NCBI RefSeq assembly: GCF_013122565.1
Contig: NZ_CP053258.1
DNA length: 64,000 bases
Origin: Escherichia coli
GTDB taxonomy: Bacteria; Pseudomonadota; Gammaproteobacteria; Enterobacterales; Enterobacteriaceae
Strand: one strand, 5' to 3'
Shown here: piece after piece, positions 1 to 64,000 of the stretch
Position numbering within the stretch: position 1 is the first letter of the stretch
Layout: every line of letters starts with the position of its first letter
Program-made: the position numbers and the translations under genes
The notes under the pieces: generated by a model
Told to the model about the DNA's origin: nothing
What the model saw: the letters and a program-made list of their open reading frames with translations, nothing else
The model's database searches: none

Positions 1-1014
1 GTAGTGACTTTGGAGCAATTGCCTGACATTCGCGATTTAGAACGTCAACATGAGCGGGGAATTCAGCATGAAATTGAAAGAGTTAAAGCTGAACTACATC
101 GACTGAACATTGAGTTGACCAAACGTATGTCTGAAGCCAAACGTGTGGATACCGGGGCGCTCGTTGAGGCAGGGGCAGATTTGGACGATATTCCTGTTTA
201 TTTACAGCGTTTGCAGGAACTGACCGAAGAAGCCCTGCCGGAAAAGCTCAATCGCTTCCTTGATTATCTTAATCGTTCATCCGATGACGGCGTAACACAA
301 CTGCTTAGCCATATTGAGCATGAGGTGCTGGTAATTGAGGAGCGCCTCAATGAACTCAATGAAACCATGTTCAGGGTTGATTTTCAGCCGGATCGCTACC
401 TGCGTCTGGATACCAAAAAAGTTGTCCATGAAAGCCTGCGCACGCTTGAAAAAGCACAGCGTCAGCTAAATGCCGCACGATTTGTTGATGATAATGGCGA
501 GAGCCATTATAAGGCTTTGCAGGTACTGGTGGCGCAATTGCGGGATGCTTGTGAACGAAACCGTACCCTGGGAGCAAAAGCGCTACTGGATCCCCGTTTT
601 CGACTCGAGTTCGCCGTATCGGTGATGGATCGTCAGAGCGGAAATGTGATTGAGTCTCGTACCGGCTCACAGGGTGGTAGCGGCGGAGAAAAAGAGATCA
701 TCGCTTCTTACGTGTTAACAGCTTCACTTAGCTACGCACTTTGTCCTGCGGGGAGCCGTTATCCGCTTTTCGGTACCATTATCCTTGATGAAGCCTTCTC
801 CCGCAGTTCTCATGCGGTGGCGGGTAGGATCATTGCCGCGCTTAGAGAATTTGGCTTACATGCAGTATTTATCACCCCAAATAAGGAAATGCGCCTGCTG
901 CGTGACCATACTCGTTCGGCGATTGTTGTCCACCGGCGCGGTCAGAATTCCAATATGGCCTCTCTGAGCTGGGAAGAGCTTGAACGACACTACCAGCGAC
1001 GGGGGAACGCGTAG
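1..1014 (+). CDS. jetC: C-terminal fragment of an SMC-like ATPase, Wadjet JetC / MksB-like (5' end lies outside the window)
   Basis: Supplied ORF 4..1014 reads through the window start. The translation carries an ABC/SMC signature-like SGGEK, a Walker B IILDEAF and a downstream His (H-loop-like), which together look like the C-terminal head of an SMC/Rad50-type ATPase. It is immediately followed by a Toprim-type gene, the JetC-JetD order. Confidence 0.55.
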   Translation, partial: VVTLEQLPDIRDLERQHERGIQHEIERVKAELHRLNIELTKRMSEAKRVDTGALVEAGADLDDIPVYLQRLQELTEEALPEKLNRFLDYLNRSSDDGVTQLLSHIEHEVLVIEERLNELNETMFRVDFQPDRYLRLDTKKVVHESLRTLEKAQRQLNAARFVDDNGESHYKALQVLVAQLRDACERNRTLGAKALLDPRFRLEFAVSVMDRQSGNVIESRTGSQGGSGGEKEIIASYVLTASLSYALCPAGSRYPLFGTIILDEAFSRSSHAVAGRIIAALREFGLHAVFITPNKEMRLLRDHTRSAIVVHRRGQNSNMASLSWEELERHYQRRGNA

Positions 1015-1015
1015 G

Positions 1016-2164
1016 ATGTATTCCCCAGATGAATTGCGTGAAAAGCTTGCCCGGCAGTGGGATAGCGCAAAACTTCGGGCTGAACGCTTACTGTCCCCCG
1101 GTAACTGGCCGCTCTGCCTGCCTATTGGTAAACCTTCCACGAAAATATTTGCAGAGCAGACTCAGCGCGTTTTGCAGCACGTACAGCGATGGAGGCAAGT
1201 TGCGGTTGGGCACGTGGAATGGGAAGCGGTGAGTTTTCGGGCAAGTGATACACCAGTATTAATGCCGTTGCGCTGGATTCTGAATAGCCCTTCTGAGTGG
1301 ATCAACGCCGCTGCGGATCCGGTTGTGAGCCGGGAATTTCGCTTGCTGGAAGGAATTATTGAACAAGTTAATCCCATTTTTCACCCGCTGTTGGTAAAGC
1401 ATCGCTCTCTCTGGCGGCACAAAGATCCGCAGGGCGTCATCAGCGCCGCCACGCTGGCCTGCCGACTAGAGCCGGGCTGCGCAAAAGGGCTGCCGTTAAG
1501 ATTGCTTTCCGGGCAAGGAGTGGATACCAAATTTATCGAGAATAATATTTCGTTATTAACCCGACTGTTAGACGTGCGGTTTTCAGGAGAAGCCAGCGAG
1601 CAGGGATTAACAACTTTTCTTGATGCTTTTGATGAGTCCAGTCACTGGGTTTTAGTTGTACCATTATCACCCGGCTTACTTCCTTTTAAAAAATGCCGGG
1701 TAACAACGGCGGAACTGGCAGAAACAACATTACCCGCGTCGCAAGTGCTGGTGGTTGAAAATGAGCAGTGTCTGCATCATCTTCCAGCATTATCTGACAC
1801 TATCGCGATTTTAGGCTGTGGCCTGGACGTGCAATGGCTATCCAGTTCGGTTCTGGATGAAAAACGCGTTGCCTATTGGGGGGACATGGATAGCTGGGGA
1901 TTACTGATGCTGGCGAGAGCCAGGCGCTGTCGTCCGACCCTTGATGCCCTGCTCATGAACCGTGAGTTGTTTGAGCAGTATGCCAGTCATAGCGCCGTTC
2001 CAGAACCGGTCATAGCGAAGGAAGCGGTACCCGATGGCTTGCTTAACGAAGAGGCCGATTTTTATCGCTACTTAACCCGTTTACCGCGTGGTCGTCTGGA
2101 GCAGGAGTTTTTGCCAGTGGGGATTGCGGAAGAGGCGCTTCTCAGGTGGGGAAAAGAGAGTTAA
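1016..2164 (+). CDS. jetD: Wadjet JetD / MksG-like Toprim-domain protein (DUF2220-type)
   Basis: ORF 980..2164; the likely start is the ATG at 1016 (MYSPDEL), one base after the upstream stop codon. The C-terminal half has LVVENEQ and YWGDMDSWG motifs consistent with the Toprim acidic residues of JetD/MksG. About 382 aa, the typical JetD size. Confidence 0.55.
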   Translation: MYSPDELREKLARQWDSAKLRAERLLSPGNWPLCLPIGKPSTKIFAEQTQRVLQHVQRWRQVAVGHVEWEAVSFRASDTPVLMPLRWILNSPSEWINAAADPVVSREFRLLEGIIEQVNPIFHPLLVKHRSLWRHKDPQGVISAATLACRLEPGCAKGLPLRLLSGQGVDTKFIENNISLLTRLLDVRFSGEASEQGLTTFLDAFDESSHWVLVVPLSPGLLPFKKCRVTTAELAETTLPASQVLVVENEQCLHHLPALSDTIAILGCGLDVQWLSSSVLDEKRVAYWGDMDSWGLLMLARARRCRPTLDALLMNRELFEQYASHSAVPEPVIAKEAVPDGLLNEEADFYRYLTRLPRGRLEQEFLPVGIAEEALLRWGKES

Positions 2165-2520
2165 AAAAGTCATGCTTGTTCTGGAAGGTTATTTACGCGG
2201 TATTTTGGTAGTGGTTGCGAAAAGTCTGCGTTGATGGTCCTGATACCTTACCGGATAGAGGGACTTTCCATCAGTCAGTTTAGATACTGTGGCAACTGTC
2301 GCCTTTAGGTGGACAAATGCATAAATTATTAAACTATTAAATTTCTTGTTTTCTGGCGGCAGAGAGAAGGTATATCAGAGGGTACTGAGGTGTATAAAAG
2401 TCACGAACATCCGTGAAAAGGCGAAAAAACCAGCCAATAGATAATGCTTTGCAACGGCCAGAAATCTACCGTAGCCAGAAAGTGAAAAAGCCCCGCTTTG
2501 CAGCGAGGCCTTATGAATAG

Positions 2521-2596
2521 TGGTGCCCGGACTCGGAATCGAACCAAGGACACGGGGATTTTCAATCCCCTGCTCTACCGACTGAGCTATCCGGGC
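2521..2596 (-). tRNA. pheV: tRNA-Phe (anticodon GAA)
   Basis: Reverse complement reads GCCCGGATAGCTCAGTCGGTAGAGCAGGGGATTGAAAATCCCCGTGTCCTTGGTTCGATTCCGAGTCCGGGCACCA: a 76-nt cloverleaf with a GAA anticodon loop and 3' CCA. Placement next to yqgA/speC indicates pheV rather than pheU. Confidence 0.9.
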
Positions 2597-2701
2597 AACG
2601 GGGCGCATTAAACCTGATTCGCCTCGTCTCGTCAATCAAATTTCTTCAATTTACTGCAGACTGCACAATCTATCATCACTTTGCCGATATTGCACGCATT
2701 G

Positions 2702-3409
2702 TCAGGCAAACCAGGCGGTCCAGGCGGCGGAAAGCGGCATTGCCAGAAGGAGTGCTGGAAGCATGTTGACCACCGGGAACATTTTAATGCCACAGATGCG
2801 TAATCCGGTTGCCAGCAGCAATAAACCGCCTACGGCGCTGAAGTCTGCCATCATCGACGGTGTGGTCAGCGGTAATATCAGCGCGGCAGCCCATGCCAGC
2901 GTTAACTGGATGATCAGTAATGGGATACTAATTACCGACACCGCGATGCCCAAAGAGCAGGCGAAGATCATCGCCGTAAAGAAATCAAGAAATGACTTGG
3001 CGATTAAAATACTCGGATCGCCGGTCATCCCTTCGTTCATCGCCCCGAAGATCCCGGTGCCGCTGGCGCAAAACAGGACAATAATCGCCACATAATTCTG
3101 AATAAAAGATTCATGCGCTGGCGTCTTACGTGAGTGACGAAACAGATTTTGTGCTTTGGCGACTGCTGTATTGACACCTTTCTCCAGCAAACAAATTTCG
3201 CCAATTAGAGCGCCAAGTAGCGTAGCTAAAACCATCGCTGGAAGGTTGGCGCATTTCACCACCAGTAAAATACCAATCCCCAGCGATGCCAGACCAAAAA
3301 TAGATGTCATGGAGACGCGGATACGTTCCGGTAAGCGTTGGCTGAGCAGTGCGCCGAGAACGCCACCCAGTAAGACTGCACTAGCGTTGATAAAAGGGCC
3401 GATGACCAC
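2702..3409 (-). CDS. yqgA: DMT-superfamily inner membrane protein YqgA
   Basis: 235-aa hydrophobic ORF; the length and the position between pheV and speC match K-12 yqgA. Confidence 0.8.
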   Translation of the reverse strand: MVIGPFINASAVLLGGVLGALLSQRLPERIRVSMTSIFGLASLGIGILLVVKCANLPAMVLATLLGALIGEICLLEKGVNTAVAKAQNLFRHSRKTPAHESFIQNYVAIIVLFCASGTGIFGAMNEGMTGDPSILIAKSFLDFFTAMIFACSLGIAVSVISIPLLIIQLTLAWAAALILPLTTPSMMADFSAVGGLLLLATGLRICGIKMFPVVNMLPALLLAMPLSAAWTAWFA

Positions 3410-3806
3410 AAGAGTTCCTGTTAACTGTATTGTCTGATTTTCTTATTATGAACTTTTTGCCTTGTTGATGGCTTGTCTGGTCGCAAAGACCTGGCTTGCA
3501 CGCTTTAGCGAAAGGTGCCATGATTGCGCGAATTTTCTCCTCTCTGTACGGAGTTTGCCCGATGCACGCCACCTCCTTACATTCTCTCGCTTATCGCCGT
3601 TTCGCGCGAAACTCTTCTCTTTTTATGCTACTACTCATGCGGTGAAGTTAACGCACGCTCACTGCAGGACAACAGTAAAATCAGAGCGTTTCTGCTTTTA
3701 CTGATGTCTGGCGGTCGGAGCTGGTGACCAGTTTGACCCATATCTCATGGGGCAGGGTTTTCCACCTTGTCCGGTATTCTTACTTCCCCGAAACGGGTTT
3801 GCGCTT

Positions 3807-5942
3807 ATGAAATCAATGAATATTGCCGCCAGTAGTGAACTGGTATCCCGACTTTCTTCTCATCGTCGCGTGGTGGCGTTGGGAGATACTGATTTTACGG
3901 ACGTCGCGGCAGTCGTCATTACCGCTGCGGATAGTCGCAGTGGCATTCTTGCGTTGCTTAAGCGCACCGGTTTTCATCTACCGGTGTTTTTGTATTCCGA
4001 ACATGCTGTTGAATTACCTGCGGGCGTTACGGCGGTAATCAATGGCAACGAGCAGCAGTGGCTGGAGCTGGAATCCGCAGCCTGTCAGTATGAAGAGAAT
4101 TTGCTGCCTCCGTTTTATGACACGCTGACGCAGTACGTTGAGATGGGCAACAGCACCTTTGCTTGCCCTGGGCATCAACATGGTGCGTTTTTTAAAAAGC
4201 ATCCTGCCGGACGCCATTTTTACGATTTCTTTGGTGAGAACGTCTTTCGCGCCGATATGTGTAATGCTGACGTAAAATTGGGCGATCTGCTTATTCATGA
4301 AGGATCGGCGAAAGATGCGCAGAAATTCGCAGCCAAAGTCTTTCATGCCGATAAAACCTATTTTGTGCTGAACGGCACATCGGCAGCGAATAAAGTGGTG
4401 ACGAATGCGCTGTTAACGCGTGGCGATCTGGTGCTCTTCGACCGTAACAACCATAAGTCGAATCATCACGGCGCGTTGATTCAGGCGGGGGCGACGCCGG
4501 TCTATCTGGAAGCTTCACGTAACCCGTTTGGTTTCATTGGCGGTATTGATGCGCACTGTTTTAATGAAGAGTATCTGCGCCAGCAAATTCGCGACGTTGC
4601 GCCAGAAAAAGCCGACCTGCCGCGCCCGTTTCGCCTGGCGATTATTCAGCTGGGAACCTATGACGGCACTGTCTATAACGCCCGTCAGGTGATCGATACC
4701 GTTGGGCATCTGTGTGATTACATTCTGTTTGATTCCGCGTGGGTCGGTTACGAACAGTTTATCCCGATGATGGCGGATAGCTCGCCGCTGCTGTTAGAAC
4801 TTAACGAAAACGATCCGGGGATCTTTGTGACTCAGTCGGTGCACAAACAGCAGGCGGGATTCTCACAGACGTCGCAGATCCATAAAAAAGATAACCATAT
4901 CCGCGGACAGGCGCGTTTTTGCCCGCATAAGCGGTTGAATAATGCCTTTATGCTCCATGCTTCTACCAGCCCGTTCTACCCGCTGTTTGCCGCGCTGGAC
5001 GTTAACGCCAAAATTCATGAAGGGGAGAGTGGGCGTCGGCTGTGGGCTGAGTGCGTTGAGTTGGGTATTGAGTCGCGCAAGGCTATTCTTGCGCGCTGTA
5101 AGCTGTTCCGCCCGTTTATCCCGCCCGTTGTTGATGGCAAATTGTGGCAGGATTATCCGACATCAGTGTTAGCCAGTGACCGCCGTTTTTTCAGTTTTGA
5201 GCCGGGGGCGAAGTGGCACGGCTTTGAAGGATATGCCGCGGATCAGTATTTTGTTGATCCGTGCAAGCTGTTACTCACTACACCAGGTATCGATGCCGAA
5301 ACTGGCGAATATAGCGACTTTGGCGTTCCGGCGACGATTCTGGCGCACTATCTGCGTGAGAACGGCATTGTGCCGGAGAAGTGCGATCTCAACTCCATTC
5401 TGTTCTTATTAACTCCGGCGGAAAGCCACGAGAAGCTGGCACAACTGGTGGCGATGCTGGCGCAATTTGAACAGCATATTGAGGATGACTCGCCGCTGGT
5501 CGAGGTGTTGCCGAGCGTTTATAACAAGTATCCGGTGCGCTATCGCGACTACACCCTGCGCAAGTTGTGTCAGGAGATGCACGATCTGTATGTCAGTTTC
5601 GACGTCAAAGACCTACAAAAAGCGATGTTCCGCCAGCAGAGTTTCCCGTCAGTGGTGATGAACCCCCAGGATGCGCATAGCGCTTATATTCGCGGTGACG
5701 TGGAGTTGGTGCGGATTCGTGATGCCGAAGGGCGAATTGCGGCAGAAGGGGCATTGCCTTATCCACCTGGCGTGCTGTGCGTGGTGCCTGGAGAAGTATG
5801 GGGCGGGGCGGTACAGCGTTATTTCCTTGCACTGGAAGAAGGCGTGAATTTGCTACCAGGATTTTCGCCGGAGCTGCAAGGTGTTTATAGCGAAACCGAT
5901 GCGGATGGCATGAAACGGTTGTACGGTTATGTGTTGAAGTAA
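3807..5942 (+). CDS. speC: Ornithine decarboxylase, constitutive
   Basis: ORF 3747..5942; the translation from the internal ATG at 3807 (MKSMNIAASSELV...) gives the 711-aa SpeC as I recall it. Fold type I PLP decarboxylase. Confidence 0.9.
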   Translation: MKSMNIAASSELVSRLSSHRRVVALGDTDFTDVAAVVITAADSRSGILALLKRTGFHLPVFLYSEHAVELPAGVTAVINGNEQQWLELESAACQYEENLLPPFYDTLTQYVEMGNSTFACPGHQHGAFFKKHPAGRHFYDFFGENVFRADMCNADVKLGDLLIHEGSAKDAQKFAAKVFHADKTYFVLNGTSAANKVVTNALLTRGDLVLFDRNNHKSNHHGALIQAGATPVYLEASRNPFGFIGGIDAHCFNEEYLRQQIRDVAPEKADLPRPFRLAIIQLGTYDGTVYNARQVIDTVGHLCDYILFDSAWVGYEQFIPMMADSSPLLLELNENDPGIFVTQSVHKQQAGFSQTSQIHKKDNHIRGQARFCPHKRLNNAFMLHASTSPFYPLFAALDVNAKIHEGESGRRLWAECVELGIESRKAILARCKLFRPFIPPVVDGKLWQDYPTSVLASDRRFFSFEPGAKWHGFEGYAADQYFVDPCKLLLTTPGIDAETGEYSDFGVPATILAHYLRENGIVPEKCDLNSILFLLTPAESHEKLAQLVAMLAQFEQHIEDDSPLVEVLPSVYNKYPVRYRDYTLRKLCQEMHDLYVSFDVKDLQKAMFRQQSFPSVVMNPQDAHSAYIRGDVELVRIRDAEGRIAAEGALPYPPGVLCVVPGEVWGGAVQRYFLALEEGVNLLPGFSPELQGVYSETDADGMKRLYGYVLK

Positions 5943-5946
5943 GAAT

Positions 5947-5981
5947 AAAAAAAACGGGTCACCTTCTGGCGACCCGTTTTT
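5947..5981. terminator. Bidirectional rho-independent terminator between convergent speC and nupG
   Basis: AAAAAAAACGGGTCACC-TTCTG-GCGACCCGTTTTTC: a GC stem flanked by an A-run on one side and a T-run on the other. Confidence 0.5.
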
Positions 5982-5991
5982 CTTTGCGTAA

Positions 5992-7248
5992 TTAGTGGCT
6001 AACCGTCTGTGTGCCTGTCGGGACACGAACGTGTTTATATTTGAACATCGCCATGAACGCGAAGGCCAGAACCACGGAGTAACCAGCGAAAATCAACCAT
6101 ACGGTCTGCCAGTCGGTAATGCCGTTTTGGGTGTACATCTCAACAACTTTACCGCTCACGATGCCGCCGAGGATACAGCCGAAGCCGTTAGTCATCATCA
6201 GGAACATCCCCTGCGCACTGGCGCGAATCGCCGGGCTAACTTCTTTTTCGACAAACACCGAACCAGAGATGTTGAAGAAGTCGAACGCACAGCCGTAAAC
6301 AATCATCGACAGAACCAGCAGTACGGTGCCGAACGGAGTCGGGTCGCCGTAAGCAAACAGCGCAAAACGCAGGATCCACGCCACGATACTGATCATCATT
6401 ACGTTCTTAATGCCGTAGCGGCTTAAGAAGAACGGGATGGTCAGAATGAACAGGGTTTCAGAGATCTGCGAAATCGACATGATGATTGACGCATGCTGCA
6501 CAATAAAGCTGCTGGCAAACATCGGATCTTTGTCGAAGCTGTGCAGGAAGGTATTACCGAACATATTGGTAATCTGCAGTTCCGCGCCCAGCAGCATTGA
6601 GAAGATGAAGAAGATGGCCATACGCTTGTTTTTAAACAGCGCGAATGCATCGAGGCCCAGCAGGGTTGTCCAGCTCTGATTCGCTTGCTGTTTAGCAACC
6701 GGAATATGCGGCAGAGTCAGGGTAAACAGAACCAGAATGGCGGAAAGTGCTGCGCCAATATACAGCTGCATGTGGCTTAATTCGAAGCCAGACAGGCTCA
6801 CCACCCACATTGCCATGATAAAGCCGATGGTGCCCCAGATACGGATTGGCGGGAAGTCAGTAACGATATCCATCCCGGCATTTTGCAGGCGATAGTAAGA
6901 GATGGTGTTGATTAACCCAAGCGTTGGCATATAAGCAAACGAGTTAATCAATATCACAAGGAACATCGCTTCCGGCGTCGTGACCTGTGCCGCCATGAAC
7001 AGCGTGATAGCGCCAATGGTGTGGCAAATGGCATATACCCATTTCGCACTTAACCATTTGTCGGCCACAATCCCCAGCAGCGCAGGCATAAAGACCGCGG
7101 CGATACCCAGTGAACTATAAACTGCGCCAATAGAAGCACCGTCAAACTTCAGGGTAACAAACATATAGGAGCCGAGGGTCGTCAGCCAACTTCCCCACAG
7201 ACAGAACTGCAGAAAAGAGAGGATTTTCAGCTGCAGCTTAAGATTCAT
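5992..7248 (-). CDS. nupG: Nucleoside:H+ symporter NupG (MFS)
   Basis: ORF 5992..7296 trimmed to the MNLKLQLKILSF start, giving 418 aa; matches NupG. Confidence 0.9.
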   Translation of the reverse strand: MNLKLQLKILSFLQFCLWGSWLTTLGSYMFVTLKFDGASIGAVYSSLGIAAVFMPALLGIVADKWLSAKWVYAICHTIGAITLFMAAQVTTPEAMFLVILINSFAYMPTLGLINTISYYRLQNAGMDIVTDFPPIRIWGTIGFIMAMWVVSLSGFELSHMQLYIGAALSAILVLFTLTLPHIPVAKQQANQSWTTLLGLDAFALFKNKRMAIFFIFSMLLGAELQITNMFGNTFLHSFDKDPMFASSFIVQHASIIMSISQISETLFILTIPFFLSRYGIKNVMMISIVAWILRFALFAYGDPTPFGTVLLVLSMIVYGCAFDFFNISGSVFVEKEVSPAIRASAQGMFLMMTNGFGCILGGIVSGKVVEMYTQNGITDWQTVWLIFAGYSVVLAFAFMAMFKYKHVRVPTGTQTVSH

Positions 7249-7449
7249 GTTAATTTCCTCACATCGTGATGCGGATGAGTGTTTGAAAAAGCACATTTGA
7301 CCGTGCGAGATGATGGGATTCTATCAACTTCGCGGACTGGTTTTTTGTTACCTGTGGCAAATAATTGCAAACATTCCCAATTTGCAAAACGAAATTGTGA
7401 TGTGGATAACATTTTTGCCCCTGAGCATCGTCAGGGGCGGTTAGTGGAA

Positions 7450-8556
<1,107 letters not shown>

Positions 8557-8593
8557 TTATGCAAGTTGCCGGAGGCGTGCTCCGGCACTGTTT

Positions 8594-8872
<279 letters not shown>

Positions 8873-8896
8873 TCATCCTCTTTATCGACTCACGCG

Positions 8897-9949
8897 CTAA
8901 ACCGGCGCGCCAGTGCGTAACTGCTGTAACAAACGCTCCACGGGAGCCGCCAGGCCAACTGACGGCGGTTGCGCTAAGTTATACCAGAGCGCATTGCCTT
9001 CATCCATGCAGCCGGTGAATGACGACACGGGAAGCCACATAGGCACAATATCTAAGTGGAAATGGCTGAAGGTATGGCGAAACGCGGTCAGTTGCGTCAG
9101 GTTATCGGCAGCAATCTGCCGTTGCGCCAGCCACTGCCGCAAACTTTCTTCGTCGGCAAACTGCGGGAAACAGTATAAACCGCCCCACAATCCGCTCGGC
9201 GGACGCTGCGCCAGCAATACTTCATCTTCGTGCTGTAACAGCAGAAAGTAGCCGGTGCGCTCCGGCAGCGTCTGTTTCGGTTTTTTGCCCGGATAAAGCG
9301 ACCAGCTATTATTGGCGGCGGCAATACATCCGTTTTGTAGCGGACAGAGCGAACATTTCGGCTTCGAGCGCGTACAAATCATCGCGCCCAAATCCATCAT
9401 CGCCTGATTAAACCGTTCCACGCCGACCGCGGGCGTCACCTGCTCGCTCAAACTCCATAATTTATTCTCGACCTCTTTTTTCCCAGGCCAGCCGCTTACA
9501 GCATAGCAGCGTGCCAGCACGCGTTTGACGTTACCGTCGAGAATCGGAAAGTGCTTACCCAGAGAAAGCGAGAGAATCGCGCCTGCGGTGGAACGCCCGA
9601 CGCCCGGTAACGCCGCGACTTCTTCAAAGGTTTCCGGGAATTTACCGCCGTGTAAGGTCGCCACTTGTTGTGCCGCTTTATGCAGATTGCGCGCGCGGGC
9701 GTAATAGCCAAGCCCGGTCCACAAGTGGAGAACTTCGTCCAGCGGCGCATTGGCGAGATCGGTCACCGTTGGGAAGCGCGCCATAAAGCGTTCAAAATAG
9801 GGGATAACGGTCGCAACCTGAGTTTGTTGCAACATCACTTCTGAGAGCCATACTTTGTAGGGCGTCTTGTCAATTTGCCAGGGCAGCGTTTTCCGCCCGT
9901 ATTTATCGTACCAGTCCAGAACCTGGGCTGAAAATTGCGACGCTTGCAT
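8897..9949 (-). CDS. mutY: Adenine DNA glycosylase MutY
   Basis: ORF 8897..9979 trimmed to the [14 protein letters not shown] start (350 aa); HhH-GPD motif and a C-terminal Cys cluster. Confidence 0.9.
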
Positions 9950-10109
9950 GGTCACCGAATTCACTGTTGTTGGGGGCAAGATTGCAGCACAGCGACGGCA
10001 GGGTGTAAACCGGAACTTTCCGCAGCCACGGCCTTATCATGCTTGCATCCGGCAACTAACTTTGGATAATGCCCGTTTTCAGAACACTTTCACAAGCGAC
10101 TAAATCTTT

Positions 10110-10829
10110 ATGAAAAACGACGTCATCTCACCGGAATTTGATGAAAACGGCCGCCCACTGCGCCGTATCCGTAGTTTTGTGCGCCGCCAGGGGCGACTGA
10201 CCAAAGGCCAGGAACATGCGCTGGAAAACTACTGGCCGGTGATGGGCGTTGAGTTCAGCGAAGATATGCTGGATTTCCCTGCGCTTTTTGGCCGTGAAGC
10301 GCCGGTGACGCTTGAGATTGGTTTTGGCATGGGGGCGTCGCTGGTGGCAATGGCTAAAGATCGCCCCGAGCAGGACTTCCTCGGCATTGAAGTGCATTCA
10401 CCGGGCGTTGGTGCGTGCCTGGCTTCTGCGCATGAAGAGGGCTTAAGCAACCTGCGCGTGATGTGTCACGATGCGGTTGAAGTGCTGCATAAAATGATTC
10501 CTGACAATTCATTGCGCATGGTGCAGCTCTTTTTCCCTGACCCGTGGCACAAAGCGCGCCATAATAAACGCCGTATCGTTCAGGTGCCGTTTGCCGAACT
10601 GGTAAAAAGCAAACTGCAGCTGGGGGGCGTATTCCATATGGCGACCGACTGGGAACCTTATGCAGAACATATGCTTGAAGTGATGTCTTCTATTGACGGT
10701 TATAAAAACCTGTCAGAGAGCAATGATTACGTACCGCGTCCGGCATCACGTCCGGTGACGAAATTTGAACAACGTGGTCATCGTCTTGGTCACGGAGTAT
10801 GGGACTTAATGTTCGAGAGGGTGAAATAA
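10110..10829 (+). CDS. trmB: tRNA (guanine46-N7)-methyltransferase
   Basis: 239-aa ORF; SAM-dependent methyltransferase; divergent from mutY as in K-12. Confidence 0.9.
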
Positions 10830-11155
10830 TGGCAAAGAACCGTAGCCGTCGTCTGCGTAAAAAAATGCACATCGACGAATTCCAGGAATTAGGATTTTCG
10901 GTGGCATGGCGATTCCCGGAAGGTACATCGGAAGAACAGATTGATAAAACCGTTGATGATTTTATTAACGAGGTTATCGAACCGAACAAACTGGCCTTTG
11001 ACGGCAGCGGTTATCTGGCTTGGGAAGGTCTGATCTGCATGCAGGAAATCGGCAAATGCACCGAAGAACATCAGGCGATTGTGCGTAAGTGGCTGGAAGA
11101 GCGCAAACTGGAAGAGGTACGCACCAGCGAACTTTTCGACGTTTGGTGGGACTAA
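10829..11155 (+). CDS. yggL: DUF469 protein YggL
   Basis: ORF 10799..11155 trimmed to [18 protein letters not shown] (108 aa); its start overlaps the trmB stop codon. Confidence 0.85.
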   Translation: MAKNRSRRLRKKMHIDEFQELGFSVAWRFPEGTSEEQIDKTVDDFINEVIEPNKLAFDGSGYLAWEGLICMQEIGKCTEEHQAIVRKWLEERKLEEVRTSELFDVWWD

Positions 11156-11177
11156 GAAAGCATACGGGCGATGACAA

Positions 11178-11275
11178 ATGCAAAACTGCCTGATGCGCTA
11201 CGCTTATCAGGCCTACAAAGATGCACGATGGAGTAGGCCGGATAAGGTGTTTACGCTGCATCCGGCATGGAAAAC
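11178..11275. repeat. REP/BIME palindromic elements
   Basis: GCCTGATGCGCTACGCTTATCAGGCCTACA and TAGGCCGGATAAGG...CATCCGGCA motifs typical of enterobacterial REP sequences. Confidence 0.6.
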
Positions 11276-11338
11276 GCGCACTTTGTTATCAATCTGGGGC
11301 CAGCAAATGCTGGCCTGATTTGTTCTTGAGGGAAGACT

Positions 11339-12058
11339 ATGATGCGCAAAATGCTGCTGGCGGCAGCACTTTCAGTGACGGCAATGACCGCTCACGCCGA
11401 CTACCAGTGCAGCGTCACGCCGCGTGACGATGTGATTGTCAGCCCGCAAACCGTGCAGGTGAAGGGCGAAAACGGCAATCTGGTGATCACGCCAGACGGC
11501 AACGTGATGTATAACGGTAAGCAATATTCCCTGAATGCCGCCCAGCGCGAGCAGGCGAAGGATTATCAGGCTGAACTCCGTAGCACCCTGCCGTGGATTG
11601 ATGAAGGCGCGAAAAGCCGCGTCGAAAAAGCCCGTATTGCGCTGGATAAAATTATCGTTCAGGAGATGGGCGAAAGCAGCAAAATGCGCAGCCGTCTGAC
11701 CAAACTTGATGCGCAGCTGAAAGAGCAGATGAACCGCATTATCGAAACGCGCAGCGATGGCCTGACGTTTCACTATAAAGCCATTGATCAGGTTCGCGCC
11801 GAAGGCCAGCAATTAGTGAATCAGGCAATGGGCGGAATTTTACAGGACAGCATTAATGAAATGGGCGCGAAAGCGGTGCTGAAAAGCGGCGGTAACCCAT
11901 TACAGAATGTGCTGGGAAGCCTGGGGGGACTGCAATCCTCAATCCAAACCGAGTGGAAAAAGCAGGAAAAAGATTTCCAGCAGTTTGGCAAAGATGTTTG
12001 TAGCCGCGTTGTGACTCTGGAAGATAGCCGCAAAGCCCTGGTCGGGGATTTAAAATAA
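11339..12058 (+). CDS. yggN: Periplasmic protein YggN (DUF2884)
   Basis: 239-aa ORF with an N-terminal signal peptide; position between yggL and ansB. Confidence 0.85.
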   Translation: MMRKMLLAAALSVTAMTAHADYQCSVTPRDDVIVSPQTVQVKGENGNLVITPDGNVMYNGKQYSLNAAQREQAKDYQAELRSTLPWIDEGAKSRVEKARIALDKIIVQEMGESSKMRSRLTKLDAQLKEQMNRIIETRSDGLTFHYKAIDQVRAEGQQLVNQAMGGILQDSINEMGAKAVLKSGGNPLQNVLGSLGGLQSSIQTEWKKQEKDFQQFGKDVCSRVVTLEDSRKALVGDLK

Positions 12059-23362: not shown

Positions 23363-24757
23363 TTAATCGTGAGCGCCGATTTCGCGCAGTTTACGACCTT
23401 TCATCAGATTACGTTCAATATGTTCCAGCGAAACGTGTTTGGTTTCCGGCACCAGCCACAATGTCAGCAGGATAAACAGTACGTTCAGAGCCGCATACAC
23501 CCAGAAGGTGTTGGCGTTACCCAGCGTGTTGAGCATGGTCAGGAACGTTGCGCCAACGATCATGTTGGCAATCCAGTTGGTGGCGGTGGAGCAGGTGATG
23601 CCAAAATCGCGGCCTTTCAGCGGCTGAATTTCGGAGCACAGTACCCAAATCAGCGGACCGGCACTCATGGCAAAACCGACAATAAACATCAGGAGCATGG
23701 CGATGGCGAAATACTGCGCCGACGGAGAGTGGATACCGATATGCATCATTGTACCGAGTACGCCCATACCAGCAGCCATCACCAGGAAGCCCAGCGTTAG
23801 CGTTGGTTTACGTCCCCAGCGGTCAACAAGGCCGATTGCGATAAAGGTGGCAAGTACGTTGGTCAGGCCGACAATCACTGTCCCCCACATTTGCTCGGTG
23901 GTGTTGGTATAACCCGCCAGTTCGAAGATTTTCGGCGCGTAATACATGATGACGTTCATCCCGGTGAATTGCTGCATTACCTGTAACAGTACGCCAAGGA
24001 ACACCGCGCGGCGGAAGTTGCTATTCTCTTTAAACAGCGCCCAGCCACTCTGTTTAACCTGCAAACTTTCACGGATTTCATCCAGTTCGCGTTTCGCTTC
24101 CGCGCTGGTGTCACGCAGGCGTAGCAGCACGCGTTCGGCATCAACAAAACGGCGTTTGGCGGCAAACCAACGCGGGCTGTCTGGCAGGAAGAAGACACCA
24201 ATCAGCAGCAAAATTGCCGGGATGATAATCACACCCAGCATCCAGCGCCATGCACCGGTGTAGCTGAAGGCGGTATCAGAAAGATAAGCACCGAGGATCC
24301 CGATAGTGATCATCAACTGATACATCGAGATCATACTGCCGCGAATTTTTTCCGGCGCAATTTCAGAGAGGTACAGCGGCGCGGTATAAGAGGCCACACC
24401 CACCGCCAGCCCCAGCAGAACGCGGGAAAGAATCAGTACTTCAACGTTTGGCGCAGCCGCAGAGAACAGTGAACCGGCAACAAACAAAATTGCGCCGATC
24501 ATCAGGCTCTTTTTGCGCCCGAGTTTAAAGGAGAGCCAGCCGCTGCCCACCGCACCGACTGCCGCACCGAACATCATGGAGCTTACGACCCATTCTTGCG
24601 TGTGCGAAGTAATCTGGAATTCATCTGCAATAAACGGCAGTGCGCCAGCAATTACACCGATATCCAGGCCAAAGAGTAATCCCGCCAGAGCAGCAAGGAA
24701 GCAGACGAAAAACGTCATTGCCTTGTTTGACCGCCCCTGTTTTTTAGCGTCAGGCAT
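23363..24757 (-). CDS. galP: Galactose:H+ symporter (MFS sugar porter)
   Basis: ORF 23363..24769 trimmed to [12 protein letters not shown] (464 aa); 12-TM sugar porter signature. Confidence 0.9.
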
Positions 24758-24839
24758 GATGCCCTCCAATATGGTTATTTTTTATTGTGAATTAAGATAG
24801 GTGAGTACGACGTAAAAAGATGTGAAGCAAATCACATCA

Positions 24840-24855
24840 GTGTAATCGCTTACAC
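24840..24855. promoter_or_regulatory. Candidate GalR/GalS operator in the galP promoter region
   Basis: GTGTAATCGCTTACAC, a near-perfect dyad of the GalR operator type, lies about 85 bp upstream of the galP start. Confidence 0.4.
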
Positions 24856-25144
24856 TAACATTTATCTTGGTTATGATTTAAGTGCATGAAAATAATTGAG
24901 TTATATCATCATAGATCAAACGCTGTTATCTGCAATTAAGACTTTACTGAAAAGAAATGTAACAACTGTGAAAGCCGAATAATAATATGAAAATATTACA
25001 AATCTTTGTCTGTTGTGGTTGGTGTAATCGGTTTCAGTTGTGATGATAATTTGCGGTGAAACGTGATCAGGAAGAATGATGTTATTGTGCGGGCGGTTTT
25101 TTTGCTGGGTGCGGCGTGAACGCCTATCCACCGCGGTGAGGTAA

Positions 25145-25175
25145 AAGAAAAAGGCCAGCGCGAGGCTGGCCTTTG
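25145..25175 (-). terminator. Rho-independent terminator downstream of metK
   Basis: GGCCAGCCTCGCGCTGGCC stem followed by a T-run when read on the minus strand. Confidence 0.45.
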
Positions 25176-25193
25176 AAAGCAGGTGAAGAAAGA

Positions 25194-26348
25194 TTACTTC
25201 AGACCGGCAGCATCGCGCAGCAGCTGCGCTTTGTCGGTTTTTTCCCACGGGAAATGTTCACGACCAAAGTGACCGTATGCTGCGGTTTCTTTGTAGATCG
25301 GGTGCAGCAGATCCAGCATCTGAATCAGACCGTATGGGCGCAGGTCGAAGAACTCACGTACCAGCAGAGTCAGTTGTTCAGAAGGCACTTTCTCAGTACC
25401 GAAAGTTTCTACCATGATGGAAGTCGGTTCAGCCACGCCGATTGCGTAGGAAACCTGAATTTCACAACGATCGGCCAGGCCAGCAGCAACGATGTTTTTT
25501 GCAACATAACGTGCTGCGTACGCAGCGGAACGGTCCACTTTTGATGGATCTTTACCAGAGAATGCACCGCCACCGTGACGCGCCATGCCGCCGTAGGTAT
25601 CAACGATAATTTTACGACCAGTCAGACCGCAGTCACCCATTGGGCCACCGATAACGAAACGACCGGTCGGGTTGATGAAGAATTTGGTGGCAGAAGTCAG
25701 CCATTCAGCGGGCAGAATTGGCTTGATGATCTCTTCCATTACCGCTTCTTGCAGCGATTTCTGGTCGATCTCTTCAGAGTGCTGAGTGGAAAGCACGACA
25801 GCATCAATACCAACGATTTTGCCGTCGTCATACTGGAAAGTCACCTGGCTTTTCGCGTCCGGGCGCAGCCACGGCAGAGTGCCGTTTTTACGCACTTCAG
25901 CTTGACGCTGTACCAGACGGTGTGCATAGGTGATAGGTGCTGGCATCAGCACGTCGGTTTCATTAGTTGCGTAGCCAAACATCAGACCCTGGTCACCCGC
26001 GCCCTGTTCCAGCGGATCGGCACGGTCAACGCCCTGGTTGATGTCAGGAGACTGTTTGCCGATAGCGCTCAGAACCGCACAGGAGTTAGCGTCAAAGCCC
26101 ATGTCGGAATGTACATAGCCAATTTCGCGAACGGTGTTACGGGTGATCTCTTCGATGTCTACCCAGGCGCTGGTGGTGATTTCGCCGCCAACTAAAACCA
26201 TGCCGGTTTTTACGTAGGTTTCGCAAGCAACGCGTGCTTTCGGATCCTGTTCGAGGATCGCGTCTAAAACGGCATCAGAAATTTGGTCAGCAATTTTGTC
26301 AGGATGCCCTTCAGAGACGGACTCGGACGTAAAAAGGTGTTTTGCCAT
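25194..26348 (-). CDS. metK: S-adenosylmethionine synthetase
   Basis: ORF 25194..26360 trimmed to [18 protein letters not shown] (384 aa). Confidence 0.9.
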
Positions 26349-26403
26349 ATTTAATATCACCTAAAGAGAATTTGGTTAGCTCAAACTGTTGTGTGGATTT
26401 TCT

Positions 26404-26655
26404 GTGGTAGCGGATCCTACCACGACTCTGCAGGTTAAAAACACTGGCAGTCTGAGTGTTAATCGGTATGGATGGATTAACATCTGGATGGCTATTTTAG
26501 GTCAATTCTTCACCCGATTTCCACTTTTTTTTGAATCGTGTCTCATTCTGCTAAAAACGTGGCTGGAAATTTTTCCTGACAATGCCGGCATTCTGCGTAT
26601 TTATCTTTTGCAATTTTCTGCCATTGTGGGGTATAAAACGCGGCGCGCGGCTTAA
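26404..26655 (+). CDS. yqgD: Small protein, probable YqgD
   Basis: ORF 26389..26655; an 83-aa product if started at the GTG at 26404. Position between metK and speA; weak support. Confidence 0.3.
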
Positions 26656-26867
26656 ATAAAAAGCACACGACGTTTCTTGCGTGTTGCCACTTCCAGCCGG
26701 GTTGAAATCAGAGTTTTGGCTTGTGGGTTCGTCTTAACAGGCGGCCGTGGAGGTGATACGAAATAATGAACCGTTGTCTGCTGCTTAACCTGTCTCACCG
26801 TTCTGGTGAAGATTCGTTCCCCGTACTCTGCATCTCTGCTTTGCATACCTGCCGATGTTATACCCAT
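26652..26867 (-). CDS. yqgC: Small protein, probable YqgC
   Basis: 71-aa ORF, the same length as K-12 YqgC as I recall it; weak support. Confidence 0.3.
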
Positions 26868-27002
26868 CTCGGCGCTTCTCAGGATTCAAGAGCTGGTTAC
26901 AGTTACTGAGGACTGAACAAGGGCGCTCTTGTAAAAACAAGAGTTTTCTCGTGGTTTCGCCGAACTGTCACACTTACGTTCGGTTATGTGCTTAATAATG
27001 TT

Positions 27003-27134
27003 ATGAAAAAGAAACCGGTTGCGCAGTTGGAGCGTCAGCATTCACTGCTGGAAAATCCATGTGCTTATGGGTTGTTATCGCAGTTCCAGGCTGCGATAGT
27101 CGTTAACTGTTTTACACTTAATAAAATAATTTGA
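27003..27134 (+). CDS. yqgB: Small acid-stress protein YqgB
   Basis: 43-codon [46 protein letters not shown] immediately upstream of speA; too short for the ORF track. Confidence 0.55.
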
Positions 27135-27142
27135 GGTTCGCT

Positions 27143-29119
27143 ATGTCTGACGACATGTCTATGGGTTTGCCTTCGTCAGCGGGCGAACACGGTGTACTAC
27201 GCTCCATGCAGGAGGTTGCAATGAGCTCCCAGGAAGCCAGCAAGATGCTGCGTACTTACAATATTGCCTGGTGGGGCAATAACTACTATGACGTTAACGA
27301 GCTGGGCCACATCAGCGTGTGCCCGGACCCGGACGTCCCGGAAGCTCGCGTCGATCTCGCGCAGTTAGTGAAAACTCGTGAAGCACAGGGTCAGCGTCTG
27401 CCTGCACTGTTCTGTTTCCCACAGATCCTGCAGCACCGTTTGCGTTCCATTAACGCCGCGTTCAAACGTGCGCGGGAATCCTACGGCTATAACGGCGATT
27501 ACTTCCTCGTTTATCCGATCAAAGTTAACCAGCACCGTCGCGTGATTGAGTCCCTGATTCATTCGGGCGAACCGCTGGGTCTGGAAGCCGGTTCCAAAGC
27601 CGAGTTGATGGCAGTGCTGGCACATGCTGGCATGACCCGTAGCGTCATCGTCTGCAACGGTTATAAAGACCGCGAATATATCCGCCTGGCATTAATTGGC
27701 GAGAAGATGGGGCACAAGGTCTATCTGGTCATTGAGAAGATGTCAGAAATCGCCATTGTGCTGGATGAAGCAGAACGTCTGAATGTCGTTCCTCGTCTGG
27801 GCGTGCGTGCACGTCTGGCTTCGCAGGGCTCGGGTAAATGGCAGTCCTCCGGCGGGGAAAAATCGAAGTTCGGCCTGGCTGCGACTCAGGTACTGCAACT
27901 GGTTGAAACCCTGCGTGAAGCCGGGCGTCTCGACAGCCTGCAACTACTGCACTTCCACCTCGGTTCGCAGATGGCGAATATTCGCGATATCGCCACAGGC
28001 GTTCGTGAATCCGCGCGTTTCTATGTGGAACTGCACAAGCTGGGCGTCAATATTCAGTGCTTCGACGTCGGCGGCGGTCTGGGCGTGGACTATGAAGGCA
28101 CCCGTTCGCAGTCTGACTGCTCCGTAAACTATGGCCTCAATGAATACGCCAACAACATCATCTGGGCGATTGGTGATGCGTGTGAAGAAAATGGTCTGCC
28201 GCATCCGACGGTAATCACCGAATCGGGCCGTGCGGTGACTGCGCACCATACCGTGCTGGTGTCGAATATCATCGGCGTGGAACGTAACGAATATACGGTG
28301 CCGACCGCGCCCGCAGAAGATGCGCCGCGCGCACTGCAAAGCATGTGGGAAACCTGGCAGGAGATGCACGAACCGGGAACTCGCCGTTCTCTGCGTGAAT
28401 GGTTGCACGACAGCCAGATGGACTTGCACGATATTCATATCGGCTATTCTTCGGGCACCTACAACCTGCAAGAACGCGCGTGGGCTGAGCAGCTTTATCT
28501 GAGCATGTGTCATGAAGTGCAAAAGCAGCTGGATCCGCAAAACCGCGCACATCGCCCGATTATCGACGAATTGCAGGAACGTATGGCGGACAAAATGTAC
28601 GTCAACTTCTCGCTGTTCCAGTCGATGCCGGATGCGTGGGGGATCGACCAGTTGTTCCCGGTTCTGCCGCTGGAAGGGCTGGATCAAGTGCCGGAACGCC
28701 GCGCTGTGCTGCTGGATATTACCTGTGACTCTGACGGTGCTATTGATCACTATATCGATGGTGATGGTATTGCCACGACAATGCCGATGCCGGAGTACGA
28801 TCCGGAGAATCCGCCGATGCTCGGTTTCTTTATGGTCGGCGCATATCAGGAGATCCTCGGCAACATGCACAACCTGTTCGGTGATACCGAAGCGGTTGAC
28901 GTGTTCGTCTTCCCTGACGGTAGCGTAGAAGTGGAACTGTCTGACGAAGGCGATACCGTGGCGGACATGCTGCAATATGTACAGCTCGATCCGAAAACGC
29001 TGTTAACCCAGTTCCGCGATCAAGTGAAGAAAACCGATCTTGATGCTGAACTGCAACAACAGTTCCTTGAAGAGTTCGAGGCAGGTTTGTACGGTTATAC
29101 TTATCTTGAAGATGAATAA
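27143..29119 (+). CDS. speA: Biosynthetic arginine decarboxylase
   Basis: ORF 27131..29119 trimmed to the ATG at 27143 ([17 protein letters not shown]), giving 658 aa. Confidence 0.9.
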
Positions 29120-29136
29120 TTAAGATTATTCCGCTG

Positions 29137-29176
29137 GCGGGTCGATTTATTTACGTAAATCGGCCCGCTTTCTTTT
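29137..29176 (+). terminator. Rho-independent terminator after speA
   Basis: GCGGGTCGATTTA...TAAATCGGCCCGC inverted repeat followed by TTTCTTTTT. Confidence 0.45.
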
Positions 29177-29264
29177 TATATATTCTTAAAAATAATTTAG
29201 CTGCTTTTCTTATTAAATAATCTCCCTACAATCGCTGCATTAATTAAATGCAGAGGGAACGGTT

Positions 29265-29996
29265 ATGAAAAAATGGAAAGTACGTAGCGCGTTGATAGCA
29301 TTAGTCGTGCTGCTGGCCGGTTGTTCCAGTAATGCGCAGTATAATAGCAGTGCATCGGGCAATGTCGGCACCGCCTGGGGTGGGGATGTGCACTCATCGG
29401 TTCAGGGCGTATCTGCTGAACGAGCCTGGCGCGATCCTGCAGAGATGATCGTTATTAGTTATTCGACTAATGTTCCTTCCGGCTACGACCGCGTTTATAG
29501 CATTCGTATTAACGAACTGGAATATGCTATTCGCGATGGTAATTTTAATTCTCTACCTATTACGCGGGCTTATGATTCATCCAATAATGAACCACGCTAT
29601 ATTGTCCATGCCAGAGTCGGAATGAATTATCAATTATATGTCCGTAATTACAGTCGTAACACCAACTACGAGATCGTTGCTACGGTTGATGGCCTGGATG
29701 TGCTGAACGGCAAGCAAGGTTCGCTGAATAACAACGGCTATATTGTGAATGCCGGAGATTCTTTAGCGATTAAAGGATTCCGCAAAGATAAACATACCGA
29801 AGCGGCTTTTCAGTTCGCCAACGTTGCTGATTCCTACGCCGCCAATTCGGCGCAAGGCGATGTGCGTAATACCGGGGTAATCGGCTTTGCCGCCTTTGAA
29901 TTACAAGGCCCGGCGCAAAACGCGATGCCGACGTGCTCTGGACAAGCCTTTCCGGCGGACAACAATGGCTATGCGCCGCCACCGTGTCGGAAATAG
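29265..29996 (+). CDS. Hypothetical lipoprotein (accessory; no K-12 counterpart recalled)
   Basis: 243-aa ORF with an N-terminal signal peptide and lipobox (LLAGC), AGGGA ribosome-binding site upstream, and its own terminator downstream. No family recognised. Sits in a speA–speB spacer of about 1 kb, against roughly 0.14 kb in K-12 from memory. Confidence 0.55.
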   Translation: MKKWKVRSALIALVVLLAGCSSNAQYNSSASGNVGTAWGGDVHSSVQGVSAERAWRDPAEMIVISYSTNVPSGYDRVYSIRINELEYAIRDGNFNSLPITRAYDSSNNEPRYIVHARVGMNYQLYVRNYSRNTNYEIVATVDGLDVLNGKQGSLNNNGYIVNAGDSLAIKGFRKDKHTEAAFQFANVADSYAANSAQGDVRNTGVIGFAAFELQGPAQNAMPTCSGQAFPADNNGYAPPPCRK

Positions 29997-30061
29997 CAAC
30001 CTCGCTTGATGCCTCGCCCATTTAAGGCGATAATTAACACAAACTTGTGTTTCGCAAATCC

Positions 30062-30103
30062 AACCCTTCCTCGTCGGGCCTAACGACGCGGAAGGGTTTT
30101 TTT
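30062..30103 (+). terminator. Rho-independent terminator after the lipoprotein gene
   Basis: AACCCTTCC...GGAAGGGTT stem followed by TTTTTTT. Confidence 0.45.
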
Positions 30104-30131
30104 ATATCGACTTTGTAATAGGAGTCCATCC

Positions 30132-31052
30132 ATGAGCACCTTAGGTCATCAATACGATAACTCACTGGTTTCCAACGCCTTTGGTTTTTTACGCCTGCCG
30201 ATGAACTTCCAGCCGTATGACAGCGATGCTGACTGGGTGATTACTGGCGTGCCGTTCGATATGGCCACTTCTGGTCGTGCGGGTGGTCGTCACGGTCCGG
30301 CAGCTATTCGTCAGGTTTCGACGAATCTGGCCTGGGAACACAACCGCTTCCCGTGGAATTTCGACATGCGTGAGCGCCTGAACGTGGTGGACTGCGGTGA
30401 TCTGGTATATGCCTTCGGCGATGCCCGTGAGATGAGCGAGAAGCTGCAGGCACACGCCGAGAAGTTGCTGGCTGCCGGTAAGCGTATGCTCTCCTTCGGT
30501 GGTGACCACTTTGTTACGCTGCCGCTGCTGCGTGCTCATGCGAAGCATTTCGGCAAAATGGCGCTGGTACACTTTGACGCCCACACCGATACCTACGCGA
30601 ACGGTTGTGAATTTGACCACGGCACCATGTTCTATACCGCGCCGAAAGAAGGTCTGATCGACCCGAATCATTCCGTGCAGATTGGTATTCGTACTGAGTT
30701 CGATAAAGACAACGGCTTTACCGTGCTGGACGCCTGCCAGGTGAACGATCGCAGCGTGGATGACGTTATCGCCCAGGTGAAACAAATTGTGGGTGATATG
30801 CCGGTTTACCTGACCTTTGATATCGACTGCCTGGATCCTGCTTTTGCACCAGGCACCGGTACCCCGGTAATTGGCGGCCTGACCTCCGATCGCGCTATTA
30901 AACTGGTACGCGGCCTGAAAGATCTCAACATCGTTGGGATGGACGTAGTGGAAGTGGCTCCGGCATACGATCAGTCGGAAATCACCGCTCTGGCTGCGGC
31001 GACGCTGGCGCTGGAGATGCTGTATATTCAGGCGGCGAAAAAGGGCGAGTAA
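30132..31052 (+). CDS. speB: Agmatinase
   Basis: 306-aa ORF of the arginase/ureohydrolase family (conserved His/Asp Mn-binding residues, e.g. GGDHF...DAHTD). Confidence 0.9.
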
Positions 31053-31200
31053 GTCATCTGCCTGGTTGAATTTTTTACACAGTCCCTTGTCTGGCACAAG
31101 GGACTTATCATTTAAAACCTATCCTGTTAATTAAGTCATCTTACCCTGACTGCTGTTTTTTAATGGATTGTTATTATCGCGTTTTTAATGGAATAAATAG

Positions 31201-32763
31201 ATGGAACGCACTCTTCCCTGGAAGCCTCTTCTTTGTTTGTTATTTCTTTTATCAACTGGCTGCGATAGAGCAGAAAAACAGAAAATTGCCGCACAGCTGC
31301 AACAAGACAAAGAAGCTATTTCCTCTGTCGTCAAAAAGAGTTATCGCGCATTATGTGGCCCTGAGTTTGTCACCAGCATAGATTCGCACGATCGCCTTGC
31401 GGAAATGCAGCAAGTATTTACGCCTGCTTTAATGGAGCCTGTACTGAAATACTGGCAAGAGTCACCCAAAACGTGTAAACGACGTTTCCCCAGTTATAGC
31501 GATCCTTCAGCGACCTTCGTCGAAGGCGACAAGGCGCAGATTGGTGCTTTTTTTGGTCACCAATCTGATATTGATATTCCAATGGAGTTAATCCGGCAAG
31601 GGGATGGTAAATGGAAGATTGCTGCGATTGATATTGCATCGTTACACGAGTTTGAAAAAAACGGTCGGGTTACTGATGAGGTGCAGAAAAAAATAGATTT
31701 GCTTAAAAAACGCTCATTCAAGCAACATAGGGATTCCCCTGTGCTGACGAGGACCGCGCCAGAGCGGGTCAGTAAGTCCCCTTTGACATCGATGGAGCAA
31801 ACAGTTACGGAGCAAGACTCTTCCTGGCTGGATGTCTTACTGACAATAGGCAAATATGCCCTTTATCTGGTAGCGATAATACTTATTCTCGCCTTGGTGG
31901 CTGTTTTGTGGATTGGTTATGGCCTGGTGTTCGCCGGACATCGCCTTTTCAAAGCATCCTGTAGAGATCCCTCAATTCAAAAAATTCCTGTGGCTGAACG
32001 TTGGGCAATGGCAGTCGGCGCGCCTTATGCCATTGCGGGTAACAATCACTGGGCGCGACGAGTCGTTAATGATGATTCCGAGGAAGCAGAGAATGATTGC
32101 AAAAGTGAAGTTGAGTCCCTTGCTGACATGTGGGGCGTCTTTGATCGGGATTCGTTACTTGAGCAACTCTTAGCTTTGTTTGTTGCAGGGCATCGTTCAG
32201 TTTATGAAGAACAGATCAAAAACGATAGCGAAATGCCGGATGCTGAATATCGCGCGTTCGCTCAGCAATTAGCCCAGAACGCGAAATCAAGTAGCGAAGC
32301 GAAAGAGCGTTTGTGGCAGCTACAGATGGTCAGAAAAAATCGACGTAAAATATGCGATATAGATTTTTGTGCCTGGGATATGGTGCGTTTTGTCATGCTA
32401 TGTAATAGCGGGGCGCAAGTGGGATACATTACCCAGCGTGAAATGGTCGATTTTTCGATGCTGGCAGCCAGACGCGTACAGCAACATTACAGAAGCTGGC
32501 GCGAATTGGCCGGGCATTTTTTGCTGGCCCGTTGGTACTGGAAAGCAACGGATAAACGGCACCTGATTACCCATATTCTTTTTAAGAAAGCCATTACATC
32601 TTTATTAAAAGAGCAGGGGAGTCCGTGGCGTACTTTACCCTGGGATACTCCATTACCTGAAGGAACAGAGACGGCTTTTGCCTGGGCTTGTGGCGTAAGC
32701 ACTGCCGATGTAGTAGAGGTGCGATTGGATACACCAGATAAAGCAATCTACGAAGCGAATTGA
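31201..32763 (+). CDS. Hypothetical 520-aa lipoprotein/membrane protein with a possible DUF1266-like C-terminal domain (accessory)
   Basis: N-terminal signal peptide with lipobox (LLSTGC), a roughly 190-aa soluble region, a long hydrophobic segment (LDVLLTIGKYALYLVAIILILALVAVLWIGYGLVFAG), then a roughly 280-aa C-terminal region with CAWDMVRF and LLARWYW motifs that remind me of DUF1266 (YbeR/YbeU-type). The family call is from memory only. Confidence 0.5.
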   Translation: MERTLPWKPLLCLLFLLSTGCDRAEKQKIAAQLQQDKEAISSVVKKSYRALCGPEFVTSIDSHDRLAEMQQVFTPALMEPVLKYWQESPKTCKRRFPSYSDPSATFVEGDKAQIGAFFGHQSDIDIPMELIRQGDGKWKIAAIDIASLHEFEKNGRVTDEVQKKIDLLKKRSFKQHRDSPVLTRTAPERVSKSPLTSMEQTVTEQDSSWLDVLLTIGKYALYLVAIILILALVAVLWIGYGLVFAGHRLFKASCRDPSIQKIPVAERWAMAVGAPYAIAGNNHWARRVVNDDSEEAENDCKSEVESLADMWGVFDRDSLLEQLLALFVAGHRSVYEEQIKNDSEMPDAEYRAFAQQLAQNAKSSSEAKERLWQLQMVRKNRRKICDIDFCAWDMVRFVMLCNSGAQVGYITQREMVDFSMLAARRVQQHYRSWRELAGHFLLARWYWKATDKRHLITHILFKKAITSLLKEQGSPWRTLPWDTPLPEGTETAFAWACGVSTADVVEVRLDTPDKAIYEAN

Positions 32764-32816
32764 TGCTCCAAATGATTGAACTTGTTTAATGACTGTGGCC
32801 GGCTCTGAATGAAAAT

Positions 32817-32842
32817 TTCTCCGACATTCCTGTCGGAGAAAT
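32817..32842. terminator. Hairpin between the convergent 520-aa gene and loiP
   Basis: TTTCTCCGAC-ATTCCTG-TCGGAGAAA inverted repeat. Confidence 0.35.
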
Positions 32843-32848
32843 ATGAAA

Positions 32849-33607
32849 TTACTTAACCCCATCCGCGCTCATGCGATCGCGAATATGCTGGGCGCGTTCG
32901 GCGGATGCCGGGTGGTCGTCAAACATTGAGCTTTGACGGCCTTCTTCCAGCTTCGCCAGTTTTTCAAAGCTGGTGGCAAGACCTGCCGGGCTGATGCCGC
33001 GTTGGCGCAGAAGATCGTAAGAATAATCATCGGCTTCTGCTTCCTGGCGCTGGGAGAATTGCGAATTGACTAATTTCTCGCCCAGATCACCAAGTTGTGA
33101 TTGAGATAAACTGCCGACAATCCCGCCCGCAGAGGCCGCAGCTACTCGCACGGCATTTGTACCAAGCGCTACCTGCATCCCTTTCTTCACATGGCCTAAC
33201 GCCACGTGCCCCATTTCGTGACCGATCACCGCTTCGACTTCGTTATCCGTCATCATATCCATCAGCCCGCTATAGACGCGGATACAGCCGTTAGCCATTG
33301 CAAAGGCGTTCACATCCTTCGCCATATACACTTTGTAATTTACCGGCTGACCGTTGATATTGTTGCCTAGCGCATTGGCAATAGTTGTCAGACGTTTAGC
33401 ATATTCGCTATTGGCTGGCGCAATCGTCGCCTTGCTGTCCATCTCCTGACATGCCTGATCGCTCAGGGCTTTCACCTGCGCATCACTCAAACTGTAAGCC
33501 TGAAAAGCTTCCGCTCCTGATGAAAGCAGTCCGTTGGAGTCCATATTCTGGCAACCGGTCAGTACCGTTGCCACGCTCATTGCTACCAATAAGGCGCGAA
33601 TTTTCAT
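32849..33607 (-). CDS. loiP: Outer-membrane metalloprotease LoiP (M48 family)
   Basis: ORF 32849..33826 trimmed to MKIRALLVAMSVATVLTGC (252 aa); HEMGH zinc motif. Confidence 0.85.
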   Translation of the reverse strand: MKIRALLVAMSVATVLTGCQNMDSNGLLSSGAEAFQAYSLSDAQVKALSDQACQEMDSKATIAPANSEYAKRLTTIANALGNNINGQPVNYKVYMAKDVNAFAMANGCIRVYSGLMDMMTDNEVEAVIGHEMGHVALGHVKKGMQVALGTNAVRVAAASAGGIVGSLSQSQLGDLGEKLVNSQFSQRQEAEADDYSYDLLRQRGISPAGLATSFEKLAKLEEGRQSSMFDDHPASAERAQHIRDRMSADGVK

Positions 33608-33884
33608 GTTTTCTCTTCCGCACAAGGTCAGGATTATTCTAAAAATGCGCCGTTTGCAGGTGAATCGACGCTCAGTCTCAGTATAAGGAAAAGCGCAGCA
33701 GACGGGCGAGAAGATTGCGCAACATGCGAGCATGATCCAGAGATTTCTGAAGCGGCAAAAGGATGTTCCATGTACATGACGCGCGGCTTGCGGTAAATTG
33801 TTGGCAAATTTTCCGGCGTAGCCCAAAACGCGCTGTCGTCAAGTCGTTAAGGGCGTGCCCTTCATCATCCGATCTGGAGTCAAA

Positions 33885-35876
33885 ATGTCCTCACGTAAAG
33901 AGCTTGCCAATGCTATTCGTGCGCTGAGCATGGACGCAGTACAGAAAGCCAAATCCGGTCACCCGGGTGCCCCTATGGGTATGGCTGACATTGCCGAAGT
34001 CCTGTGGCGTGATTTCCTGAAACACAACCCGCAGAATCCGTCCTGGGCTGACCGTGACCGCTTCGTGCTGTCCAACGGCCACGGCTCCATGCTGATCTAC
34101 AGCCTGCTGCACCTCACCGGTTACGATCTGCCGATGGAAGAACTGAAAAACTTCCGTCAGCTGCACTCTAAAACTCCGGGCCACCCGGAAGTGGGTTACA
34201 CCGCTGGTGTGGAAACCACCACCGGTCCGCTGGGTCAGGGTATTGCCAACGCAGTCGGTATGGCGATTGCAGAAAAAACGCTGGCGGCGCAGTTTAACCG
34301 TCCGGGCCACGACATTGTCGACCACTACACCTACGCCTTCATGGGCGACGGCTGCATGATGGAAGGCATCTCCCACGAAGTTTGCTCTCTGGCGGGTACG
34401 CTGAAGCTGGGTAAACTGATTGCATTCTACGATGACAACGGTATTTCTATCGATGGTCACGTTGAAGGCTGGTTCACCGACGACACCGCAATGCGTTTCG
34501 AAGCTTACGGCTGGCACGTTATTCGCGACATCGACGGTCATGACGCAGCATCCATCAAACGCGCAGTAGAAGAAGCGCGCGCAGTGACTGACAAACCGTC
34601 CCTGCTGATGTGCAAAACCATCATCGGTTTCGGTTCCCCGAACAAAGCCGGTACCCACGATTCCCACGGTGCGCCGCTGGGCGACGCTGAAATTGCCCTG
34701 ACCCGCGAACAGCTGGGCTGGAAATACGCGCCGTTCGAAATCCCGTCTGAAATCTATGCTCAGTGGGATGCGAAAGAAGCAGGCCAGGCGAAAGAATCCG
34801 CATGGAACGAGAAATTCGCTGCTTACGCGAAAGCTTATCCGCAGGAAGCCGCTGAATTTACCCGCCGTATGAAAGGCGAAATGCCGTCTGACTTCGACGC
34901 TAAAGCGAAAGAGTTCATCGCTAAACTTCAGGCTAATCCGGCGAAAATCGCCAGCCGTAAAGCGTCTCAGAATGCTATTGAAGCGTTCGGCCCGCTGTTG
35001 CCGGAATTCCTCGGCGGCTCTGCTGACCTGGCACCGTCTAACCTAACTCTGTGGTCTGGTTCTAAAGCAATCAACGAAGATGCTGCGGGTAACTACATCC
35101 ATTACGGTGTTCGCGAGTTCGGTATGACCGCGATTGCTAACGGTATCTCCCTGCACGGTGGTTTCCTGCCGTACACCTCCACCTTCCTGATGTTTGTGGA
35201 ATACGCACGTAACGCCGTACGTATGGCTGCGCTGATGAAACAGCGTCAGGTTATGGTTTACACCCATGACTCCATCGGTCTGGGCGAAGATGGCCCGACT
35301 CACCAGCCGGTAGAGCAGGTTGCTTCTCTGCGCGTGACCCCGAACATGTCTACATGGCGTCCGTGTGACCAGGTTGAATCCGCGGTTGCGTGGAAATACG
35401 GTGTTGAGCGTCAGGACGGCCCGACTGCGCTGATCCTCTCCCGTCAGAACCTGGCGCAGCAGGAGCGTACCGAAGAGCAGCTGGCAAACATCGCGCGCGG
35501 TGGTTATGTGCTGAAAGACTGTGTCGGTCAGCCGGAACTGATCTTCATCGCGACCGGTTCTGAAGTTGAACTGGCTGTCGCTGCCTACGAAAAACTGACT
35601 GCTGAAGGCGTGAAAGCGCGCGTGGTTTCCATGCCGTCTACCGACGCATTCGACAAGCAGGACGCGGCTTACCGTGAGTCTGTCCTGCCGAAAGCGGTTA
35701 CTGCACGCGTTGCGGTAGAAGCGGGTATTGCTGACTACTGGTACAAGTATGTTGGCCTGAACGGTGCTATCGTCGGCATGACCACCTTCGGTGAATCTGC
35801 TCCGGCAGAGCTGCTGTTTGAAGAGTTCGGCTTCACCGTTGACAACGTTGTTGCGAAAGCCAAAGCGCTGCTGTAA
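33885..35876 (+). CDS. tktA: Transketolase 1
   Basis: ORF 33855..35876 trimmed to the ATG at 33885 ([13 protein letters not shown]), giving 663 aa. Confidence 0.9.
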
Positions 35877-35895
35877 TCAGTAAGACGTTTTGTGA

Positions 35896-36268
<373 letters not shown>

Positions 36269-37177
36269 TTATTTAGTTGAGATAAACGGAACGGTGCTGC
36301 CGGGGATCATGGTATCGGGCAGTTTACCGTCCCAACGTTCGGCAGTGGTGAGGGCTACAAGTCCGGGATTATCCCGCAGAGCTTCACCGCGCAGGCGGAT
36401 TGCTTCTGCTTCAGCCGCACTTTTTAAACGAATAGTTTCAGCCTCTGCCGCGCCTCTTACGCGAATAGTTTCCGCTTCTGCTTTGGCTGCCGCCAGTTTA
36501 CTGTCTGCTTCTGCCTGGGCCTGAGTTACCGCTATTTGCGCCTGGATTTTCTCTGTTTCCAGATTTTGCTTACGCGTGGCAATGGCGACTTCTGCTTTCA
36601 TTCGGTCTTCAATCGACTTTTCATAAGCGTCAGAAAAATCAATATTTTCAATCTGGACCCCGTCAATTACCACTGGCCCAACAACCGCTTTGCGCATCGC
36701 ATTTTGCAGATCCTGAACCAGTTTTGTACGATCCTGTACGGCGCTGATGGCGGTATATTGGCCGAAAACGTTCTCCAGTTGAGTTGGCAACTGACGGACA
36801 ATCAGACGATCTTTTAATGCTTCAATGGTGTTGTAGGTGGTATAAACCGCGCCTGCTTCTGAAGGTTTAATGTGGAAGCTGACTGATACTGTCATTTGTG
36901 CCGGTTGCTGGTCGCGGCTGTAGGCCTGTAATCCCTGATAGACCACAGCCTGATTACGCGTGGAAATTTTCTCCACGCTTTCCATAAACGGGATCTTAAA
37001 ACCCAGACCCGGCTCGGCAACTTTTACGATTTTTCCGTAGCGCAGCAAAATGCCGCGTTCACCTTCATTAACGGTGTAATACGAGAGAAATGGCAGCACA
37101 ACCACGGCAAGCACGCCAATGGCGATAGCAATAGATTTTTGAGGGCGAAATGAGGTTATAGAAACAGGTGCTTTCAT
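36269..37177 (-). CDS. SPFH/band-7 (prohibitin/HflC-like) membrane protein (accessory)
   Basis: 302-aa ORF with an N-terminal TM helix (IAIAIGVLAVVVLPFL), an SPFH core with the PGLGFKIPF motif, and a C-terminal Ala/Glu-rich coiled-coil repeat (AEAETIRVRGAAEAETIRLKSAAEAEAIRLRG). It is not QmcA, HflK or HflC by sequence. Confidence 0.6.
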   Translation of the reverse strand: MKAPVSITSFRPQKSIAIAIGVLAVVVLPFLSYYTVNEGERGILLRYGKIVKVAEPGLGFKIPFMESVEKISTRNQAVVYQGLQAYSRDQQPAQMTVSVSFHIKPSEAGAVYTTYNTIEALKDRLIVRQLPTQLENVFGQYTAISAVQDRTKLVQDLQNAMRKAVVGPVVIDGVQIENIDFSDAYEKSIEDRMKAEVAIATRKQNLETEKIQAQIAVTQAQAEADSKLAAAKAEAETIRVRGAAEAETIRLKSAAEAEAIRLRGEALRDNPGLVALTTAERWDGKLPDTMIPGSTVPFISTK

Positions 37178-37554
37178 GACAATCTTCCTTGAGTAAAGTG
37201 TGGGAATATGTCACATGAGATGAGGAGAAAACAGCCGACAGGTGAGAATTCAGAATCTATAAAGGGGTATAGCGAAAAAACATTGCATTAGAAAAGTATG
37301 TTTTCGAACATTCAATAAATAAATAGAGACATGCATCACAAATACAATAACAAACAAAGCGTTGATTTTGTGATAAACATAACAAATACAAAGTCGACTT
37401 TAAAAATATCAATTTCATATTGTTGTTATTTAAGCTTTTATTATTTTGGTTTGTGGGGTTTTTCTTCTCGCGTACCCAATTGCTTTCATTAAATCGCACG
37501 AGTATTTTATTTTTACCGCCGGACGGTACCCTAAAAATAAAATAAGGATAATTT

Positions 37555-37998
37555 ATGCGGCTTAGTGATTATTTTCCAGAATCATCAATCTCAGTTATAC
37601 ATTCAGCAAAAGATTGGCAGGAAGCTATCGATTTCTCGATGGTATCATTGCTGGATAAAAACTATATCAGCGAGAATTACATTCAGGCAATTAAAGATTC
37701 CACTATTAACAATGGCCCTTATTATATTCTCGCACCAGGCGTGGCAATGCCTCATGCGCGACCGGAATGTGGGGCGCTTAAAACCGGGATGTCTTTGACG
37801 TTACTTAAACAAGGCGTTTATTTCCCGGAGAATGACGAACCGATTAAATTACTCATCGGACTTTCTGCTGCCGATGCCGATTCGCACATTGGCGCTATTC
37901 AGGCGTTAAGTGAATTACTGTGCGAAGAAGAAATACTCGAACAACTCTTAACAGCATCATCAGAAAAACAATTAGCGGACATTATCAGCCGCGGATAA
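37555..37998 (+). CDS. cmtB: Cryptic mannitol-type PTS enzyme IIA
   Basis: 147-aa ORF with a PTS EIIA-2 fold motif; preceded by a roughly 380-bp AT-rich leader. Confidence 0.85.
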   Translation: MRLSDYFPESSISVIHSAKDWQEAIDFSMVSLLDKNYISENYIQAIKDSTINNGPYYILAPGVAMPHARPECGALKTGMSLTLLKQGVYFPENDEPIKLLIGLSAADADSHIGAIQALSELLCEEEILEQLLTASSEKQLADIISRG

Positions 37999-38025
37999 TT
38001 ACTCTCTCCTCTACAGGATAATATT

Positions 38026-39414
38026 ATGGAAAACAAGTCTGCTCGTGCAAAGGTCCAGGCTTTTGGGGGCTTTTTGACGGCAATGGTCATCCCCAATATC
38101 GGTGCTTTTATTGCCTGGGGCTTTATAACTGCGTTATTTATTCCCACCGGTTGGCTGCCGAATGAACATTTCGCCAAAATTGTCGGCCCGATGATTACCT
38201 ATTTATTGCCCGTGATGATTGGTTCTACCGGTGGTCACCTGGTCGGCGGTAAACGCGGGGCGGTCATGGGCGGAATAGGTACTATTGGTGTGATCGTCGG
38301 CGCTGAAATCCCGATGTTCCTTGGCTCGATGATTATGGGGCCGCTCGGTGGTCTGGTGATTAAATATATCGACAAGGCGCTGGAAAAACGCATACCTGCC
38401 GGTTTTGAGATGGTTATCAATAACTTCTCATTAGGTATCGCGGGGATGCTCCTTTGTCTGCTGGGTTTTGAAGTGATCGGCCCGGCGGTGTTAATTGCCA
38501 ATACTTTCGTCAAAGAGTGTATCGAGGCGCTGGTACATGCGGGTTATCTGCCTCTGCTGTCAGTTATCAATGAACCGGCGAAAGTGCTTTTCCTCAATAA
38601 TGCGATCGATCAGGGCGTCTATTATCCGCTGGGAATGCAACAGGCTTCTGAAACGGGTAAATCCATCTTCTTTATGGTGGCGTCCAATCCGGGGCCTGGA
38701 TTAGGGCTGCTGCTGGCGTTTACCTTGTTTGGTAAAGGGATGAGTAAACGTTCTGCGCCCGGGGCGATGATTATTCACTTCCTCGGTGGGATCCACGAAC
38801 TGTATTTCCCGTATGTGCTGATGAAGCCGCTGACCATTATTGCCATGATTGCGGGCGGTATGTCTGGCACCTGGATATTTAACTTACTGGACGGTGGTCT
38901 GGTGGCTGGCCCAAGTCCGGGGTCTATCTTTGCGTACCTGGCACTGACGCCGAAAGGCTCGTTCCTGGCGACAATTGCTGGTGTTACGGTAGGTACCCTG
39001 GTGTCCTTTGCTATCACTTCGCTGATACTGAAGATGGAAAAAACGGTGGAAACGGAGAGCGAAGATGATTTTGCTCAGTCAGCCAATGCGGTTAAGGCGA
39101 TGAAACAAGAGGGTGCATTCTCATTAAGCCGTGTTAAGCGTATCGCTTTTGTTTGCGATGCAGGGATGGGATCGAGTGCGATGGGCGCGACCACCTTCCG
39201 TAAACGCCTGGAAAAAGCGGGGCTGGCAATAGAAGTAAAACATTACGCGATAGAAAACGTGCCTGCGGATGCGGATATCGTCGTTACTCATGCCAGTCTG
39301 GAAGGGCGCGTGAAACGTGTGACGGATAAACCGCTGATATTGATTAATAACTATATTGGCGATCCAAAACTCGACACTTTATTTAATCAATTAACCGCCG
39401 AACATAAACACTGA
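38026..39414 (+). CDS. cmtA: Cryptic mannitol-type PTS enzyme IICB
   Basis: 462-aa ORF with a multi-pass EIIC domain and a C-terminal EIIB motif (CDAGMGSS). Confidence 0.85.
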   Translation: MENKSARAKVQAFGGFLTAMVIPNIGAFIAWGFITALFIPTGWLPNEHFAKIVGPMITYLLPVMIGSTGGHLVGGKRGAVMGGIGTIGVIVGAEIPMFLGSMIMGPLGGLVIKYIDKALEKRIPAGFEMVINNFSLGIAGMLLCLLGFEVIGPAVLIANTFVKECIEALVHAGYLPLLSVINEPAKVLFLNNAIDQGVYYPLGMQQASETGKSIFFMVASNPGPGLGLLLAFTLFGKGMSKRSAPGAMIIHFLGGIHELYFPYVLMKPLTIIAMIAGGMSGTWIFNLLDGGLVAGPSPGSIFAYLALTPKGSFLATIAGVTVGTLVSFAITSLILKMEKTVETESEDDFAQSANAVKAMKQEGAFSLSRVKRIAFVCDAGMGSSAMGATTFRKRLEKAGLAIEVKHYAIENVPADADIVVTHASLEGRVKRVTDKPLILINNYIGDPKLDTLFNQLTAEHKH

Positions 39415-39428
39415 TTACAGAGGTAAAA

Positions 39429-40706
39429 ATGAAAACCAAAGTTGCTGCTATTTATGGCAAGCGGGATGTCCGTCTGCGCGAATTTGAACTGCCAGAAATT
39501 ACCGATAATGAACTGCTGGTGAGTGTAATTTCTGACAGCGTCTGTTTATCGACCTGGAAAGCGGCGTTACTCGGTAGTGAACATAAACGCGTACCCGACG
39601 ATTTAGAAAATCATCCGGTCATTACCGGGCATGAATGTGCCGGGGTTATTGTCGAAGTGGGTAAAAATCTCACTGGCAAATATAAAAAAGGCCAGCGTTT
39701 TGTATTGCAACCGGCGATGGGGTTACCAAGCGGATATTCAGCGGGCTACAGCTACGAATATTTTGGCGGCAATGCCACTTATATGATTATTCCCGAAATC
39801 GCCATTAATTTGGGCTGCGTATTACCGTATCACGGCTCTTATTTTGCTGCGGCGTCGCTGGCAGAGCCTATGTGCTGCATTATTGGTGCTTATCATGCCA
39901 ATTATCACACCACGCAATATGTTTATGAGCATCGCATGGGCGTCAAACCTGGCGGCAATATTGCACTGCTGGCGTGTGCAGGTCCGATGGGCATTGGCGC
40001 TATCGATTACGCCATTAACGGCGGCATACAACCGTCGCGGGTGGTGGTGGTCGATATCGACGACAAACGCCTGGCGCAGGTACAGAAGCTGCTGCCGGTG
40101 GAACTGGCGGCCAGTAAAGGCATTGAGCTGGTGTATGTGAATACCAAAGGGATGAGCGATCCAGTCCAGATGCTGCGGGCGCTTACAGGAGATGCCGGGT
40201 TCGATGACATTTTTGTTTATGCGGCGGTGCCTGCTGTCGTTGAGATGGCTGACGAATTACTGGCGGAAGATGGCTGTCTGAACTTCTTTGCTGGTCCGAC
40301 GGATAAAAACTTCAAAGTGCCGTTTAATTTCTACAACGTCCATTACAACAGCACGCACGTCGTCGGTACATCCGGCGGTTCAACAGACGACATGAAAGAG
40401 GCGATTGCCCTTAGCGCCACAGGGCAGTTACAGCCGTCGTTTATGGTGACCCATATCGGTGGCCTGGATGCGGTGCCAGAAACCGTGCTCAATCTGCCGG
40501 ATATCCCTGGCGGAAAAAAACTCATTTATAACGGCGTGACTATGCCGCTCACTGCCATTGCCGATTTTGCCGAAAAAGGCAAAACCGATCCGCTGTTTAA
40601 AGAGTTGGCGCGGCTGGTTGAGGAAACGCACGGCATCTGGAATGAGCAGGCCGAGATATATCTGCTGGCGCAATTTGGCGTTGATATCGGGGAGGCCGCG
40701 CAATGA
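39429..40706 (+). CDS. yggP: Zinc-type alcohol/polyol dehydrogenase-like protein
   Basis: 425-aa ORF of the MDR family, directly downstream of cmtA. Confidence 0.85.
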   Translation: MKTKVAAIYGKRDVRLREFELPEITDNELLVSVISDSVCLSTWKAALLGSEHKRVPDDLENHPVITGHECAGVIVEVGKNLTGKYKKGQRFVLQPAMGLPSGYSAGYSYEYFGGNATYMIIPEIAINLGCVLPYHGSYFAAASLAEPMCCIIGAYHANYHTTQYVYEHRMGVKPGGNIALLACAGPMGIGAIDYAINGGIQPSRVVVVDIDDKRLAQVQKLLPVELAASKGIELVYVNTKGMSDPVQMLRALTGDAGFDDIFVYAAVPAVVEMADELLAEDGCLNFFAGPTDKNFKVPFNFYNVHYNSTHVVGTSGGSTDDMKEAIALSATGQLQPSFMVTHIGGLDAVPETVLNLPDIPGGKKLIYNGVTMPLTAIADFAEKGKTDPLFKELARLVEETHGIWNEQAEIYLLAQFGVDIGEAAQ

Positions 40707-41668
40707 TGTCCCTGGCGTGGCCATTATTTCGCGTTACGGAACAGGCAGCGTTGGCTGCCTGGCCGCAAACCGGATGTGGCGACAAAAATAAAATTGATGG
40801 CCTGGCGGTCACCGCGATGCGCCAGGCATTAAACGACGTTGCTTTTCGTGGGCGAGTGGTTATCGGCGAAGGAGAAATTGACCATGCGCCGATGTTGTGG
40901 ATTGGCGAAGAGGTGGGCAAAGGCGATGGGCCAGAAGTCGATATCGCGGTTGACCCGATCGAAGGCACGCGAATGGTGGCGATGGGGCAGAGCAATGCGC
41001 TGGCGGTCATGGCTTTCGCCCCTCGGGATAGCCTGTTACATGCGCCCGATATGTATATGAAAAAGCTGGTTGTTAATCGGCTGGCGGCGGGCGCGATTGA
41101 TCTGTCTTTGCCTCTGACGGACAACCTGCGCAACGTAGCGAAAGCGTTAGGCAAACCGCTGGACAAGCTGCGCATGGTTACGCTGGATAAACCGCGCCTG
41201 AGTGCCGCAATTGAGGAAGCAAAGCAACTGGGCGTGAAGGTTTTCGCTCTGCCGGATGGCGATGTCGCCGCCAGCGTGCTGACCTGCTGGCAGGATAATC
41301 CTTACGACGTGATGTACACCATCGGCGGTGCGCCAGAAGGCGTGATTTCTGCCTGTGCCGTTAAAGCATTAGGCGGGGATATGCAGGCCGAGCTGATTGA
41401 CTTTTGTCAGGCTAAAGGGGATTACACGGAAAATCGGCAGATTGCAGAGCAGGAGCGCAAGCGTTGCAAGGCAATGGGCGTTGACGTTAACCGTGTGTAC
41501 TCGCTCGATGAACTGGTGAGGGGGAACGATATCCTCTTTAGCGCTACGGGCGTGACGGGCGGTGAGCTGGTGAACGGTATCCAACAGACGGCGAATGGGG
41601 TGCGGACGCAGACATTACTGATCGGCGGCGCGGACCAAACGTGTAATATAATAGACTCCCTGCATTGA
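40703..41668 (+). CDS. yggF: Class II (GlpX-type) fructose-1,6-bisphosphatase homologue
   Basis: 321-aa ORF whose start overlaps the yggP stop. Confidence 0.85.
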   Translation: MMSLAWPLFRVTEQAALAAWPQTGCGDKNKIDGLAVTAMRQALNDVAFRGRVVIGEGEIDHAPMLWIGEEVGKGDGPEVDIAVDPIEGTRMVAMGQSNALAVMAFAPRDSLLHAPDMYMKKLVVNRLAAGAIDLSLPLTDNLRNVAKALGKPLDKLRMVTLDKPRLSAAIEEAKQLGVKVFALPDGDVAASVLTCWQDNPYDVMYTIGGAPEGVISACAVKALGGDMQAELIDFCQAKGDYTENRQIAEQERKRCKAMGVDVNRVYSLDELVRGNDILFSATGVTGGELVNGIQQTANGVRTQTLLIGGADQTCNIIDSLH

Positions 41669-41689
41669 TGGTGATCTATCGGAAGACCA

Positions 41690-42199
41690 ATGGCGACGCT
41701 GACAGAAGATGATGTGCTTGAGCAACTGGATGCACAGGACAATTTATTTTCATTTATGAATACTGCGCATTCTATTTTGCTCCAGGGGATACGCCAGTTT
41801 CTGCCGTCGCTGTTTGTCGATAACGATGAAGAGATCGTCGAATATGCAGTGAAGCCGTTACTCGCCCAAAGCGGCCCGCTTGACGATATTGATGTTGCAC
41901 TGCGTTTGATTTATGCGCTGGGGAAAATGGATAAATGGCTGTACGCCGATATCACGCATTTTTCCCAGTTCTGGCATTACCTGAACGAACAGGATGAAAC
42001 GCCCGGATTTGCCGATGTCATGACCTGGGATTTTATCAGCAACGTCAATAGCATAACCTGCAATGCGACGCTCTATGACGCGTTGAAAGCGATGAAGTTC
42101 GCCGATTTCGCCGTCTGGTCAGAGGCGCGTTTTAGCGGAATGGTCAAAACGGCGCTGACGCTGGCAGTAACGACCACCTTAAAGGAATTAACGCCGTGA
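41690..42199 (+). CDS. yggD: MtlR-like protein YggD (FumE)
   Basis: 169-aa ORF in the conserved position. Confidence 0.8.
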   Translation: MATLTEDDVLEQLDAQDNLFSFMNTAHSILLQGIRQFLPSLFVDNDEEIVEYAVKPLLAQSGPLDDIDVALRLIYALGKMDKWLYADITHFSQFWHYLNEQDETPGFADVMTWDFISNVNSITCNATLYDALKAMKFADFAVWSEARFSGMVKTALTLAVTTTLKELTP

Positions 42200-42909
42200 A
42201 AATTGAATTAACGGTGAATGGGCTGAAGATACAGGCACAGTACCAGAACGAAGAGATTGAAAATGTACATAAACCGTTGCTGCGTATGCTGGCGGCCTTA
42301 CAGACGGTAAATCCGCAGCGGCGTACGGTGGTTTTTCTTTGCGCTCCGCCGGGGACGGGTAAATCTACCCTAACTACCTTCTGGGAATATCTCGCGCAAC
42401 AAGACCCGGAACTGCCCGCTATTCAGACGCTGCCGATGGATGGTTTTCACCATTACAATAGCTGGCTGGATGCGCATCAATTGCGCCCCTTCAAAGGCGC
42501 ACCAGAGACATTTGACGTTGCGAAACTGGCGGAAAATCTGCGCCAGGTCGTGGAAGGGGATTGTACGTGGCCGCAGTACGATCGACAAAAGCATGATCCT
42601 GTTGAAGATGCGTTGCACGTTACCGCACCACTCGTCATCGTCGAAGGAAACTGGTTGTTGCTGGACGACGAGAAGTGGTGCCAGCTAGCGCAGTTTTGTG
42701 ATTTCTCGATCTTTATCAATGCGCCAGCTACTGCGTTGCGGGAACGACTGGTGGGGCGCAAGCTGGCGGGAGGGTTATCGCTGGCAGACGCAGAAGCTTT
42801 TTATGACCGTACCGACGGGCCGAATGTTCGCCGGGTGCTGGAAGAGAGTCTGCCTGCAAATTTGACCTTAATGATGACCGCTACGGGTGAATATCGTCTG
42901 GTGGATTAA
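42196..42909 (+). CDS. yggC: P-loop nucleoside/pantothenate-kinase-like protein
   Basis: 237-aa ORF with Walker A PPGTGKST. Confidence 0.8.
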   Translation: MKIELTVNGLKIQAQYQNEEIENVHKPLLRMLAALQTVNPQRRTVVFLCAPPGTGKSTLTTFWEYLAQQDPELPAIQTLPMDGFHHYNSWLDAHQLRPFKGAPETFDVAKLAENLRQVVEGDCTWPQYDRQKHDPVEDALHVTAPLVIVEGNWLLLDDEKWCQLAQFCDFSIFINAPATALRERLVGRKLAGGLSLADAEAFYDRTDGPNVRRVLEESLPANLTLMMTATGEYRLVD

Positions 42910-43558
42910 CGTTCCTGATTAGACCATCTTCCAGTCGCACCACACGAGAGAAATGACGCCGGGTAAATGCGGCGTCATGACTGATTGCTACGACGCTCGT
43001 GCCTCGCTGGCGGCACTTCTCCAGCCAGCTTTCAAACACGCTCAACCAATTTTCGTCAAAATCCCGACTCGGCTCGTCCAGCAGCAATAGTGGCGGAGAG
43101 AGTGCTTCCAGGCAGGCGACGGCGACCATCCGTCGCTGCGCACTATGCAGATCCAACGGGTGCGCGCTGGCAGTGTCTGCTAACTGACAGCATTGCAGGG
43201 CAGCATGGGTACGTTGAGTGATTTCATCCGCCGGGCATTTTTGCAGTTTCAAACCAAATGCGATCTCGTCAGCGACGGTGCTGTGAAAAAGTTGGTTTTC
43301 CGCTTCCTGAAACAGTACGCCAACCTTTGCCGCGCGCTGGCGGTTTTTCAGGTTTTTCACCGCCTGTTGTTGCAGCATAACCGTACCGGCTGTGGGCGTA
43401 AGAAGACCTGCCATTACTCGTAACAGCGTCGATTTCCCTGCGCCATTGTCGCCGGTCAGCGCCAACCATTCACCTTGTTTGAGTTGCAGAGAAATGTCGC
43501 AAAGACAATCCGTTGCCGCGTCAGGCCAGCGATAAGTTATCTGATTTAACGTTAACAT
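42881..43558 (-). CDS. ABC-type ATPase, second ATPase of an ECF-type transporter module (accessory)
   Basis: ORF 42881..43591, probable start MLTLNQITYRW. Walker A GDNGAGKST, degenerate signature HSAQRR, Walker B LLLLDEPS. Its 3' end overlaps the yggC 3' end by 29 bp (convergent). Confidence 0.6.
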   Translation of the reverse strand: MLTLNQITYRWPDAATDCLCDISLQLKQGEWLALTGDNGAGKSTLLRVMAGLLTPTAGTVMLQQQAVKNLKNRQRAAKVGVLFQEAENQLFHSTVADEIAFGLKLQKCPADEITQRTHAALQCCQLADTASAHPLDLHSAQRRMVAVACLEALSPPLLLLDEPSRDFDENWLSVFESWLEKCRQRGTSVVAISHDAAFTRRHFSRVVRLEDGLIRNVNPPDDIHP

Positions 43559-44229
43559 AGTGGCTGGAGCGCTCCGTTTTGCAATTGCCACGCTTGCTGG
43601 CAGTAGTTCAGGAAAGGTGTGCGATGACGTTCAAAAAGAATAATCAGCGAACCACGTTCAAGCGCCCAGTGTTGTAAGCGCTGCAACAGCATTTCGCTGG
43701 CCTGCGGCGTCAGGCGGCTAAAGGCTTCATCAAGAATTAATAGCTTTGGCTGCATCGCGATAGCGCAGGCGATGACCACGCGCTGTGTCTCTCCACCGGA
43801 GAGTGTTGCCGGGTGACGATGGCGCAACGGCTGGCACTCGGTCAGAGTCAGGGCGGCATCAATCCGCGCCATAATCTCTGCTTCAGCAAGACACAGATTT
43901 TCTGGCCCAAAGGCAACTTCTTCTTCCACGCTAAAGGTACAGCCGGATAGCTGCAAATAGGGCGATTGCTGGACGAGCTGGATGGTGGCGGATTGTTCAT
44001 TAAGCGGGAGATGCCCAATGGGCGTACCGAGGAGCGTCCCCGTGCCTGTTATATCTCCTGGCAGAAAGTCCGGATACCAGCCCGCCATCAGTTGCGCCAG
44101 CGTACTTTTGCCACTGCCGTTGTCACCAAAGATGGCGACCATCCCCGGTTTGACATAGTGAAAGTCATAACAGAACGGAGGATTTGTTGAGTGTGTCGGG
44201 CAATAGCGAAACTGTTCTAACGTAACCAT
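43552..44229 (-). CDS. ABC-type ATPase, first ATPase of an ECF-type transporter module (accessory)
   Basis: 225-aa ORF with Walker A GDNGSGKST, signature LSGGETQR and Walker B LLILDEAF. Confidence 0.65.
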   Translation of the reverse strand: MVTLEQFRYCPTHSTNPPFCYDFHYVKPGMVAIFGDNGSGKSTLAQLMAGWYPDFLPGDITGTGTLLGTPIGHLPLNEQSATIQLVQQSPYLQLSGCTFSVEEEVAFGPENLCLAEAEIMARIDAALTLTECQPLRHRHPATLSGGETQRVVIACAIAMQPKLLILDEAFSRLTPQASEMLLQRLQHWALERGSLIILFERHRTPFLNYCQQAWQLQNGALQPLC

Positions 44230-44924
44230 ATCCAGGCTCCGAATTCAGCCAGCATCAGCAAGATCATGGTATAACGCGCTACGCGTTGTAGGGTGCTATC
44301 GGCTGGTGCCCACAACGTTGTTCGTCGGTTGTGGATCCGAAATGCCCGCATATCCAGCGCCGCACCGCGGACAGCCAGATCGTTAAGCGCATTGTGTGTT
44401 AGCGGAATAATTAATGCGGGCATCGCGCGTAAACGCTGATACCAGCCTTCATCAAGCGGCACGCCGCGGGCGCGCTGCGCTTCATGGATAATCGCTAATT
44501 GCCGTTTTAATTGCTCAACGACCAATAACGGCCCGGCAAACAGATAAGCGACGCCTGGCGGTAGACGAGAAGCAAACAAAGCGCGGATAAAACATTGCAC
44601 GGGGACGTACTGCATCCACAACTGTGAGGTTGAAACGATAGCCATAATGCGCAACCAGAGTGTAATGGCATACGTCCACCGTTCAGGCGAGCGTGGCGTG
44701 CCGCTAAGCCATTCTGTCAGCCAGCCACCGTGCACCAGCCACAGCCCGGCTCCCAGCGAGAACATCAGCCAGGCGACATATTTTGCCCGCCGCCGCGTGG
44801 CCTTAAGCGCGATAAGGCAGAAAAAGGTCGCCGCGCTATAGACCGGCAAAAGGGTCTGCGCGGGCAGAATAAGCGTGGTGCAGGCCGCCAGCGCCCACAG
44901 CGTTAAGGATGTAAACGGATGCAT
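44217..44924 (-). CDS. ECF transporter transmembrane (T) component, EcfT/CbiQ-like (accessory)
   Basis: 235-aa multi-pass membrane ORF of CbiQ/EcfT character; overlaps the downstream ATPase gene by 13 nt, and its start codon directly abuts the stop of the upstream S-like gene. Confidence 0.55.
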   Translation of the reverse strand: MHPFTSLTLWALAACTTLILPAQTLLPVYSAATFFCLIALKATRRRAKYVAWLMFSLGAGLWLVHGGWLTEWLSGTPRSPERWTYAITLWLRIMAIVSTSQLWMQYVPVQCFIRALFASRLPPGVAYLFAGPLLVVEQLKRQLAIIHEAQRARGVPLDEGWYQRLRAMPALIIPLTHNALNDLAVRGAALDMRAFRIHNRRTTLWAPADSTLQRVARYTMILLMLAEFGAWIWLR

Positions 44925-45503
44925 TTAGCGCACGGCAGCCATTGCCGGAAAATGGCGCGTGGTGCGAATCGGTAGCTGTCGCAGTAAAAGCCAGACAATC
45001 ACCGCTGTAAGAATTTTATCGACCAGGTTTGCGCCTATCACCGTAATCGCCACCGACTCCAACAGGTTTTGCCCCATCGAGTGCATCCAGGCAACGAACA
45101 AATCGGCTCCGCTACCGGTGACACCGCCGAACAGCGCAGTACGCAGCGGTACAGCGACGACCGTTACCGCAAGCGTAATAATCACGCCGCTGACAACGAC
45201 TTTTGGCAGGGTGCGGAACCAACCCGCTCGCGCCAGCCAACCAGCGACCAGGCCTATGACCATCGCGACGGGCGTAAATGCGGCGGCGATCGGGTCGGTC
45301 AGCAATCCCCAAAGTAAATTGGTCAGTAAGCCGGTCAGCATCCCGATCACCGGACCAAGCAGTACCGCGCTAATAAGTGTGCCGATGGAATCGAGAAATA
45401 TAGGTAATTTGACCATGCTGGCCAGTTGCCCGCCGATCATATTGATGGCGATAGATATAACGATTAACACCAGCGCCTGACTGGAAAAGTGGCGACGCGC
45501 CAT
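44925..45503 (-). CDS. Probable ECF transporter substrate-capture (S) component, substrate unknown (accessory)
   Basis: ORF 44925..45602 trimmed to MARRHFSSQALVLIV (GAGAGG ribosome-binding site upstream), giving a roughly 192-aa protein with about six hydrophobic helices, the size and topology typical of S components. Confidence 0.5.
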   Translation of the reverse strand: MARRHFSSQALVLIVISIAINMIGGQLASMVKLPIFLDSIGTLISAVLLGPVIGMLTGLLTNLLWGLLTDPIAAAFTPVAMVIGLVAGWLARAGWFRTLPKVVVSGVIITLAVTVVAVPLRTALFGGVTGSGADLFVAWMHSMGQNLLESVAITVIGANLVDKILTAVIVWLLLRQLPIRTTRHFPAMAAVR

Positions 45504-45525
45504 ATGAAAACCTCTCTGAAAATAG

Positions 45526-45957
45526 TTATTTAACGGGGGAAATATGCAACTCGTCGTAACCAGAAAGCGCGCAAGGCTGGCGGCTAAACGCCAGTTCCTC
45601 AAGGCAGCCGATCACCAGTTCAAGCGTGGTCCGCACGGTACAGCCGGGCATCATATGACCGCCAAGCATCGTGCCGTGTGGATCGGAAACGCAGAGATGA
45701 AGATGTTCACCACTCTGTTCCAGCGTGCCGTTCAATGCGATGACTTCGAACTTACCGCTTAGTAGGGCCGTGTTTTCTTGCCCGGCATAGCGTAAGGCGA
45801 CGTCAGTCAGACTGCCGGTACAACCTGCAATCCACGCGGCGTGGAGTTGTTGTTGCTGCGCGAAGGCGCGCAATAGGGAGAGAACTTCCTGCCCGGGGAG
45901 CAGGCGCAGCGCGTAAAAGCGTGCGGAGGAAGAATATAGGTAGGGCAATGCCATCAT
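45526..45957 (-). CDS. DUF296 / PPC-domain protein (accessory), first gene of the operon
   Basis: 143-aa ORF; the motif order GKFEVIALNG ... HLHLCVSDPHGTMLGGHMMPG ... TTLELVIG parallels the PPC (DUF296) domain as I know it from plant AHL proteins and bacterial homologues. Confidence 0.5.
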   Translation of the reverse strand: MMALPYLYSSSARFYALRLLPGQEVLSLLRAFAQQQQLHAAWIAGCTGSLTDVALRYAGQENTALLSGKFEVIALNGTLEQSGEHLHLCVSDPHGTMLGGHMMPGCTVRTTLELVIGCLEELAFSRQPCALSGYDELHISPVK

Positions 45958-46328
45958 TGGAGTACTCCGAAACTCGGACGTATTGCGGATAATATCGACG
46001 CTGCATCAGTCATATTCTGATATAAGTCAGGGTTTGTGACGGCACAACGAAAAGATTTTGCTACGCTTATTCGTGATTCTGCAAAGTGGAATAAATTCCA
46101 CAGGGGCGGGGCTGAAAACGTGACGTAAGTCAGATAATTGTCTTCTTTGACTGGACAATCATTCCTTTTATTCCATGTTTCGCTTATCCTAGCTGAAGCG
46201 TTTCAGTCGATTAAATGTTCGACAATTAACCAATCAGTCGCAGTTTGCGACAGGTAAGGTTTCCCCGGACGATTTGCTGGATTACTCTGTCTGGCAAATT
46301 TGCTCAGGGAAAACCTTGCAGGAGATCT

Positions 46329-47348
46329 ATGACCGTACGCGTAGCGATAAATGGCTTCGGTCGCATCGGGCGTAATGTGGTTCGTGCTTTGTATGAATCC
46401 GGACGCCGGGCGGAAATTACCGTGGTGGCAATCAACGAACTGGCGGATGCTGCGGGCATGGCGCATTTGTTGAAATATGACACCAGCCATGGCCGTTTTG
46501 CATGGGAAGTACGACAGGAACGCGATCAGCTTTTTGTTGGTGATGACGCCATCCGCGTATTGCATGAACGTTCACTGCAATCGCTCCCCTGGCGTGAACT
46601 TGGCGTTGATGTAGTCCTCGACTGCACCGGCGTATATGGCTCCCGCGAGCATGGCGAAGCGCATATTGCCGCCGGGGCCAAAAAAGTGCTCTTTTCACAT
46701 CCTGGCAGTAACGATCTCGACGCGACCGTTGTTTACGGCGTCAATCAGGATCAACTTCGTGCGGAACACCGCATCGTTTCTAACGCTTCCTGTACCACGA
46801 ATTGCATAATTCCCGTCATCAAATTGTTAGATGATGCGTACGGTATTGAGTCCGGCACTGTGACCACAATTCACTCCGCCATGCACGATCAACAGGTTAT
46901 TGATGCATACCATCCTGACCTGCGTCGCACCCGGGCAGCCAGCCAGTCGATCATTCCGGTCGATACTAAACTGGCCGCCGGTATCACACGATTTTTTCCG
47001 CAATTTAACGATCGCTTTGAAGCGATTGCGGTACGTGTGCCAACCATAAATGTGACGGCAATCGATTTAAGCGTGACGGTGAAGAAACCTGTAAAAGCCA
47101 ATGAAGTCAACCTGTTGCTGCAAAAAGCAGCACAAGGTGCATTTCATGGTATAGTTGACTATACGGAATTGCCGTTGGTCTCTGTAGATTTTAACCACGA
47201 TCCGCACAGTGCCATTGTCGATGGCACCCAAACCCGGGTCAGTGGCGCACACCTGATCAAAACGTTGGTCTGGTGCGATAACGAATGGGGCTTTGCTAAC
47301 CGAATGCTCGACACGACGTTAGCTATGGCTACTGTTGCTTTCAGGTAA
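46329..47348 (+). CDS. epd: D-erythrose-4-phosphate dehydrogenase
   Basis: ORF 46245..47348 trimmed to [15 protein letters not shown] (339 aa); GAPDH family. Confidence 0.9.
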
Positions 47349-47397
47349 GACGCAAGCAGCGTCTGCAAAACTTTTAGAATCAACGAGAGGATTCACC

Positions 47398-48561
47398 ATG
47401 TCTGTAATTAAGATGACCGATCTGGATCTTGCTGGGAAACGTGTATTTATCCGTGCGGATCTGAACGTACCAGTAAAAGACGGGAAAGTAACCAGCGACG
47501 CGCGTATCCGTGCTTCTCTGCCGACCATCGAACTGGCCCTGAAACAAGGCGCAAAAGTGATGGTAACTTCCCACCTGGGTCGTCCTACCGAAGGCGAGTA
47601 CAACGAAGAATTCTCTCTGCTGCCGGTTGTTAACTACCTGAAAGACAAACTGTCTAACCCGGTTCGTCTGGTTAAAGATTACCTCGACGGCGTTGACGTT
47701 GCTGAAGGTGAACTGGTTGTTCTGGAAAACGTTCGCTTCAACAAAGGCGAGAAGAAAGACGACGAAACCCTGTCCAAAAAATACGCTGCACTGTGTGACG
47801 TGTTCGTAATGGACGCATTCGGTACTGCTCACCGCGCGCAGGCTTCTACTCACGGTATCGGTAAATTCGCTGACGTTGCGTGCGCAGGCCCGCTGCTGGC
47901 AGCTGAACTGGACGCGCTGGGTAAAGCACTGAAAGAACCTGCTCGCCCGATGGTGGCTATCGTTGGTGGTTCTAAAGTATCTACCAAACTGACCGTTCTG
48001 GACTCCCTGTCTAAAATCGCTGACCAGCTGATTGTTGGTGGTGGTATCGCTAACACCTTTATCGCGGCACAAGGCCACGATGTGGGTAAATCCCTGTACG
48101 AAGCTGACCTGGTTGACGAAGCAAAACGTCTGCTGACCACCTGCAACATCCCGGTTCCGTCTGATGTTCGCGTAGCAACCGAGTTCTCTGAAACCGCTCC
48201 GGCTACCCTGAAATCTGTTAACGATGTGAAAGCTGACGAGCAGATCCTGGATATCGGTGATGCTTCCGCTCAGGAACTGGCTGAAATCCTGAAGAATGCG
48301 AAAACCATTCTGTGGAACGGTCCGGTTGGCGTGTTCGAATTCCCGAACTTCCGCAAAGGTACTGAAATCGTGGCTAACGCTATCGCAGACAGCGAAGCGT
48401 TCTCCATCGCTGGCGGCGGCGACACTCTGGCAGCAATCGACCTGTTCGGCATTGCTGACAAAATCTCCTACATCTCCACTGGCGGCGGCGCATTCCTCGA
48501 ATTCGTGGAAGGTAAAGTACTGCCTGCAGTAGCGATGCTCGAAGAGCGCGCTAAGAAGTAA
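47398..48561 (+). CDS. pgk: Phosphoglycerate kinase
   Basis: ORF 47335..48561 trimmed to the ATG at 47398 ([15 protein letters not shown]), giving 387 aa. Confidence 0.9.
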
Positions 48562-48565
48562 AAAA

Positions 48566-48595
48566 TCACAGGGCAGGGAAACCTGCCCTTGTTTC
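48566..48595 (+). terminator. Hairpin after pgk
   Basis: CAGGGCAGGGAAACCTGCCCTTG stem-loop followed by TTTCAG; weak T-tract. Confidence 0.35.
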
Positions 48596-48621
48596 AGCGC
48601 GCTTTTAGAGCACGCATTTTT

Positions 48622-48748
48622 TCATACTCTAAATAATTCGAGTTGCAGGAAGGCGACAAGAGAGTGAATCCCCAGGAGCTTACATAAGTAAGTGACCGGG
48701 GTGAGCGAACGCAGACGCAGCACATGCAACTTGAAGTATGACGAGTAT
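48622..48748. repeat. ERIC (IRU) element, about 127 bp
   Basis: Contains the ERIC core GTGAATCCCCAGGAGCTTACATAAGTAAGTGACCGGGGTGAGCG; a near-identical copy lies in inverted orientation at 63477..63605. Confidence 0.7.
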
Positions 48749-48775
48749 AAGGCCCGACGATACAGGACAAGAGAC

Positions 48776-49855
48776 ATGTCTAAGATTTTTGATTTCGTAA
48801 AACCTGGCGTAATCACTGGTGATGACGTACAGAAAGTTTTCCAGGTAGCAAAAGAAAACAACTTCGCACTGCCAGCAGTAAACTGCGTCGGTACTGACTC
48901 CATCAACGCCGTACTGGAAACCGCTGCTAAAGTTAAAGCGCCGGTTATCGTTCAGTTCTCCAACGGTGGTGCTTCTTTTATCGCTGGTAAAGGCGTGAAA
49001 TCTGACGTTCCGCAGGGTGCTGCTATCCTGGGGGCGATCTCTGGTGCGCATCACGTTCACCAGATGGCTGAACATTATGGTGTTCCGGTTATCCTGCATA
49101 CCGACCACTGCGCGAAGAAACTGCTGCCGTGGATCGACGGTCTGCTGGACGCGGGTGAGAAACACTTCGCTGCTACCGGTAAGCCGCTGTTCTCTTCTCA
49201 CATGATCGACCTGTCTGAAGAATCTCTGCAAGAGAACATCGAAATCTGCTCTAAATACCTGGAGCGCATGTCCAAAATCGGCATGACTCTGGAAATCGAA
49301 CTGGGTTGTACCGGTGGTGAAGAAGACGGCGTGGACAACAGCCACATGGACGCTTCTGCACTGTACACCCAGCCGGAAGACGTTGATTACGCATACACCG
49401 AGCTGAGCAAAATCAGCCCGCGTTTCACCATCGCTGCGTCCTTCGGTAACGTACACGGTGTTTACAAGCCGGGTAACGTGGTTCTGACTCCGACCATCCT
49501 GCGTGATTCTCAGGAATATGTTTCTAAGAAACACAACCTGCCGCACAACAGCCTGAACTTCGTATTCCACGGTGGTTCCGGTTCTACTGCTCAGGAAATC
49601 AAAGACTCCGTAAGCTACGGCGTAGTGAAAATGAACATCGATACCGATACCCAATGGGCAACCTGGGAAGGCGTTCTGAACTACTACAAAGCGAACGAAG
49701 CTTATCTGCAGGGTCAGCTGGGTAACCCGAAAGGCGAAGATCAGCCGAACAAGAAATACTACGATCCGCGCGTATGGCTGCGTGCCGGTCAGACTTCGAT
49801 GATCGCTCGTCTGGAAAAAGCATTCCAGGAACTGAACGCGATCGACGTTCTGTAA
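48776..49855 (+). CDS. fbaA: Class II fructose-bisphosphate aldolase
   Basis: ORF 48692..49855 trimmed to MSKIFDFVKPGVITGDD (359 aa). Confidence 0.9.
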   Translation: MSKIFDFVKPGVITGDDVQKVFQVAKENNFALPAVNCVGTDSINAVLETAAKVKAPVIVQFSNGGASFIAGKGVKSDVPQGAAILGAISGAHHVHQMAEHYGVPVILHTDHCAKKLLPWIDGLLDAGEKHFAATGKPLFSSHMIDLSEESLQENIEICSKYLERMSKIGMTLEIELGCTGGEEDGVDNSHMDASALYTQPEDVDYAYTELSKISPRFTIAASFGNVHGVYKPGNVVLTPTILRDSQEYVSKKHNLPHNSLNFVFHGGSGSTAQEIKDSVSYGVVKMNIDTDTQWATWEGVLNYYKANEAYLQGQLGNPKGEDQPNKKYYDPRVWLRAGQTSMIARLEKAFQELNAIDVL

Positions 49856-49878
49856 GTCATTCCTTTCTGCTTATCTCA

Positions 49879-49908
49879 AGGCCCGCTCTGCGGGTCTTTT
49901 TTTCGCCA
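49879..49908 (+). terminator. Rho-independent terminator after fbaA
   Basis: GGCCCGCTCTGCGGGTC followed by TTTTTTT. Confidence 0.5.
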
Positions 49909-50045
49909 AAAGCAAGGTGATACAGATGAGAAATCTGTGATCTATTTGGCAAAATTATGCTTTATTGTTTACCCTTGTCAGACTGCCCGTCATAAGGCGG
50001 CGGAGTGTATTTCTCCATTTTGAGTCAGTTGAAAAGGAATATTGA

Positions 50046-50906
<861 letters not shown>

Positions 50907-51044
50907 TCAACGCTGAGGCCAGATAATACTCTCTGGCCTCTCTCTTATTAGTTTTTCTGATTGCCAATTAATATTATCAATTTCCGCTAATAACAATCCC
51001 GCGATATAGTCTCTGCATCAGATACTTAATTCGGAATATCCAAC

Positions 51045-51680
51045 GTGTTTTCTTATTACTTTCAAGGTCTTGCTCTTGGGGCAGCTATGATTCTGCCGCT
51101 CGGCCCACAAAATGCTTTTGTGATGAATCAGGGCATTCGTCGTCAGTACCACATTATGATTGCCTTACTTTGCGCTATCAGCGATTTGGTCCTGATTTGC
51201 GCGGGGATTTTTGGTGGCAGCGCGTTATTGATGCAGTCACCGTGGTTGCTGGCGCTGGTCACCTGGGGCGGCGTAGCCTTCTTACTCTGGTATGGTTTTG
51301 GCGCTTTTAAAACAGCAATGAGCAGTAATATTGAGTTAGCCAGTGCCGAAGTCCTTAAGCAAGGCAGATGGAAAATTATCGCCACCATGCTGGCAGTGAC
51401 CTGGCTGAATCCGCATGTTTACCTGGATACTTTTGTTGTACTGGGCAGCCTCGGCGGGCAACTTGATGTGGAACCAAAACGTTGGTTTGCGCTCGGGACA
51501 ATTAGCGCCTCTTTCTTGTGGTTCTTTGGTCTGGCTATTCTCGCAGCCTGGCTGGCACCGCGTCTGCGCACGGCAAAAGCACAGCGCATTATCAATCTGG
51601 TAGTGGGATGTGTGATGTGGTTTATTGCCTTGCAGCTGGCGAGAGACGGTATTGCTCATGCACAAGCCTTGTTCAGTTAG
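51045..51680 (+). CDS. argO: Arginine exporter (LysE family)
   Basis: 211-aa membrane ORF. Confidence 0.9.
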
Positions 51681-51772
51681 GCGCTATCTGATGGAAAAAT
51701 AAAACAGAGGCGCTAAGCTTGCCTCCAGAGGTCCTGAATTTTAGGCAAGTCAAATAACACGGAGAGACTAAC

Positions 51773-52513
51773 GTGAAGTTCAAAGTTATCGCCCTGGCGG
51801 CATTAATGGGTATTAGCGGGATGGCAGCGCAGGCTAACGAATTGCCGGATGGACCGCATATTGTCACCTCCGGTACGGCAAGCGTGGATGCGGTGCCAGA
51901 CATTGCCACTCTTGCGATTGAAGTCAACGTGGCCGCGAAGGATGCCGCTACTGCCAAGAAACAGGCAGATGAGCGCGTCGCACAATACATTTCCTTCCTT
52001 GAACTCAATCAGATCGCGAAAAAAGATATCAGCTCAGCGAACTTACGCACCCAGCCAGATTATGATTATCAGGATGGTAAAAGTATCCTGAAAGGCTACC
52101 GTGCTGTGAGAACGGTGGAAGTCACGCTCCGTCAGTTAGACAAACTGAATTCCTTGCTGGATGGCGCGCTGAAGGCGGGTCTTAACGAAATTCGTTCTGT
52201 GTCGCTGGGCGTGGCGCAGCCGGATGCCTATAAAGATAAAGCGCGTAAGGCAGCGATTGATAACGCGATTCATCAGGCGCAGGAACTGGCGAACGGCTTT
52301 CATCGCAAACTGGGGCCGGTATATAGCGTGCGCTACCATGTTTCCAACTATCAGCCCAGCCCAATGGTGCGGATGATGAAAGCCGATGCCGCGCCGGTCT
52401 CAGCCCAGGAAACTTACGAGCAGGCCGCTATTCAGTTTGATGATCAGGTCGATGTGGTCTTCCAGTTAGAACCTGTGGATCAACAACCCGCTAAAACACC
52501 TGCCGCACAATAA
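51773..52513 (+). CDS. yggE: Periplasmic DUF541/SIMPL-like protein YggE
   Basis: 246-aa ORF with a signal peptide. Confidence 0.85.
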   Translation: MKFKVIALAALMGISGMAAQANELPDGPHIVTSGTASVDAVPDIATLAIEVNVAAKDAATAKKQADERVAQYISFLELNQIAKKDISSANLRTQPDYDYQDGKSILKGYRAVRTVEVTLRQLDKLNSLLDGALKAGLNEIRSVSLGVAQPDAYKDKARKAAIDNAIHQAQELANGFHRKLGPVYSVRYHVSNYQPSPMVRMMKADAAPVSAQETYEQAAIQFDDQVDVVFQLEPVDQQPAKTPAAQ

Positions 52514-52680
52514 TACTTGTAGCCCGACGTATTTGTCGGGCTAATGCTTTTACCCGATATTGCCTCCTTTTTCTGTAATTTTCTGTAAAACCATGACGTA
52601 ATCACCTATCTTTGCCCGCAATTTCATCAAGGATAGGCTGACTGAAACGGTTAAGCGGACAAGGATGCGGGGGAGGGAGT

Positions 52681-53577
52681 ATGGACATTTTTATTTCGAA
52701 AAAGATGCGCAATTTCATTTTATTAGCGCAAACCAATAATATTGCCCGGGCGGCAGAAAAAATCCATATGACGGCTTCGCCATTTGGCAAAAGCATTGCT
52801 GCGCTGGAAGAACAAATTGGCTATACGCTATTTACCCGCAAAGATAATAATATCAGCCTCAATAAAGCCGGACAGGAACTGTATCAAAAGCTGTTCCCGG
52901 TTTATCAACGACTTTCTGCGATTGATAATGAAATACATAACTCAGGACGTCGTTCACGAGAAATTGTGATAGGCATAGATAATACTTATCCGACAATTAT
53001 TTTCGATCAGTTGATTAGTCTCGGGGATAAGTATGAAGGCGTGACCGCCCAGCCAGTTGAGTTCAGCGAAAACGGCGTTATCGATAATCTTTTTGACCGT
53101 CAGTTAGATTTTATTATCTCCCCACAGCATGTATCTGCACGAGTTCAGGAACTGGAAAACCTGACTATCAGTGAATTACCACCGCTGCGATTGGGCTTTC
53201 TCGTTTCTCGCCGTTATGAAGAGCGTCAAGAGCAAGAGCTGCTTCAGGAGCTGCCCTGGCTACAAATGCGCTTTCAGAACCGGGCCAACTTCGAAGCAAT
53301 GATTGATGCGAATATGCGACCTTGTGGGATCAATCCAACCATTATTTATCGTCCCTACAGTTTTATGGCCAAAATCAGCGCCGTGGAGCGCGGACATTTT
53401 CTGACGGTGATCCCGCATTTTGCCTGGCGACTGGTGAATCCGGCAACGCTGAAATATTTTGATGCACCGCACAGGCCGATGTATATGCAGGAATATCTTT
53501 ATTCAATCAGAAATCATCGTTATACCGCCACGATGCTTCAGCATATTGCTGAAGATCGTGACGGGACGAGTCATTAA
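52681..53577 (+). CDS. ygfI: LysR-family transcriptional regulator YgfI
   Basis: 298-aa ORF with an N-terminal HTH; convergent with scpC, overlapping by 4 nt. Confidence 0.8.
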   Translation: MDIFISKKMRNFILLAQTNNIARAAEKIHMTASPFGKSIAALEEQIGYTLFTRKDNNISLNKAGQELYQKLFPVYQRLSAIDNEIHNSGRRSREIVIGIDNTYPTIIFDQLISLGDKYEGVTAQPVEFSENGVIDNLFDRQLDFIISPQHVSARVQELENLTISELPPLRLGFLVSRRYEERQEQELLQELPWLQMRFQNRANFEAMIDANMRPCGINPTIIYRPYSFMAKISAVERGHFLTVIPHFAWRLVNPATLKYFDAPHRPMYMQEYLYSIRNHRYTATMLQHIAEDRDGTSH

Positions 53578-55052
53578 CCCAGCATCGAGCCGGTTGCAAT
53601 TAAATTACGGTGTAAGTCGAAGACGTGGCTAAGATCGTGGTGAATATGTCCGCCAGGCGCATTTTCCAGATAGCGATGCAGATAATCCCGATACATAGGA
53701 TGTGCACAATTATCAATGATCGTGCGGGCGCGTTGAAGCGGGGAAAGACCGCGCAGATCGGCGATCCCTTGTTCGGTGATGATCACTTTGACGCTGTGTT
53801 CGCTGTGATCAACATGGCTGCACATTGGCACGACGGTTGAGATCTTGCCTTCTTTAGCAATCGACGGGGCCATAAAGATCGACAGATACGCGTTGCGTTC
53901 AAAATCACCGCTGCCGCCGATGCCGTTCATCAGATCGACCCCGGCTACGTGCGTTGAGTTGGCATGCCCGTAAATATCAAACTCCAGGCCGACGTTCAGA
54001 GCGATGACGCCCAGACGACGGATGATTTCCGGGTTATTGGAAATCTCCTGCGGACGCAACACAATGCGGCTGGCAAAGTAATCCATATTGTCGTAAATCT
54101 TGCGCAGGGAATCGGCCGAGATTGTCAGGCTGGAGGCGCTGGCCCCGCTGATTTTGCCGGTTTCCAGTAAATGCACCACCGATTCCTGTAGCACTTCCGA
54201 ATACATCATAAACGGAGGAATTTCCGGGTTTTCCCCCAGACGCGCCATTACCGCATTATTGATATTGCCCACGCCACTTTGCAGCGGCAGAAATTCCGGC
54301 GGAATACGCCCATGCGCCATTTCCTGCAATAAGAACGTGACCACGTTATCGGCAATCTGCTGGCACATGGGATTTTGCTTATCCAGCATATTACCGGCGT
54401 CGGGCAAGTTGGTTTCCACGACGGCGACAATCTTTTTCGGATCGATTTGCACATAGCGGGTACCGACGCGATCCATTGCATGGAAGATCGACACGCTATT
54501 GCGCCGCGGTGGCGCGCCAGGAATCACAATATCCGCCAGTTCTGCAACGCGCGGATCGTGATAGTGATTGAGTTCAATGATCACTTTCTTCGCTCGCAGC
54601 AGCCAGGTCGGCGCATTACCGATCCCGCTGGTTAACCAGACTCGACCATCTGGTGCCAGTGCCGATGCTTCAATGACGGCAACATCAATGTCGCCGAAGA
54701 AACCGTAATTGACCATTTGCGCCACTTCGCTCAAATGCAGGTCAACGAAACTCACCGCGCCCTGATTGATCTTTTTACGTAAACCGGACGATGTTTGATA
54801 TGGCGCACGCCAGGAAACAGCATCGGCGTCAGAAAGTACATCGTCAGCGGCGGCGCTGATTGACGCCCCCGTCAGCAGGCGAATTTGATACGGCTTTTTG
54901 GCCTCATGCTGTTCGTTAGCTCTGCGGGCAATCGCGGTCGGTAGGGCTTTCGGCGAACCCGCTGGGGTAAAGCCGCTAAATGCCACCATGTCGTTATGCT
55001 GGATAATTTCTGCCGCTTCATCGGCGGTCATCCTTGTCCATTGAGTTTCCAT
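53574..55052 (-). CDS. scpC: Propionyl-CoA:succinate CoA-transferase
   Basis: 492-aa ORF METQWTRMTADEAAEI...; last gene of the sbm operon. Confidence 0.85.
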   Translation of the reverse strand: METQWTRMTADEAAEIIQHNDMVAFSGFTPAGSPKALPTAIARRANEQHEAKKPYQIRLLTGASISAAADDVLSDADAVSWRAPYQTSSGLRKKINQGAVSFVDLHLSEVAQMVNYGFFGDIDVAVIEASALAPDGRVWLTSGIGNAPTWLLRAKKVIIELNHYHDPRVAELADIVIPGAPPRRNSVSIFHAMDRVGTRYVQIDPKKIVAVVETNLPDAGNMLDKQNPMCQQIADNVVTFLLQEMAHGRIPPEFLPLQSGVGNINNAVMARLGENPEIPPFMMYSEVLQESVVHLLETGKISGASASSLTISADSLRKIYDNMDYFASRIVLRPQEISNNPEIIRRLGVIALNVGLEFDIYGHANSTHVAGVDLMNGIGGSGDFERNAYLSIFMAPSIAKEGKISTVVPMCSHVDHSEHSVKVIITEQGIADLRGLSPLQRARTIIDNCAHPMYRDYLHRYLENAPGGHIHHDLSHVFDLHRNLIATGSMLG

Positions 55053-55075
55053 TTTTACTCCTTCGTTCGCAGGGA

Positions 55076-55861
55076 TTAATGACCAACGAAATTAGGTTTA
55101 CGTTTTTCGAGGAAAGCGTTCATCCCTTCCTGGTAATCTTCGCTGTCATAAACCGCGCGGCGCATCCCCTGAATACGTTCAAATTCATCGGAGTTCATGG
55201 TGTGTGCTTCGCCCAGTACACGCAGCTCTTCTTTGATAACGGCAATGGCTAACGGCGCTTTCTCAGAGATGTGGTGCGCCATTTGTAAGGTGAAATCTTC
55301 CAGTTCTTCCACTTCCACAACATGGTTGAGGATGCCGACAGCCAGCGCGCGCTGGGCGGTGATTGGCGAAGCGGTAAAAATCAGCTCTTTGACAATGTGG
55401 AAGCCCGCGTCGCGGGTCAGGTTGTGAATGCCGACCAGGTTATACGGGACGCCGAGGTTTACAGGCGTCATTGAGAAGGTTGAGGTACTGGCGGCGATGA
55501 TCAGATCGGAACTCATGATCATTTCAAATGCGCCACCCCAAACACTACCTTCCACCATCGAAATGATCGGTTTCGGGAATTTTTGGATCATGCGGGTGAT
55601 TTGACGCAATGGATCATCATAGGAGAGCGGATCGCGACCGCCAGACGGCAGTTCGTGAATATCGTGACCTGCGGAGAAGACTTTGGATCCACTCGGCGCG
55701 CGCAAAATGATACAGCGAATTTCCGGCCGGTTGAGATCGCTTAACGCCTGCATAAGATCATCAATAAAGACTTTACTTAAGGCATTAAGTTTTCGGCCAT
55801 AGTTAAACTCAATGACCGCCACTTTGTTGATAGTGGCAACGTTCACATACTGATAAGACAT
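55076..55861 (-). CDS. scpB: Methylmalonyl-CoA decarboxylase (crotonase fold)
   Basis: ORF 55076..55903 trimmed to MSYQYVNVATINKV (261 aa). Confidence 0.85.
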   Translation of the reverse strand: MSYQYVNVATINKVAVIEFNYGRKLNALSKVFIDDLMQALSDLNRPEIRCIILRAPSGSKVFSAGHDIHELPSGGRDPLSYDDPLRQITRMIQKFPKPIISMVEGSVWGGAFEMIMSSDLIIAASTSTFSMTPVNLGVPYNLVGIHNLTRDAGFHIVKELIFTASPITAQRALAVGILNHVVEVEELEDFTLQMAHHISEKAPLAIAVIKEELRVLGEAHTMNSDEFERIQGMRRAVYDSEDYQEGMNAFLEKRKPNFVGH

Positions 55862-55871
55862 AAAAATTCCT

Positions 55872-56867
55872 TTAATCAAAATATTGCGTCTGGATAAATT
55901 CACTGAGCTGCCGCAGGCCGGTGCGCGGTGAGAGCGTATTGTTTTTGACCGCTAAAAGCGTCTGGCGGTAATAGCGATCGAAATCTTCATTCGCGAACAG
56001 GTGATTCAGTACTTCTTCTTCGGTCTGCTTACGCAGCCATTCCACCGATTGTTGTTGCCGCACTTGTTGTAAACGACCACTGGCAGTTAGCGCGGTTTTG
56101 AAGTCGATGATGGCGTGCCAGATCTCATCGATTCCACGTTTTTCCAGTGCGCTACAAGTCAGAACCCGTGGCTGCCATTCGTCGTATTTACGTCGCAGAA
56201 TATGCAGGGCACTCTCGTACATATGCCGGGCAATGGCGACATTGGTATGGTTATCGCCATCGTCTTTGTTGATAACGATCAGATCAGCCACTTCCATCAG
56301 CCCTTTTTTAATGCCCTGCAGATCATCGCCGCCACCGGCAATTTGCAACGAGATAAAACAGTCCACCATGCGGGCGACTTCCGTTTCCGACTGCCCGACG
56401 CCAACCGTTTCGACAATCACTACGTCATAACCCGCCGCTTCGCATAACAGCATTAATTCCCGCGCTCGCTGACTGGCACCGCCCAGATGACCGGAGGATG
56501 GTACCGGGCGAATAAACGCCGTCTCGGCACGCGCCAGGTCATTCATGCGGGTTTTATCCCCGAGAATGCTACCGCCAGTGACCGGACTGCTGGGATCGAC
56601 CGCAATAACCGCAACCTTTAATCCATCACGAATCAACAACATGCCAAAGGCTTCAAGAAAGGTACTTTTCCCCGCGCCGGGTGTGCCGGTAACGCCCAGT
56701 CGCAGGGCGTTACCGCAGTACGGCATAATGGCATCAAGCAGTTGCGTACTTAGCGCCTGATGACGCGGGTGACGGCTTTCCACCAGCGTCATGGCCTGGG
56801 CGAGTGTGGCACGCTCACCCTGACGTAAGCGGCGAATACTTTCTGCCAGCGTGGCTTCATTAATCAT
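55872..56867 (-). CDS. argK: MeaB-like G-protein chaperone for methylmalonyl-CoA mutase
   Basis: 331-aa ORF with a P-loop GTPGAGKST. Confidence 0.85.
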
Positions 56868-59004
56868 GATGCTGGCTTATCAGATTCAGTACGTCGCGCA
56901 CGCTGTCGAGCATAGGTGTACCTGGACCATAAATCGCCGCCACGCCGCGCTCTTGCAGGAAGGCGTAATCCTGCGGCGGAATGACGCCACCCGCGACCAC
57001 GCAGATATCTTCGCGTCCCCATTTTTTCAGCGCTTCGACCAGTTCCGGGATCAGCGTTTTATGACCGGCAGCCAGTGAGGATGCGCCCACTACGTGAACG
57101 TCGTTTTCTACGGCCAGGCGGGCGATCTCTTCAGGTGTAGAGAACATCGGGCTTAAATCTACGTCGAAACCGAGATCGGAATAGGCGCTGGCGATCACTT
57201 TCGCGCCGCGATCGTGCCCATCCTGGCCCATTTTAGCGATCAGAATGCGCGGGCGACGACCATTGTCGGCAAGGAACTGCTCCGTTTGCGCAACAATGGC
57301 ATCGAACTCGGAGGCCGATTTCTCAGACTGATGATAGCTTTGCGCAATCACGCCGGTAACACACTGGCTTGGCACCAGATAACGGTCGAAAGCGGCTTCC
57401 AGCGCATCGGAAATTTCACCCAGGGTGGCGCGAACGCGAGCGGCATTAACAGCGGCAGCCAGCAGGTTTTCGTTATGCTGTGCGGCGTGAGTCAGGGCGT
57501 TCAACGCGGCGGTTACGGCGGCATCATCACGGGTGGCGCGAATGCGTTCCAGCGAAGCAATTTGCTCGTTACGCACCATCACGTTGTCGATCTCAAGTAC
57601 ATCGGTTTCGTCTTCGTGATCCAGTTTGTACTTGTTGACACCAACGATGACACGCTTGCCCTGGTCGATCAGCGACTGTTCGCGCGCTGAGGCCTCTTCG
57701 ATCATTCGTTTTGGCAGACCTGCTTCGATCGCTTTCGCCATGCCACCGGCTTCGTCGATCTGTTGGATAATAGCTCTGGCTTGTTTGACGATTTGATCGG
57801 TCAGCGACTCAATGTAATAGGATCCGGCCAGTGGATCGACGGTGCGGCAGAGTTCTGATTCTTCCTGGATGATGATCTGGGTGTTGCGGGCAATGCGTGC
57901 TGAGAAATCGGTAGGCAAACCAAGCGCTTCGTCAAAGGCGTTGGTATGCAGTGACTGAGTACCGCCCAGCGTCGCAGCCAGTGCTTCAATGGTGGTGCGG
58001 ATAACGTTGTTATACGGATCCTGTTCAGTCAGGCTCCAGCCTGAGGTCTGGCAGTGGGTACGCAGCGCCAGTGATTTCGGATCCTGTGCGCCAAATCCAC
58101 TGACCGCTTCGCTCCATAAATAACGTGCCGCACGCAACATGGCGACGTTCATAAACAGATCCATGCCGATGCCGAAGAAGAACGACAGGCGAGGAGCGAA
58201 GTCATCAATTTTCAGTCCGGCAGAGATTGCTGCTTTGATGTACTCAATCCCATCGGCGAGCGTAAATGCTACCTGCTGCACGCAGTTGGCACCCGCTTCA
58301 CCCATGTGGTAACCGCTGATACTGATGGTATTAAATCGCGGCATGTTGCCGGAACACCAGGCGATGATGTCGGCGATAATGCGCATTGACGGTTTTGGCG
58401 GGTAAATATAGGTGTTGCGGCAAAGATACTCTTTGAGGATATCGTTCTGAATGGTGCCGGTCAGTTTATCAGGTGTAACACCTTGCTCTTCTGCGGCGAC
58501 GATATAAAACGCCAGTACTGGTAGCACTGCGCCATTCATGGTCATCGAAACCGACATTTTATCCAGCGGGATCTGGTCGAACAGGACTTTCATATCTTCC
58601 ACGGTGTCGATAGCGACGCCCGCTTTGCCTACGTCGCCCGCCACTCGTGGGTTATCGGAGTCGTAGCCTCGGTGGGTGGCAAGGTCAAACGCAACGGAAA
58701 GACCTTTTTGCCCGGCGGCCAGGTTACGGCGATAAAAAGCGTTGGACTCTTTTGCTGTCGAGAAACCAGCATACTGACGGATGGTCCACGGTTGGGCGGT
58801 ATACATAGTGGCACGCGGGCCACGAACGTAGGGCGGCAAACCAGGAAGGGTACCTGTCACCTCCAGATTATCGAGATCGGCTTCGGTATACAGCGGCTTG
58901 ATGGCGATCCCTTCCGCGGTTTGCTGAACCAGCGAGTCGACAGTTTTCTCCCGACGGCTCAATTCCTTGTTGGCAAGCTGTTGCCACTCCTGCACGTTAG
59001 ACAT
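56860..59004 (-). CDS. scpA: Methylmalonyl-CoA mutase (sleeping beauty mutase)
   Basis: ORF 56860..59025 trimmed to [16 protein letters not shown] (714 aa); C-terminal B12-binding domain. Confidence 0.9.
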
Positions 59005-59207
59005 TATTTGCTCCGTAAAACGCAATCAAAATGAGGGTATTTGCGCCTACGGTGAGCTTTTTACGTGGGTTTGTCGCCAGCAAAAAAAATGCATTCAGAC
59101 GTCGTTTTTTGCCGCCTGAGATTTGTCTATTTTGTGATGTGATTCAAGGAATATAAAAAGAAGTGAGGATAACGCCTGATATGTGCTATCAGGCATTATT
59201 TGATGGA

Positions 59208-60101
59208 TTAATCCTGACGAAGGACTTTGTGACCATAATCGAGTAACGCATCAGTGACTTTACGCATCATGCGGCTTTCAGGAGCAAAGCGGTGCCAGTA
59301 GAGCATCCGTCGTTGAAATAGCCCAGGCGTTAAGTCAATCAGTTCGCCGCTGGCCAGCTCTTTCTCTATTTGCAGGTGCGGAATCATACAGCAGGTGGTG
59401 CCCTGGCGAGCAAGTTGCACGAACGCTTCTGAAGAATTAACGATATGGCAGGGTACGCTGCCAGGAGGCAGATCGAAGTTTTGCTGCAAAAAGGCCTGGT
59501 GCATATCGTCAAGATGGTCAAACGCGACCACTGGCGCTTTTAATAATGCCGAACGCGTTACGCCGTTAGGGAAATATTTTTCGGCAAACGGTTTTGAGCT
59601 GACGAACAGATAGTCGAGCGCACCAAGTTTATCGACAAGACAACTCGGCAGCGCCTGATGTTGAATACTCACCGCGCCGACCACTTCGCCGCGACGCAGA
59701 CGTTCCTGAGTGCGGGTTTCATCTTCTACCTGCAAGTTGAGGCGGATAGGCGAGTCAGCCAACACAGGAGCCAGTGCCGGAAGCAACCACGTCGCCAGAC
59801 TGTCGGCGTTGACCGCCAGTGAAAGCAGCAGCGGAGTCGAACCGGTTTGTTCATCACCCAGCCACTCTTCTTCCAGCAACTCCACCTGGCGCAGCAGTGC
59901 CAGCAGTTTTTGCCCTTGTTCCGTCGGGCGCGGCGGTACGGTACGCACCAACAGCGGCTGCCCGAACATATTTTCCAGTTGCTTAATGCGCTGTGAGACG
60001 GCTGATTGTGTAATGCACAGCTTTTGTGCCGCGCGCTCAAATCCTCGTTCACGTATCACCGCATCCAGTGCCTGTAATGTTCTGTAGTCCGGGCGTTTCA
60101 T
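59208..60101 (-). CDS. argP: LysR-family regulator ArgP (IciA)
   Basis: 297-aa [43 protein letters not shown]... Confidence 0.9.
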
Positions 60102-60170
60102 TGCTGTTGTCTGCTCCTGGTAAATGCTTTTTCCGCACTATGACACAATTTTGCGTTGGGTACAGAGCAT

Positions 60171-61496
60171 TTAACGCATACAAAAGCGGTCGTAATGGAA
60201 GTTTTGGCTGGCAATCCCATTTTCATATAACCCTTTGCTGAGCGCTTTGGCAAAACTCTGTGGGCCGCAAAACCAGAAATGGGTGTCACCTTTATTTGCT
60301 ATTTTATCAGCAAGATAGTGCGACTGTAGGCGCTCACCTTTATGCGCATCAAGCAGATGCAGTGTGACACTGGCCAGGGCACAAAGTGAGGTAAGTTTAT
60401 CAACATACCATGCATCCTCGCTTCGGCTGACGCAATACCAGAGATCCACAGGAACACGGGACGCGCCATGCTGGTTCAGATACTCAAGCTGGGCGATAAA
60501 GGGGGTAATGCCGATGCCTCCAGCTATCCATACCTGGCGGGAGCAAGGGAGAGTAAAATCAAACTTTCCCCATGGCCCTTCAACGATGGCGGACTGGCCG
60601 ATTTTTATCGAGGATGCAAGGGTAGAGGTATAATCCCCTAAATTTTTGATGGCAAAGCGCAACGTGTTCTTCTCTATTGCATATGAAGCGATAGTAAAAG
60701 GGTGAGATTCTTTACTGTGTGCGAACGTTAAGAATGCAAACTGACCCGGAGAATAGTCGATGGCATGTTCCAGCTCCAGTATGACTTCGGTAATTTGTCC
60801 CGGATGGTTAACAATACTTTTAATGGTGGCCTGATGCTTGTTTTTATTACCGTTTAATTTCAGCAGCGAAATGAAAGCCGCAAAGACGCCTGGGATGGTA
60901 ATTAAAATTAATAAATACGCCGCAGGAGTTTCCCACCAATATGATTTAAACAAAGCAGTAAACACATGAAAGGCAATTGCCAGATAAAAAACAGGGAACA
61001 AACGGTGAACAAGATGAAATAAATGATAGGGAACCTTTTTGCTTAGAGACACGAAAACCATCGCTATCATAATAAACATTGCACATTCACCCGCTAACAG
61101 TCCCGCATGAAGCCAATTTTCTTGTACTGGCGTCAGGTTAATATCAACGATTTTACCAGGGTGAGTAAGCCAGCAAAAGGCGACGAATAACTGGGGTAAT
61201 TTTTCATCCAGCCAGTGGGTGAAAGCAAAAGCTATGGCGCATATTCCTGCCCACTTATGTAATCGCCACGCTTTATCCAGACCGCCCAGCACTTTGTTAA
61301 ACCATGATGAACGCAGCGATAAACACATCGTCAGCGTCATCAGACACCACGCAAGGGTTCCCGTAAAAAAGAGTATGTTTTGTCGAAGGAACCATATTAG
61401 CGCGATTGGCTTTTCACGAAAAATATCACCGGACGACAAAAAAATAAGGCATGTGACAAAGCAAACCAATGTACCTGTAAGATTAGCTTTTTTCAT
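60171..61496 (-). CDS. NOX/FRE-family membrane flavocytochrome-like protein: ferric-reductase TM domain plus FAD- and NAD-binding domains (accessory)
   Basis: 441-aa ORF with N-terminal TM helices carrying spaced histidines (HKWAGICAIAFAFTHW ... HLFHLVH ... HVF), then HPFTIAS (FAD-binding-type) and GGIGITPF (NAD(P)-binding-type) motifs. Distinctly AT-rich by eye. Confidence 0.55.
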   Translation of the reverse strand: MKKANLTGTLVCFVTCLIFLSSGDIFREKPIALIWFLRQNILFFTGTLAWCLMTLTMCLSLRSSWFNKVLGGLDKAWRLHKWAGICAIAFAFTHWLDEKLPQLFVAFCWLTHPGKIVDINLTPVQENWLHAGLLAGECAMFIMIAMVFVSLSKKVPYHLFHLVHRLFPVFYLAIAFHVFTALFKSYWWETPAAYLLILITIPGVFAAFISLLKLNGNKNKHQATIKSIVNHPGQITEVILELEHAIDYSPGQFAFLTFAHSKESHPFTIASYAIEKNTLRFAIKNLGDYTSTLASSIKIGQSAIVEGPWGKFDFTLPCSRQVWIAGGIGITPFIAQLEYLNQHGASRVPVDLWYCVSRSEDAWYVDKLTSLCALASVTLHLLDAHKGERLQSHYLADKIANKGDTHFWFCGPQSFAKALSKGLYENGIASQNFHYDRFCMR

Positions 61497-61557
61497 TTTT
61501 TATTTCATTTTGGCAGAGGAGCATAGAATAGTTCCATGCTCCCGTTAAACAGGGTGA

Positions 61558-61818
61558 TTATTTATAGAAAATTACAGTGGCGTGGATATAATTTTTACCG
61601 GAGAAAGAACTGATGTAGTAATTACTGGCTTGCAATTCTTCCGCTTTCTCTTTGATTTGACTTTCAACGCCCGCTGGATTGCTATTGTGTGTGGAAATAC
61701 TCACTTTTGATATCTGTTCAAGATTATTGTCCGGTTTTTGTATCTCGGTTGCTGCAAATACGTGTCCTGTGAGAGTGCAAAGAAATAACGCGGCAAATAA
61801 ATTTTGCTTAATAGACAT
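61558..61818 (-). CDS. Small secreted YhcN/BhsA-family (DUF1471) protein
   Basis: 86-aa ORF with a signal peptide (LFAALFLCTLTGHVFA) and a C-terminus ending ...ATVIFYK, typical of BhsA/YdgH-like proteins. Confidence 0.5.
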   Translation of the reverse strand: MSIKQNLFAALFLCTLTGHVFAATEIQKPDNNLEQISKVSISTHNSNPAGVESQIKEKAEELQASNYYISSFSGKNYIHATVIFYK

Positions 61819-61834
61819 AATAACTCCTTTTATA

Positions 61835-62464
61835 TTAAAGAAAATGATTAAATACTTGTGTAATAAGATCAGGGATTTGCGCTAATGCATTTTGCTCGGC
61901 GAGTTCGCGTCCCGGTTGGGTTTTGTCGACGCCTTCCGCACGTAAAATATGTGTATTGGTAATGCCCATTAATTTCAGCGTGGCTTGCAGGTAACTTTCC
62001 TGATGATCCAGCGCCAGATGTGCTTTATCGCAATAGATACCGCCGCGCGTCGAGACAATAAACGTCGGTTTATCCGTCAGTAACCCAACGGCACCAGCGG
62101 AAGTAAAACGAAACGTTAAACCAGCCTGACAGACCTGATCTATCCAGGTTTTGAGGCCAGATGAAACGCTGTGATTAATCATCGGCGCGCCAATAATGAG
62201 CACATCGCACGATGCCAGTTCTTCAATAGCGGCGTGAATCCCATTCACCTCCTGCTGAATTTGTGCGTTCTCGCACTCCGCTTTACCGCAAAGCGCCAGA
62301 AAGGTTTCTTCACGCAAATGGGGCGGCGGCGTCAGGCCGACGTCGCGATGAATAATTGTGGCTTGCGGAAAGTGTTGGCAAAGCGCTTCTACCAGCGCCT
62401 GGCTTAATTTCCGCGAACTTGAATGCTTAAGCATTGGGCTGCTGTCGATATGGAGAATTTTCAT
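61835..62464 (-). CDS. FMN-dependent NADH-azoreductase-like flavoprotein (AzoR family)
   Basis: 209-aa ORF; MKILHIDSSP and the overall layout resemble AzoR/ACP-phosphodiesterase-family flavodoxin-like proteins. Confidence 0.6.
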   Translation of the reverse strand: MKILHIDSSPMLKHSSSRKLSQALVEALCQHFPQATIIHRDVGLTPPPHLREETFLALCGKAECENAQIQQEVNGIHAAIEELASCDVLIIGAPMINHSVSSGLKTWIDQVCQAGLTFRFTSAGAVGLLTDKPTFIVSTRGGIYCDKAHLALDHQESYLQATLKLMGITNTHILRAEGVDKTQPGRELAEQNALAQIPDLITQVFNHFL

Positions 62465-62564
62465 GGGCTTGCTCTCGTTTCTGCGATGAGAGAAGTTTAA
62501 CTGTTGTTGATATGGTGATTAAATAGACATAATTGAACTTCATTGTTGTGAAAATAGAACAATC

Positions 62565-63461
62565 ATGATCGACTGGAATGATTACTACTACTTTGCCCTG
62601 ATTGCCGATGAAGGCAGCTACAGCCAGGCGGCGCTGCGTGCGGGCGTGTCGAAATCGGTATTAAGCCGACGAATGGCTGCGCTGGAGGAGCGCCTTGGCG
62701 TACGGCTTATTCAGCGAACTACGCGGCGTCTGGCCCTGACGGCGGAAGGCGAACAGTTTGCCGTCGAATGTCGGGCGCTGGTGGCGCAGGGGGAACGGGC
62801 CAGAGCGGTGGTGATGGCCGCCCAGGAAAGCCCACAGGGAATGCTGCGCGTCAGCGCACCGGTATTTATGGCTGAAACATGGTTTGGTGAGTTTGTCAGT
62901 GAGTTTATCGCCCGCTGGCCCCTGGCGAAGGTGCAACTGCTGGCAATTAATCGCCCGGTGGATATGGTCGCTGAAGGCATTGATATTGCGCTGGTTACGG
63001 CTTCCGGCGCGCTTGCGGACTCGACGCTGCATTATAAAAAATTACATACCCAGGCCGATATTTTAGTTGCCAGTTCGCAGTGGCTGGCCCGCCATCCGCA
63101 GGTGAAGGTCATTGACGATCTTAACCGCGTTGACGGGATCCTCCGCCTGACGAACAATGGCGGGAGCCAGTGGCAGTTAATTAATGGCGAACAGGAGATT
63201 ACGCTGCAACCCGAGGCTCGTTTGCAGACGAATAACATTCGCGTCATGTTGCAGGCAGTGCTTGGTGGGAATGGCGTGGCGTTATTGCCTCAATTTGCCT
63301 GTAAACAGGGGCTTGCGAACGGTGAATTGGTGCGCCTGTTTGCACCGTGGAGCGGCATACCCAGACCGTTGTATGCTTTATTTGCGGGGCGAAAGGGGAT
63401 GCCCGCCATTGCGCGATATTTTATGGATGAGTTATCTGTACGGCTTGCCAACGGGGTCTGA
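62565..63461 (+). CDS. LysR-family transcriptional regulator, divergent from the AzoR-like gene
   Basis: 298-aa ORF with an N-terminal HTH (YSQAALRAGVSKSVLSRRMAALE). I recall K-12 carrying only a LysR pseudogene fragment (yqfE) at this position. Confidence 0.65.
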   Translation: MIDWNDYYYFALIADEGSYSQAALRAGVSKSVLSRRMAALEERLGVRLIQRTTRRLALTAEGEQFAVECRALVAQGERARAVVMAAQESPQGMLRVSAPVFMAETWFGEFVSEFIARWPLAKVQLLAINRPVDMVAEGIDIALVTASGALADSTLHYKKLHTQADILVASSQWLARHPQVKVIDDLNRVDGILRLTNNGGSQWQLINGEQEITLQPEARLQTNNIRVMLQAVLGGNGVALLPQFACKQGLANGELVRLFAPWSGIPRPLYALFAGRKGMPAIARYFMDELSVRLANGV

Positions 63462-63476
63462 CTCGCTTTTTTTGTA

Positions 63477-63605
63477 TATACTCGTCATACTTCAAGTAGC
63501 ATGTGCTGCGTCTGCGTTCGCTCACCCCAGTCACTTACTTCTGTAAGCTCCTGGGGATTCACTCTCTTGTCGCCTTCCTGCAACTCGAATTATTTAGAGT
63601 ATAAT
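63477..63605. repeat. ERIC (IRU) element, inverted relative to the copy at 48622..48748
   Basis: Its reverse complement matches 48622..48748 almost base for base, including the GTGAATCCCCAGGAGCTTACA core. Confidence 0.7.
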
Positions 63606-63639
63606 GCGTCTGAAATTTCATACCACAGGCGAAACGATC

Positions 63640-64000
63640 ATGACGCAGGATGAATTGAAAAAAGCAGTAGGATGGGCGGCACTTCAATATGTTCAGCCCG
63701 GCACCATTGTTGGCGTAGGTACAGGTTCTACCGCCGCACACTTTATTGACGCGCTCGGCACGATGAAAGGCCAGATTGAAGGGGCGGTTTCCAGTTCGGA
63801 CGCTTCCACTGAAAAACTGAAAAGCCTCGGCATTCACGTTTTTGATCTCAATGAAGTAGACAGCCTTGGCATCTACGTCGACGGCGCAGATGAAATCAAT
63901 GGTCACATGCAGATGATCAAAGGCGGCGGCGCGGCGCTGACCCGTGAAAAAATCATTGCTTCGGTTGCAGAAAAATTTATCTGTATTGCAGACGCTTCCA
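63640..64000 (+). CDS. rpiA: Ribose-5-phosphate isomerase A (5' part; 3' end outside the window)
   Basis: Translation from the ATG at 63640 gives [40 protein letters not shown]... and runs to the window edge; not in the ORF track because it has no stop in the window. Confidence 0.85.

What the first reader, a model, noticed from the sequence alone, without database searches (positions are those of the whole stretch)
1..2164. Wadjet-like JetC–JetD pair ending a genomic island beside tRNA-Phe
SMC-like ATPase head motifs followed by a Toprim-type protein match the jetC–jetD end of Wadjet (MksBEFG-like) anti-plasmid systems. They sit about 350 bp from the 3' end of pheV, a classic island integration site, so the rest of the operon (jetA, jetB, the jetC 5' part) and the island should lie upstream of the window.
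Basis: partly seen in the sequence, partly recalled or inferred. Interest (0 to 1): 0.55.

Follow-up and report, generated by a model that had tools for sequence, protein, structure and literature searches.

The report
Known E. coli Wadjet jetC–jetD genes
These are the last two genes of a Wadjet (JetABCD) anti-plasmid system whose proteins are letter-for-letter those of E. coli GF4-3, which has already been purified, solved by cryo-EM and shown to cut circular plasmids, so the finding is correct but already known.

Summary
Window 1-1014 (+) encodes the C-terminal 337 residues of JetC, and 1016-2164 (+) encodes a complete 382-aa JetD. tRNA-Phe (pheV) lies 356 bp downstream on the minus strand. 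Both proteins are 100% identical to the E. coli GF4-3 JetC and JetD chains in the PDB (8as8, 8q72). The only difference is the depositors' engineered E248A change, where the window carries the wild-type Glu. Contigs identical to the window show the rest of the operon just upstream: glcA, a 412-bp gap, then jetA, jetB and the 5' part of jetC, all intact.

This is the type I Wadjet system of Liu et al. 2022 and Roisné-Hamelin et al. 2023. It is an SMC loop-extruding motor that cleaves small circular DNA through the JetD Toprim nuclease.

No integrase and no repeat of the pheV 3' end lie upstream, and the GC content is host-like. In other strains the true pheV islands insert between jetD and pheV. 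The operon is rare: it is complete in 8 of 5,426 finished E. coli genomes and intact in 4, with many truncated remnants elsewhere.

Novelty: already known. Interest: low.

The parts
1..1014 (+). 3' part of jetC: JetC residues 759-1095 plus the TAG stop. It covers the C-terminal coiled-coil arm and the C-terminal half of the SMC ATPase head. The gene starts about 2.27 kb upstream of the window.
   Evidence: PADLOC JetC1 5.4e-161. Pfam SbcC_Walker_B. 100% identical to PDB 8as8_A residues 759-1095. Full 1095-aa gene on the identical contigs L004 and L006.
481..483 (+). Codon for JetC F919, the residue that inserts into the JetD aCAP pocket.
   Evidence: Position computed. Role taken from the paper text (F919 mutation inactivates JET in vivo).
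679..693 (+). ABC/SMC signature motif SGGEK (JetC 985-989).
   Evidence: lies within the SbcC_Walker_B match.
781..798 (+). Walker B motif ILDEAF (JetC 1019-1024). E1022 is the residue mutated in the published ATPase-dead E1022Q variant.
1016..2164 (+). jetD, complete (382 aa): N-terminal arm/CAP (DUF3322) and C-terminal Toprim nuclease domain. The start codon is 1 nt after the jetC stop, and a GGGGGA Shine-Dalgarno-like run lies 8 nt upstream.
   Evidence: PADLOC JetD1 5.1e-194. Pfam DUF3322 + JetD_C. Identical to PDB 8q72_M apart from the engineered E248A. Junction sequence.
1757..1759 (+). Codon GAA for JetD E248, the Toprim catalytic glutamate. It is wild type here.
   Evidence: E248A abolishes cleavage and plasmid loss.
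1883..1891 (+). Toprim DxD motif (D290-M-D292 in GDMDSWG).
   Evidence: Position. Assigning it as the metal-binding DxD is inferred from general knowledge of Toprim domains.
2165..2520 (.). 356-bp spacer between jetD and pheV. Bases 2165 to about 2361 occur only with Wadjet or its remnants. Bases about 2362-2520 also occur, at about 89% identity, next to pheV in strains that carry an integrase island there.
2487..2512 (-). Terminator-like hairpin directly after the pheV 3' end.
   Evidence: consensus scan only.
2521..2596 (-). pheV, tRNA-Phe(GAA).
   Evidence: ARAGORN; Rfam tRNA 68.3 bits.
2521..2543 (-). 3' ~23 nt of pheV, used as the attachment core by islands in other strains. In those strains a copy stays next to jetD.
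   Evidence: Matches to the window end at 2543 in 7 genomes. Alignment.

Best explanation
Window 1-2164 is the distal end of a chromosomal type I Wadjet (JetABCD, 'JET') operon that is identical in protein sequence to the one from E. coli GF4-3. The window very probably comes from that strain's chromosome. The mechanism is known from published work on these exact proteins. JetC (SMC ATPase), JetA (kleisin) and JetB (KITE) form a dimer of motor units that loads on DNA and extrudes loops using ATP. On a small circular DNA (up to about 100 kb) the two motors use up the whole circle and stall against each other, which bends the remaining DNA. A JetD dimer docks on JetC by its aCAP pocket, which takes in JetC F919, kinks that DNA and cuts it with its Toprim site (E248). 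The plasmid is thereby linearised and lost. Linear DNA and the very large chromosome escape. Shown here: gene identity, intactness, motifs and operon context. Taken from the literature: the biochemical activity. Inferred: that the operon is expressed and active in its native position.
For: JetD is 382/382 identical to PDB 8q72_M except for the engineered E248A. The JetC C-terminal 337 aa are identical to 8as8_A residues 759-1095. The best PADLOC profiles are JetC1 and JetD1, at E=5e-161 and 5e-194; Pfam gives DUF3322+JetD_C and SbcC_Walker_B. Contig L006 has 0 mismatches to window 1-2550, and L004 has none before window position 3633. Both carry glcA-jetA(498 aa)-jetB(249)-jetC(1095)-jetD with no internal stops. 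Their JetA, JetB and JetC match the GF4-3 PDB chains over their full length and the PADLOC JetA1/B1/C1 profiles. The literature on these proteins reports: the operon was recovered from strain GF4-3; six circular plasmids were lost in vivo while linear pJAZZ was retained; cleavage of circular DNA was ATP-dependent; E1022Q and E248A abolished activity; and cryo-EM showed the cleavage-competent state with the JetD Toprim at the DNA kink. GF4-3 has a complete genome, CP053258, and is reported plasmid-free. That accession is missing from the E. coli collection while its sister CP053259 is present, and the best matches in the collection are only 98.4-98.6% identical.
Against: Only the last 31% of jetC is inside the window. 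The intactness of jetA, jetB and the jetC 5' part is read from identical or near-identical contigs, not from the window. The published activity came from a P_BAD-driven copy in E. coli K-12 and from purified proteins, so native expression at the glcA-pheV locus is untested. No promoter or terminator for the operon was identified in the window. In four close relatives jetA carries a nonsense codon, so this locus can be dead in some strains.
Confidence: 0.96

Rival explanations
1. jetC-jetD are the distal cargo of a classic integrase-mobilised pheV genomic island that extends upstream of the window.
For: The operon is strain-variable: it is complete in only 8 of 5,426 finished genomes. It lies next to a tRNA hotspot. 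The 159 bp next to pheV (2362-2520) recur at about 89% identity next to pheV in strains that carry integrase islands there. That could be a relic of an old island arm.
Against: On identical contigs the operon is preceded after 412 bp by the core gene glcA, with no integrase or other mobility gene. No copy of the pheV 3' end was found upstream with up to 4 mismatches in 23 nt, or by local alignment over 10 kb. GC content is host-like. In CX12 and JNEC-KY202 the integrase-bearing islands lie between jetD and pheV and are bounded by a ~23-nt pheV repeat on the jetD side, so Wadjet is outside them.
Confidence: 0.1
2. The locus is a decaying, non-functional remnant in this genome, like the truncated jetD pieces seen in many other E. 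coli.
For: Truncations are common. jetD pieces start at window nt 1146, 1527, 1567, 2097 or 2256, and some strains keep only a jetA 5' stub. IS1 or IS3 elements flank two of the remnants examined (PT62, LHM10-1), and type VI secretion genes flank a third (14EC033). Four of the 8 full-length copies have a stop at jetA codon 206.
Against: In the window jetD is full length with wild-type catalytic residues, and the jetC part has no stop. Contigs identical to the window have all four genes intact. The GF4-3 operon with these exact proteins is active when expressed.
Confidence: 0.03
3. The upstream gene is another SMC-family ATPase (RecN, SbcC or MukB type) working in repair or chromosome condensation, and is unrelated to defence.
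For: The only Pfam hit is the generic SbcC/RAD50-like Walker B domain. RefSeq names the protein 'SbcC/MukB-like'.
Against: All nine PADLOC hits are JetC models. No NCBIfam MukB, RecN or SbcC model is hit. The sequence is identical to solved JetC. The gene is translationally coupled to jetD and preceded by jetA and jetB.
Confidence: 0.01

Closest known systems
E. coli GF4-3 JetABCD (type I Wadjet / JET nuclease); PDB 8as8, 8bfn, 8q72, 9qxr/9qxs; Liu et al. 2022 (bioRxiv 10.1101/2022.10.04.510915); Roisné-Hamelin et al. 2023 (bioRxiv 10.1101/2023.11.03.565488)
   Same: The protein sequence is identical for everything the window encodes: JetC 759-1095 and JetD 1-382. Contigs identical to the window show the same four-gene operon.
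   Different: No difference in the proteins. The deposited JetD carries an engineered E248A, and the window has the natural Glu. The window adds only the native chromosomal setting (glcA-jetABCD-pheV), which the papers I read do not discuss.
Pseudomonas aeruginosa JetABCD (PDB 7TIL JetD; 8DK1-8DK3 JetABC)
   Same: Same type I architecture. It is alignable over the full length: JetD 3-379 at 499 bits (E=5.5e-149) and the JetC tail at 518 bits.
   Different: It is an orthologue from another genus, not the same protein. Its JetD was captured in a closed, autoinhibited conformation.
Corynebacterium glutamicum MksBEFG (MksG, PDB 8B7F)
   Same: The same kind of system, an SMC-like complex plus a Toprim nuclease that acts against plasmids. 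MksG aligns with JetD residues 32-374.
   Different: Only distant similarity (E=1.5e-10, 43.8 bits).
MukBEF condensin of E. coli
   Same: An SMC-kleisin-KITE motor organised as a dimer of motor units. The PADLOC descriptions call JetC 'MukB-like' and JetB 'MukE-like'.
   Different: MukBEF has no nuclease subunit and has a housekeeping role in the chromosome. In JET the two motor units face in opposite directions (abstract). No MukB NCBIfam model is hit.

Membership tests
Type I Wadjet (JetABCD) | JetC: an SMC/MukB-like ABC ATPase with a long coiled coil; the C-terminal head carries the signature motif and Walker B | tested here: met
   PADLOC JetC1 5.4e-161. SbcC_Walker_B. SGGEK and ILDEAF located. 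Identical to PDB JetC.
Type I Wadjet (JetABCD) | JetD: DUF3322 (arm/CAP) plus a C-terminal Toprim domain with a catalytic Glu and a DxD motif | tested here: met
   PADLOC JetD1 5.1e-194 over the full length. Pfam DUF3322 + JetD_C. E248 and D290-x-D292 present. Identical to solved JetD.
Type I Wadjet (JetABCD) | JetA (DUF3375 kleisin) and JetB (DUF4194 KITE) encoded just upstream in the same operon | tested here: met
   Not inside the window. On contigs identical to the window (L006: 0 mismatches in 2,550 nt; L004: none before window position 3633), jetA and jetB precede jetC. They hit PADLOC JetA1 at 4.7e-272 and JetB1 at 1.3e-116 and the PDB JetA and JetB chains.
Type I Wadjet (JetABCD) | N-terminal JetC head (Walker A) present, so the ATPase is complete | tested here: met
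   Outside the window. L005, L006 and L007 carry a 1095-aa JetC with Pfam AAA_29 + SbcC_Walker_B. It has no internal stops and matches PDB JetC over residues 1-1095.
Type I Wadjet (JetABCD) | Activity: ATP-dependent cleavage or restriction of small circular DNA | not testable with these tools
   Published for proteins of identical sequence. Activity in the native locus is not known.
tRNA-linked integrative genomic island (pheV island) | A tyrosine integrase gene at the tRNA-proximal end | tested here: not met
   There is no such ORF in 2165-2520 and none between glcA and pheV on identical contigs. Islands with integrases in other strains are separate insertions.
tRNA-linked integrative genomic island (pheV island) | A direct repeat of the tRNA 3' end at the distal boundary | tested here: not met
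   No copy with up to 4 mismatches in 23 nt upstream of jetA in L001-L003. The best local alignment in the glcA-jetA spacer is 10 nt, and there is none in the 10 kb upstream.
tRNA-linked integrative genomic island (pheV island) | Base composition unlike the host | tested here: not met
   GC is 0.47-0.55 across the operon and similar in the flanks.
tRNA-linked integrative genomic island (pheV island) | Presence or absence varies among strains at the same site | tested here: met
   The complete operon is in 8 of 5,426 genomes, always between glcA and pheV and never on a plasmid. There are remnants in about 25 more.
MukB / RecN / SbcC housekeeping SMC-like ATPases | A match to the curated family models | tested here: not met
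   No NCBIfam family at E<=0.01. All PADLOC hits are JetC models.

The most novel reading that the evidence does not exclude
The only open point is evolutionary. The glcA-pheV Wadjet may be an old chromosomal resident of E. coli with no mobility genes that is being lost again and again. There are at least six different deletion end-points, a recurrent jetA nonsense allele, and intact copies in only 4 of 5,426 finished genomes. That pattern would point to selection against anti-plasmid immunity in plasmid-dependent lineages. The rare intact carriers, such as the plasmid-free GF4-3, would then be naturally plasmid-refractory.
Probability: 0.35. Interest if true: 0.3.

Novelty: already known. Interest (0 to 1): 0.08.

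Why it matters
Wadjet matters in general because it shows how an SMC loop-extruding motor can tell small circular foreign DNA from the chromosome. This particular locus adds nothing to that, because it encodes the very proteins on which the mechanism was worked out. The small added value is context. The model system's native home is a 7.1-kb module between glcA and pheV with no mobility genes. It is very rare and often degraded in E. coli. RefSeq annotation systematically breaks its intact jetC into two fragments, which could make automated defence-system surveys miss it.

Tried and rejected
- **RecN/SbcC/MukB identity for the ATPase:** rejected. NCBIfam gave no hit, all PADLOC hits were JetC models, and the sequence is identical to PDB JetC.
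- **Start of jetD at TTG 980 (394 aa, from the mechanical ORF list):** rejected in favour of ATG 1016. The PADLOC profile and the solved protein both begin there.
- **Distal att repeat of the pheV 3' end or an integrase upstream:** none found.
- **Compositional signature of foreign DNA:** none.
- **jetC broken in relatives, as RefSeq annotates it:** rejected. Translation shows one uninterrupted 1095-codon ORF in all eight records.
- **Intrinsic terminator for jetD on the + strand in 2165-2520:** none found. The only convincing hairpin belongs to pheV on the minus strand.
- **Other RNA families in the region:** Rfam found only the tRNA.
- **Fetching the GF4-3 chromosome (NZ_CP053258) for a direct comparison:** it is not in the collection.
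- **Not run, because 100% identity to solved structures made them unnecessary:** structure prediction, fold search and the large protein-database searches.

Full report
**1. What is in the sequence**

The + strand is open from window base 1 to a TAG stop at 1012-1014. One base later, ATG 1016 opens a 382-codon frame that ends at 2164. A GGGGGA run lies 8 nt before that ATG, and the 1-nt gap between the genes suggests translational coupling (inference). ARAGORN and Rfam place tRNA-Phe(GAA) at 2521-2596 on the minus strand. The tRNA 3' end therefore faces jetD across 356 bp. Downstream come yqgA, speC, nupG and the rest of the usual E. coli pheV neighbourhood.

**2. What the two proteins are**

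- The 337-aa fragment hits nine PADLOC models, all of them JetC. The best is PDLC00511 at E=5.4e-161, over profile positions 764-1097 of 1108. Pfam sees only the generic SbcC/RAD50 Walker B domain, and NCBIfam has no model for it.
- The 382-aa protein matches PADLOC JetD1 (PDLC00532) end to end at E=5.1e-194. It also matches Pfam DUF3322 plus JetD_C.
- Against the PDB, JetD is identical at every position to 8q72 chain M, 'JetD(E248A)', except residue 248. There the window has the natural Glu.
- The JetC fragment is identical to residues 759-1095 of 8as8 chain A.
- The functional residues are in place: JetC signature motif SGGEK (985-989), Walker B ILDEAF with E1022, the JetD-docking residue F919, and JetD E248 and D290-x-D292.

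**3. Extending upstream**

A look-up of the exact JetD sequence returned four contigs.

- L006 (SRR11451224) has no mismatch to window 1-2550. L004 (GCA_052983875.1) has none before window position 3633 and 19 in 12,164 nt overall.
- All four contigs read glcB, glcA, a 412-bp spacer, jetA (498 aa, DUF3375), jetB (249 aa), jetC (1095 aa) and jetD. L004 and L005, which extend further, then run on into yqgA and speC; L006 and L007 end about 390 nt past jetD.
- All four genes are uninterrupted.
- JetA, JetB and JetC match the PADLOC JetA1, JetB1 and JetC1 models and the GF4-3 chains in the PDB over their full length.

This is therefore a complete type I Wadjet operon, and the window holds its last 2.16 kb.

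**4. Source and prior knowledge**

- Liu et al. state that they recovered this JetABCD operon from the environmental E. coli strain GF4-3.
- Expressed in K-12, it eliminated six circular plasmids within ten generations but not the linear plasmid pJAZZ.
- Purified JetABCD cut circular but not linear DNA, at random positions, and needed ATP. JetC E1022Q and JetD E248A abolished the activity.
- Roisné-Hamelin et al. solved the plasmid-bound states. Two stalled motor units hold a U-shaped DNA segment. A JetD dimer docks on JetC through F919 and kinks that DNA into a V at its Toprim sites.
- GF4-3 (ST9286, phylogroup B1, from guinea fowl) has a complete genome and is reported plasmid-free.
- Its accession CP053258 is missing from the E. 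coli collection, while the sister genome CP053259 is present. The best collection matches are only 98.4-98.6% identical.
- I infer that the window is from GF4-3 or a near-clone. This was not shown directly.

**5. Is it the end of a pheV island?**

Only in a weak sense.

Against a classic island:
- There is no integrase and no other mobility gene between glcA and pheV.
- There is no repeat of the pheV 3' end anywhere in the 10 kb upstream.
- GC content is 0.47-0.55, like the flanks.
- In seven of the eight RefSeq genomes with the full operon, the match to the window stops at 2543, about 23 nt into the tRNA.
- In the two of these I aligned and read the annotation for (CX12, JNEC-KY202), unrelated island DNA follows, with cbtA-type toxin-antitoxin genes, antirestriction genes and integrase genes.
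- Real pheV islands therefore insert between jetD and pheV, and Wadjet lies outside their att boundaries.

For variability:
- The Wadjet-specific stretch runs from about 186 bp after glcA to about 159 bp before pheV, roughly 7.1 kb. It is present in full in only 8 of 5,426 genomes, always at this site and never on a plasmid.
- The 159 bp next to pheV recur at about 89% identity beside integrase islands in other strains. That could be a relic of an older insertion. I did not resolve this.

**6. Decay of the locus in the species**

- Of the eight full-length copies, four carry a stop at jetA codon 206 and four are intact.
- Other genomes keep only pieces. Some have jetD pieces starting at window nt 1146 (MB53, apparently fused to the jetA start), 1527 (next to IS1), 1567 (next to type VI secretion genes, in at least 11 genomes), 2097 or 2256. 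Others have a jetA 5' stub next to an IS3 element.
- This looks like repeated loss, which is ordinary for defence loci.

**7. Verdict**

The Wadjet assignment is correct and exact. The island framing is only partly right. The system is already known in full biochemical and structural detail, so novelty is 'already known' and interest is low.

What remains untested is whether the operon is expressed and active at its native position. The published activity used P_BAD in K-12 and purified protein.

Noticed in passing
L001-L003 and L016-L020 (RefSeq relatives); corresponds to jetC, window 1-1014 and about 2.27 kb upstream: In all eight RefSeq genomes with the operon, PGAP annotates jetC as two fragments: a 156-nt 'ATP-binding protein, incomplete' and a 448-aa 'SbcC/MukB-like Walker B' protein. 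Translation shows a single uninterrupted 1095-codon ORF. This annotation artefact could hide Wadjet from gene-based surveys.
   Followed up: yes
L001, L003, L019, L020 (jetA, upstream of the window): Four of the eight full-length jetABCD copies in complete E. coli genomes share a nonsense codon at jetA codon 206. Only four genomes (CX12, CX08, UTME-7, wlxctx60) have all four genes intact.
   Followed up: yes
Equivalents of window 1146-2520 in L008, L009, L010, L013 and hits H9-H25: Many E. coli keep truncated jetD pieces next to pheV, with at least five different break-points (window nt 1146, 1527, 1567, 2097, 2256). Some keep a jetA 5' stub instead. In the genomes I examined the neighbours were IS1 (PT62), IS3 (LHM10-1) or type VI secretion genes (14EC033). 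This points to repeated independent loss of Wadjet at this site.
   Followed up: partly
window 2362-2520: The 159 bp next to the pheV 3' end are not universal E. coli flank. They recur at about 89% identity in roughly 180 genomes, in one of which (strain 201609) they lie between pheV and an integrase-bearing island. They may be a relic of an older island arm.
   Followed up: partly
window 31054-32848: A segment absent from strain FHI_NMBU_11, between speB and loiP. It encodes a 520-aa protein (31201-32763, +) with an N-terminal signal or lipoprotein-like start and no NCBIfam match.
   Followed up: partly
window 35878-37476: A segment absent from FHI_NMBU_11, between tkt and cmtB. It encodes a 302-aa protein on the minus strand (36269-37177) with weak, below-cutoff NCBIfam similarity to HflC/HflK (likely SPFH/band-7 type). 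It also holds two Rfam ES036 (CssrF) matches at 35983-36025 and 36157-36199.
   Followed up: partly
window 60154-63599: A 3.4-kb segment absent from FHI_NMBU_11, between argP and rpiA. It encodes a 441-aa membrane protein with a C-terminal FAD/NAD-binding reductase domain, a 209-aa azoreductase-like protein and a divergent LysR-type regulator.
   Followed up: partly
window 14429-14585: Two tandem Rfam naRNA4 (CssrE) matches, just above the gathering score.
   Followed up: no
L001 22523-22599: tRNA-Phe of strain FHI_NMBU_11 is annotated as 77 nt, with an extra C in the acceptor/T-arm region (TGGTGCCCCGG versus TGGTGCCCGG). This may be an assembly homopolymer error.
   Followed up: no

What the first reader, a model, noticed from the sequence alone, without database searches (positions are those of the whole stretch)
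2165..2520. Short spacer between the Wadjet operon end and pheV without an integrase
Islands at tRNA genes usually carry the integrase beside the tRNA 3' end. Here the tRNA 3' end faces the defence genes directly, with only about 350 bp of non-coding sequence. The integrase may lie at the far end, or this may be an integrase-less or decayed island.
Basis: inference. Interest (0 to 1): 0.3.

Follow-up and report, generated by a model that had tools for sequence, protein, structure and literature searches.

The report
Decayed Wadjet island scar at pheV
The 356-base gap between the Wadjet plasmid-defence operon and the pheV tRNA gene is the leftover scar of an old tRNA-inserted genomic island that has lost its integrase and one of its two end repeats, which is an ordinary fate for such islands.

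Summary
jetD ends at 2164, tRNA-Phe(GAA) (pheV) lies at 2521..2596 on the minus strand with its 3' end facing jetD, and the 356 nt between hold no gene.

The "integrase-less or decayed island" reading is supported. The "integrase at the far end" reading is not. In contigs with an identical JetD, the whole glcA-pheV interval (7.45 kb) is only jetABCD, with no integrase and no repeat of the pheV 3' end. K-12 has type II secretion genes there instead, and homology to K-12 stops 11 nt past the tRNA.

In other enterobacterial genera the same operon also sits by tRNA-Phe:
- Four genera keep a 19-20-nt tRNA-Phe end repeat about 500 nt upstream of jetA. Erwinia has a perfect 65-bp repeat pair.
- Two genera keep integrase N-terminal fragments beside the tRNA.

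The E. coli spacer is a mosaic scar. It holds a dead abiEi 5' end (2245..2336) and an arm (2362..2520) shared with integrase-bearing pheV islands, which carries the terminator now serving pheV. At the far end, the K-12-type pheV terminator survives next to glcA, but the repeat is deleted.

The operon is the biochemically characterised E. coli GF4-3 JetABCD. Overall this is an ordinary, decayed island of low novelty.

The parts
1..1014 (+). 3' end of jetC (last 337 codons; the gene starts upstream of the window)
   Evidence: PADLOC JetC1, E 5e-161. Pfam SbcC_Walker_B. Matches residues 759-1095 of JetC in PDB 8as8/8q72.
1016..2164 (+). jetD (382 aa), the nuclease subunit of type I Wadjet and the last gene of the operon
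   Evidence: PADLOC JetD1, E 5e-194. Pfam DUF3322 + JetD_C. Identical to PDB 8q72 JetD(E248A) of E. coli GF4-3 except for the engineered residue.
2165..2244 (.). Sequence just past jetD with no homologue outside the E. coli genomes that carry this Wadjet block
   Evidence: Found only in 24-26 of 5426 complete E. coli genomes, always in this context. No match in the other-genus loci beyond the first 12 nt or so.
2245..2336 (-). Dead 5' end of an abiEi-like antitoxin gene plus about 20 nt of its upstream region (a deletion scar)
   Evidence: blastn gives 81.7% over 93 nt (E 1e-18) to Kluyvera L036 13028..13118, which is the start of a Pfam AbiEi_3 gene lying between jetD and tRNA-Phe. tblastn matches the first 18 codons at 61% identity with two in-frame stops.
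2362..2520 (-). tRNA-proximal island arm (attL side), shared with integrase-bearing pheV islands
   Evidence: About 87% identical in roughly 116 E. coli genomes, directly next to pheV. In the one locus of this class that was read in full (NT1F10, L008), an island with a site-specific integrase follows; CP52E (L054) has the same arm without an integrase.
2457..2520 (-). 64-nt block immediately after pheV, holding the terminator now used by pheV (hairpin 2487..2512, minus strand) and two TTTCTGGC repeats
   Evidence: 100% identical to the first 64 nt of the pheV-integrase spacer in O157:H7 TR01. Terminator-like site found. Repeats found. K-12 has a different terminator at this position.
2521..2596 (-). 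pheV, tRNA-Phe(GAA). Its 3' 19-23 nt (2521..2543) are the attachment core used by pheV islands.
   Evidence: ARAGORN and Rfam. In seven genomes (H2-H8) the match to the window stops at 2543 and does not reach pheV. In the two that were read (JNEC-KY202 L002, and TB06052 L011), a CP4-type island follows. L002 shows a 19-nt repeat ATTCCGAGTCCGGGCACCA at the junction.
2702..3409 (-). yqgA (DUF554), the conserved chromosomal flank on the other side of pheV
   Evidence: Pfam DUF554. Same gene order as K-12.

Best explanation
The spacer is a deletion scar inside a decayed, now immobile, tRNA-Phe genomic island whose surviving cargo is the type I Wadjet operon jetABCD.

Inferred history:
1. An island with a P4-type tyrosine integrase next to the tRNA integrated at the 3' end of pheV. 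It carried further cargo (an AbiE toxin-antitoxin module or similar) and jetABCD at its distal end. It brought its own copy of the tRNA 3' end and a terminator.
2. Deletions then removed the integrase and most of the cargo. What remains is 356 nt: the island-borne arm with the terminator that now ends pheV transcription, a dead abiEi 5' end, and about 80 nt of unassigned sequence.
3. At the distal end, a deletion of about 180 nt removed the end repeat (attR) and the first 147 nt or so of the island. This fused the old native pheV terminator, which still sits about 130 nt downstream of glcA, to the jetA leader.

With one attachment site and no integrase, the block cannot excise. It can move only by homologous recombination of the flanking core genes. 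pheV itself is intact and still accepts new islands, which then push the Wadjet block away from the tRNA.

Shown directly: the gene order, the absence of an integrase and of a repeat, the homologies of each spacer segment, and the repeats and integrase fragments in other genera.

Inferred: the order of events, and that all the remnants come from one island rather than from several stacked ones.
For: 1. It is an island relative to K-12. K-12 has pheV-yghD...yghJ-glcA. Homology to the window type stops 11 nt past pheV and 7 nt before the glcA stop.

2. The whole glcA-pheV interval in contigs with the identical JetD is jetABCD only, with all four ORFs intact, no integrase and no repeat.

3. The same operon (JetD 85-90% aa identity) lies beside a tRNA-Phe in the same orientation in five genera: Erwinia, Leclercia, Mangrovibacter, Kosakonia and Kluyvera.

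4. A 19-20-nt tRNA-Phe 3'-end repeat lies 490-510 nt upstream of jetA in Erwinia, K. grimontii, Pluralibacter and Cedecea. In Erwinia sp. ErVv1 a perfect 65-bp repeat pair brackets a 10.3-kb island.

5. Integrase N-terminal fragments lie between tRNA-Phe and the Wadjet operon in Leclercia (aa 3-188) and Mangrovibacter (aa 1-50, 78% identity, 197 nt from the tRNA).

6. The spacer is built from remnants. The abiEi 5' end matches at E 1e-18. Positions 2362..2520 are 87% identical to the tRNA-proximal arm seen next to pheV in NT1F10, where an integrase follows. Positions 2457..2520 are 100% identical to the pheV-integrase spacer of O157:H7 TR01.

7. At the E. coli left junction there is a remnant of the K-12-type pheV terminator. 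Its 15-mer CGCCTTGTGGGCGGG is identical to the K-12 flank and has no match in the 64-kb window even with 2 mismatches. It sits 4 nt from the point (TCTTACGACA) where homology to the island leader begins. In the other genera that point lies 144-147 nt inside the repeat.

8. In JNEC-KY202 (L002) a later island lies beyond a 19-nt repeat that directly abuts the spacer, so the spacer was the tRNA flank when that island arrived.
Against: - No relative with an intact integrase together with Wadjet and both repeats was found, so the complete progenitor is inferred and not observed.
- G+C content of the block (about 50-53%) does not differ from the E. coli backbone.
- The last four glcA codons are recoded synonymously and glcA has a different terminator in Wadjet-type genomes. 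This points to import of the whole interval by homologous recombination from a diverged relative, rather than in-situ integration in this lineage.
- The 64-nt block after pheV could be an old chromosomal allele of the pheV flank rather than island DNA. In Erwinia the same kind of sequence is present at both ends, and Kosakonia has a related flank.
- The arm, the abiEi remnant and Wadjet could come from different stacked islands.
Confidence: 0.72

Rival explanations
1. The already integrase-less Wadjet block entered this E. coli lineage by homologous recombination, with crossovers in glcA and in pheV/yqgA. The donor was a diverged Escherichia or enterobacterial relative in which it already sat between glcA and pheV. 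Under this view no site-specific integration ever happened in this lineage. It concerns the route of arrival and is compatible with an island origin further back.
For: - The last four glcA codons encode the same residues (MLVS*) with different codons, and a different glcA terminator follows. This suggests the breakpoint lies inside a homologous but diverged glcA 3' end.
- There is no repeat and no integrase.
- Kosakonia has the same jetD-tRNA-Phe-yqgA-speC arrangement without a repeat.
- The left junction occurs as two alleles (100% and 96.8%) among 13 genomes.
Against: - No donor with glcA next to jetA was found among the 38 loci from other species.
- The divergent stretch in glcA is only about 12 nt.
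- The identity of the Wadjet block between lineages (98.5%) equals that of the flanking core, which also fits long vertical residence.
Confidence: 0.35
2. The spacer remnants belong to one or more different islands (NT1F10-type, AbiE-bearing) that integrated at pheV after Wadjet was already there and then decayed. Under this view the Wadjet operon was never linked to the lost integrase.
For: - The three spacer segments have different closest relatives: Kluyvera abiEi, the NT1F10-type arm at 87%, and TR01 at 100% over 64 nt.
- Tandem accretion at pheV is directly seen in L002 and in CP52E (L054).
- In Cedecea, an integrase fragment lies outside the Wadjet island's repeat, so it belongs to a neighbouring element.
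Against: - An island that integrated later would sit between pheV and a repeat, with the older flank beyond it. No repeat is present in the spacer.
- In Kluyvera an abiE module lies between jetD and tRNA-Phe in the same order, and in Leclercia and Mangrovibacter the integrase remnant is contiguous with the Wadjet cargo.
Confidence: 0.2
3. There is no island. Wadjet next to pheV is the ancestral state, and K-12-type genomes replaced it with the type II secretion cluster.
For: G+C content is not atypical. Wadjet remnants occur in varied E. coli genomes at core-like divergence.
Against: - Only 24-26 of 5426 complete genomes carry the spacer.
- The K-12-type pheV terminator is the one shared with K. 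grimontii, Leclercia and Kosakonia flanks, and a remnant of it sits at the distal end of the E. coli Wadjet block.
- Relatives are bracketed by tRNA-Phe repeats.
Confidence: 0.06
4. The integrase lies at the far (jetA) end of the island, just outside the window.
For: None found. It was a reasonable prior because the window starts inside jetC.
Against: In L012-L015 (JetD identical; L014 100% and L012 99.84% identical to the window) and in H1, glcA lies 412 nt upstream of jetA, and tblastn finds no integrase.
Confidence: 0.02

Closest known systems
tRNA-integrated genomic islands of E. coli at pheV with P4-type tyrosine integrases (pheV is hotspot #5, yghD-yqgA, in Hochhauser et al. 2023, PMC10121019)
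   Same: The location is at the 3' end of pheV. It is absent from K-12. It carries defence cargo. It shares the tRNA-proximal arm with islands that carry an integrase.
   Different: There is no integrase, no distal repeat and no atypical G+C. Only 7.45 kb remain. The K-12 gene yghD that defines hotspot #5 is absent, so that survey's flank-based definition would not have registered this locus.
Integrase-less elements bounded by attachment sites (cis-mobilizable elements, CIMEs, as described for streptococcal ICE remnants; named here from my own knowledge)
   Same: The Erwinia sp. ErVv1 relative is a 10.3-kb Wadjet island with a perfect 65-bp repeat pair and no integrase, which is the defining layout of such elements.
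   Different: The window's copy has lost one of the two sites, so it cannot be excised even with an integrase supplied in trans.
Type I Wadjet JetABCD of E. coli GF4-3 (Liu, Roisne-Hamelin et al., bioRxiv 10.1101/2022.10.04.510915; PDB 8as8, 8q72)
   Same: JetD is identical and the JetC C-terminus matches. The relatives have the same four-gene operon. That system was shown to cleave circular plasmids below about 100 kb (abstract).
   Different: Nothing differs in the proteins. In the passages I read, the papers describe the operon but not its chromosomal context, and no paper in the library mentions Wadjet together with pheV.
Wadjet-carrying mobile elements at the leuX hotspot (#37) in E. coli (Hochhauser et al. 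2023)
   Same: Wadjet is cargo of tRNA-targeting elements. A Xenorhabdus homologue of this operon lies near tRNA-Leu(CAA) with an integrase fragment.
   Different: A different tRNA (Phe rather than Leu), and here the carrier element has decayed.

Membership tests
tRNA-integrated genomic island (integrase-mediated) | Lies directly at the 3' end of a tRNA gene | tested here: met
   The pheV 3' end at 2521 faces the block.
tRNA-integrated genomic island (integrase-mediated) | Absent from, or replaced in, closely related genomes at the same locus | tested here: met
   K-12 has yghD-yghJ there. Only 24-26 of 5426 genomes carry the spacer.
tRNA-integrated genomic island (integrase-mediated) | Encodes a site-specific recombinase, usually beside the tRNA | tested here: not met
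   tblastn finds no hit in the window or in L012-L015/L001, and the intergenic stretches (356 and 412 nt) are too short to hold one. Only fragments exist, in Leclercia and Mangrovibacter relatives.
tRNA-integrated genomic island (integrase-mediated) | Direct repeat of the tRNA 3' end at the distal boundary | tested here: not met
   None from glcB to pheV with up to 6 mismatches in 23 nt. It is present in Erwinia, K. grimontii, Pluralibacter and Cedecea relatives.
tRNA-integrated genomic island (integrase-mediated) | Base composition different from the host backbone | tested here: not met
   G+C is 0.49-0.54 across jetABCD, like the flanks.
Type I Wadjet (JetABCD) | JetC (SMC-like ATPase) and JetD (Toprim-type nuclease) of subtype 1, in a jetA-B-C-D operon | tested here: met
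   PADLOC JetC1 and JetD1. Pfam. jetA (DUF3375), jetB, jetC and jetD are contiguous in L012-L015. Identical to the PDB 8q72 subunits. jetA, jetB and the 5' part of jetC lie outside the window.
Cis-mobilizable integrase-less element (CIME-like) | Attachment sites at both ends, no recombinase | tested here: not met
   Only the pheV-side site remains in E. coli. The Erwinia relative does meet this feature.
AbiE toxin-antitoxin module | Intact abiEi and abiEii genes | tested here: not met
   Only about 18 degenerate codons of abiEi with two stops remain.

The most novel reading that the evidence does not exclude
The Wadjet block belongs to a family of small, integrase-less tRNA-Phe islets. These spread among Enterobacteriaceae by borrowing the integrases of co-resident pheV or pheU islands. 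The Erwinia copy, with its perfect 65-bp repeats, would be the active form and the E. coli copy an anchored derivative. The long shared arm (tRNA 3' end plus 45-64 nt, including a terminator and TTTCTGGC repeats) would be the recognition module.
Probability: 0.15. Interest if true: 0.45.

Novelty: new member of a known kind. Interest (0 to 1): 0.22.

Why it matters
It explains the genomic setting of a much-used model system, the E. coli GF4-3 JetABCD nuclease. The operon is the last surviving cargo of a decayed pheV island. It is intact in this lineage and carries a jetA nonsense codon in the two RefSeq genomes I translated. It is eroded to fragments in at least nine other complete genomes.

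More generally, it is a clear worked example of how a defence system becomes fixed in a chromosome after its vehicle decays, and of why hotspot surveys that rely on integrases, repeats or K-12 flanking genes can miss such islets. None of this is unexpected for specialists in genomic islands.

Tried and rejected
- Searched the window and the nearest contigs for any copy of the pheV 3' end, exact for 12-23 nt and fuzzy up to 6 mismatches. Only the tRNA itself was found.
- tblastn with three integrases against the window and nearest contigs found nothing.
- Six-frame comparison of the spacer with integrases, the NT1F10 hypothetical protein, the Schlafen-like ATPase and other neighbouring ORFs gave only noise, apart from the abiEi start.
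- Rfam at a permissive threshold over 1900..3800 found only the tRNA.
- The promoter scan of 1900..2800 found none. No plus-strand terminator was found after jetD.
- G+C profile showed no island signal.
- I looked for an 'empty site' genome (glcA, about 150 nt, then pheV) using the left-junction sequence. All 13 hits were Wadjet-type or its IS-disrupted derivatives.
- I followed the large island in JNEC-KY202 for 69 kb without reaching pheV and stopped.
- I first read the RefSeq annotation as meaning jetC is broken in H1-H8. Direct translation of L001 and L002 shows jetC is intact there and only jetA carries a nonsense codon, at codon 206.
- I considered the TTTCTGGC repeats as integrase arm sites. 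The motif is over-represented across the whole window (11 found against 3 expected), and one copy sits in native flanks of other genera, so this stays a weak idea.

Full report
**1. The observation**

The window opens inside jetC.
- Positions 1..1014 encode the last 337 residues (PADLOC JetC1, E 5e-161).
- jetD follows at 1016..2164 (PADLOC JetD1, E 5e-194; Pfam DUF3322 + JetD_C).
- ARAGORN and Rfam place a tRNA-Phe(GAA) at 2521..2596 on the minus strand, so its 3' end at 2521 points at jetD.
- The 356 nt between them (2165..2520) contain no credible ORF and no Rfam family. They hold one good intrinsic-terminator-like hairpin on the tRNA's strand (2487..2512).
- yqgA (DUF554), speC and nupG follow, which is the K-12 pheV neighbourhood.

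**2. Is it an island, and where is the far end?**

In K-12 the order is speC-yqgA-pheV-yghD-yghE-yghF-yghG-pppA-yghJ-glcA. Homology between the window and K-12 stops 11 nt past the tRNA 3' end.

A look-up of the exact JetD protein found four contigs.
- L014 is 100% identical to window 1..2550. L012 is 99.84% identical over 12.2 kb.
- All four show glcB-glcA-jetA(498 aa)-jetB(249)-jetC(1095)-jetD(382)-spacer-pheV-yqgA-speC.
- The whole interval that differs from K-12 is 7.45 kb and contains only the Wadjet operon. Homology to K-12 resumes 7 nt before the glcA stop.
- From glcB to pheV there is no second copy of the pheV 3' end, even allowing 6 mismatches in 23 nt or 3 in 15.
- tblastn with three integrases taken from pheV islands finds no integrase in these contigs or in the 64-kb window.

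The "integrase at the far end" alternative is therefore refuted for the nearest relatives.

**3. The state of the locus in E. coli**

Of 5426 complete genomes, 143 have any part of the spacer and 24-26 have most of it. The configurations seen were:
- Eight genomes match at least 94% of window 1..2700, which covers the jetC 3' end, jetD and the spacer (H1-H8, about 98.5% identity). The two whose full locus I read (L001, L002) carry the complete jetABCD block. jetA has a nonsense codon at position 206 in both, and jetC is intact by direct translation although RefSeq splits it.
- Other genomes keep progressively shorter right-hand remnants, always anchored at pheV: glcA fused to jetD (MB53), IS1-jetD' (PT62), T6SS tssL'-jetD' (14EC033), and T6SS genes fused to the spacer at 2256 (UTME-3, TB06052).
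- CP52E keeps the opposite end instead. A jetA 5' fragment next to glcA is followed by an IS3 element and the NT1F10-type arm beside pheV.
- In seven genomes (H2-H8) the match ends at 2543, 23 nt into the tRNA. In JNEC-KY202 (L002) a CP4-type island of at least 69 kb follows, joined through a 19-nt repeat ATTCCGAGTCCGGGCACCA that abuts the spacer. TB06052 (L011) also has a CP4-type island beyond the spacer.

The last point shows that the spacer was the tRNA flank when that island integrated, and that pheV remains a usable attachment site.

**4. What the spacer is made of**

- *Positions 2457..2520.* The first 64 nt after pheV, including the terminator, are 100% identical to the start of the 198-nt pheV-integrase spacer in O157:H7 TR01.
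- *Positions 2362..2520.* These are about 87% identical to the sequence next to pheV in roughly 116 genomes. In NT1F10, the locus of this class that I read in full, a hypothetical gene and a site-specific integrase follow. That divergence is far above the 1.5% or so seen in the core, which points to related but distinct mobile elements.
- *Positions 2245..2336.* These match, at 81.7% over 93 nt (E 1e-18), the start of a Pfam-confirmed abiEi gene that lies between jetD and tRNA-Phe in Kluyvera. The window's copy keeps about 18 codons with two stops.
- *Positions 2165..2244.* This stretch has no relative outside these E. coli genomes.

The K-12 pheV terminator (AACCCGCCCACAAGGCGGGTT) is a different sequence from the one in the window.

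**5. Relatives in other genera**

A scan of one genome per species found the same operon, with JetD at 85-90% and JetA up to 97% amino-acid identity. The hosts were Pluralibacter, Cedecea, Erwinia sp. ErVv1, Klebsiella grimontii, Leclercia, Enterobacter, Mangrovibacter, Kosakonia and Kluyvera.

*Association with tRNA-Phe.* In five of these genera a tRNA-Phe lies downstream of jetD in the same convergent orientation, 0.24-4.1 kb away. In Kosakonia the gap is 237 nt and is followed by yqgA-speC, as in the window.

*Distal repeat.* In Erwinia, K. grimontii, Pluralibacter and Cedecea, a 19-20-nt copy of the tRNA-Phe 3' end lies 490-510 nt upstream of jetA. Housekeeping genes lie beyond it where I checked, in Erwinia and K. 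grimontii. In Erwinia a perfect 65-bp repeat (20 nt of tRNA plus 45 nt of flank with the terminator) brackets a 10.3-kb island made of jetABCD and a Schlafen/AlbA_2-type ATPase gene, with no integrase.

*Integrase remnants.* Fragments sit in the canonical place between the tRNA-Phe and the Wadjet cargo.
- Leclercia keeps aa 3-188 of a P4-type integrase.
- Mangrovibacter keeps aa 1-50 at 78% identity, 197 nt from the tRNA. That is essentially the spacing in TR01, where it is 198 nt.
- No relative with an intact integrase was found.

**6. The distal junction in E. coli**

Aligning the jetA upstream regions shows that E. coli shares the island leader with the other genera only from the motif TCTTACGACA (L014 4205) onward. 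In the other genera that motif lies 144-147 nt inside the repeat.

Four nucleotides to the left, E. coli has AAAAAACGCCTTGTGGGCGGGGG. Its 15-mer CGCCTTGTGGGCGGG is identical to the reverse complement of the K-12 pheV terminator and close to the sequence that flanks the repeat in K. grimontii. It has no match in the 64-kb window even with two mismatches.

The simplest reading is that the native pheV terminator was left at the distal end when the island integrated, as expected for an attR flank. A later deletion of about 180 nt then removed the repeat and the island's first 147 nt or so.

**7. Mechanism and caveats**

Taken together, the spacer is best read as the scar of an island that lost its integrase and part of its cargo on the tRNA side and its repeat on the distal side.

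What remains functional:
- the island-borne terminator serving pheV (inferred from sequence only);
- the Wadjet operon, whose proteins are those of E. coli GF4-3. JetD is identical to PDB 8q72 apart from the engineered E248A, and the JetC C-terminus matches 8as8/8q72. That system restricts circular plasmids below about 100 kb (abstract).

Three caveats apply.
- *Route of arrival.* The last four glcA codons are synonymously recoded and followed by a different terminator in Wadjet-type genomes. This hints that the interval, already decayed, may have entered by homologous recombination from a diverged relative.
- *One island or several.* The three spacer segments have different closest relatives, so stacked islands cannot be excluded.
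- *Origin of the 64-nt block.* It could be an old flank allele captured by islands rather than strictly island DNA.

G+C content gives no signal.

**8. Comparison with what is known**

pheV is a classical island site. It is hotspot #5 (yghD-yqgA, tRNA-Phe) in the E. coli defence-island survey. That survey reports Wadjet mostly at hotspot #37 (leuX) and AbiEii at hotspots #5, #33 and #37. A Xenorhabdus homologue of this operon near tRNA-Leu(CAA) with an integrase fragment parallels the leuX association.

No paper in the library mentions Wadjet together with pheV. In the passages of the GF4-3 paper that I read, the genomic context is not described.

Decay of tRNA-linked islands by loss of integrase and repeats is well known. 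This is a new, well-documented instance rather than a new kind of element.

**9. Verdict**

- The "integrase-less or decayed island" interpretation is supported, and "integrase at the far end" is refuted.
- Novelty is low (new member of a known kind) and interest is about 0.2.
- The main added value is the link to the GF4-3 model system and the two-sided scar anatomy.

Noticed in passing
window 1..2164: The Wadjet proteins are those of the experimentally studied E. coli GF4-3 JET nuclease. JetD is 100% identical to PDB 8q72 except for the engineered E248A, and the JetC C-terminus matches 8as8/8q72. The window probably comes from GF4-3 or a near-identical strain.
   Followed up: partly
window 2600..64000: The backbone is at best 97.0-98.5% identical to any of 5426 complete E. 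coli genomes, so the source is a poorly sampled, divergent E. coli lineage.
   Followed up: no
window 52000..64000 and 27000..52000: Only 245 of 5425 genomes cover at least 80% of 52000..64000 (scpA/scpC/meaB, a ferredoxin reductase family gene, LysR regulators). Only 2861 cover at least 80% of 27000..52000. Further variable segments therefore lie in the window, unrelated to this finding.
   Followed up: no
L001 and L002 15479..21014 (NZ_CP045712.1, NZ_AP045178.1): RefSeq splits jetC into a 5' 'partial' piece and a 448-aa 3' protein, but the ORF translates without a stop for 1095 codons. The real defect in these genomes is a nonsense codon at jetA codon 206. L001's tRNA-Phe also has an extra G in a G-run, which may be an assembly error.
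   Followed up: yes
L018 3799..3863 and 14109..14173 (Erwinia sp. ErVv1): A perfect 65-bp direct repeat (tRNA-Phe 3' end plus terminator) brackets a 10.3-kb island carrying jetABCD and a Schlafen/AlbA_2-HATPase_c_4 gene, with no integrase. Two tandem tRNA-Phe genes follow. It is a candidate for mobilisation by an integrase supplied in trans.
   Followed up: partly
L014 4040..4204 (glcA 3' end and downstream): In Wadjet-type genomes the last four glcA codons encode the same MLVS* with different codons, and glcA has a different terminator hairpin than in K-12. The left-junction sequence occurs in only 13 complete genomes, as two alleles (100% and 96.8%).
   Followed up: partly
L006, L007, L010, L011 (E. 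coli 14EC033, UTME-3, GDSC2227PM, TB06052): Tad pilus, CS1-type fimbrial and type VI secretion genes lie to the left of jetD fragments or of the spacer. The fusion points correspond to window positions 1567, 2097 and 2256. This suggests another large accessory block once neighboured Wadjet in this hotspot.
   Followed up: no
window 2350..2357, 2457..2464, 2474..2481: Three copies of TTTCTGGC lie within 132 nt. Two are direct, next to the terminator, and are conserved in TR01 and NT1F10-type islands. The motif is also enriched window-wide (11 found against 3 expected), so its meaning is unclear.
   Followed up: partly
L026 15458..16023 (Xenorhabdus sp. BG5): A 69%-identical JetD operon lies about 4.8 kb from a tRNA-Leu(CAA) with an integrase N-terminal fragment beside it. 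This parallels the leuX preference reported for Wadjet elements in E. coli.
   Followed up: no
L017 13356..17549 and L019 13898..18214: Other cargo follows jetD in relatives: a 1397-aa protein with a weak NACHT match that falls below Pfam's cutoff (Cedecea), and a chaperone-usher fimbrial cluster (K. grimontii).
   Followed up: no

Follow-up and report, generated by a model that had tools for sequence, protein, structure and literature searches.

LpoB and RcsF are tethered outer-membrane lipoproteins in which a flexible linker is followed by a small globular domain, and for lipoproteins of this kind a residue other than Asp after the lipobox cysteine leads to outer-membrane sorting by Lol (the +2 rule). 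Unrelated ORFs interrupt his operons in Proteobacteria generally. For the speA and speB genes of K-12, Szumanski and Boyle are said to have reported both monocistronic and speA-linked speB transcripts; in the K-12 region, taken from the record of strain J53, speA and speB are separated by 137 bp that contain no gene. We analysed a stretch of 64,000 nucleotides from Escherichia coli (contig NZ_CP053258.1, assembly GCF_013122565.1), referred to here as the window, in which a gene for a predicted lipoprotein, designated X, lies between speA and speB. All three genes are on the + strand: speA, coding for the biosynthetic arginine decarboxylase of 658 aa, at 27143-29119 (by tblastn 100% identical to the annotated K-12-type SpeA), X at 29265-29996, an ORF of 243 aa with an ATG start and a TAG stop, and speB, coding for the agmatinase of 306 aa, at 30132-31052 (ORF and tblastn).

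A Shine-Dalgarno sequence, GAGGGA, is located 7-12 nt before the ATG of X. The N-terminus of the protein is MKKWKVRSALIALVVLLAG|CSS, in which a basic n-region precedes a hydrophobic core and the lipobox L-A-G-C; the segment MKKWKVRSALIALVVLLAG has four basic residues (three Lys and one Arg) followed by 12 mostly hydrophobic residues. The signal peptide covers residues 1-19, with a helix at residues 2-18 in the AlphaFold2 model, and the lipobox (residues 17-20) agrees with the pattern [LVI][ASTVI][GAS]-C, its cysteine being conserved in at least 90% of 68 aligned homologues. The residues at +2 and +3 are both Ser, and having no Asp at +2 fits outer-membrane sorting by Lol; going by these sequence rules, the X protein is predicted to be lipidated at Cys20 and, since Ser stands at +2, sorted to the outer membrane. 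Behind the cysteine come a flexible linker (about residues 21-32), a globular part predicted to be all-beta (residues 33-215) and a tail with a conserved FPAD..YAPPPC motif (residues 216-243). The GC content of X is 0.490 with a GC3 of 0.480, compared to 0.547 and 0.625 for speA and 0.553 and 0.629 for speB; this GC3 is the sixth-lowest among the 54 long ORFs of the window (median 0.564), and X is rich in rare codons. Weak expression would go with such a low GC just as well as a foreign origin, and the GC3 value, alone, is not diagnostic of a horizontal origin.

We compared the X protein with family, structure and mobile-element collections. Pfam gave no match for X nor for 93 homologues scanned individually (68 plus 25), the NCBIfam search with X gave no family, ActS alone being returned (E 0.0045) over just the signal peptide, and neither the PDB, searched by sequence and by profile, nor PADLOC nor PHROGs gave a match. 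A literature search found no paper or experiment on any member of the family. X matched at full length an outer membrane lipoprotein family (UniProt A0A1Q4PKQ4, WP_000758896 and relatives) that has no Pfam or NCBIfam model and whose members are named hypothetical protein, lipoprotein, membrane protein or outer membrane lipoprotein in public records. [quoted passage not shown]

The homologues were full-length and of the same size, with E values down to 1e-155. Identity was 98% to the E. coli cluster, 94-95% to other Escherichia species, 74% to the Salmonella homologue, 60-74% to those of Klebsiella, Citrobacter and Kluyvera (60-72% for Klebsiella itself) and 33-45% to those of Providencia, Proteus, Gilliamella, Neisseria, Kingella, Acinetobacter, Pseudomonas, Burkholderia, Variovorax and Paracoccus (37-45% for Providencia, Neisseria, Acinetobacter and Variovorax). 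Scanned exhaustively with HMMER, 1.84 billion cluster representatives (clusters at 50% identity) gave 2910 proteins at E<=1e-3, 873 of them at E<=1e-10. The start and the length of X are conserved among orthologues in many genera. In the codon-level comparison X exhibited a dN/dS of 0.06-0.17, with 0.009-0.037 for speA and below 0.01 for speB; at the protein level X evolves about ten times faster than speA and speB, yet is clearly constrained. X is a genuine gene under purifying selection, syntenic across genera, and belongs to a family without annotation. An earlier reading of this DNA from its sequence only had described, between speA and speB, a gene for a 243-aa lipoprotein with a higher AT content than the genes beside it and of no recognisable family. 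The ORF with its LAG|C lipobox, the GC and codon-usage calculation (GC3 0.48 against 0.63) and the unmatched searches of Pfam, NCBIfam and PDB bear out these three points, and the alternative of a spurious ORF, which that reading tied to a lack of conservation, is contradicted by the same-length orthologues and the dN/dS range just given.

Truncated and fragmentary alleles of X are also frequent (P0024, P0036; AFDB A0A090NIM7 and A0A0A6ZYV3). A 174-aa allele ending in foreign residues is common, with 448 member sequences, and only fragments of X are found in Shigella dysenteriae. The frequency of such alleles points to repeated inactivation of X, besides the deletion in K-12 described below.

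The alignment of the 68 sequences showed a variable linker after the lipobox and then a conserved G-T-x-W-G strand. The conserved core of the family comprises E-x3-T-V-D-G-x-D-V, G-Y, G-F-R, F-x-F, S-Y-A and N-x-G-V-I-G, followed by a conserved tail, F-P-x-D...Y-A-P-P-P, closed in enterics by two cysteines (C224 and C241 in X). All of the family motifs are present in X: GTAWG at residues 35-39, EIVATVDGLDV at 136-146, GFR at 171-173, SYA at 190-192 and FPAD..YAPPP at 229-240. Across the family the linker ranges from about 12 to more than 100 residues, and the longer homologues have longer linkers only, with no domain fusions. As a separate observation, hypothetical proteins of large phages of Rhizobium, Sinorhizobium and Agrobacterium (MN988519.1, our locus L100, at 2489-3214; PV764938.1; MF403008.1) contain the core of X (about residues 95-219) at 33-38% identity, and the occurrence of the core in these proteins makes it look like an autonomous domain.

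The AlphaFold2 model of X, built with the 68-sequence alignment, had a mean pLDDT of 89.9 and a pTM of 0.78. It is entirely beta over residues 34-213, with the linker and the tail at low confidence, and this confident model is without a close solved relative. The globular part is predicted to be an all-beta sandwich of TRAF/MATH-like type: the fold matches were the USP7 TRAF-like domain (2f1x), the SPOP MATH domain, Fusarium Avr2 and Ptr ToxA, all at 2-20% sequence identity and with structure scores too low to claim homology. The fungal DUF7918 domain, itself without known function, was another fold match in this range of identity, and no Pfam profile matched for either type. A set of conserved surface motifs is placed on the model (E136, T-V-D-G-x-D-V 140-146, G-F-R 171-173, S-Y-A 190-192 and N202). 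The type of LpoB and RcsF is shared by X as an analogy, with a lipobox followed by a residue other than Asp, a disordered linker and one compact domain, whereas no sequence or fold similarity was found between them. Tentatively, and with somewhat less than even confidence, we propose that X might be a non-catalytic binding or scaffold module tethered to the outer membrane and facing the periplasm, because no enzyme family or catalytic fold matches it, its tether is of variable length and its predicted fold is a sandwich.

The gene order around X was then compared between genera. The order speA-X-speB was found in Escherichia sp. MOD1, E. whittamii, Citrobacter, Kluyvera, Klebsiella, Intestinirhabdus, Phytobacter, Kosakonia and Entomohabitans, and X-speB at a contig end in E. 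albertii. In Salmonella, speA-X is followed by an unrelated island with GntR and mannitol-dehydrogenase genes (L003/L004), speB having moved away. Edwardsiella has metK-speA-speB with no gene between speA and speB (L096), one enterobacterial contig (L099) has a gene for a PHP-domain protein in the slot in place of X, and in another (L097) pectate-lyase, SBP and AP-endonuclease genes precede speB. In Providencia, X is located between metJ and priA, and speB stands alone. To judge from this synteny, the residence of X in the speA-speB gap dates from an ancestor of Enterobacteriaceae, before the split of Escherichia, Salmonella and Klebsiella. Because Edwardsiella has speA-speB without X, an insertion of X in that ancestor is likely, the ancestry holding only within Enterobacteriaceae. 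The empty gap of Edwardsiella, the PHP-domain gene of L099 and the other position of X in Providencia together point to the speA-speB gap as a recurrently used slot in Enterobacterales.

For 92 loci, every ORF lying up to 4.5 kb from X was included in a clustering, which gave two stable contexts: speA-X-(speB) in Enterobacteriaceae and hisG-hisD-X-Y-hisC-hisB in 27 loci of Comamonadaceae. No partner gene shared beyond single families was found among the 92 loci. In the Comamonadaceae context the gaps within hisD-X-Y-hisC are 10-35 bp (Variovorax, Xenophilus, Comamonas; L007-L012, L041, L045 and others), and Y codes for a small secreted protein of about 120 aa without family; small secreted proteins are encoded downstream of X in Variovorax and Acinetobacter, and these are not alike. 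Like the unrelated ORFs that interrupt his operons elsewhere, X and Y of Comamonadaceae are set between hisD and hisC, whereas X of the window has no his operon around it and is set apart by terminators and by spacers of 135-145 bp. The Comamonadaceae his-X cluster has mla-like, bolA and murA genes upstream of it, so this context can be explained equally well by an envelope theme and by a histidine theme. The other neighbours of X differed from genus to genus and were unrelated to one another: sbcC in Acinetobacter, mltG in Neisseria, a phnE-like permease gene in Pseudomonas, pnp in Vitreoscilla, ctp in Saezia, and hybD and hybE in Enterobacillus.

Transcription signals were searched for in both spacers. 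Downstream of speA, the terminator scan called an intrinsic terminator, T1, at 29136-29179 (+), consisting of a 15-bp hairpin (29136-29169) and a T-run. The hairpin folds at -23.4 kcal/mol (z -5.0), and eight of 14 pairs are kept through compensatory changes among 11 enterobacterial loci; T1 is absent from the K-12 spacer. We read T1 as the putative terminator of speA itself, ancestral in Enterobacteriaceae and deleted in K-12. Before X, a conserved column of the speA-X spacer alignment contains TACAAT at 29227-29232 (+), the candidate -10 of an inferred X promoter, which reads TACAAT, TACCAT, TATTAT or TACTAT across genera; it is not preceded by a good -35, and the consensus scan called no promoter there. 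Abutting the Shine-Dalgarno sequence on its 5' side is a palindrome, CTGCATT-AATTA-AATGCAG, at 29235-29253 (+), whose fold is weak and not significant (-9.3 kcal/mol, z -1.8); in Salmonella this position is taken by another palindrome, CCCCT...AGGGG, which would include the Shine-Dalgarno sequence there. The palindrome of the window may be a hairpin of the 5'-UTR, an operator or an element of translational control.

Before speB, the consensus scan found a promoter-like element, TTGATG-17 nt-GATAAT, at 30006-30034 (+), of which CTTG and GATAAT are conserved in most of the aligned spacers, that of K-12 included (CATAAT in Edwardsiella), and which is kept where a different gene precedes speB. It is followed by a second hairpin with a T7 run, T2, at 30062-30103 (+), with arms at 30062-30076 and 30084-30098 and a z of -4.1. 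T2 is 100% identical in K-12, shows almost no variation from Escherichia to Klebsiella and Edwardsiella, whether in the stem, the bulge or the loop, and accompanies speB whether the upstream gene is speA, the PHP-domain gene or the AP-endonuclease gene. Rfam, run on 26300-31300, gave no family for T1 or T2. T2 appears to be an element of a putative speB leader, shared with K-12, that can also end transcripts of X. As it is far more conserved in sequence than the speA terminator, it suggests a specific regulatory leader, such as an attenuator or a protein-binding site, and not a plain terminator. With regard to a speAB operon, intervening signals were found on both sides of X, T1 before it and the promoter-like site with T2 before speB, and X does not co-occur regularly with the pair, being missing in the E. 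coli genomes with the K-12 junction and in Edwardsiella, replaced by the PHP-domain gene in L099 and located elsewhere in Providencia.

Of the 5426 complete genomes of E. coli, 3550 carried X, scored as present when at least 80% of a 1012-bp query was matched, and 1863 carried the K-12 junction. X was found in records of O157, O111, 536, ST648 and APEC strains and is absent from K-12, BL21-type strains and J53. When the window was aligned with the spacers of K-12 and STEC719, the stretch missing in K-12-type E. coli was placed at 29120-29996 (about 877 bp), comprising T1, the X promoter region and X. On either side, K-12 has the same flanking genes, with SpeA and SpeB 100% identical by tblastn, the last 77 bp of its spacer are identical to the window, including T2 and the speB ribosome-binding site, and a promoter-like element TTGA..-17-GATAAT is at the same place. 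The dS of X to three other Escherichia lineages was 0.28-0.36, compared to 0.26-0.31 for speA and 0.18-0.26 for speB, and the discordant divergence expected of an island was not found in X, its dS equalling that of the flanks and its synteny extending across genera. Only short, chance-level repeats flank X, and no microhomology for a deletion was found either. The window has no integrase, transposase, IS or other mobility ORFs near X, and X was found neither on mobilizable plasmids nor, at full length, in phages. Because speA-X is shared across genera, the dS matches the flanks and repeats and mobility genes are lacking, the K-12-type lineage is best read as carrying a deletion, and X as not having been inserted in the lineage of this strain.

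Here the sequence-only reading has to be turned round: it had taken X as inserted relative to K-12, which is reversed by the outgroup synteny and by a dS equal to that of the flanks. The spacer comparison that it proposed does find X absent from K-12, but the same slot holds X, in the same orientation, in eight or more enterobacterial genera, and no homologue of known function, which would have spoken against it, is found at the K-12 locus, where the 137-bp spacer has no gene. It had also given X its own terminator on each side, uncoupling speB from speA. Both hairpins exist, and T1 would be a barrier; T2, however, is not private to X, being identical in K-12, and T1 is apparently ancestral. 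Since T1 is ancestral and T2 is shared, the deletion in K-12 would have removed a barrier, and this strain would have added none. In the ancestral order speA and speB would be 1 kb apart with two hairpins between, and the deletion would have brought them close.

One feature of the K-12 spacer was unexpected. The 61 bp between the speA stop and T2 in K-12 (L001 3941-4001), aligned with 29997-30055 of the window, are identical in 36 of 65 columns, and the stretch 29997-30055 is nearly identical among all Escherichia with X, E. albertii included. Because of this divergence K-12 may have reached its state by something other than a simple one-step deletion, and its haplotype may be of greater age than it seems or include imported sequence. 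The -10 plus discriminator of K-12, GATAATCCGCC, matches the enterobacterial contig L097.

Two further readings of the origin and status of X were weighed against vertical inheritance. If X were a recent horizontal insertion, a foreign cassette that arrived in this lineage with its own terminators, K-12 would be ancestral; the AT-richness of X with its many rare codons, its absence from K-12 and the variability of the slot (empty in Edwardsiella, a PHP-domain gene in L099, an island in Salmonella) would agree with this. We consider it very improbable, as X has the same place and orientation in eight or more enterobacterial genera, a dS to other Escherichia species equal to that of its flanks and no repeats, integrase or IS beside it, while T1 covaries across genera as a terminator of speA and T2 is shared with K-12. 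That X is a decaying or spurious ORF without function is barely conceivable: K-12 dispenses with it, truncated alleles are common and Shigella has fragments, but a dN/dS of 0.06-0.17 over saturated dS, the conserved length and start, a family of 2910 clusters with invariant residues and the confident fold prediction all oppose it.

As to function, X could be a surface-exposed protein interacting with the host, an adhesin or a factor of immune evasion, which pathogenic and wild E. coli have kept while certain commensal and laboratory lineages have lost it. The distribution of X among the E. coli records, its protein evolving about ten times faster than the neighbours and its fold matches to TRAF, ToxA and Avr2, which are protein-recognition modules, are in line with this proposal, which is nevertheless improbable in our view, given that homologues are common in soil and water bacteria without host link (Variovorax, Paracoccus, Inquilinus, Iodobacter), that no diversifying selection was seen, dN/dS being well below 1, and that surface exposure cannot be read from sequence. 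X might also be tied to the handling of polyamines or basic metabolites, as an envelope protein that binds or retains putrescine or agmatine at the outer membrane or senses them, which would account for its persistence within speA-speB and, in Comamonadaceae, within hisD-hisC. In favour of such a tie, X is kept beside speA throughout Enterobacteriaceae, even in Salmonella after speB moved, it is independently embedded, operon-tight, as hisD-X-Y-hisC in the 27 Comamonadaceae loci, and it has conserved acidic residues with the potential to bind cations (E136, D142 and D145). We hold it to be unlikely, with X bracketed by terminators and provided with its own start signals, found in unrelated contexts (Providencia, Acinetobacter, Neisseria, Pseudomonas, Vitreoscilla, Saezia, Enterobacillus) and lost in a third of the E. 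coli that retain speA and speB, while the mla-like, bolA and murA genes explain the Comamonadaceae context equally well. A stronger form, in which its long stay between speA and speB and between hisD and hisC is no accident, X links the envelope to basic-metabolite or polyamine homeostasis and its loss together with T1 rewired the speA-speB coupling of K-12, is decidedly unlikely; if it were true, the textbook K-12 operon would be a derived oddity.

The reading that we prefer, and regard as probable, is that X is a vertically inherited, separately transcribed and dispensable accessory outer-membrane lipoprotein facing the periplasm, which the K-12 type lost by deletion. X would have been held in the speA-speB gap by vertical inheritance since the ancestor of Enterobacteriaceae. 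Transcription of speA would end at T1, X would form a separate transcription unit with its own -10-like element and Shine-Dalgarno sequence, and speB would be transcribed from its own conserved promoter through the leader hairpin T2. One deletion of about 877 bp would have taken away T1, the X promoter region and X in about a third of E. coli, among them K-12, where T2 alone would then separate speA from speB. The X protein would be exported by Sec and Lol and positioned in the periplasm on a flexible linker of variable length, where its beta-sandwich might serve as a non-catalytic binding module or scaffold for an envelope ligand or partner. It would be dispensable in the laboratory and would take no step in putrescine synthesis. 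The retention of X beside speA, together with its embedding in the his operon of Comamonadaceae, could nonetheless reflect a functional link.

The textbook closeness of speA and speB would thus be the product of a deletion present in about a third of E. coli. Because that deletion also removed the terminator of speA itself, conclusions on speA-speB read-through drawn from K-12 may not hold for most E. coli, Salmonella and Klebsiella. The X family, with thousands of clusters from Escherichia to Variovorax and Neisseria and no Pfam model or structure, is a reasonable target for envelope biology and so far an ordinary conserved hypothetical. The value of the comparison lies in a corrected K-12-centred picture of speA-speB, in the size of an unannotated family and in a deeply conserved speB leader hairpin.

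Another presence/absence polymorphism, rarer than that of X, is found right beside it. A gene at 31201-32763 (+), between speB and loiP, codes for a 520-aa protein with a DUF1266 domain. Only 211 of the 5426 complete genomes of E. coli carried it, K-12 and STEC719 both lacked it, and its GC3 (0.441) is the lowest in the window.

Follow-up and report, generated by a model that had tools for sequence, protein, structure and literature searches.

The speB-loiP interval and its contents

The window, by which we mean the whole 64,000-nucleotide stretch of Escherichia coli DNA that was analysed, includes the metK-speA-speB-loiP-tkt region of this species. Between the convergent speB and loiP genes lies an open reading frame for a 520-amino-acid (520-aa) protein, which the preliminary description of this DNA had placed at 31201-32763; the frame holds exactly 520 codons on the plus strand (Table 1). 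The same description put the spacer at about 1.8 kb here and about 0.23 kb in K-12. Measured between the stop codons of speB and loiP, it is 1,797 bp in the window and 205 bp in the K-12 derivative W3110-P, and the two alleles part exactly at the speB and loiP stop codons. The W3110-P spacer is made up of REP elements throughout and has no similarity to the spacer of the window. The gene is thus missing from this site in K-12, as had been supposed; its K-12 relatives YbeR and YbeU are paralogues.

Table 1. Features of the speB-loiP interval and predicted segments of the encoded protein
Feature	Coordinates	Strand	Remarks
speB	30132-31052	+	5′ neighbour of the DUF1266 lipoprotein gene
Hairpin and T-rich tract	31081..31105	+	just 3′ of the speB stop; likely speB terminator
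DUF1266 lipoprotein CDS	31201..32763	+	520 aa plus stop; ATG at 31201, stop at 32761-32763
Lipoprotein signal peptide, residues 1-21	31201..31263	+	n-region with R3 and K8; hydrophobic core; lipobox L-S-T-G-C21
NTF2-like alpha+beta domain, residues 22-180	31264..31740	+	predicted periplasmic; conserved Cys52/Cys92; no Pfam family
Linker, residues 181-207	31741..31821	+	low confidence; pLDDT <50 at 191-205
Single transmembrane helix, residues 208-246	31822..31938	+	hydropathy peak; one continuous model helix at 208-243
All-alpha DUF1266 domain, residues 247-481	31939..32643	+	membrane-adjacent, predicted cytoplasmic; Pfam 306-481
C-terminal tail, residues 482-520	32644..32760	+	short helices, acidic; last 13 residues disordered
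Perfect 12-bp inverted repeat	32815..32842	.	between the DUF1266 lipoprotein gene and loiP
loiP	stop at 32849	-	convergent neighbour of the DUF1266 lipoprotein gene

The gap is filled in other ways elsewhere in the species. Some genomes have longer REP arrays of about 430 bp, and others a 7.6-kb D-glucosaminate operon (dagR, PTS genes, dgaE, dagF), which was present in both of the genomes that we opened among those where speB and loiP matched in two places; in about 565 genomes the two genes are too distant for the search to join them. No homology was found between the alternative fillings. The speB-loiP gap is a variable hot spot of recombination where three or more kinds of filling occur: REP arrays that vary in length, the DUF1266 lipoprotein gene, and the D-glucosaminate operon. 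An origin by insertion of a mobile element was considered and rejected; no direct or inverted repeats flank the gene, and its flanks have no homology to the alternative alleles at the site.

The putative speB terminator implies that the DUF1266 lipoprotein gene probably has its own promoter, which would lie in the AT-rich stretch 31106-31200, and no consensus sigma-70 promoter was found for the gene. At the other end, the inverted repeat is probably a minus-strand terminator with a T-run, serving loiP, and it probably stops transcription of the DUF1266 lipoprotein gene as well.

An intact gene of probable foreign origin

Inspection of the open reading frame revealed no in-frame start 5′ of the ATG, and RefSeq calls the same 1,563-nt coding sequence in other E. 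coli genomes, where the product is named “DUF1266 domain-containing protein” (for example, WP_023141973.1). The frame is collinear with three 520-aa RefSeq proteins (WP_023141973.1, WP_000442535.1 and WP_000442530.1), which shows it to be a single intact gene rather than two genes or a pseudogene; truncated alleles do occur in some other strains. A UniProt entry with a model in AFDB, A0A229ANM8, is 98% identical to the protein, and the cluster of 520-aa proteins has 675 member sequences. The gene is thus already catalogued in RefSeq and UniProt under a generic name, and what is new is its anatomy.

That the frame is not a chance one follows from its Pfam match (E 1.3e-29), its orthologues in other genera and a dN/dS well below 1. 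Its composition differs from that of its neighbour: GC is 46.8% and GC3 44%, against 55% and 63% in speB, and this difference suggests a foreign origin. It is well supported that this is an intact accessory gene, one that looks horizontally acquired.

Membership in the DUF1266 family

The preliminary description suspected a DUF1266-like domain and tentatively gave its accession as PF06889. A Pfam search upheld both: PF06889 matches residues 306-481 over its whole model (positions 1-175 of 175; E 1.3e-29, score 104), and there is no other Pfam match. The AWD and LARWYW motifs that had been noted in the C-terminal domain are at residues 391-393 and 442-447. In the predicted structure the domain is all-helical from about residue 262 to 495, with pLDDT mostly above 90. 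Family matches in the profile begin at about 260-270, which places the real start of the domain about 40 residues N-terminal of the Pfam boundary; specifically, the conserved domain starts near residue 262, with the helix ERWAMAVGAPYAI. In an alignment of 106 DUF1266 sequences, W311, D393, R396 and W433 are invariant, and conservation reaches at least 90% at L307, G330, H331, W392, G404, R444, W447, P475 and W481; all the orthologues share Cys254. A Foldseek search of AFDB50 gave a probability of 1.00 for the top 50 matches, nearly all of them annotated as DUF1266, PF06889 or YbeU. By every test run, the 520-aa protein is a member of DUF1266. Domain fusions were explored as a clue to function and set aside, as 42 long DUF1266 proteins yielded only TPR repeats (four proteins) and one beta-helix.

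A predicted lipid-anchored ectodomain

The lipobox signal that had been read at the N-terminus is present: a PROSITE-type lipobox pattern ends at Cys21, the predicted site of lipidation, and it matches both the 520-aa protein and all of its orthologues. Cys21-Asp22 is invariant in all orthologues, including a Leminorella protein without the NTF2-like domain. An Asp at position +2 lets a lipoprotein avoid the Lol system and so stay in the inner membrane.

Between this signal and the hydrophobic segment the preliminary description had proposed a soluble domain. Structure prediction refines that proposal, with two models (pLDDT 87.5 each) displaying the alpha+beta cone of an NTF2-like fold. At the level of sequence the domain stands apart. 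Residues 1-305 have no Pfam match even at E ≤10 and no NCBIfam match, the domain has no sequence homologue beyond its own orthologue group, and searches for stand-alone homologues outside the E. coli group found none. The ectodomain is thus of the NTF2-like fold class but belongs to no described sequence family such as SnoaL or DUF4878. Cys52 and Cys92 are kept in the full-length orthologues and, on this pattern of conservation, probably form a periplasmic disulfide. The linker that follows is predicted to be disordered and is only 0-15% identical among orthologues from other genera.

Transmembrane helix and topology

A hydrophobic segment of roughly 35 residues had been noted after the soluble domain. 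It spans about 210-247, with a 19-residue Kyte-Doolittle mean of up to 3.07, and is predicted to cross the membrane once, as a helix at 208-246 that is preceded by a net charge of -3 and followed by one of +3. With the lipoprotein signal cleaved and a single crossing behind it, the NTF2-like domain would face the periplasm and DUF1266 the cytoplasm. Relatives lend independent support to this topology. Sixty transmembrane-anchored DUF1266 relatives show the same charge bias, averaging 1.08 Lys+Arg over the 15 residues that precede the helix and 3.73 over those that follow; in 45 of the 60 the count rises across the helix, and in 10 it falls. Taking together this bias and the order of transmembrane helix, Arg/Lys cluster and DUF1266 in most of the nearest relatives, a membrane-proximal cytoplasmic DUF1266 is apparently usual in this branch of the family, and the 520-aa protein appears to be that layout with a lipid-anchored ectodomain added. 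In both architecture and topology, then, the protein is very probably a bitopic inner-membrane lipoprotein, with its ectodomain outside and DUF1266 in the cytoplasm.

A different topology would result if the hydrophobic stretch of about 38 residues were a helical hairpin, in which case DUF1266 would be periplasmic too. The stretch at 210-247 does exceed the minimal length of a transmembrane helix, and in Hafnia-type sequences a Gly-Thr-Gly lies midway along it. The model nonetheless predicts one unbroken helix, the uncharged core flanked by K and R measures about 21 residues in the protein P0010, and positive charges gather after the helix. YbeR and YbeU, moreover, lack a signal peptide, and the transmembrane-anchored relatives obey the positive-inside rule with DUF1266 inside. 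We therefore regard the hairpin as highly improbable.

Anchoring by both a lipid and a transmembrane helix is known, though uncommon. In subunit II of cytochrome bo3 (CyoA), a lipid-modified N-terminal Cys is followed by inner-membrane helices; its fold and function are unrelated to those of the 520-aa protein.

Distribution, orthologues and selection

The gene is carried by 210 of 5,426 complete E. coli genomes (3.9%), always at the speB-loiP site, and the allele of the window is 95.8-98.6% identical to those of the 210 carriers. O103:H2 is one example of a natural carrier. An apparent second copy beside an integrase and IS66 in strain IH5 was discarded, as the region is a patchwork of gene fragments of about 600 bp and almost certainly an assembly artefact.

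Proteins with the full architecture are very scarce. Out of 5.8 billion proteins, a word-indexed search picked 11 clusters. Among 1.84 billion cluster representatives, a profile search gave 1,534 DUF1266 matches (E ≤0.001), and only two of those from outside E. coli cover the whole length. A scan of one genome per species (100,044 species) returned only proteins from Klebsiella spallanzanii (51% identity) and Leminorella grimontii, together with a distant one from Actinomyces, and Foldseek added an orthologue from Hafnia alvei (39% identity). Orthologues outside E. coli are thus confined to Klebsiella spallanzanii, Hafnia and Leminorella. The Leminorella protein retains the lipobox, transmembrane helix and DUF1266 and has lost the NTF2-like domain.

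The two soluble domains differ in how well they are preserved. Identity to the orthologues of other genera is 57-71% in the DUF1266 core and 27-42% in the NTF2-like domain. Comparison of E. coli alleles gives a dN/dS of 0.14-0.38 overall; it is 0.15-0.28 over the transmembrane helix and DUF1266, and 0.37-0.83, from small counts, over the NTF2-like domain. As judged from these substitution ratios, the alleles are under purifying selection and the gene is functional where intact. Disrupted alleles have arisen at least 4-5 times independently. The EC9 lineage has a stop at codon 90, which RefSeq renders as two open reading frames; other alleles encode proteins ending at residue 208 or 461, or have frameshifts near codons 170 and 335. 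Such recurrent truncation in the population indicates that the gene is dispensable.

Genomic context varies from locus to locus, and at the loci examined the gene, its orthologues and its transmembrane-anchored relatives all stand singly, flanked by housekeeping or mobile genes unrelated to them. The neighbours of orthologues are marC and an MFS transporter gene at the Klebsiella-type locus, and adh and selA at the P0009 and Leminorella loci; transmembrane-anchored relatives lie next to uvrB and yvcK in Proteus and at integrase- or transposase-adjacent sites elsewhere. Because no neighbour is conserved across these loci, the protein would act alone or with partners encoded in the core genome. 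Neighbourhood checks of soluble DUF1266 relatives found no recurrent partner.

Comparison with known proteins

DUF1266 is a large family without an assigned function, and its two K-12 members are encoded next to the Hsp70 system of E. coli that is least understood. YbeR and YbeU share with the 520-aa protein the PF06889 domain and the motifs L..WG(I/V)..RD.LL, GH, AWD.VR, SW and (G/A)R.YW, at 21-24% identity. They are soluble proteins of 235 aa without a signal peptide or transmembrane helix, whereas the 520-aa protein is predicted to be membrane-anchored and to have an extra periplasmic domain. The genes ybeR and ybeU also overlap djlB and djlC in a neighbourhood with hscC and Sel1-repeat genes; in contrast, no chaperone gene lies near the gene for the 520-aa protein. 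Judged by J-domain adjacency, it is not of the J-protein-linked type represented by YbeR and YbeU.

The closest proteins that are not orthologues are transmembrane-anchored DUF1266 proteins of 300-350 aa (25-34% identity), with examples in Proteus mirabilis, Actinomyces johnsonii, Photorhabdus and Xenorhabdus. Like the 520-aa protein they are encoded by lone genes and combine a transmembrane helix, a basic juxtamembrane stretch, an H/E-x-W-A-L-A helix and DUF1266, but they have neither the lipoprotein signal nor the NTF2-like domain, and only a few residues lie outside the membrane.

Bitopic proteins with an extracytoplasmic NTF2-like domain are known in VirB8/CagV, TraM, the anti-sigma factor RsgI9 and the plastid division proteins ARC6/PARC6. 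Here the likeness is one of fold and layout only. Their sequences show no detectable kinship with the 520-aa protein, their orientation and partner domains are different, and none of them is a lipoprotein or contains DUF1266.

Taken as a whole, the 520-aa protein has an unusual and very rare architecture within a known, uncharacterised family, and nothing points to an extraordinary function. The value of the fusion is in where it places DUF1266, which by the predicted topology is the cytoplasmic face of the inner membrane, with the closest DUF1266 subfamily being generally membrane-tethered. This layout sets testable constraints on the site of action of DUF1266, which is useful rather than surprising.

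A possible adaptor function and its alternatives

The sole recurrent genomic clue to DUF1266 function is its pairing with membrane-anchored J-proteins and HscC, and this clue concerns the soluble type only. In K-12, ybeR overlaps djlB and ybeU overlaps djlC, adjoining hscC and two Sel1-repeat genes; plasmid pEP2 of Erwinia persicina has a DUF1266 gene that overlaps the gene of an 887-aa protein with an N-terminal DnaJ domain, and HscC adjoins. Sensitivity to Cd2+ has been reported for hscC and djlBC mutants. HscC is thought to act on the cytosolic domains of membrane proteins (PMC8215388).

From the sequence and the models, we propose the following scheme. Signal peptidase II would process the precursor, leaving a lipidated Cys21, and Asp22 would retain the protein in the inner membrane. 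The NTF2-like domain would then sit in the periplasm tethered at both ends, by the lipid and by a flexible linker leading into the transmembrane helix. With low confidence, we picture an adaptor or sensor rather than an enzyme, in which the fast-evolving ectodomain may bind a periplasmic ligand or protein and so serve as an input or localisation module, as in VirB8, RsgI9 and ARC6, and the strongly conserved DUF1266 domain may interact, at the membrane, with a partner in the cytoplasm. The leading candidate for that partner would be the specialised Hsp70 HscC with its tail-anchored J-proteins DjlB and DjlC; DUF1266, which its own helix would keep on the same side of the membrane, could be an adaptor, client or regulator of the HscC system. 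This combination of bitopic lipoprotein and adaptor with an HscC/J-protein link is our best explanation, and we offer it tentatively. The HscC/J-protein link itself is doubtful. No J-domain or Hsp70 gene was found beside the gene for the 520-aa protein, its orthologues or the transmembrane-anchored relatives at the loci examined. With 21-24% identity to YbeR and YbeU, a common partner is not assured. The conserved His, Asp, Arg and Trp of DUF1266 could equally mark a catalytic or ligand-binding site.

The main rival to this adaptor scheme is that the protein is an orphan immunity protein, a stand-alone protective cassette in which the NTF2-like domain, DUF1266 or both neutralise a toxin delivered by competing bacteria. 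The gene is patchy, AT-rich and single, as such a cassette might be, and its outside-facing domain evolves fast, although it is the cytoplasmic domain, not the exposed one, that is most conserved. Many close DUF1266 relatives come from Photorhabdus, Xenorhabdus, Proteus and Providencia, genera that are rich in polymorphic toxins, yet no toxin, Rhs, VgrG, CDI or immunity gene was found near the gene for the 520-aa protein or its orthologues in the neighbourhoods examined. Support also comes from a Bacteroides finegoldii plasmid, where two tandem DUF1266 genes stand in an array with genes annotated as Imm5 immunity, PoNe immunity and ankyrin-repeat proteins; this is one locus, and the homologue is distant (about 23% identity). 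Furthermore, no immunity family matches in Pfam or NCBIfam, and Tai3 is far from the best NTF2-like match. An immunity role is accordingly unlikely. We give about as little credence to the idea that the gene is a silent, decaying remnant, acquired horizontally long ago, of no use in E. coli and now being lost. Its presence in just 210 of the 5,426 complete genomes, the repeated independent disruptions (at least 4-5), the low GC and the lack of a recognisable sigma-70 promoter all fit decay. However, the copy in the window is intact, the 520-aa cluster has 675 members, and dN/dS both overall (0.14-0.38) and over the transmembrane helix and DUF1266 (0.15-0.28) speaks for constraint; the architecture, the Cys-Asp lipobox and many DUF1266 residues have also been kept in the Klebsiella and Hafnia orthologues at 40-51% identity.

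A role in anti-phage defence was examined and rejected. No PADLOC-DB family matched at E ≤0.1 and there was no meaningful PHROG match; the phage collection held no homologue, and the plasmid collection only distant DUF1266 matches. A literature search found no link between hscC and anti-phage defence.

Returning to the adaptor scheme, a bolder form of it is trans-envelope coupling, in which the doubly tethered ectodomain would sense an envelope cue or foreign protein and DUF1266 would recruit or regulate HscC with DjlB and DjlC. If true, this would assign DUF1266 its first function and give HscC a physiological client or adaptor. In a variant, the protein would confer immunity in two compartments, its two domains each protecting one side of the inner membrane. 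We consider this reading quite unlikely and frankly speculative. A literature search returned no functional information on PF06889, ybeU or ybeR. One expression result does concern the family, in that a DUF1266 locus of strain 042 rises about 300-fold in an hns mutant (PMC7582179); going by its locus-tag number, that locus is probably the ybeR/ybeU region, a different gene from the one described here.

Allelic variation around speB in E. coli

Comparison of the gap between speB and loiP in the window (31053-32848) with the same interval in four other loci (L002, L003, L004 and L021) shows that this gap is a multi-allelic hot spot, at which the DUF1266 gene is one of the alternative fillings (see table). 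The fillings compared in these five loci have no sequence in common, and the alleles diverge as soon as the speB and loiP reading frames end, at their stop codons.

The DUF1266 gene itself is also variable, and multiple independent broken alleles of it circulate in E. coli, including that of strain EC9 and those represented by the proteins P0158, P0159, P0161 and P0003. In strain IH5 there appeared to be a second copy, as a 647-bp fragment of the gene (locus L026, NZ_CP168949.1 5127797-5142443). This fragment is surrounded by dozens of unrelated gene fragments of roughly 600 bp each, every one flagged as a partial pseudogene; the region looks like an assembly artefact in this 'complete' genome rather than a second locus.

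On the other side of speB, the window contains another additional gene, an ORF of 243 aa whose lipobox is canonical; 3,550 of the 5,426 complete E. coli genomes carry it. The ORF matches nothing in Pfam and nothing significantly in NCBIfam or PADLOC, and its RefSeq names are 'hypothetical protein', 'lipoprotein' or 'membrane protein'. The O103:H2 strain FWSEC0007 has the DUF1266 gene and is missing this ORF; thus, the extra gene on one side of speB varies independently of the one on the other.

Features at the E. coli locus and in related loci
Feature	Location	Strand	Details
Gap allele 1	speB-loiP, K-12		205-bp REP spacer
Gap allele 2	speB-loiP		REP array, roughly 430 bp
Gap allele 3	speB-loiP, the window		DUF1266 gene
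Gap allele 4	speB-loiP		7.6-kb D-glucosaminate operon (dagR, PTS IIABCD, dgaE, dagF)
EC9 allele	L014 3145-4707		stop at codon 90; split by RefSeq into 89-aa and 393-aa ORFs
Shortened protein			ends at residue 208, directly ahead of Trp209
Shortened protein			ends at residue 461
Frameshifted alleles			near codons 170 and 335
Lipobox ORF	window 29265-29996, between speA and speB	+	243 aa; LLAG-C20
Leminorella grimontii orthologue	L007 7001-8191 / L010		396 aa
Tandem DUF1266 genes	L019 5647-7462, Bacteroides finegoldii plasmid NZ_OY725934.1		n=2
DUF1266, DnaJ-domain protein and HscC genes	L018 5986-11085, Erwinia persicina plasmid pEP2		DUF1266 protein of 235 aa

Relatives outside E. coli

In the Leminorella grimontii orthologue, the Cys-Asp lipobox, transmembrane helix and DUF1266 domain are all retained and the NTF2-like domain is missing, so this ectodomain is not essential to the conserved core. 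A ccdA/ccdB toxin-antitoxin pair lies ~1.7 kb downstream of the gene.

There may also be a related family in enterobacteria whose members carry an N-terminal extension. This rests on an NCBIfam match of window 31201-32760 to NF008480 (PRK11380; E 8.9e-5), weak at 22 bits and far under the family's cutoff of 386 bits, and on a Foldseek alignment to a 366-aa Salmonella fragment (A0A5Y3M846) across most of the latter's length. NF008480 is an equivalog for a 353-aa 'hypothetical protein', and the part of its profile that aligns to the DUF1266 region is positions 168-316.

Two plasmids place DUF1266 genes in different company. The Bacteroides finegoldii pair sits within an array of genes whose annotations are Imm5 immunity, PoNe immunity and ankyrin-repeat proteins, a hint that part of the DUF1266 family might serve as immunity proteins. 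On Erwinia persicina pEP2, the DUF1266 gene shares 4 nt with an overlapping gene whose 887-aa product has a DnaJ domain at its N-terminus and, at its C-terminus, a weak match to DUF805; the HscC gene adjoins this pair in convergent orientation; the same trio is found in K-12 as ybeU-djlC-hscC.

Follow-up and report, generated by a model that had tools for sequence, protein, structure and literature searches.

The window analysed here, a stretch of 64,000 nucleotides of Escherichia coli DNA, carries tktA, a REP/BIME array, a gene of the SPFH family, an AT-rich spacer and then cmtB, cmtA, yggP, yggF, yggD and yggC, in that order. The spacer, which runs for 377 bp from the ATG of the SPFH gene on the minus strand to the ATG of cmtB, corresponds exactly to positions 37178-37554 and adjoins the 444-bp gene cmtB (37555-37998). 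The operon name used here, cmtBA-yggPFDC, is that of PMC3105977 (Table S). The locus is laid out as follows:

33855-35876, plus strand: tktA
36269-37177, minus strand: SPFH/Band-7 ("prohibitin family") gene, 302 aa (Pfam Band_7, E = 5.6e-32)
37178-37554, no strand assigned: AT-rich spacer from which the SPFH gene and cmtB diverge, 377 bp, 31.8% GC
37555-42909, plus strand: cmtB-cmtA-yggP-yggF-yggD-yggC operon served by this region (NCBIfam matches)

The REP/BIME array, at about 35890-36260, has the stop codon of tktA on one side and the SPFH gene's 3' end on the other, and consists of two near-identical units of about 174 bp. Within it (35894-36251) Rfam returned ES036 above the gathering score and naRNA4 below it. 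In K-12-type strains the array is replaced by a simple hairpin terminator, and its copy number varies among strains of the SPFH type. The window is 2-4% diverged from each of 5,426 complete E. coli genomes, and its lineage stands at the margin of the E. coli sampled so far or outside it. Over speB-loiP-tktA (for example 30000-35876), identity to the window does not exceed about 98% in any complete E. coli genome of this collection. The genes tktA and cmtA are each about 96% identical to K-12, and a DUF1266 gene between speB and loiP is found in only 210 genomes (at least 80% coverage).

The initial annotation had singled out a strongly AT-rich region of roughly 380 bp at this place, which a GC scan bore out. 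Mean GC is 51.2% in the window, with an sd of 4.5% among stretches of 377 bp, and the spacer, at 31.8% (z = -4.3), is the lowest-GC stretch of its size within the 64 kb; equally low positions make up 0.23% and all fall at the cmt locus. The 100-bp minimum, 21% GC, is at 37346, and the AT run that had been quoted as an example is indeed present, starting at 37314. The neighbouring genes have GC contents of 49.3% (SPFH gene), 42.3% (cmtB) and 50.0% (cmtA). Tracts of four or more A or T residues number 13 in the spacer compared with a mean of 3.9 per 377 bp, an approximately three-fold enrichment, and TpA steps have a density of 0.088 compared with 0.044, an approximately two-fold enrichment. Among the next lowest-GC stretches is the metK-galP spacer (24580-25215), where the lowest 377 bp have 34% GC. 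Composition, motifs and motif conservation in the spacer are properties of the window sequence itself, and the following elements were placed in it:

37178-37289, minus strand: SPFH-proximal part, with the Shine-Dalgarno sequence AAGGAAG and a 5' region conserved in alignment A4
37259-37254, minus strand: -10-like TAGATT, an inferred candidate promoter element of the SPFH gene, conserved in alignment A4
37290-37476, no strand assigned: distal regulatory segment, diverged from its K-12-type counterpart upstream of cmtB (a "switched" allele)
37325-37340, no strand assigned: predicted CRP site 1, AGAGACATGCATCACA, 10.9 bits, centre 222.5 bp upstream of the cmtB ATG
37369-37384, no strand assigned: predicted CRP site 2, TGTGATAAACATAACA, 15.3 bits, centre 178.5 bp upstream of the cmtB ATG
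37394-37399, plus strand: conserved TTGAC/TTGC block, TCGACT in the window, with TTG (nearly) invariant across genera
37422-37434, plus strand: conserved block ATTGTTATTTAAG, with TGTT and one A invariant in alignment A2
37477-37554, plus strand: proximal 78 bp, 99% shared with K-12-type strains
37480-37508, plus strand: best conserved candidate cmtB core promoter, sigma-70 type, with -35 TTGCTT at 37480-37485, a 17-bp spacer and -10 TATTTT at 37503-37508
37503-37544, no strand assigned: perfect 13-nt inverted repeat, TATTTTATTTTTA / TAAAAATAAAATA, with a 16-nt spacer, probably incidental

The proximal 78 bp contain the core promoter, a short leader and the Shine-Dalgarno sequence AAGGA (37545-37549). 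Conservation was assessed in an alignment (A2) of 22 loci, each contributing 300 bp upstream of cmtB, which represent Escherichia, Citrobacter, Salmonella arizonae and diarizonae, Silvania, Raoultella, Lelliottia, Huaxiibacter, Superficieibacter, Enterobacter and Phytobacter. The pattern TTG(C/A)TT-17-TATTTT is kept in 21 of these 22 orthologous regions, from about ten genera; downstream of it follow a T-run, a variable 16-nt segment and a conserved GTACCCTAAAAATAAAATAAGGA with the Shine-Dalgarno sequence. As a promoter it is weak, matching 7 of the 12 sigma-70 consensus positions, and with a promoter weight matrix it is the second-best plus-strand match in the region at an unremarkable 8.3 (window median 7.2). 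A simple scan for promoters and terminators accordingly reported nothing within the spacer, the core promoter scoring under the threshold of the scanner. From the position of the -10 element, the predicted start of cmtB transcription is near 37515, and the leader would be about 40 nt long; a search of the literature located no transcription start data for cmtB. Since the greater part of the stretch is upstream of the promoter with the best conservation, it is probably not cotranscribed with cmtB, and the label "leader" under which the region had been annotated fails: the bulk of it is promoter and upstream regulatory DNA. Positions 37178-37554 are the ordinary control region of the cmt operon, which encodes the second mannitol transporter, and are of a kind that has already been documented.

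Potential binding sites for CRP were scored with a weight matrix built from 105 ETEC H10407 ChIP-seq sites (PMC4287617 Table 1), from which the cmtB site had been left out; the 105 training sites scored a median of 13.0 bits with a 10th percentile of 8.0. Both predicted sites resemble the 16-bp consensus TGTGA-N6-TCACA as closely as bound sites typically do, and at 44 bp from each other they form a short direct repeat. CRP site 2 ranks third in the 64 kb, behind the known nupG and galP sites. These two top matches, at 7396-7411 and 24821-24836, are both members of the training set. A score of at least 15.3 bits was reached in 0.1% of composition-matched shuffles, and the pair of sites in none of 3,000. 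The alignment columns of both sites carry CRP-like sequence in most orthologues: those of site 1 do so in all 22 (6.7-18.2 bits), and site 2 is found at the same columns in Escherichia, Citrobacter, Salmonella and Raoultella. In the window allele, site 1 is weakened by a substitution away from the consensus at 37330; the CFT073 version of site 2 is weaker than that of the window.

CRP activates at class I and class II promoters from positions -41.5, -61.5, -72.5, -82.5 and -92.5 with respect to the transcription start. Measured from the predicted start of the conserved core promoter, the two sites at cmtB are near -138.5 and -182.5 and, if this promoter is the one used, they are too far away for classical class I or class II activation; among the alternative promoters considered for cmtB, none has a -10 element that is conserved. 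Site 1 is the positional homologue of the CGTGTTGTAGATCACA site of K-12 and ETEC, in the same register and at the same -222.5 position. In ETEC H10407, which has the K-12-type allele, that site lies under a CRP ChIP-seq peak 16-fold over threshold, among the strongest genome-wide (PMC4287617 Table S3); the same site was recovered for CRP by genomic SELEX in K-12, where a cmtB promoter-lacZ fusion also showed lower activity in a crp mutant (PMC3105977). These binding and activation experiments concern the K-12-type allele, and by analogy CRP would be expected to bind and activate in the window as well. Moreover, cmtB of EHEC EDL933 is 4-8-fold up in bovine gut contents compared with M9-glucose (PMC6199705), a response of an inducible operon and not of a dead one, so that the earlier description of the cmt operon as "cryptic" was overstated.

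The spacer has a composition of the type bound by H-NS, with 31.8% GC over 377 bp, A-tracts and TpA steps. The high-affinity nucleation motif of H-NS is a TCGATAAATT-like 10-mer. The spacer holds 1 match at up to two mismatches and 9 at up to three, compared with 1.1 and 7.7 in composition-matched shuffles. As the motif is no commoner than in shuffles, a prediction of H-NS binding made from the sequence draws on AT content alone. The expectation that H-NS binds here was nevertheless borne out by ChIP-seq of H-NS and StpA in a related strain, the UPEC strain CFT073, which has the same SPFH-spacer-cmtB layout as the window and a spacer about 80% identical to it. On a scale of per-gene averages normalised to the mean of the top 20 genes (set at 1), with 0.07 as the cut-off for "bound", CFT073 cmtB is strongly bound by H-NS and StpA, with an H-NS value of 0.58, and the values of its neighbours are 0.18 for the SPFH gene (c3523), 0.11 for cmtA and 0.10 for yggP (PMC9765446 Data set S1E). 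CFT073 cmtB is still scored as bound in an hns mutant (0.25) and in an hns stpA double mutant (0.12), and retention of signal in the latter is regarded by the authors of that study as the mark of the highest-affinity sites (PMC9765446). A signal with its maximum on cmtB that fades on both sides fits a filament nucleated on AT-rich DNA, although these per-gene averages do not resolve the H-NS peak itself onto the spacer. The binding data come from the CFT073 allele and by analogy would apply to that of the window; no H-NS data for the K-12 or the window allele were found in the literature searched, and cmtB itself is absent from the H-NS table of PMC4720273. The regulatory account first given for the region therefore has ChIP support in CFT073 for its H-NS component and was incomplete in that two conserved CRP sites had been missed.

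The same account had suggested that the divergent SPFH gene might be silenced too. Since c3523 in CFT073 scores 0.18, above the cut-off of 0.07, the gene lies inside the H-NS-bound patch, weakly; by analogy with that strain the suggestion would hold for the window to the extent of weak H-NS binding. The SPFH gene, which by NCBIfam is not a member of the HflK or HflC equivalogs, is accessory: it is found in 1,813 of 5,426 E. coli genomes (about a third) and is absent from all non-Escherichia loci examined. At this position it occurs in E. albertii, E. whittamii, cryptic-clade genomes and some E. coli, and it is an Escherichia-only insertion. A literature search for c3523 found no papers. The CFT073 RefSeq record annotates the gene (L036, 2093-2996) as a frameshifted pseudogene; the frameshifts are probably errors of an old sequence, because Data set S1G of PMC9765446 lists five single-base insertions in it relative to that record. 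Promoter prediction on both strands had been proposed for the region. On the SPFH side the scanner yielded nothing, and TAGATT, conserved among the seven SPFH-type Escherichia loci of alignment A4, remains as a candidate. Another SPFH promoter, TTGAAT-17-TCTAAT, was rejected because its -10 element is not conserved in A4, and a tktA terminator remnant at 37255-37290 showed similarity too weak to call.

Upstream of cmtB, the conserved TTGAC/TTGC block differs in the window from every other sequence compared within the species: the C at 37395 occurs in 0 of 5,426 complete E. coli genomes, as does an exact match to the surrounding 60-mer, and the position is T in all other Escherichia and in at least 90% of the aligned genera. 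An upstream promoter at this block was considered and discarded, its -10 partner not being conserved. Eight differences separate the spacer from that of strain RM9872, and 6 of the 8 are AT-to-GC in the window. The window allele could be weakened, because the substitutions at 37330 and 37395 are both off-consensus, and the unique T-to-C change at 37395 together with the weakened CRP site 1 may mean that the allele of this lineage is decaying. YggD, encoded at 41690-42199, is a putative regulator of the MltR family (NCBIfam PRK10022, 330 bits) and may bind the two conserved blocks at 37394-37399 and 37422-37434.

Three allele classes of the spacer were found in E. coli, with full-length homologues of the window spacer at 93-98% identity, others at about 80% (CFT073-like) and a K-12 type, represented by about 3,580 genomes, that shares the last 78 bp only. 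Identity to the K-12 type breaks at the upstream edge of the -35 element (-78). Distal to this break, from -79 to -265, window and K-12 have 49% ungapped identity (shuffles 29 +/- 3%, z = 6.2; other offsets at most 35%) and each is as distant from the other as from Citrobacter or Salmonella. Such a break fits the concept of switched intergenic regions described in PMC5890482, which cites Oren et al. 2014. A short inverted repeat, ATGTT-TTCG-AACAT, lies at 37298-37313, and K-12 has GTCCG-TTTG-CGGAC offset by 2 nt; these repeats, nearly but not exactly aligned between the two alleles, are probably coincidental and are not conserved outside Escherichia.

We consider it probable that the region is the control region of cmtBA-yggPFDC, with a core promoter, two CRP sites and an H-NS/StpA filament, which serves at the same time as the upstream region of the SPFH gene. 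Transcription would begin from the weak, highly conserved sigma-70 core promoter at 37480-37508, about 40 nt upstream of the cmtB ATG. Binding of cAMP-CRP at the two sites 44 bp apart would turn the operon on when glucose is absent, while some 300 bp of DNA with 27-32% GC would nucleate a filament of H-NS and StpA, by which basal expression is held down and which extends weakly into the genes on either side. If the filament holds expression low, CRP probably acts in part as a counter-silencer. The transcription start, the promoter on which CRP acts and the antagonism between CRP and H-NS are what we infer from this arrangement.

A plain CRP-dependent sugar-operon promoter, with AT-richness of the usual kind and H-NS as a passive coating of no regulatory effect, would account for the conserved CRP sites and core promoter and for the CRP activation seen in K-12-type strains; it would also agree with an H-NS motif no better than chance, and searches for cmtB or SPFH gene expression in hns mutants found no data in the literature covered. 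Against it speak the CFT073 value for cmtB, which at 0.58 of the genome maximum is far over 0.07 and belongs to a signal kept in hns stpA, and the base composition, the most extreme over 377 bp in 64 kb, and we regard passive coating as unlikely. A further explanation, that the AT-rich DNA is foreign, came in on a small island together with the SPFH gene and owes to this its AT-richness and H-NS binding (xenogeneic silencing), draws on the accessory nature of that gene and on the mere 49% identity of the distal spacer to the K-12 type. Yet the cmtB upstream region has 27-37% GC in 32 of 32 loci from about ten genera, including every genus without the SPFH gene; outside Escherichia, cmtB directly follows tktA across a spacer of about 320 bp. 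As GC is low in all 32 loci, AT-richness is ancestral to the cmt control region and was not brought by the SPFH gene. Furthermore, the window allele is in register with K-12 and the other genera and has the same CRP sites and blocks, and the SPFH gene itself has 49% GC, so that at most the leftmost 110 bp or so (41% GC) came along with it. An origin as a foreign island is thus very improbable.

It is scarcely credible that the stretch encodes a small protein, a small RNA or a structured riboregulatory leader, although it does contain ORFs of 80, 53 and 41 codons and the perfect 13-nt inverted repeat before the Shine-Dalgarno sequence. None of the ORFs has a Pfam match, and divergence in the distal part is too great for reading frames to have been kept; Rfam gave no match within the spacer at E<=1, its only hits being those in the REP/BIME array. 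The inverted repeat overlaps the -10 element, abuts the Shine-Dalgarno sequence and brackets the predicted start, and conservation across genera extends to both arms, although 5 nt are deleted from the right one in E. albertii, Raoultella and E. coli RM9872. With a fold z-score of -0.35 compared with shuffles, no consensus pairs in RNAalifold, no covariation and these deletions tolerated, a hairpin before the Shine-Dalgarno sequence was rejected, as was an essential operator formed by the repeat, given the same tolerance of its right arm.

Within the preferred reading of a CRP- and H-NS-dependent control region, the divergence of the distal segment allows a more tentative proposal. It is possible that at least three deeply diverged distal alleles (K-12, window and CFT073, 49-80% identical and as distant as separate genera), in which only transcription factor sites and their spacing are constant, are H-NS-coated regulatory DNA that has been diversifying unusually fast or has been swapped by recombination with its end point exactly at the core promoter, and that the region became a divergent promoter in two of them when the SPFH gene was inserted. 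If true, this would mean lineage-specific wiring of cmt and of a captured SPFH gene to CRP and H-NS. Beyond annotation, the locus as a whole has little import: a "leader" becomes a control region in which a likely core promoter and two CRP sites can be placed, and published ChIP-seq data from a related strain support the guess of H-NS binding. Its one mildly unusual trait is how deeply the distal alleles diverge. It does provide a clean example of a core operon whose upstream DNA is about 50% different between strains with the factor sites in register, and of a newly inserted gene, the SPFH gene, apparently placed under an existing CRP/H-NS-controlled region. The divergence of the alleles could explain strain differences in cmt expression.

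The closest known system is the tktA-cmtB spacer of K-12-type strains (K-12, ETEC H10407, O157), which is orthologous, 99% identical over the last 78 bp and similar in GC content (32.9%), and which has CRP-like sites at the same distances (-222.5 and -178.5) and the same conserved blocks. It differs in that the SPFH gene is missing, the tktA terminator abuts the spacer, the distal 190 bp are 49% identical, and the stronger CRP match is site 1 (13.9 bits), whereas in the window it is site 2 (15.3 bits). Switched intergenic regions likewise consist of strongly divergent spacer alleles upstream of a conserved gene in one species; in contrast to these, the cmt alleles are still homologous in register, have kept their transcription factor sites, and the switch is coupled to the gain of a divergent gene.

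Functionally, the cmt region resembles that of the bgl operon of E. coli, the classic "cryptic" sugar PTS operon, in which H-NS silences a CRP-dependent promoter (PMC9678765). Both control regions are AT-rich and bound by H-NS, have a CRP site upstream of a weak promoter and belong to PTS sugar operons that have been called cryptic. Evidence for a downstream H-NS silencer, DNA looping, an antiterminator of the BglG type or activation by IS insertion is lacking at cmt, and the K-12 cmtB promoter has measurable CRP-dependent activity; the resemblance is one of function and not of homology. The control region of mtlA, the paralogous mannitol PTS, has several CRP sites, as does that of cmt, and the MltR-family YggD encoded by the cmt operon adds a further parallel between the two systems. 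In the ETEC ChIP-seq data, the CRP peaks at mtlA/yibI (27-45-fold over threshold) and at cmtB (16-fold) are all among the strongest (PMC4287617).

Follow-up and report, generated by a model that had tools for sequence, protein, structure and literature searches.

Known dedicated (group-I) ECF transporters include BioMNY, CbiMNQO and QrtTUVW (Rodionov et al. 2009). In such systems the S and T components are encoded alongside two ATPases, no periplasmic binding protein takes part, and Ala-Arg-Gly coupling motifs are present in T. The locus described here shares all of these features, although it is unlike a typical group-I transporter in that it incorporates a soluble fifth member (a PCC protein), has one ATP site that is degenerate family-wide, and has short ATPases (225 aa).

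A locus of this kind has been reported in pathogenic Escherichia coli. O-island 119 of strain O157:H7 EDL933 consists of z4267–z4271, where z4267 is lmiA (Liu et al. 2020, PMC7667037; Sun et al. 2024, PMC11657066). The lmiA product is a PhoP-activated regulator of the LEE and of the gad genes (PMC7667037, PMC11657066), EMSA, DNase footprinting and ChIP-qPCR have shown that it binds PLEE1 and the promoters of gadA/gadBC, and expression of the operon is PhoP-dependent. Deletion of z4268–z4271 in O157:H7 gave no adherence or LEE phenotype, and for this trait the transporter can thus be separated from LmiA. The same operon is known in Salmonella as STM3071–STM3075, and the structure of the PCC orthologue has been solved (PDB 2HX0/2NMU).

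We have analysed a window of 64,000 nucleotides of E. coli DNA (NZ_CP053258.1) that contains a block of five genes, and this block is O-island 119; it is therefore already known and not new. We consider it rather likely that the block is one operon, in which lmiA precedes the genes of a dedicated ABC importer of the group-I ECF type (S, T, A1, A2), that its cargo is ribosylated and that the locus is ancestral. As discovery this adds little, since the island, its gene content and a function of lmiA are published and the ECF parts are named by RefSeq. What is new here is that the PCC-S-T-A-A' arrangement is conserved across phyla, and concrete hypotheses follow from this linkage, from neighbouring nucleoside hydrolase and ribokinase genes and from an acetolactate-decarboxylase-like His3 site. 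In practice, the statement 'E. coli lacks ECF modules' is true of K-12 but not of most strains.

Layout and identity of the gene block

The five genes lie in series on the minus strand between 42881 and 45957. Specifically, in transcription order the block comprises the PCC/DUF296 gene, an lmiA orthologue (45526–45957, 143 aa); the S gene, for the ECF substrate-binding component (44925–45503, 192 aa, z4268 orthologue); the T gene, for the ECF transmembrane component (44217–44924, 235 aa, z4269 orthologue); the A1 gene, for an ABC ATPase (43552–44229, 225 aa, z4270 orthologue); and the A2 gene, for a second ABC ATPase (42881–43558, 225 aa, z4271 orthologue). Successive genes are separated by a 22-bp gap and by 0 bp, and then overlap by 13 bp and 7 bp, while the 3' end of A2 runs 29 bp into the convergent yggC gene (42881–42909). 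The A2 start used here is that of RefSeq, and a GTG at 43591 would allow a longer A2 ORF. The tight packing described in an earlier note on this DNA, made from its sequence, is thus reproduced, and the gene content proposed there (a DUF296 protein, S, T and two ABC ATPases) is borne out by profile searches of all five proteins. Comparison with E. coli CM2 shows purifying selection on all five genes (Ka/Ks 0.06–0.32), and the T gene of the window is unusually divergent (Ks 0.29).

The identity with O-island 119 is based on several lines of evidence. The five genes have the content of z4267–z4271 and lie between yggC and epd, the numbering of His85/87/101 in the PCC protein is the same as in published LmiA, and O157:H7 genomes match at this site. 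Moreover, the published lmiA promoter elements are present on the minus strand as exact matches to PMC7667037, namely the PhoP footprint CTTACGTCACGTTTTCAGC (46111–46129), the −35 element TTGCAG (46079–46084) and the −10 element TAGCAAAAT (46055–46063), and from the published distances the transcription start site (TSS) would lie near 46047. Over the operon the window DNA is 95.8% identical to that of O157:H7, with the quoted promoter motifs and His85/87/101 identical; the window allele is somewhat divergent, with at most 96.6% identity to any complete E. coli genome.

Distribution and ancestry of the locus

The operon is present at this site in 3319–3328 of 5426 complete E. coli genomes (61%). 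The earlier note expected no such operon in K-12, and in the K-12 derivative DH1 epd does directly follow yggC. Outside E. coli it occurs in Salmonella, Citrobacter, Klebsiella, Proteus, Aeromonas, beta- and alpha-proteobacteria, Synergistaceae and Chloroflexi. The order epd-operon-yggC is also found in E. albertii, Citrobacter, S. enterica diarizonae, Superficieibacter and Phytobacter (one Salmonella locus that was compared begins 148 bp upstream of S, so that the epd side lies outside its DNA), and the convergent overlap with yggC is conserved in other genera.

The 3' third of yggC (42660–42909, plus strand) follows the same presence/absence haplotype as the operon, with divergence from K-12/DH1 beginning at about 42660, and the breakpoints of the haplotype lie inside yggC at about 42660 on the left and at about 46084 on the right. 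Across the last 82 amino acids of YggC the window and E. albertii are 95% identical, whereas the K-12 type shares just 65% identity with each of them, and the K-12 haplotype has thus also swapped the final 82 yggC codons. Taken together with the gene order in other genera, this indicates that Escherichia and related genera carried the operon ancestrally and that the K-12 haplotype represents a foreign replacement or deletion. The earlier note had the operon 'inserted' between yggC and epd, which is the wrong direction, as other genera carry epd-operon-yggC and K-12 has lost it; nor does the 29-bp overlap mark an abrupt insertion junction, as it is kept in other genera and the left breakpoint lies further inside yggC. 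The O-island 119 papers (PMC7667037, PMC11657066) likewise regard the island as horizontally acquired, and our comparison suggests replacing the description 'horizontally acquired virulence island' by 'ancestral locus lost in K-12-type strains'.

No flanking direct or inverted repeats of note, IS elements or integrase were found at the block, and its GC content (0.52–0.59) is like that of the left flank, with no break in composition. Insertion by a mobile element was ruled out by the absent repeats and the even composition, and these features, together with the presence of the locus in other genera, are not those of a mobile genomic island.

The ECF transporter and its cargo

The S protein matches a single Pfam family, PF12822 (E 1.2e-8), and over its full length its top family is NF045596, 'CD3073 family putative ECF transporter S component' (E 1e-39). 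However, its score of 136.1 bits is under the curated cutoff of 180, and S therefore appears to belong to a related subfamily rather than to the NF045596 equivalog itself. The S family profile also matches solved FolT S components (2e-8). As a single sequence the T protein matches CbiQ PF02361 weakly (1.7e-4) and finds only noise among solved structures, so that a family profile is needed; this matches the solved EcfT chains 4HUQ_T, 4HZU_T and 5D3M_D at 4.5e-29 to 7e-26, as against 0.14 for solved CbiQ. The T coupling motif A149/Q150/R153/G154 is invariant, and RefSeq names the CM2 orthologue as an EcfT component. For A1 and A2 the top models are the ECF ATPase models TIGR04520/TIGR04521, although scores are under the equivalog cutoffs. 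The signature motif of A1 is canonical (LSGGE), whereas that of A2, for which the top match is TIGR04521 (4e-44), is degenerate (LHSAQ) and is so family-wide.

The locus thus has an S component with the ECF S fold and a T component of EcfT type, alongside two EcfA/CbiO-type ATPases, and lacks a solute-binding protein, as expected for group I. That these proteins form one machine is shown by fusions elsewhere, namely T-A1-A2 (~690 aa), S-T-A1-A2 (910 aa) and S-T. By analogy with ECF transporters in general, a scarce organic nutrient outside the cell would be bound by the small S protein, which would then topple against the T scaffold, such that the nutrient is released inside, and the A1/A2 heterodimer, with one canonical and one degenerate ATP site, would reset the cycle.

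The earlier note called for a check on the co-occurrence of DUF296 with ECF modules, and this is substantial. Across phyla, 64 of 80 loci have a PCC gene, which is directly upstream of S in 51 of the 80, and the called ORFs often abut or overlap. In 20 loci the immediate upstream neighbour of S is a nucleoside hydrolase gene, and a ribokinase gene is found in 9 loci, these being homologues in which S is 40–47% identical to that of the window; ribose/allose-type ABC genes are found in 3 loci. Enterobacterial operons are without a nucleoside hydrolase or ribokinase gene. We agree with the earlier note that the sequence by itself does not reveal the substrate, but these neighbours of distant S homologues suggest that a ribosylated or nucleoside-like compound is the probable cargo, and not cobalt. 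Among ECF-type transporters this is the only one found widely in E. coli and Salmonella, and its cargo may be the signal for LmiA-dependent control of virulence and acid resistance.

Two other cargoes have to be weighed against this. An older 'cobalt transport' annotation would make the system an importer of Co2+ or another transition metal, with LmiA as a metal sensor or chaperone, and Co2+ import was suggested by a thesis on STM3071, as cited in PMC11481890. In keeping with this, the T and A proteins fall within CbiQ/CbiO Pfam and TIGR families, the LmiA His3 site is of metal type, and in two Synergistaceae loci a heavy-metal P-type ATPase gene lies downstream. However, the operon has no CbiM/NikM-type or CbiN/NikN gene and no extra small membrane ORF, its S component is of the vitamin-type PF12822 family, and it is nucleoside hydrolase and ribokinase genes that recur as neighbours. 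A cobalt transporter of the CbiMNQO type was ruled out by the absent CbiM/CbiN and by the preference of the T profile for EcfT, and we regard metal import of any kind as very unlikely. Nor did Rfam searches of this part of the window and of 18 homologous loci find a cobalamin or metal riboswitch, or a preQ1 riboswitch. At E ≤ 1 the search over 42000–47000 gave a chance snoRNA match alone, and at the gathering threshold none was found upstream of the operons in the 18 loci.

The absence of a preQ1 riboswitch bears on the other alternative, a transporter of the QrtT type for salvage of queuosine/queuine or preQ1. QrtT is a PF12822 S component which, in the published C. difficile operon queK-qrtT-queL, is encoded beside a nucleoside hydrolase (queK) and carries preQ1, queuine and queuosine; the PF12822 S component adjoins a nucleoside hydrolase in the 20 distant loci in the same way. 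The Salmonella orthologues may also bear the SEED/TCDB label 'queuosine-regulated ECF transporter QrtTUVW', which would count for this reading. The C. difficile operon, however, has a preQ1 riboswitch and relies on a shared ECF module, whereas the window has a dedicated module, and in enterobacterial operons a PCC gene stands in place of the hydrolase. Furthermore, tgt, queL and other queuosine genes are not recurrent among the neighbours, and ribokinase and ribose-type ABC genes are more suggestive of catabolic use of ribose. Thus, queuosine salvage seems unlikely to us.

LmiA and control of the operon

The PCC protein matches PF03479 (E 2.3e-26) and no other Pfam family, and so has the trimeric PCC/DUF296 domain fold. 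It is a single-domain, acidic protein (143 aa, pI 5.8, net charge −4), in which no AT-hook (RGRP) or helix-turn-helix was found, and it is not an AHL-type PPC protein. The DNA-binding label of the PPC family stems from plant proteins, in which the AT-hook, and not the PPC domain, contacts DNA. Across the family there is an invariant His3/Glu/Arg set that includes the triad His85/His87/His101. To our knowledge, catalytic activity is known for no PCC protein. The fold resembles that of the Zn-dependent alpha-acetolactate decarboxylase (PDB 4BT2, 6INB), although there is no membership at the sequence level and the PCC protein is half as large. A PDB match to tRNA adenosine deaminase was weak (E 0.009, or 0.22 with a profile) and was treated as chance.

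We propose, tentatively, that proteins of the LmiA type are primarily Zn-dependent ligand-binding or catalytic partners of phylum-spanning, dedicated ECF importers for ribosylated compounds such as nucleosides, with the regulatory role in EHEC a recent co-option. As the conserved fifth partner of the transporter family, LmiA probably binds or processes the imported compound, or its product, at the Zn-type His3/Glu/Arg site. Its DNA-binding role in EHEC, in activation of ler and gad, may then be an output or later co-option of a ligand-linked function, which would couple LEE and gad expression to the availability of that gut metabolite. For comparison with STM3071–STM3075, a role in LEE regulation cannot apply where the LEE is absent.

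The possibility that LmiA is instead a plain transcription factor of the locus, acting on the transporter operon and, in EHEC, also on ler and gad, is experimentally better grounded than the ligand-partner reading, given the published EMSA, footprinting and ChIP-qPCR data. The PCC-ECF link would then be that of a regulator and its target, and the His3 site would be structural. It is consistent with this that lmiA is the first gene of the operon, that the S. bongori orthologue is listed in one database as 'putative regulator of transporter operon', and that an inverted repeat, TCCGA-GTT-TCGGA, which overlaps the GGAG ribosome-binding site (45966–45978, minus strand), lies between promoter and start codon. 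Other genera keep the repeat, Superficieibacter in a single compensatory variant (TCCGG/CCGGA), and it may serve either as an operator or as a hairpin that masks the Shine-Dalgarno sequence. On the other hand, no copy of the published 17-bp LmiA motif from LEE1 occurs anywhere in the window with up to 3 mismatches allowed, and an LmiA operator of this sequence in its own promoter was rejected on that basis. The acidity of the protein and its lack of an AT-hook or helix-turn-helix, the abutting or overlapping PCC and S ORFs in many taxa, and the invariant polar constellation within an acetolactate-decarboxylase-like fold, which points to a small-molecule site, also weigh against a plain transcription factor. 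We hold a purely transcriptional role to be possible but doubtful.

In the leader region, where the earlier note asked for a riboswitch scan, no known aptamer or significant structure was seen, and folding of the 103-nt leader was no better than that of shuffled sequences (z −1.1). A simple sigma-70 scan of the intergenic region found no promoter, and promoter placement here rests on the literature and on conservation between genera. A putative FNR/CRP-like palindrome, CTGAC-N4-ATCAG (46017–46030, minus strand), has its centre ~41.5 bp ahead of a second start that is predicted here. Its half-sites start with C, not T, and the published TSS is upstream of it. Citrobacter, Klebsiella, Atlantibacter and Superficieibacter have the palindrome as CTGAT-N4-ATCAG, Enterobacter and Pseudescherichia have close variants of it, and 22 bp downstream of it is a predicted −10-like hexamer, TATTAT (45989–45994, minus strand), conserved in an 11-genus alignment. 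The Salmonella orthologues have been reported to be anaerobically activated, and the operon is probably induced anaerobically through this conserved FNR-like site, with a second promoter predicted.

O-island 119 as an ECF transporter operon

The block of five minus-strand genes at 42881–45957 is the already described O-island 119/lmiA locus, a 3.12-kb island of five genes in E. coli O157:H7 (Liu et al. 2020, PMC7667037). In that work z4267, a DUF296 'putative DNA-binding protein', was named LmiA, z4268 and z4269 were hypothetical proteins, and z4270 and z4271 were ABC ATPases; LmiA was activated by PhoP in low magnesium and bound the ler promoter, and its His85, His87 and His101 were proposed as zinc ligands (PMC7667037). 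The numbering of these histidines is identical in the PCC protein of the window, and the published elements of the lmiA promoter (PMC7667037) all have exact matches here, namely the PhoP footprint CTTACGTCACGTTTTCAGC (46111–46129), the -35 TTGCAG (46079–46084) and the -10 TAGCAAAAT (46055–46063). In a 2024 follow-up, LmiA was reported to activate gadA and gadBC and to repress biofilm genes (PMC11657066). A z4268–z4271 deletion had neither an adherence nor a LEE phenotype, and the function of these genes was left open by the authors (PMC7667037).

By the ORF list, the genes run from PCC (lmiA; 45526–45957, 143 aa) through S (44925–45503, 192 aa), T (44217–44924, 235 aa) and A1 (43552–44229, 225 aa) to A2 (42881–43558, 225 aa, with its start as in RefSeq for strain CM2), and are spaced by a 22-bp gap, 0 bp, a 13-bp overlap and a 7-bp overlap. 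A2 shares 29 bp with the 3′ end of convergent yggC; yggP, glpX-type yggF, fumE and yggC lie on the left flank and epd, pgk and fbaA on the right. In the K-12 derivative DH1, yggC is followed by epd with nothing between, so that the earlier note was accurate in describing five packed, co-directional minus-strand genes at this site that K-12 does not have; K-12 is not known to carry any ECF module. All five genes have Ka/Ks values of 0.06–0.32 against strain CM2, indicating purifying selection.

The same note had read the proteins as an ECF transporter with a DUF296 partner, and the profile searches on each protein that it asked for bear this out. The 143-aa protein falls in the PCC/DUF296 domain family (PF03479, E 2.3e-26). 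S is an ECF S component (PF12822, E 1.2e-8); it matches the NCBIfam 'CD3073 family' model NF045596 at E 1e-39 with 136 bits, under the 180-bit cutoff, and a profile from 20 S-family members matches solved folate S components at 2e-8. T by itself is weakly CbiQ-like (1.7e-4), and as a single sequence it matched no solved structure; a profile from 20 T orthologues, in which the Ala-Gln-x-x-Arg-Gly coupling motif is invariant, aligned with whole EcfT chains of solved structure at 4.5e-29, and reached just 0.14 with the solved cobalt CbiQ. The best matches of A1 and A2 are ECF ATPase models, and RefSeq names for the E. coli genes include 'ECF transporter S component', 'energy-coupling factor transporter transmembrane component T' and 'PPC domain-containing DNA-binding protein'.

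Among the loci fetched for comparison, those of Synergistaceae and of a metagenome contig encode T, A1 and A2, joined in this order, as one protein of ~690 aa (L040 6648–8747; L049 8568–10640; L050 8592–10664; L004 1820–3874). There is also a 910-aa S-T-A1-A2 fusion (L045 4396–7128), and four homologous proteins of ~470–490 aa are S-T fusions (P0270, P0288, P0292, P0294). These fusions confirm that S, T, A1 and A2 make up one machine. The ABC signature of A2 is degenerate family-wide (LHSAQ, LHAGQ, LHTAQ, LSPTW and others in homologues from L008–L087) and that of A1 is retained as LSGGE/Q, thus the transporter would have one consensus and one degenerate ATP site.

Some S homologues are fused to histidine-kinase domains (P0345, 935 aa; P0359, 569 aa; P0353, 447 aa), where the S fold is apparently reused as a membrane sensor. 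The metagenome contig carries PCC, two tandem S paralogues and the fused T-A1-A2 at L004 603–4940, with a third S paralogue just downstream.

Ancestry of the yggC–epd haplotypes

Of 5426 complete E. coli genomes, 3319–3328 (61%) carry the operon at the yggC–epd site, among them O157:H7, CFT073 and APEC O78. A scan with an S-component profile, taking one genome per species, gave 80 loci, among which the epd–operon order recurs in E. albertii, Citrobacter, Atlantibacter, Klebsiella michiganensis, Pseudescherichia, Superficieibacter and Phytobacter. In E. albertii, four Citrobacter loci, S. enterica diarizonae, Superficieibacter and Phytobacter, the other end of the operon likewise meets a convergent yggC, with an overlap like that of the window. 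The proposals that the operon had been inserted and that the 29-bp overlap marks an abrupt junction do not sit with this shared arrangement, nor with the window's divergence from DH1, which begins inside yggC at ~42660 and stops at ~46084. No flanking repeats or IS elements were found at the operon borders, and there is no compositional break.

Over its first 155 residues, YggC of the window has 99% identity to that of K-12, and over the last 82 it has only 65%; in E. albertii these last 82 residues are 95% identical to the window type and 65% to the K-12 type. The K-12 3′ allele is equally far from E. albertii and Citrobacter, and for this reason was probably imported from another genus. From the synteny of epd and yggC in other genera and the identities of the YggC C-terminus, we infer that the operon-bearing haplotype is ancestral and that in the K-12 type a foreign segment has replaced it, with loss of the operon.

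The last 82 yggC codons (window 42660–42909; L002 2660–2910) thus form two deeply diverged E. coli alleles, linked to operon presence or absence. None of the 5426 genomes exceeds 96.6% identity to the operon of the window. Its T gene (44217–44924) has a Ks of 0.29, against 0.04–0.08 for the four other genes, and is 92–93% identical to other E. coli in 250-bp windows; with a Ka/Ks of 0.06, which indicates strong purifying selection despite the divergence, it looks like an old recombinant allele. In-frame stops occur in A1 of E. albertii NBRC 107761 (L008 ~9737–9749) and in S of S. enterica diarizonae CCUG 30040T (L016 ~562–565), and may reflect transporter decay in some lineages or sequencing errors.

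LmiA and the cargo of the transporter

Comparison across loci provides testable leads, not proof, on the cargo and on the relation of LmiA to the transporter. ORFs were called in the 80 loci, and searches with the proteins of the operon turned up a PCC gene in 64 of them, directly upstream of S in 51; several loci lacking a match are truncated contigs. The earlier note had proposed looking for such co-occurrence of DUF296 with ECF modules. The order PCC-S-T-A-A′ extends through Enterobacterales, Aeromonas, Laribacter, Wohlfahrtiimonas, Pseudomonas entomophila, Rhizobiales, Paracoccus, Desulfobulbaceae, Synergistaceae and Chloroflexi, and the PCC and S ORFs as called here often abut or overlap. 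On this comparative evidence the ECF cluster includes the PCC gene as a conserved part. Most of these organisms belong to environmental or commensal lineages from which LEE is not known, and LEE regulation thus cannot be the basic role of the PCC family.

Across 63 ECF-linked PCC proteins R18, P21, G48, S49, R56, A58, E71, G77, H85, H87, G95, H101, T110, T111, E113, R126 and E136 are invariant, and D92 and Y134 nearly so. LmiA is acidic (pI 5.8, net charge -4), no AT-hook was found in its sequence, and AlphaFold, given 27 homologues, models it with confidence (pLDDT 96.3). The invariant residues, the acidity and the absence of an AT-hook are more in keeping with a small-molecule or metal site than with a DNA-binding surface of the classical kind. 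On the best synthesis, LmiA would be the transporter's ligand-linked partner, with a regulatory output recruited to EHEC virulence control. That LmiA is a plain regulator is a serious rival, for which the published EMSA, footprint and ChIP data stand.

Clustering of all neighbouring ORFs in the 80 loci, with annotation of the recurrent clusters, gave clues to the cargo. A RihA/RihC-type nucleoside hydrolase gene lies directly upstream of S in 20 loci (Chloroflexi, Kaistia), whose S is 40–47% identical to that of the window; in 9 of these a ribokinase gene precedes the hydrolase, and in 11 a PCC gene is nearby. Genes for ribose/allose-type ABC transporters border the cluster in Desulfosediminicola, Brucella gallinifaecis and one Synergistaceae genome. 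PF12822 also includes QrtT of C. difficile, a transporter of preQ1, queuine and queuosine that is encoded beside the queuosine hydrolase QueK, so that a PF12822 S component is found beside a nucleoside hydrolase both there and in the distant homologues here. Based on the hydrolase, ribokinase and ribose-type neighbours and the QrtT parallel, we favour a ribosylated, nucleoside-like compound as the putative cargo, queuosine-type compounds being one possibility. Cobalt is unlikely, since CbiM and CbiN are absent, S is vitamin-type and T is nearer EcfT than CbiQ.

A gene of 131–141 aa that resembles the C-terminal half of YedF, a selenium-metabolism protein, adjoins the PCC-ECF cluster in eight Chloroflexi loci (L054 7131–7556; L041 11151–11546; six others), and L041 has a D-cysteine desulfhydrase-family gene near the cluster; these neighbours could be a sulfur or selenium link. 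The riboswitch scan suggested by the earlier note found no known riboswitch in front of the operon in the window, scans of 18 diverse homologous loci found none at that position either, and the operon leader in the window is not unusually structured (z -1.1). In Kaistia terrae a Guanidine-II riboswitch (L047 6225–6269) lies ~1.2 kb upstream of the cluster on the same strand and is probably unrelated to the transporter.

Conserved elements upstream of lmiA

A simple sigma-70 scan of the lmiA upstream region found no promoter. Alignment of the upstream regions of 11 enterobacterial genera revealed three conserved blocks downstream of the published lmiA start (near 46047). These are a palindrome CTGAC-N4-ATCAG (46017–46030; CTGAT-N4-ATCAG in other genera), a -10-like TATTAT (45989–45994) 22 bp downstream of it, and an inverted repeat TCCGA-GTT-TCGGA (45966–45978) that overlaps the GGAG ribosome-binding site and has one compensatory variant in Superficieibacter. 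Given the position of TATTAT, the palindrome is centred near -41.5 of a predicted second start (near 45982). In most genera it agrees with the FNR consensus at 8/10 positions, and as a candidate FNR site it would fit the anaerobic activation reported for the Salmonella orthologues. A further element, CTGACTTACGTCAC (46111–46140), overlaps the published PhoP footprint, is partly kept upstream of epd in K-12 and is conserved elsewhere among the genera as CTGAT-N4-ATCAC; the divergent epd promoter may also make use of it.

Follow-up and report, generated by a model that had tools for sequence, protein, structure and literature searches.

The methylmalonyl-CoA mutase systems of Propionibacterium shermanii, Methylobacterium and human, like that of Escherichia coli, all combine a B12-binding domain and a G-protein chaperone. 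The E. coli system differs from these in that its mutase, ScpA, is a single chain of the large-subunit type, the operon containing no gene for a separate small subunit, and in that the partners of the mutase are a decarboxylase and a CoA transferase instead of an epimerase or a carboxyltransferase. The pathway and the "often silent" status of the K-12 operon have been described (PMC3850637), and an epimerase gap has been pointed out, with the operon presented as an incomplete pathway (PMC5512728). Published work is divided on whether the native operon alone constitutes a complete succinate-to-propionate cycle.

Based on its gene content and homology, the region studied here, part of a 64,000-nucleotide stretch (the window), is almost certainly an intact chromosomal sbm ("sleeping beauty mutase") operon that is read on the minus strand, away from argP, together with the convergent gene ygfI/srsR (Table 1). 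The locus is already known as the ordinary full-length E. coli sbm operon and matches K-12 gene for gene; a sequence-only reading of the window had rightly called it no novelty. Going from argP towards ygfI, the genes follow one another as scpA, argK, scpB and scpC, all on the same strand; the open reading frame map, the K-12 annotation and the colinear alignment agree on this order.

Table 1. Genes and intergenic regions of the sbm locus (positions in the window)
Feature	Position	Strand	Description
ygfI/srsR	52681-53577	+	298 aa, 897 nt; LysR-family transcription factor, convergent with scpC
scpC (ygfH)	53574-55052	-	492 aa, 1479 nt; predicted propionyl-CoA:succinate CoA transferase
scpB (ygfG)	55076-55861	-	261 aa, 786 nt; predicted methylmalonyl-CoA decarboxylase, crotonase fold
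argK (ygfD/meaB)	55872-56867	-	331 aa, 996 nt; predicted G-protein chaperone of the mutase
scpA (sbm)	56860-59004	-	714 aa, 2145 nt; predicted adenosylcobalamin-dependent methylmalonyl-CoA mutase
argP-scpA intergenic	59005-59207	-	203 nt; leader and putative operon promoter region
yggE-ygfI intergenic	52514-52680	+	167 nt; terminator-like hairpin and ygfI leader

A six-frame listing gave raw open reading frames at 52681-53577 (+), 53574-55052 (-), 55076-55903 (-), 55872-56867 (-) and 56860-59025 (-), and the K-12 start codons of scpB (ATG, 55861) and scpA (ATG, 59004) bring these to the limits 52681-59004. The raw scpB frame extends to a GTG at 55903; its start was set at 55861, where AAGGA precedes the ATG, as the resulting 261-aa product fits the crystallised protein. 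Candidate ribosome-binding sites were also found for scpA (GGAG, 7 nt before the ATG) and scpC (a strong Shine-Dalgarno sequence, GAAGGAG). The junctions are as close as the sequence-only reading had stated: scpA and argK overlap by 8 nt (ATGATTAA), the argK start lying within the scpA stop region, and the argK-scpB and scpB-scpC gaps of 10 and 23 nt equal those of K-12. The 4-nt overlap of ygfI with the 3′ end of scpC, noted by the same reading, consists of the palindrome TTAA (53574-53577), in which both convergent genes have their stop codon. All five proteins score above their NCBIfam equivalog cut-offs, in agreement with the gene names assigned earlier, LysR-type ygfI included, and the HMM E-values of 0 to 1e-147 rule out chance reading frames. 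Each of the proteins is found, identical in sequence, on 1000 or more public contigs that bear the name E. coli.

We compared the locus gene by gene with b2917-b2921 of the K-12 reference (NC_000913.3). Nucleotide lengths, start codons and stop codons are identical throughout, as are gene order, strands, the four junctions, the length of the 203-nt leader and the flanking genes yggE and argP. This pairwise comparison, the check proposed in the sequence-only reading, revealed no internal stops, frameshifts, truncations or indels in the five genes, bearing out its description of the four scp/argK genes as full-length. The differences amount to 60 nucleotide substitutions (scpA, 19; argK, 13; scpB, 4; scpC, 11; ygfI, 13), 8 of them non-synonymous and all 8 in the four enzymes: H27Q and V537A in ScpA, T54A, E81D and A116T in ArgK, V9A in ScpB, and N11D and V277E in ScpC. 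The 13 differences in ygfI are all synonymous, leaving YgfI 100% identical to b2921, and the five proteins together range from 99.1 to 100% identity. Outside the genes, the K-12 leader differs by two substitutions, at 59154 and 59170, and the 166-nt yggE-ygfI region of K-12 is one nucleotide shorter than that of the window, the extra nucleotide falling in a G-rich tract. This tract, just before the ygfI ATG, varies among the window, K-12, O157 TR01, Z226-1 and CFT073.

The domain content of each enzyme agrees with its assignment. ScpA scores 1252.3 bits against NCBIfam NF006944 (cut-off 876) and contains MM_CoA_mutase (PF01642, residues 28-539) and B12-binding (PF02310, 586-701) domains, the latter enclosing the DxHxxG cobalamin-ligand motif as DGHDRG (595-600). 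Among solved structures it is closest to human MMUT (2xij) and the P. shermanii mutase (1req), and it aligns over nearly its full length to 2xij_A and 1req_A (E ~1e-270). As it is 99.7% identical to the K-12 enzyme, which has been characterised in the literature, it is predicted to have adenosylcobalamin-dependent succinyl-CoA/methylmalonyl-CoA isomerase activity.

ArgK reaches 494.7 bits against the MeaB model NF006958 (cut-off 329) and also passes a second MeaB equivalog model (TIGR00750). It carries a P-loop (GTPGAGKS, 61-68), untouched by the three substitutions, and an NKDD motif (200-203); residues 1-331 match the E. coli YgfD structure 2p67, and the protein aligns with the Methylobacterium and human chaperones MeaB (2qm7) and MMAA (2www). 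The historical annotation would instead make argK a kinase of LAO/AO amino-acid transport, and the name "LAO/AO transport system kinase" still stands on PDB 2p67 and several database entries. We regard that function as scarcely credible given the two MeaB models, the homology to structures of MeaB and MMAA in which the mutase partner is also present (8dpb, 8gju), the translational coupling of argK to scpA through the 8-nt overlap and the Sbm-YgfD interaction reported in the literature, all of which favor a mutase chaperone.

ScpB scores 486.8 bits against NF008506 (cut-off 257) and matches PDB 1ef8 and 6n92 over residues 1-261 (1ef8_A aligned over 1-261). It retains H66, G110 and Y140, which we take to be the active-site residues of 1EF8, with roles presumably as given by Benning et al. 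2000. ScpC scores 754.5 bits against TIGR03458 (YgfH_subfam, cut-off 658.7), contains AcetylCoA_hydro (PF02550) and AcetylCoA_hyd_C (PF13336) domains, and has 2nvv and AarC (4eu3) as its nearest structures.

The mechanism that we propose follows the characterised K-12 orthologues. ScpA with adenosylcobalamin, aided by the MeaB-type GTPase ArgK, would convert succinyl-CoA to methylmalonyl-CoA, which ScpB would decarboxylate to propionyl-CoA. ScpC would then move CoA from propionyl-CoA to succinate, freeing propionate and regenerating succinyl-CoA, so that the net reaction would be succinate to propionate plus CO2. This pathway may be stereochemically incomplete because the mutase yields (R)-methylmalonyl-CoA and the operon has no epimerase gene. 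We also infer that the operon would depend on imported B12 and, by analogy with K-12, its expression in laboratory culture is probably poor.

The 8-nt overlap and the 10- and 23-nt gaps shared with K-12 give indirect support to co-transcription. A consensus scan found nothing resembling a sigma-70 promoter on the operon strand of the 203-nt scpA leader. Promoter-like sites were fewer in total than expected from shuffled sequence (5 observed, 7.0 expected). At 59154 a substitution peculiar to the window produces the hexamer TATATT, read on the operon strand; as a new promoter it was rejected as unsupported, since the scan made no call there and a spacing of 16-18 nt offers no acceptable −35 hexamer. 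Terminator-like sites were somewhat enriched (15 observed, 8.0 ± 2.9 expected), mostly as short stems within coding sequence; they include a hairpin of yggE at 52520-52543, and a further hairpin lies just past the argP stop at 59174-59194 (GCCTGATA...TATCAGGC). An Rfam scan of the whole window gave no match within 52-59 kb. The GC content of the operon (53.5%) is unremarkable against that of the window (51.2%) and gives no compositional sign of recent transfer; ygfI is lower, at 44.5%.

YgfI passes the SrsR equivalog model NF047842 (635.2 bits, cut-off 425) and has the HTH_1 and LysR_substrate Pfam domains. SrsR is a stationary-phase stress regulator (PMC9181523). As LysR genes commonly adjoin their targets, and ygfI abuts scpC and is kept even in strains that have lost the operon (see below), one might see in it a dedicated regulator of the sbm genes. 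We consider this unlikely. The two genes are convergent, 3′ end to 3′ end, whereas LysR-target pairs typically have divergent promoters, and the 10 target loci that the study of SrsR obtained by gSELEX are described in a text from which scpA, scpC and sbm are absent (PMC9181523). The SrsR box TCAGATTTTGC was absent at up to 2 mismatches from both intergenic regions, 59005-59207 and 52514-52680, and its matches across the window are at chance level (28 observed, 24.8 ± 4.4 expected). No link between SrsR and the sbm operon was found in this analysis.

Comparison across 5,426 complete E. coli genomes revealed two main forms of the locus. At least 80% of the interval is present in 79% (4,272/5,426), and a deletion of ~4.3 kb with one common junction, flanked by microhomology, is found in 20.5% (1,114/5,426), including CFT073; NCTC9022 and PM06121 carry the same allele. 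The CFT073-type allele lacks the equivalent of ~53728-57985 of the window, with scpB and argK gone entirely along with most of scpC and the 3′ part of scpA, and keeps the flanking yggE, srsR and argP, the 5′ part of scpA and the last 153 nt of scpC. The window has the undeleted form. A literature search found no description of this allele, the sole co-occurrence of the terms (PMC7186358) being an irrelevant virulence-gene label. The sequence-only reading had spoken of a conserved state; this stands for the four-fifths majority, and the shared junction in 1,114 genomes makes the operon common, not strictly core.

Where the operon is retained it is under purifying selection, as indicated by dN/dS values of 0.062, 0.029 and 0.024 against three strains (dS up to 0.076). 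A contrary view would be that the operon is a relic heading for pseudogenisation, intact by chance after selection has gone; the K-12 operon has after all been called often silent (PMC3850637) and the pathway incomplete (PMC5512728), and about one in five complete genomes has lost it by one common deletion, which argues that it is dispensable. Such decay is very improbable given 5.4 kb of coding sequence free of any disrupting mutation, intact catalytic motifs and these same low ratios, which indicate continuing purifying selection. We put forward tentatively, as a possibility short of an expectation, that the intact/deleted dimorphism reflects a real metabolic difference between lineages, the route being under strong purifying selection where kept and having been lost once, by a single deletion, in the CFT073-type lineage.

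The locus lies in an uninterrupted block colinear with K-12 (46108-60153), of which 49879-60153 is 98.75% identical. The earlier description of this part of the window as unrearranged holds for this block. Just beyond argP, on the upstream side and at 53 nt from its start codon, the window carries 3.1 kb absent from K-12, which has only a yqfE pseudogene remnant there. With these two qualifications, on the conserved state and on the arrangement, the earlier reading is supported. The block provides a reliable anchor for reading the variable segments on both sides.

The intact operon places this strain among the E. coli majority that keeps the sbm genes, outside the CFT073-type deletion lineage, and the locus leaves the known picture of the pathway unchanged. 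If the dimorphism does reflect a metabolic difference between lineages, comparing natural strains with the intact and deleted forms would allow a direct test of what the operon does physiologically, a question that has long been unclear.

The five genes assigned to 52681-59004 by the sequence-only reading are recovered in a six-frame ORF list with K-12 start codons. The raw ORFs of scpB and scpA run slightly further 5′, to GTG 55903 and TTG 59025, respectively. A Shine-Dalgarno-like sequence precedes both K-12-position ATGs (55861 and 59004), and the resulting 261-aa ScpB aligns position by position with the crystal structure 1ef8; with K-12 starts for scpB and scpA, the limits of the locus are exact. 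The 8-nt scpA/argK overlap (ATGATTAA) and the argK-scpB (10 nt) and scpB-scpC (23 nt) spacers are the same as in K-12. The palindrome TTAA at 53574-53577 supplies the stop codons of both convergent genes, scpC and ygfI, and is the 4-nt overlap already reported between them.

Features of the window and of comparison loci carrying the deletion allele (bit scores are given with the NCBIfam cut-off)
Feature	Position	Strand	Assignment or remark
ygfI (srsR)	52681-53577	+	SrsR, NF047842 (635 vs 425 bits)
scpC	53574-55052	-	YgfH-subfamily succinate CoA transferase, TIGR03458 (754.5 vs 658.7 bits)
scpB	55076-55903 (raw ORF)	-	methylmalonyl-CoA decarboxylase, NF008506 (487 vs 257 bits); K-12 start ATG 55861
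argK	55872-56867	-	MeaB GTPase, NF006958 (495 vs 329 bits)
scpA	56860-59025 (raw ORF)	-	methylmalonyl-CoA mutase, NF006944 (1252 vs 876 bits); K-12 start ATG 59004
Deletion allele, L003	3894-4949		corresponds to window ~53728-57985
Deletion allele, L004	3894-4988		corresponds to window ~53728-57985
Deletion allele, L007	21802-22857		corresponds to window ~53728-57985
K-12-absent segment	29120-30054		243-aa ORF 29265-29996, no Pfam match
K-12-absent segment	31054-32848		520-aa DUF1266 protein 31201-32763
K-12-absent segment	35878-37476		SPFH/Band 7 protein 36269-37177
K-12-absent segment	42841-46107		~3.3-kb block between yggC and epd
Beyond argP	60171-61496	-	ferric-reductase-like/FAD/NAD membrane flavoprotein
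Beyond argP	61558-61818	-	YdgH/BhsA-like small protein
Beyond argP	61835-62464	-	Flavodoxin_2-type FMN azoreductase
Beyond argP	62565-63461	+	LysR regulator, full-length and intact

Gene-by-gene comparison with K-12 MG1655 (3057000-3070000 and its annotation), the check proposed by the earlier reading, revealed no frameshift or truncation. All five counterparts of b2917-b2921 have the K-12 nucleotide length, start codon and stop codon and no internal stops, with 19 (scpA), 13 (argK), 4 (scpB), 11 (scpC) and 13 (ygfI) nucleotide differences. These change two residues in ScpA (H27Q, V537A), three in ArgK (T54A, E81D, A116T), one in ScpB (V9A) and two in ScpC (N11D, V277E), and YgfI/SrsR is identical to the K-12 protein. 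BLAST aligns 49879-60153 colinearly with K-12 (98.75% identity, three gaps of 1 nt each). One gap was placed in the yggE-ygfI spacer; none lies inside the nine compared genes, since all nine have K-12 lengths.

Each of the five proteins passes the curated threshold of its NCBIfam model (equivalog or subfamily), and their Pfam architectures are consistent with these identities. ScpA carries the cobalamin-ligand motif DGHDRG (595-600), ArgK the P-loop GTPGAGKS (61-68) and NKDD, and ScpB the residues H66, G110 and Y140; none of the eight substitutions relative to K-12 falls within these motifs. Over their full length, ArgK matches the E. coli structure 2p67 and ScpB the E. coli structures 1ef8/6n92; the nearest structures to ScpA are human MMUT and the P. 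shermanii alpha chain, and those to ScpC are 2nvv and AarC. The exact sequence of each protein is found on at least 1000 public contigs, named as an E. coli protein.

By analogy with the characterised K-12 orthologues, ScpA with adenosylcobalamin, helped by the MeaB-type GTPase ArgK, would interconvert succinyl-CoA and methylmalonyl-CoA, ScpB would decarboxylate the latter to propionyl-CoA, and ScpC would transfer CoA onto succinate, releasing propionate and regenerating succinyl-CoA. E. coli is not known to synthesise B12 de novo, and the pathway would therefore depend on imported corrinoid. The four-gene cobalamin-dependent succinate-to-propionate operon has been termed "often silent" (PMC3850637), and the native operon has been argued to be incomplete, since its mutase yields the (R)-enantiomer and so calls for an epimerase (PMC5512728). 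A simple consensus scan for sigma-70-like promoters found none on the operon strand of the 203-nt argP-scpA spacer, which fits, if weakly, with low operon expression. This spacer differs from K-12 at two positions, 59154 and 59170, both just downstream of the argP hairpin. At 59154, TGTATT becomes TATATT on the operon strand, a change absent from the four other strains compared; no matching −35 element is present. The operon does not have the appearance of a decaying relic: with its four genes concatenated, dN/dS is 0.062 relative to K-12, 0.029 relative to Z226-1 and 0.024 relative to O157:H7 TR01. Base composition is unremarkable (53.5% GC in the operon, 44.5% in ygfI, 51.2% in the window), and no Rfam match was found in the region of the locus.

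Kobayashi et al. (PMC9181523) described SrsR as a regulator of the stress response in stationary phase, with the box TCAGATTTTGC and 10 target loci identified by gSELEX; the srsR gene adjoins the operon. That SrsR regulates the operon is nevertheless very improbable: scpA, scpC and sbm are mentioned nowhere in PMC9181523, ygfI is convergent with the operon and not divergent from it, and a search of the whole window allowing up to 2 mismatches returned 28 box matches (24.8 ± 4.4 expected by chance), none of them in the intergenic regions on either side of the locus. We therefore regard srsR as a neighbour of the operon. The G-rich tract between a Shine-Dalgarno-like GGAGG and the ygfI ATG (52670-52680) varies in length and sequence among strains (window, GGGAGT; K-12, GGGGG; O157 TR01, GGGGGGG; Z226-1, GGGGGT; CFT073 and NCTC9022, GGGGGG with a G to A change upstream), a small hypervariable site that could affect how srsR is translated.

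The description of this part of the window as unrearranged core holds for the block 46108-60153, which contains the locus and is uninterrupted relative to K-12, but 3.1 kb of extra DNA follows beyond argP, outside the locus. Here the window has 3,115 nt (60154-63268, considered together with 63269-63480) encoding four proteins, in place of the 126 nt and yqfE pseudogene of K-12, yqfE being a C-terminal remnant of the window's LysR gene; in NCTC9022 a 61-nt azoreductase remnant survives. Only 232 of the 5,426 complete genomes of E. coli have the segment (96-97% identity), and its exact proteins (QJU27081-QJU27084, E. coli) are known from only 1-2 contigs. Between rpiA and the LysR gene lies a repeat-type element of ~126 nt (63477-63602) that K-12 lacks in this place; it is 98% identical, inverted, to the K-12 fbaA-pgk spacer.

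Overall, the window is colinear with K-12 between pheV (~2510) and position 60153, just upstream of argP, broken by several window-only segments, four of which (29120-46107) sit within otherwise colinear DNA. The SPFH/Band 7 gene occupies the position of a frameshifted prohibitin-family gene in CFT073, which has an ECF-transporter cluster between yggC and epd. Coding sequence at the window start (4-2164) comprises a JetD protein (DUF3322 and JetD_C) and the C-terminal portion of an SbcC/JetC-like protein with Walker B, the end of a Wadjet-type system; next to it is a tRNA (2524-2596) that aligns with K-12 pheV. Because K-12 homology begins only at ~2510, this end looks like a pheV-associated island. 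Repeat-type elements are also noted at 14429-14585 and 35983-36199, and away from 63477-63602 Rfam identified two naRNA4 (REP-derived) and two ES036/CssrF copies in the window.

The operon had also been called the conserved state. With 52681-59004 as megablast query against 5,426 complete E. coli genomes, the locus was detected in all but one (5,425). At least 80% of it is present in only 4,272; the remainder mostly retain 31-32%. The annotation of NCTC9022, PM06121 and CFT073 shows a 5′ fragment of scpA joined to the final 153 nt of scpC and marks the two pieces as pseudogenes; srsR is kept, that of PM06121 with an internal stop. Alignment to the window places the missing DNA at ~53728-57985 (~4.3 kb), removing scpB, argK, the rest of scpC and the 3′ part of scpA, and the scpA remnant carries further small deletions. 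Imperfect microhomology (TCAATG.T.GTGCGG) is present at both breakpoints. A 301-nt probe spanning the junction was covered (≥80%) in 1,114 of 5,426 genomes (20.5%), including CFT073, the archetypal phylogroup B2 strain; this shared junction indicates a single inherited event. About 40 genomes show other states, e.g. insertions. The intact operon is thus the majority state, yet not strictly core.

The observation is confirmed and its interpretation supported with these two qualifications, and every tested aspect of the locus was already known. The intact/deleted dimorphism, combined with the strong purifying selection seen where the operon is intact, might conceivably help to uncover the physiological role of the operon, a tentative prospect that concerns E. 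coli as a species and not this window in particular.
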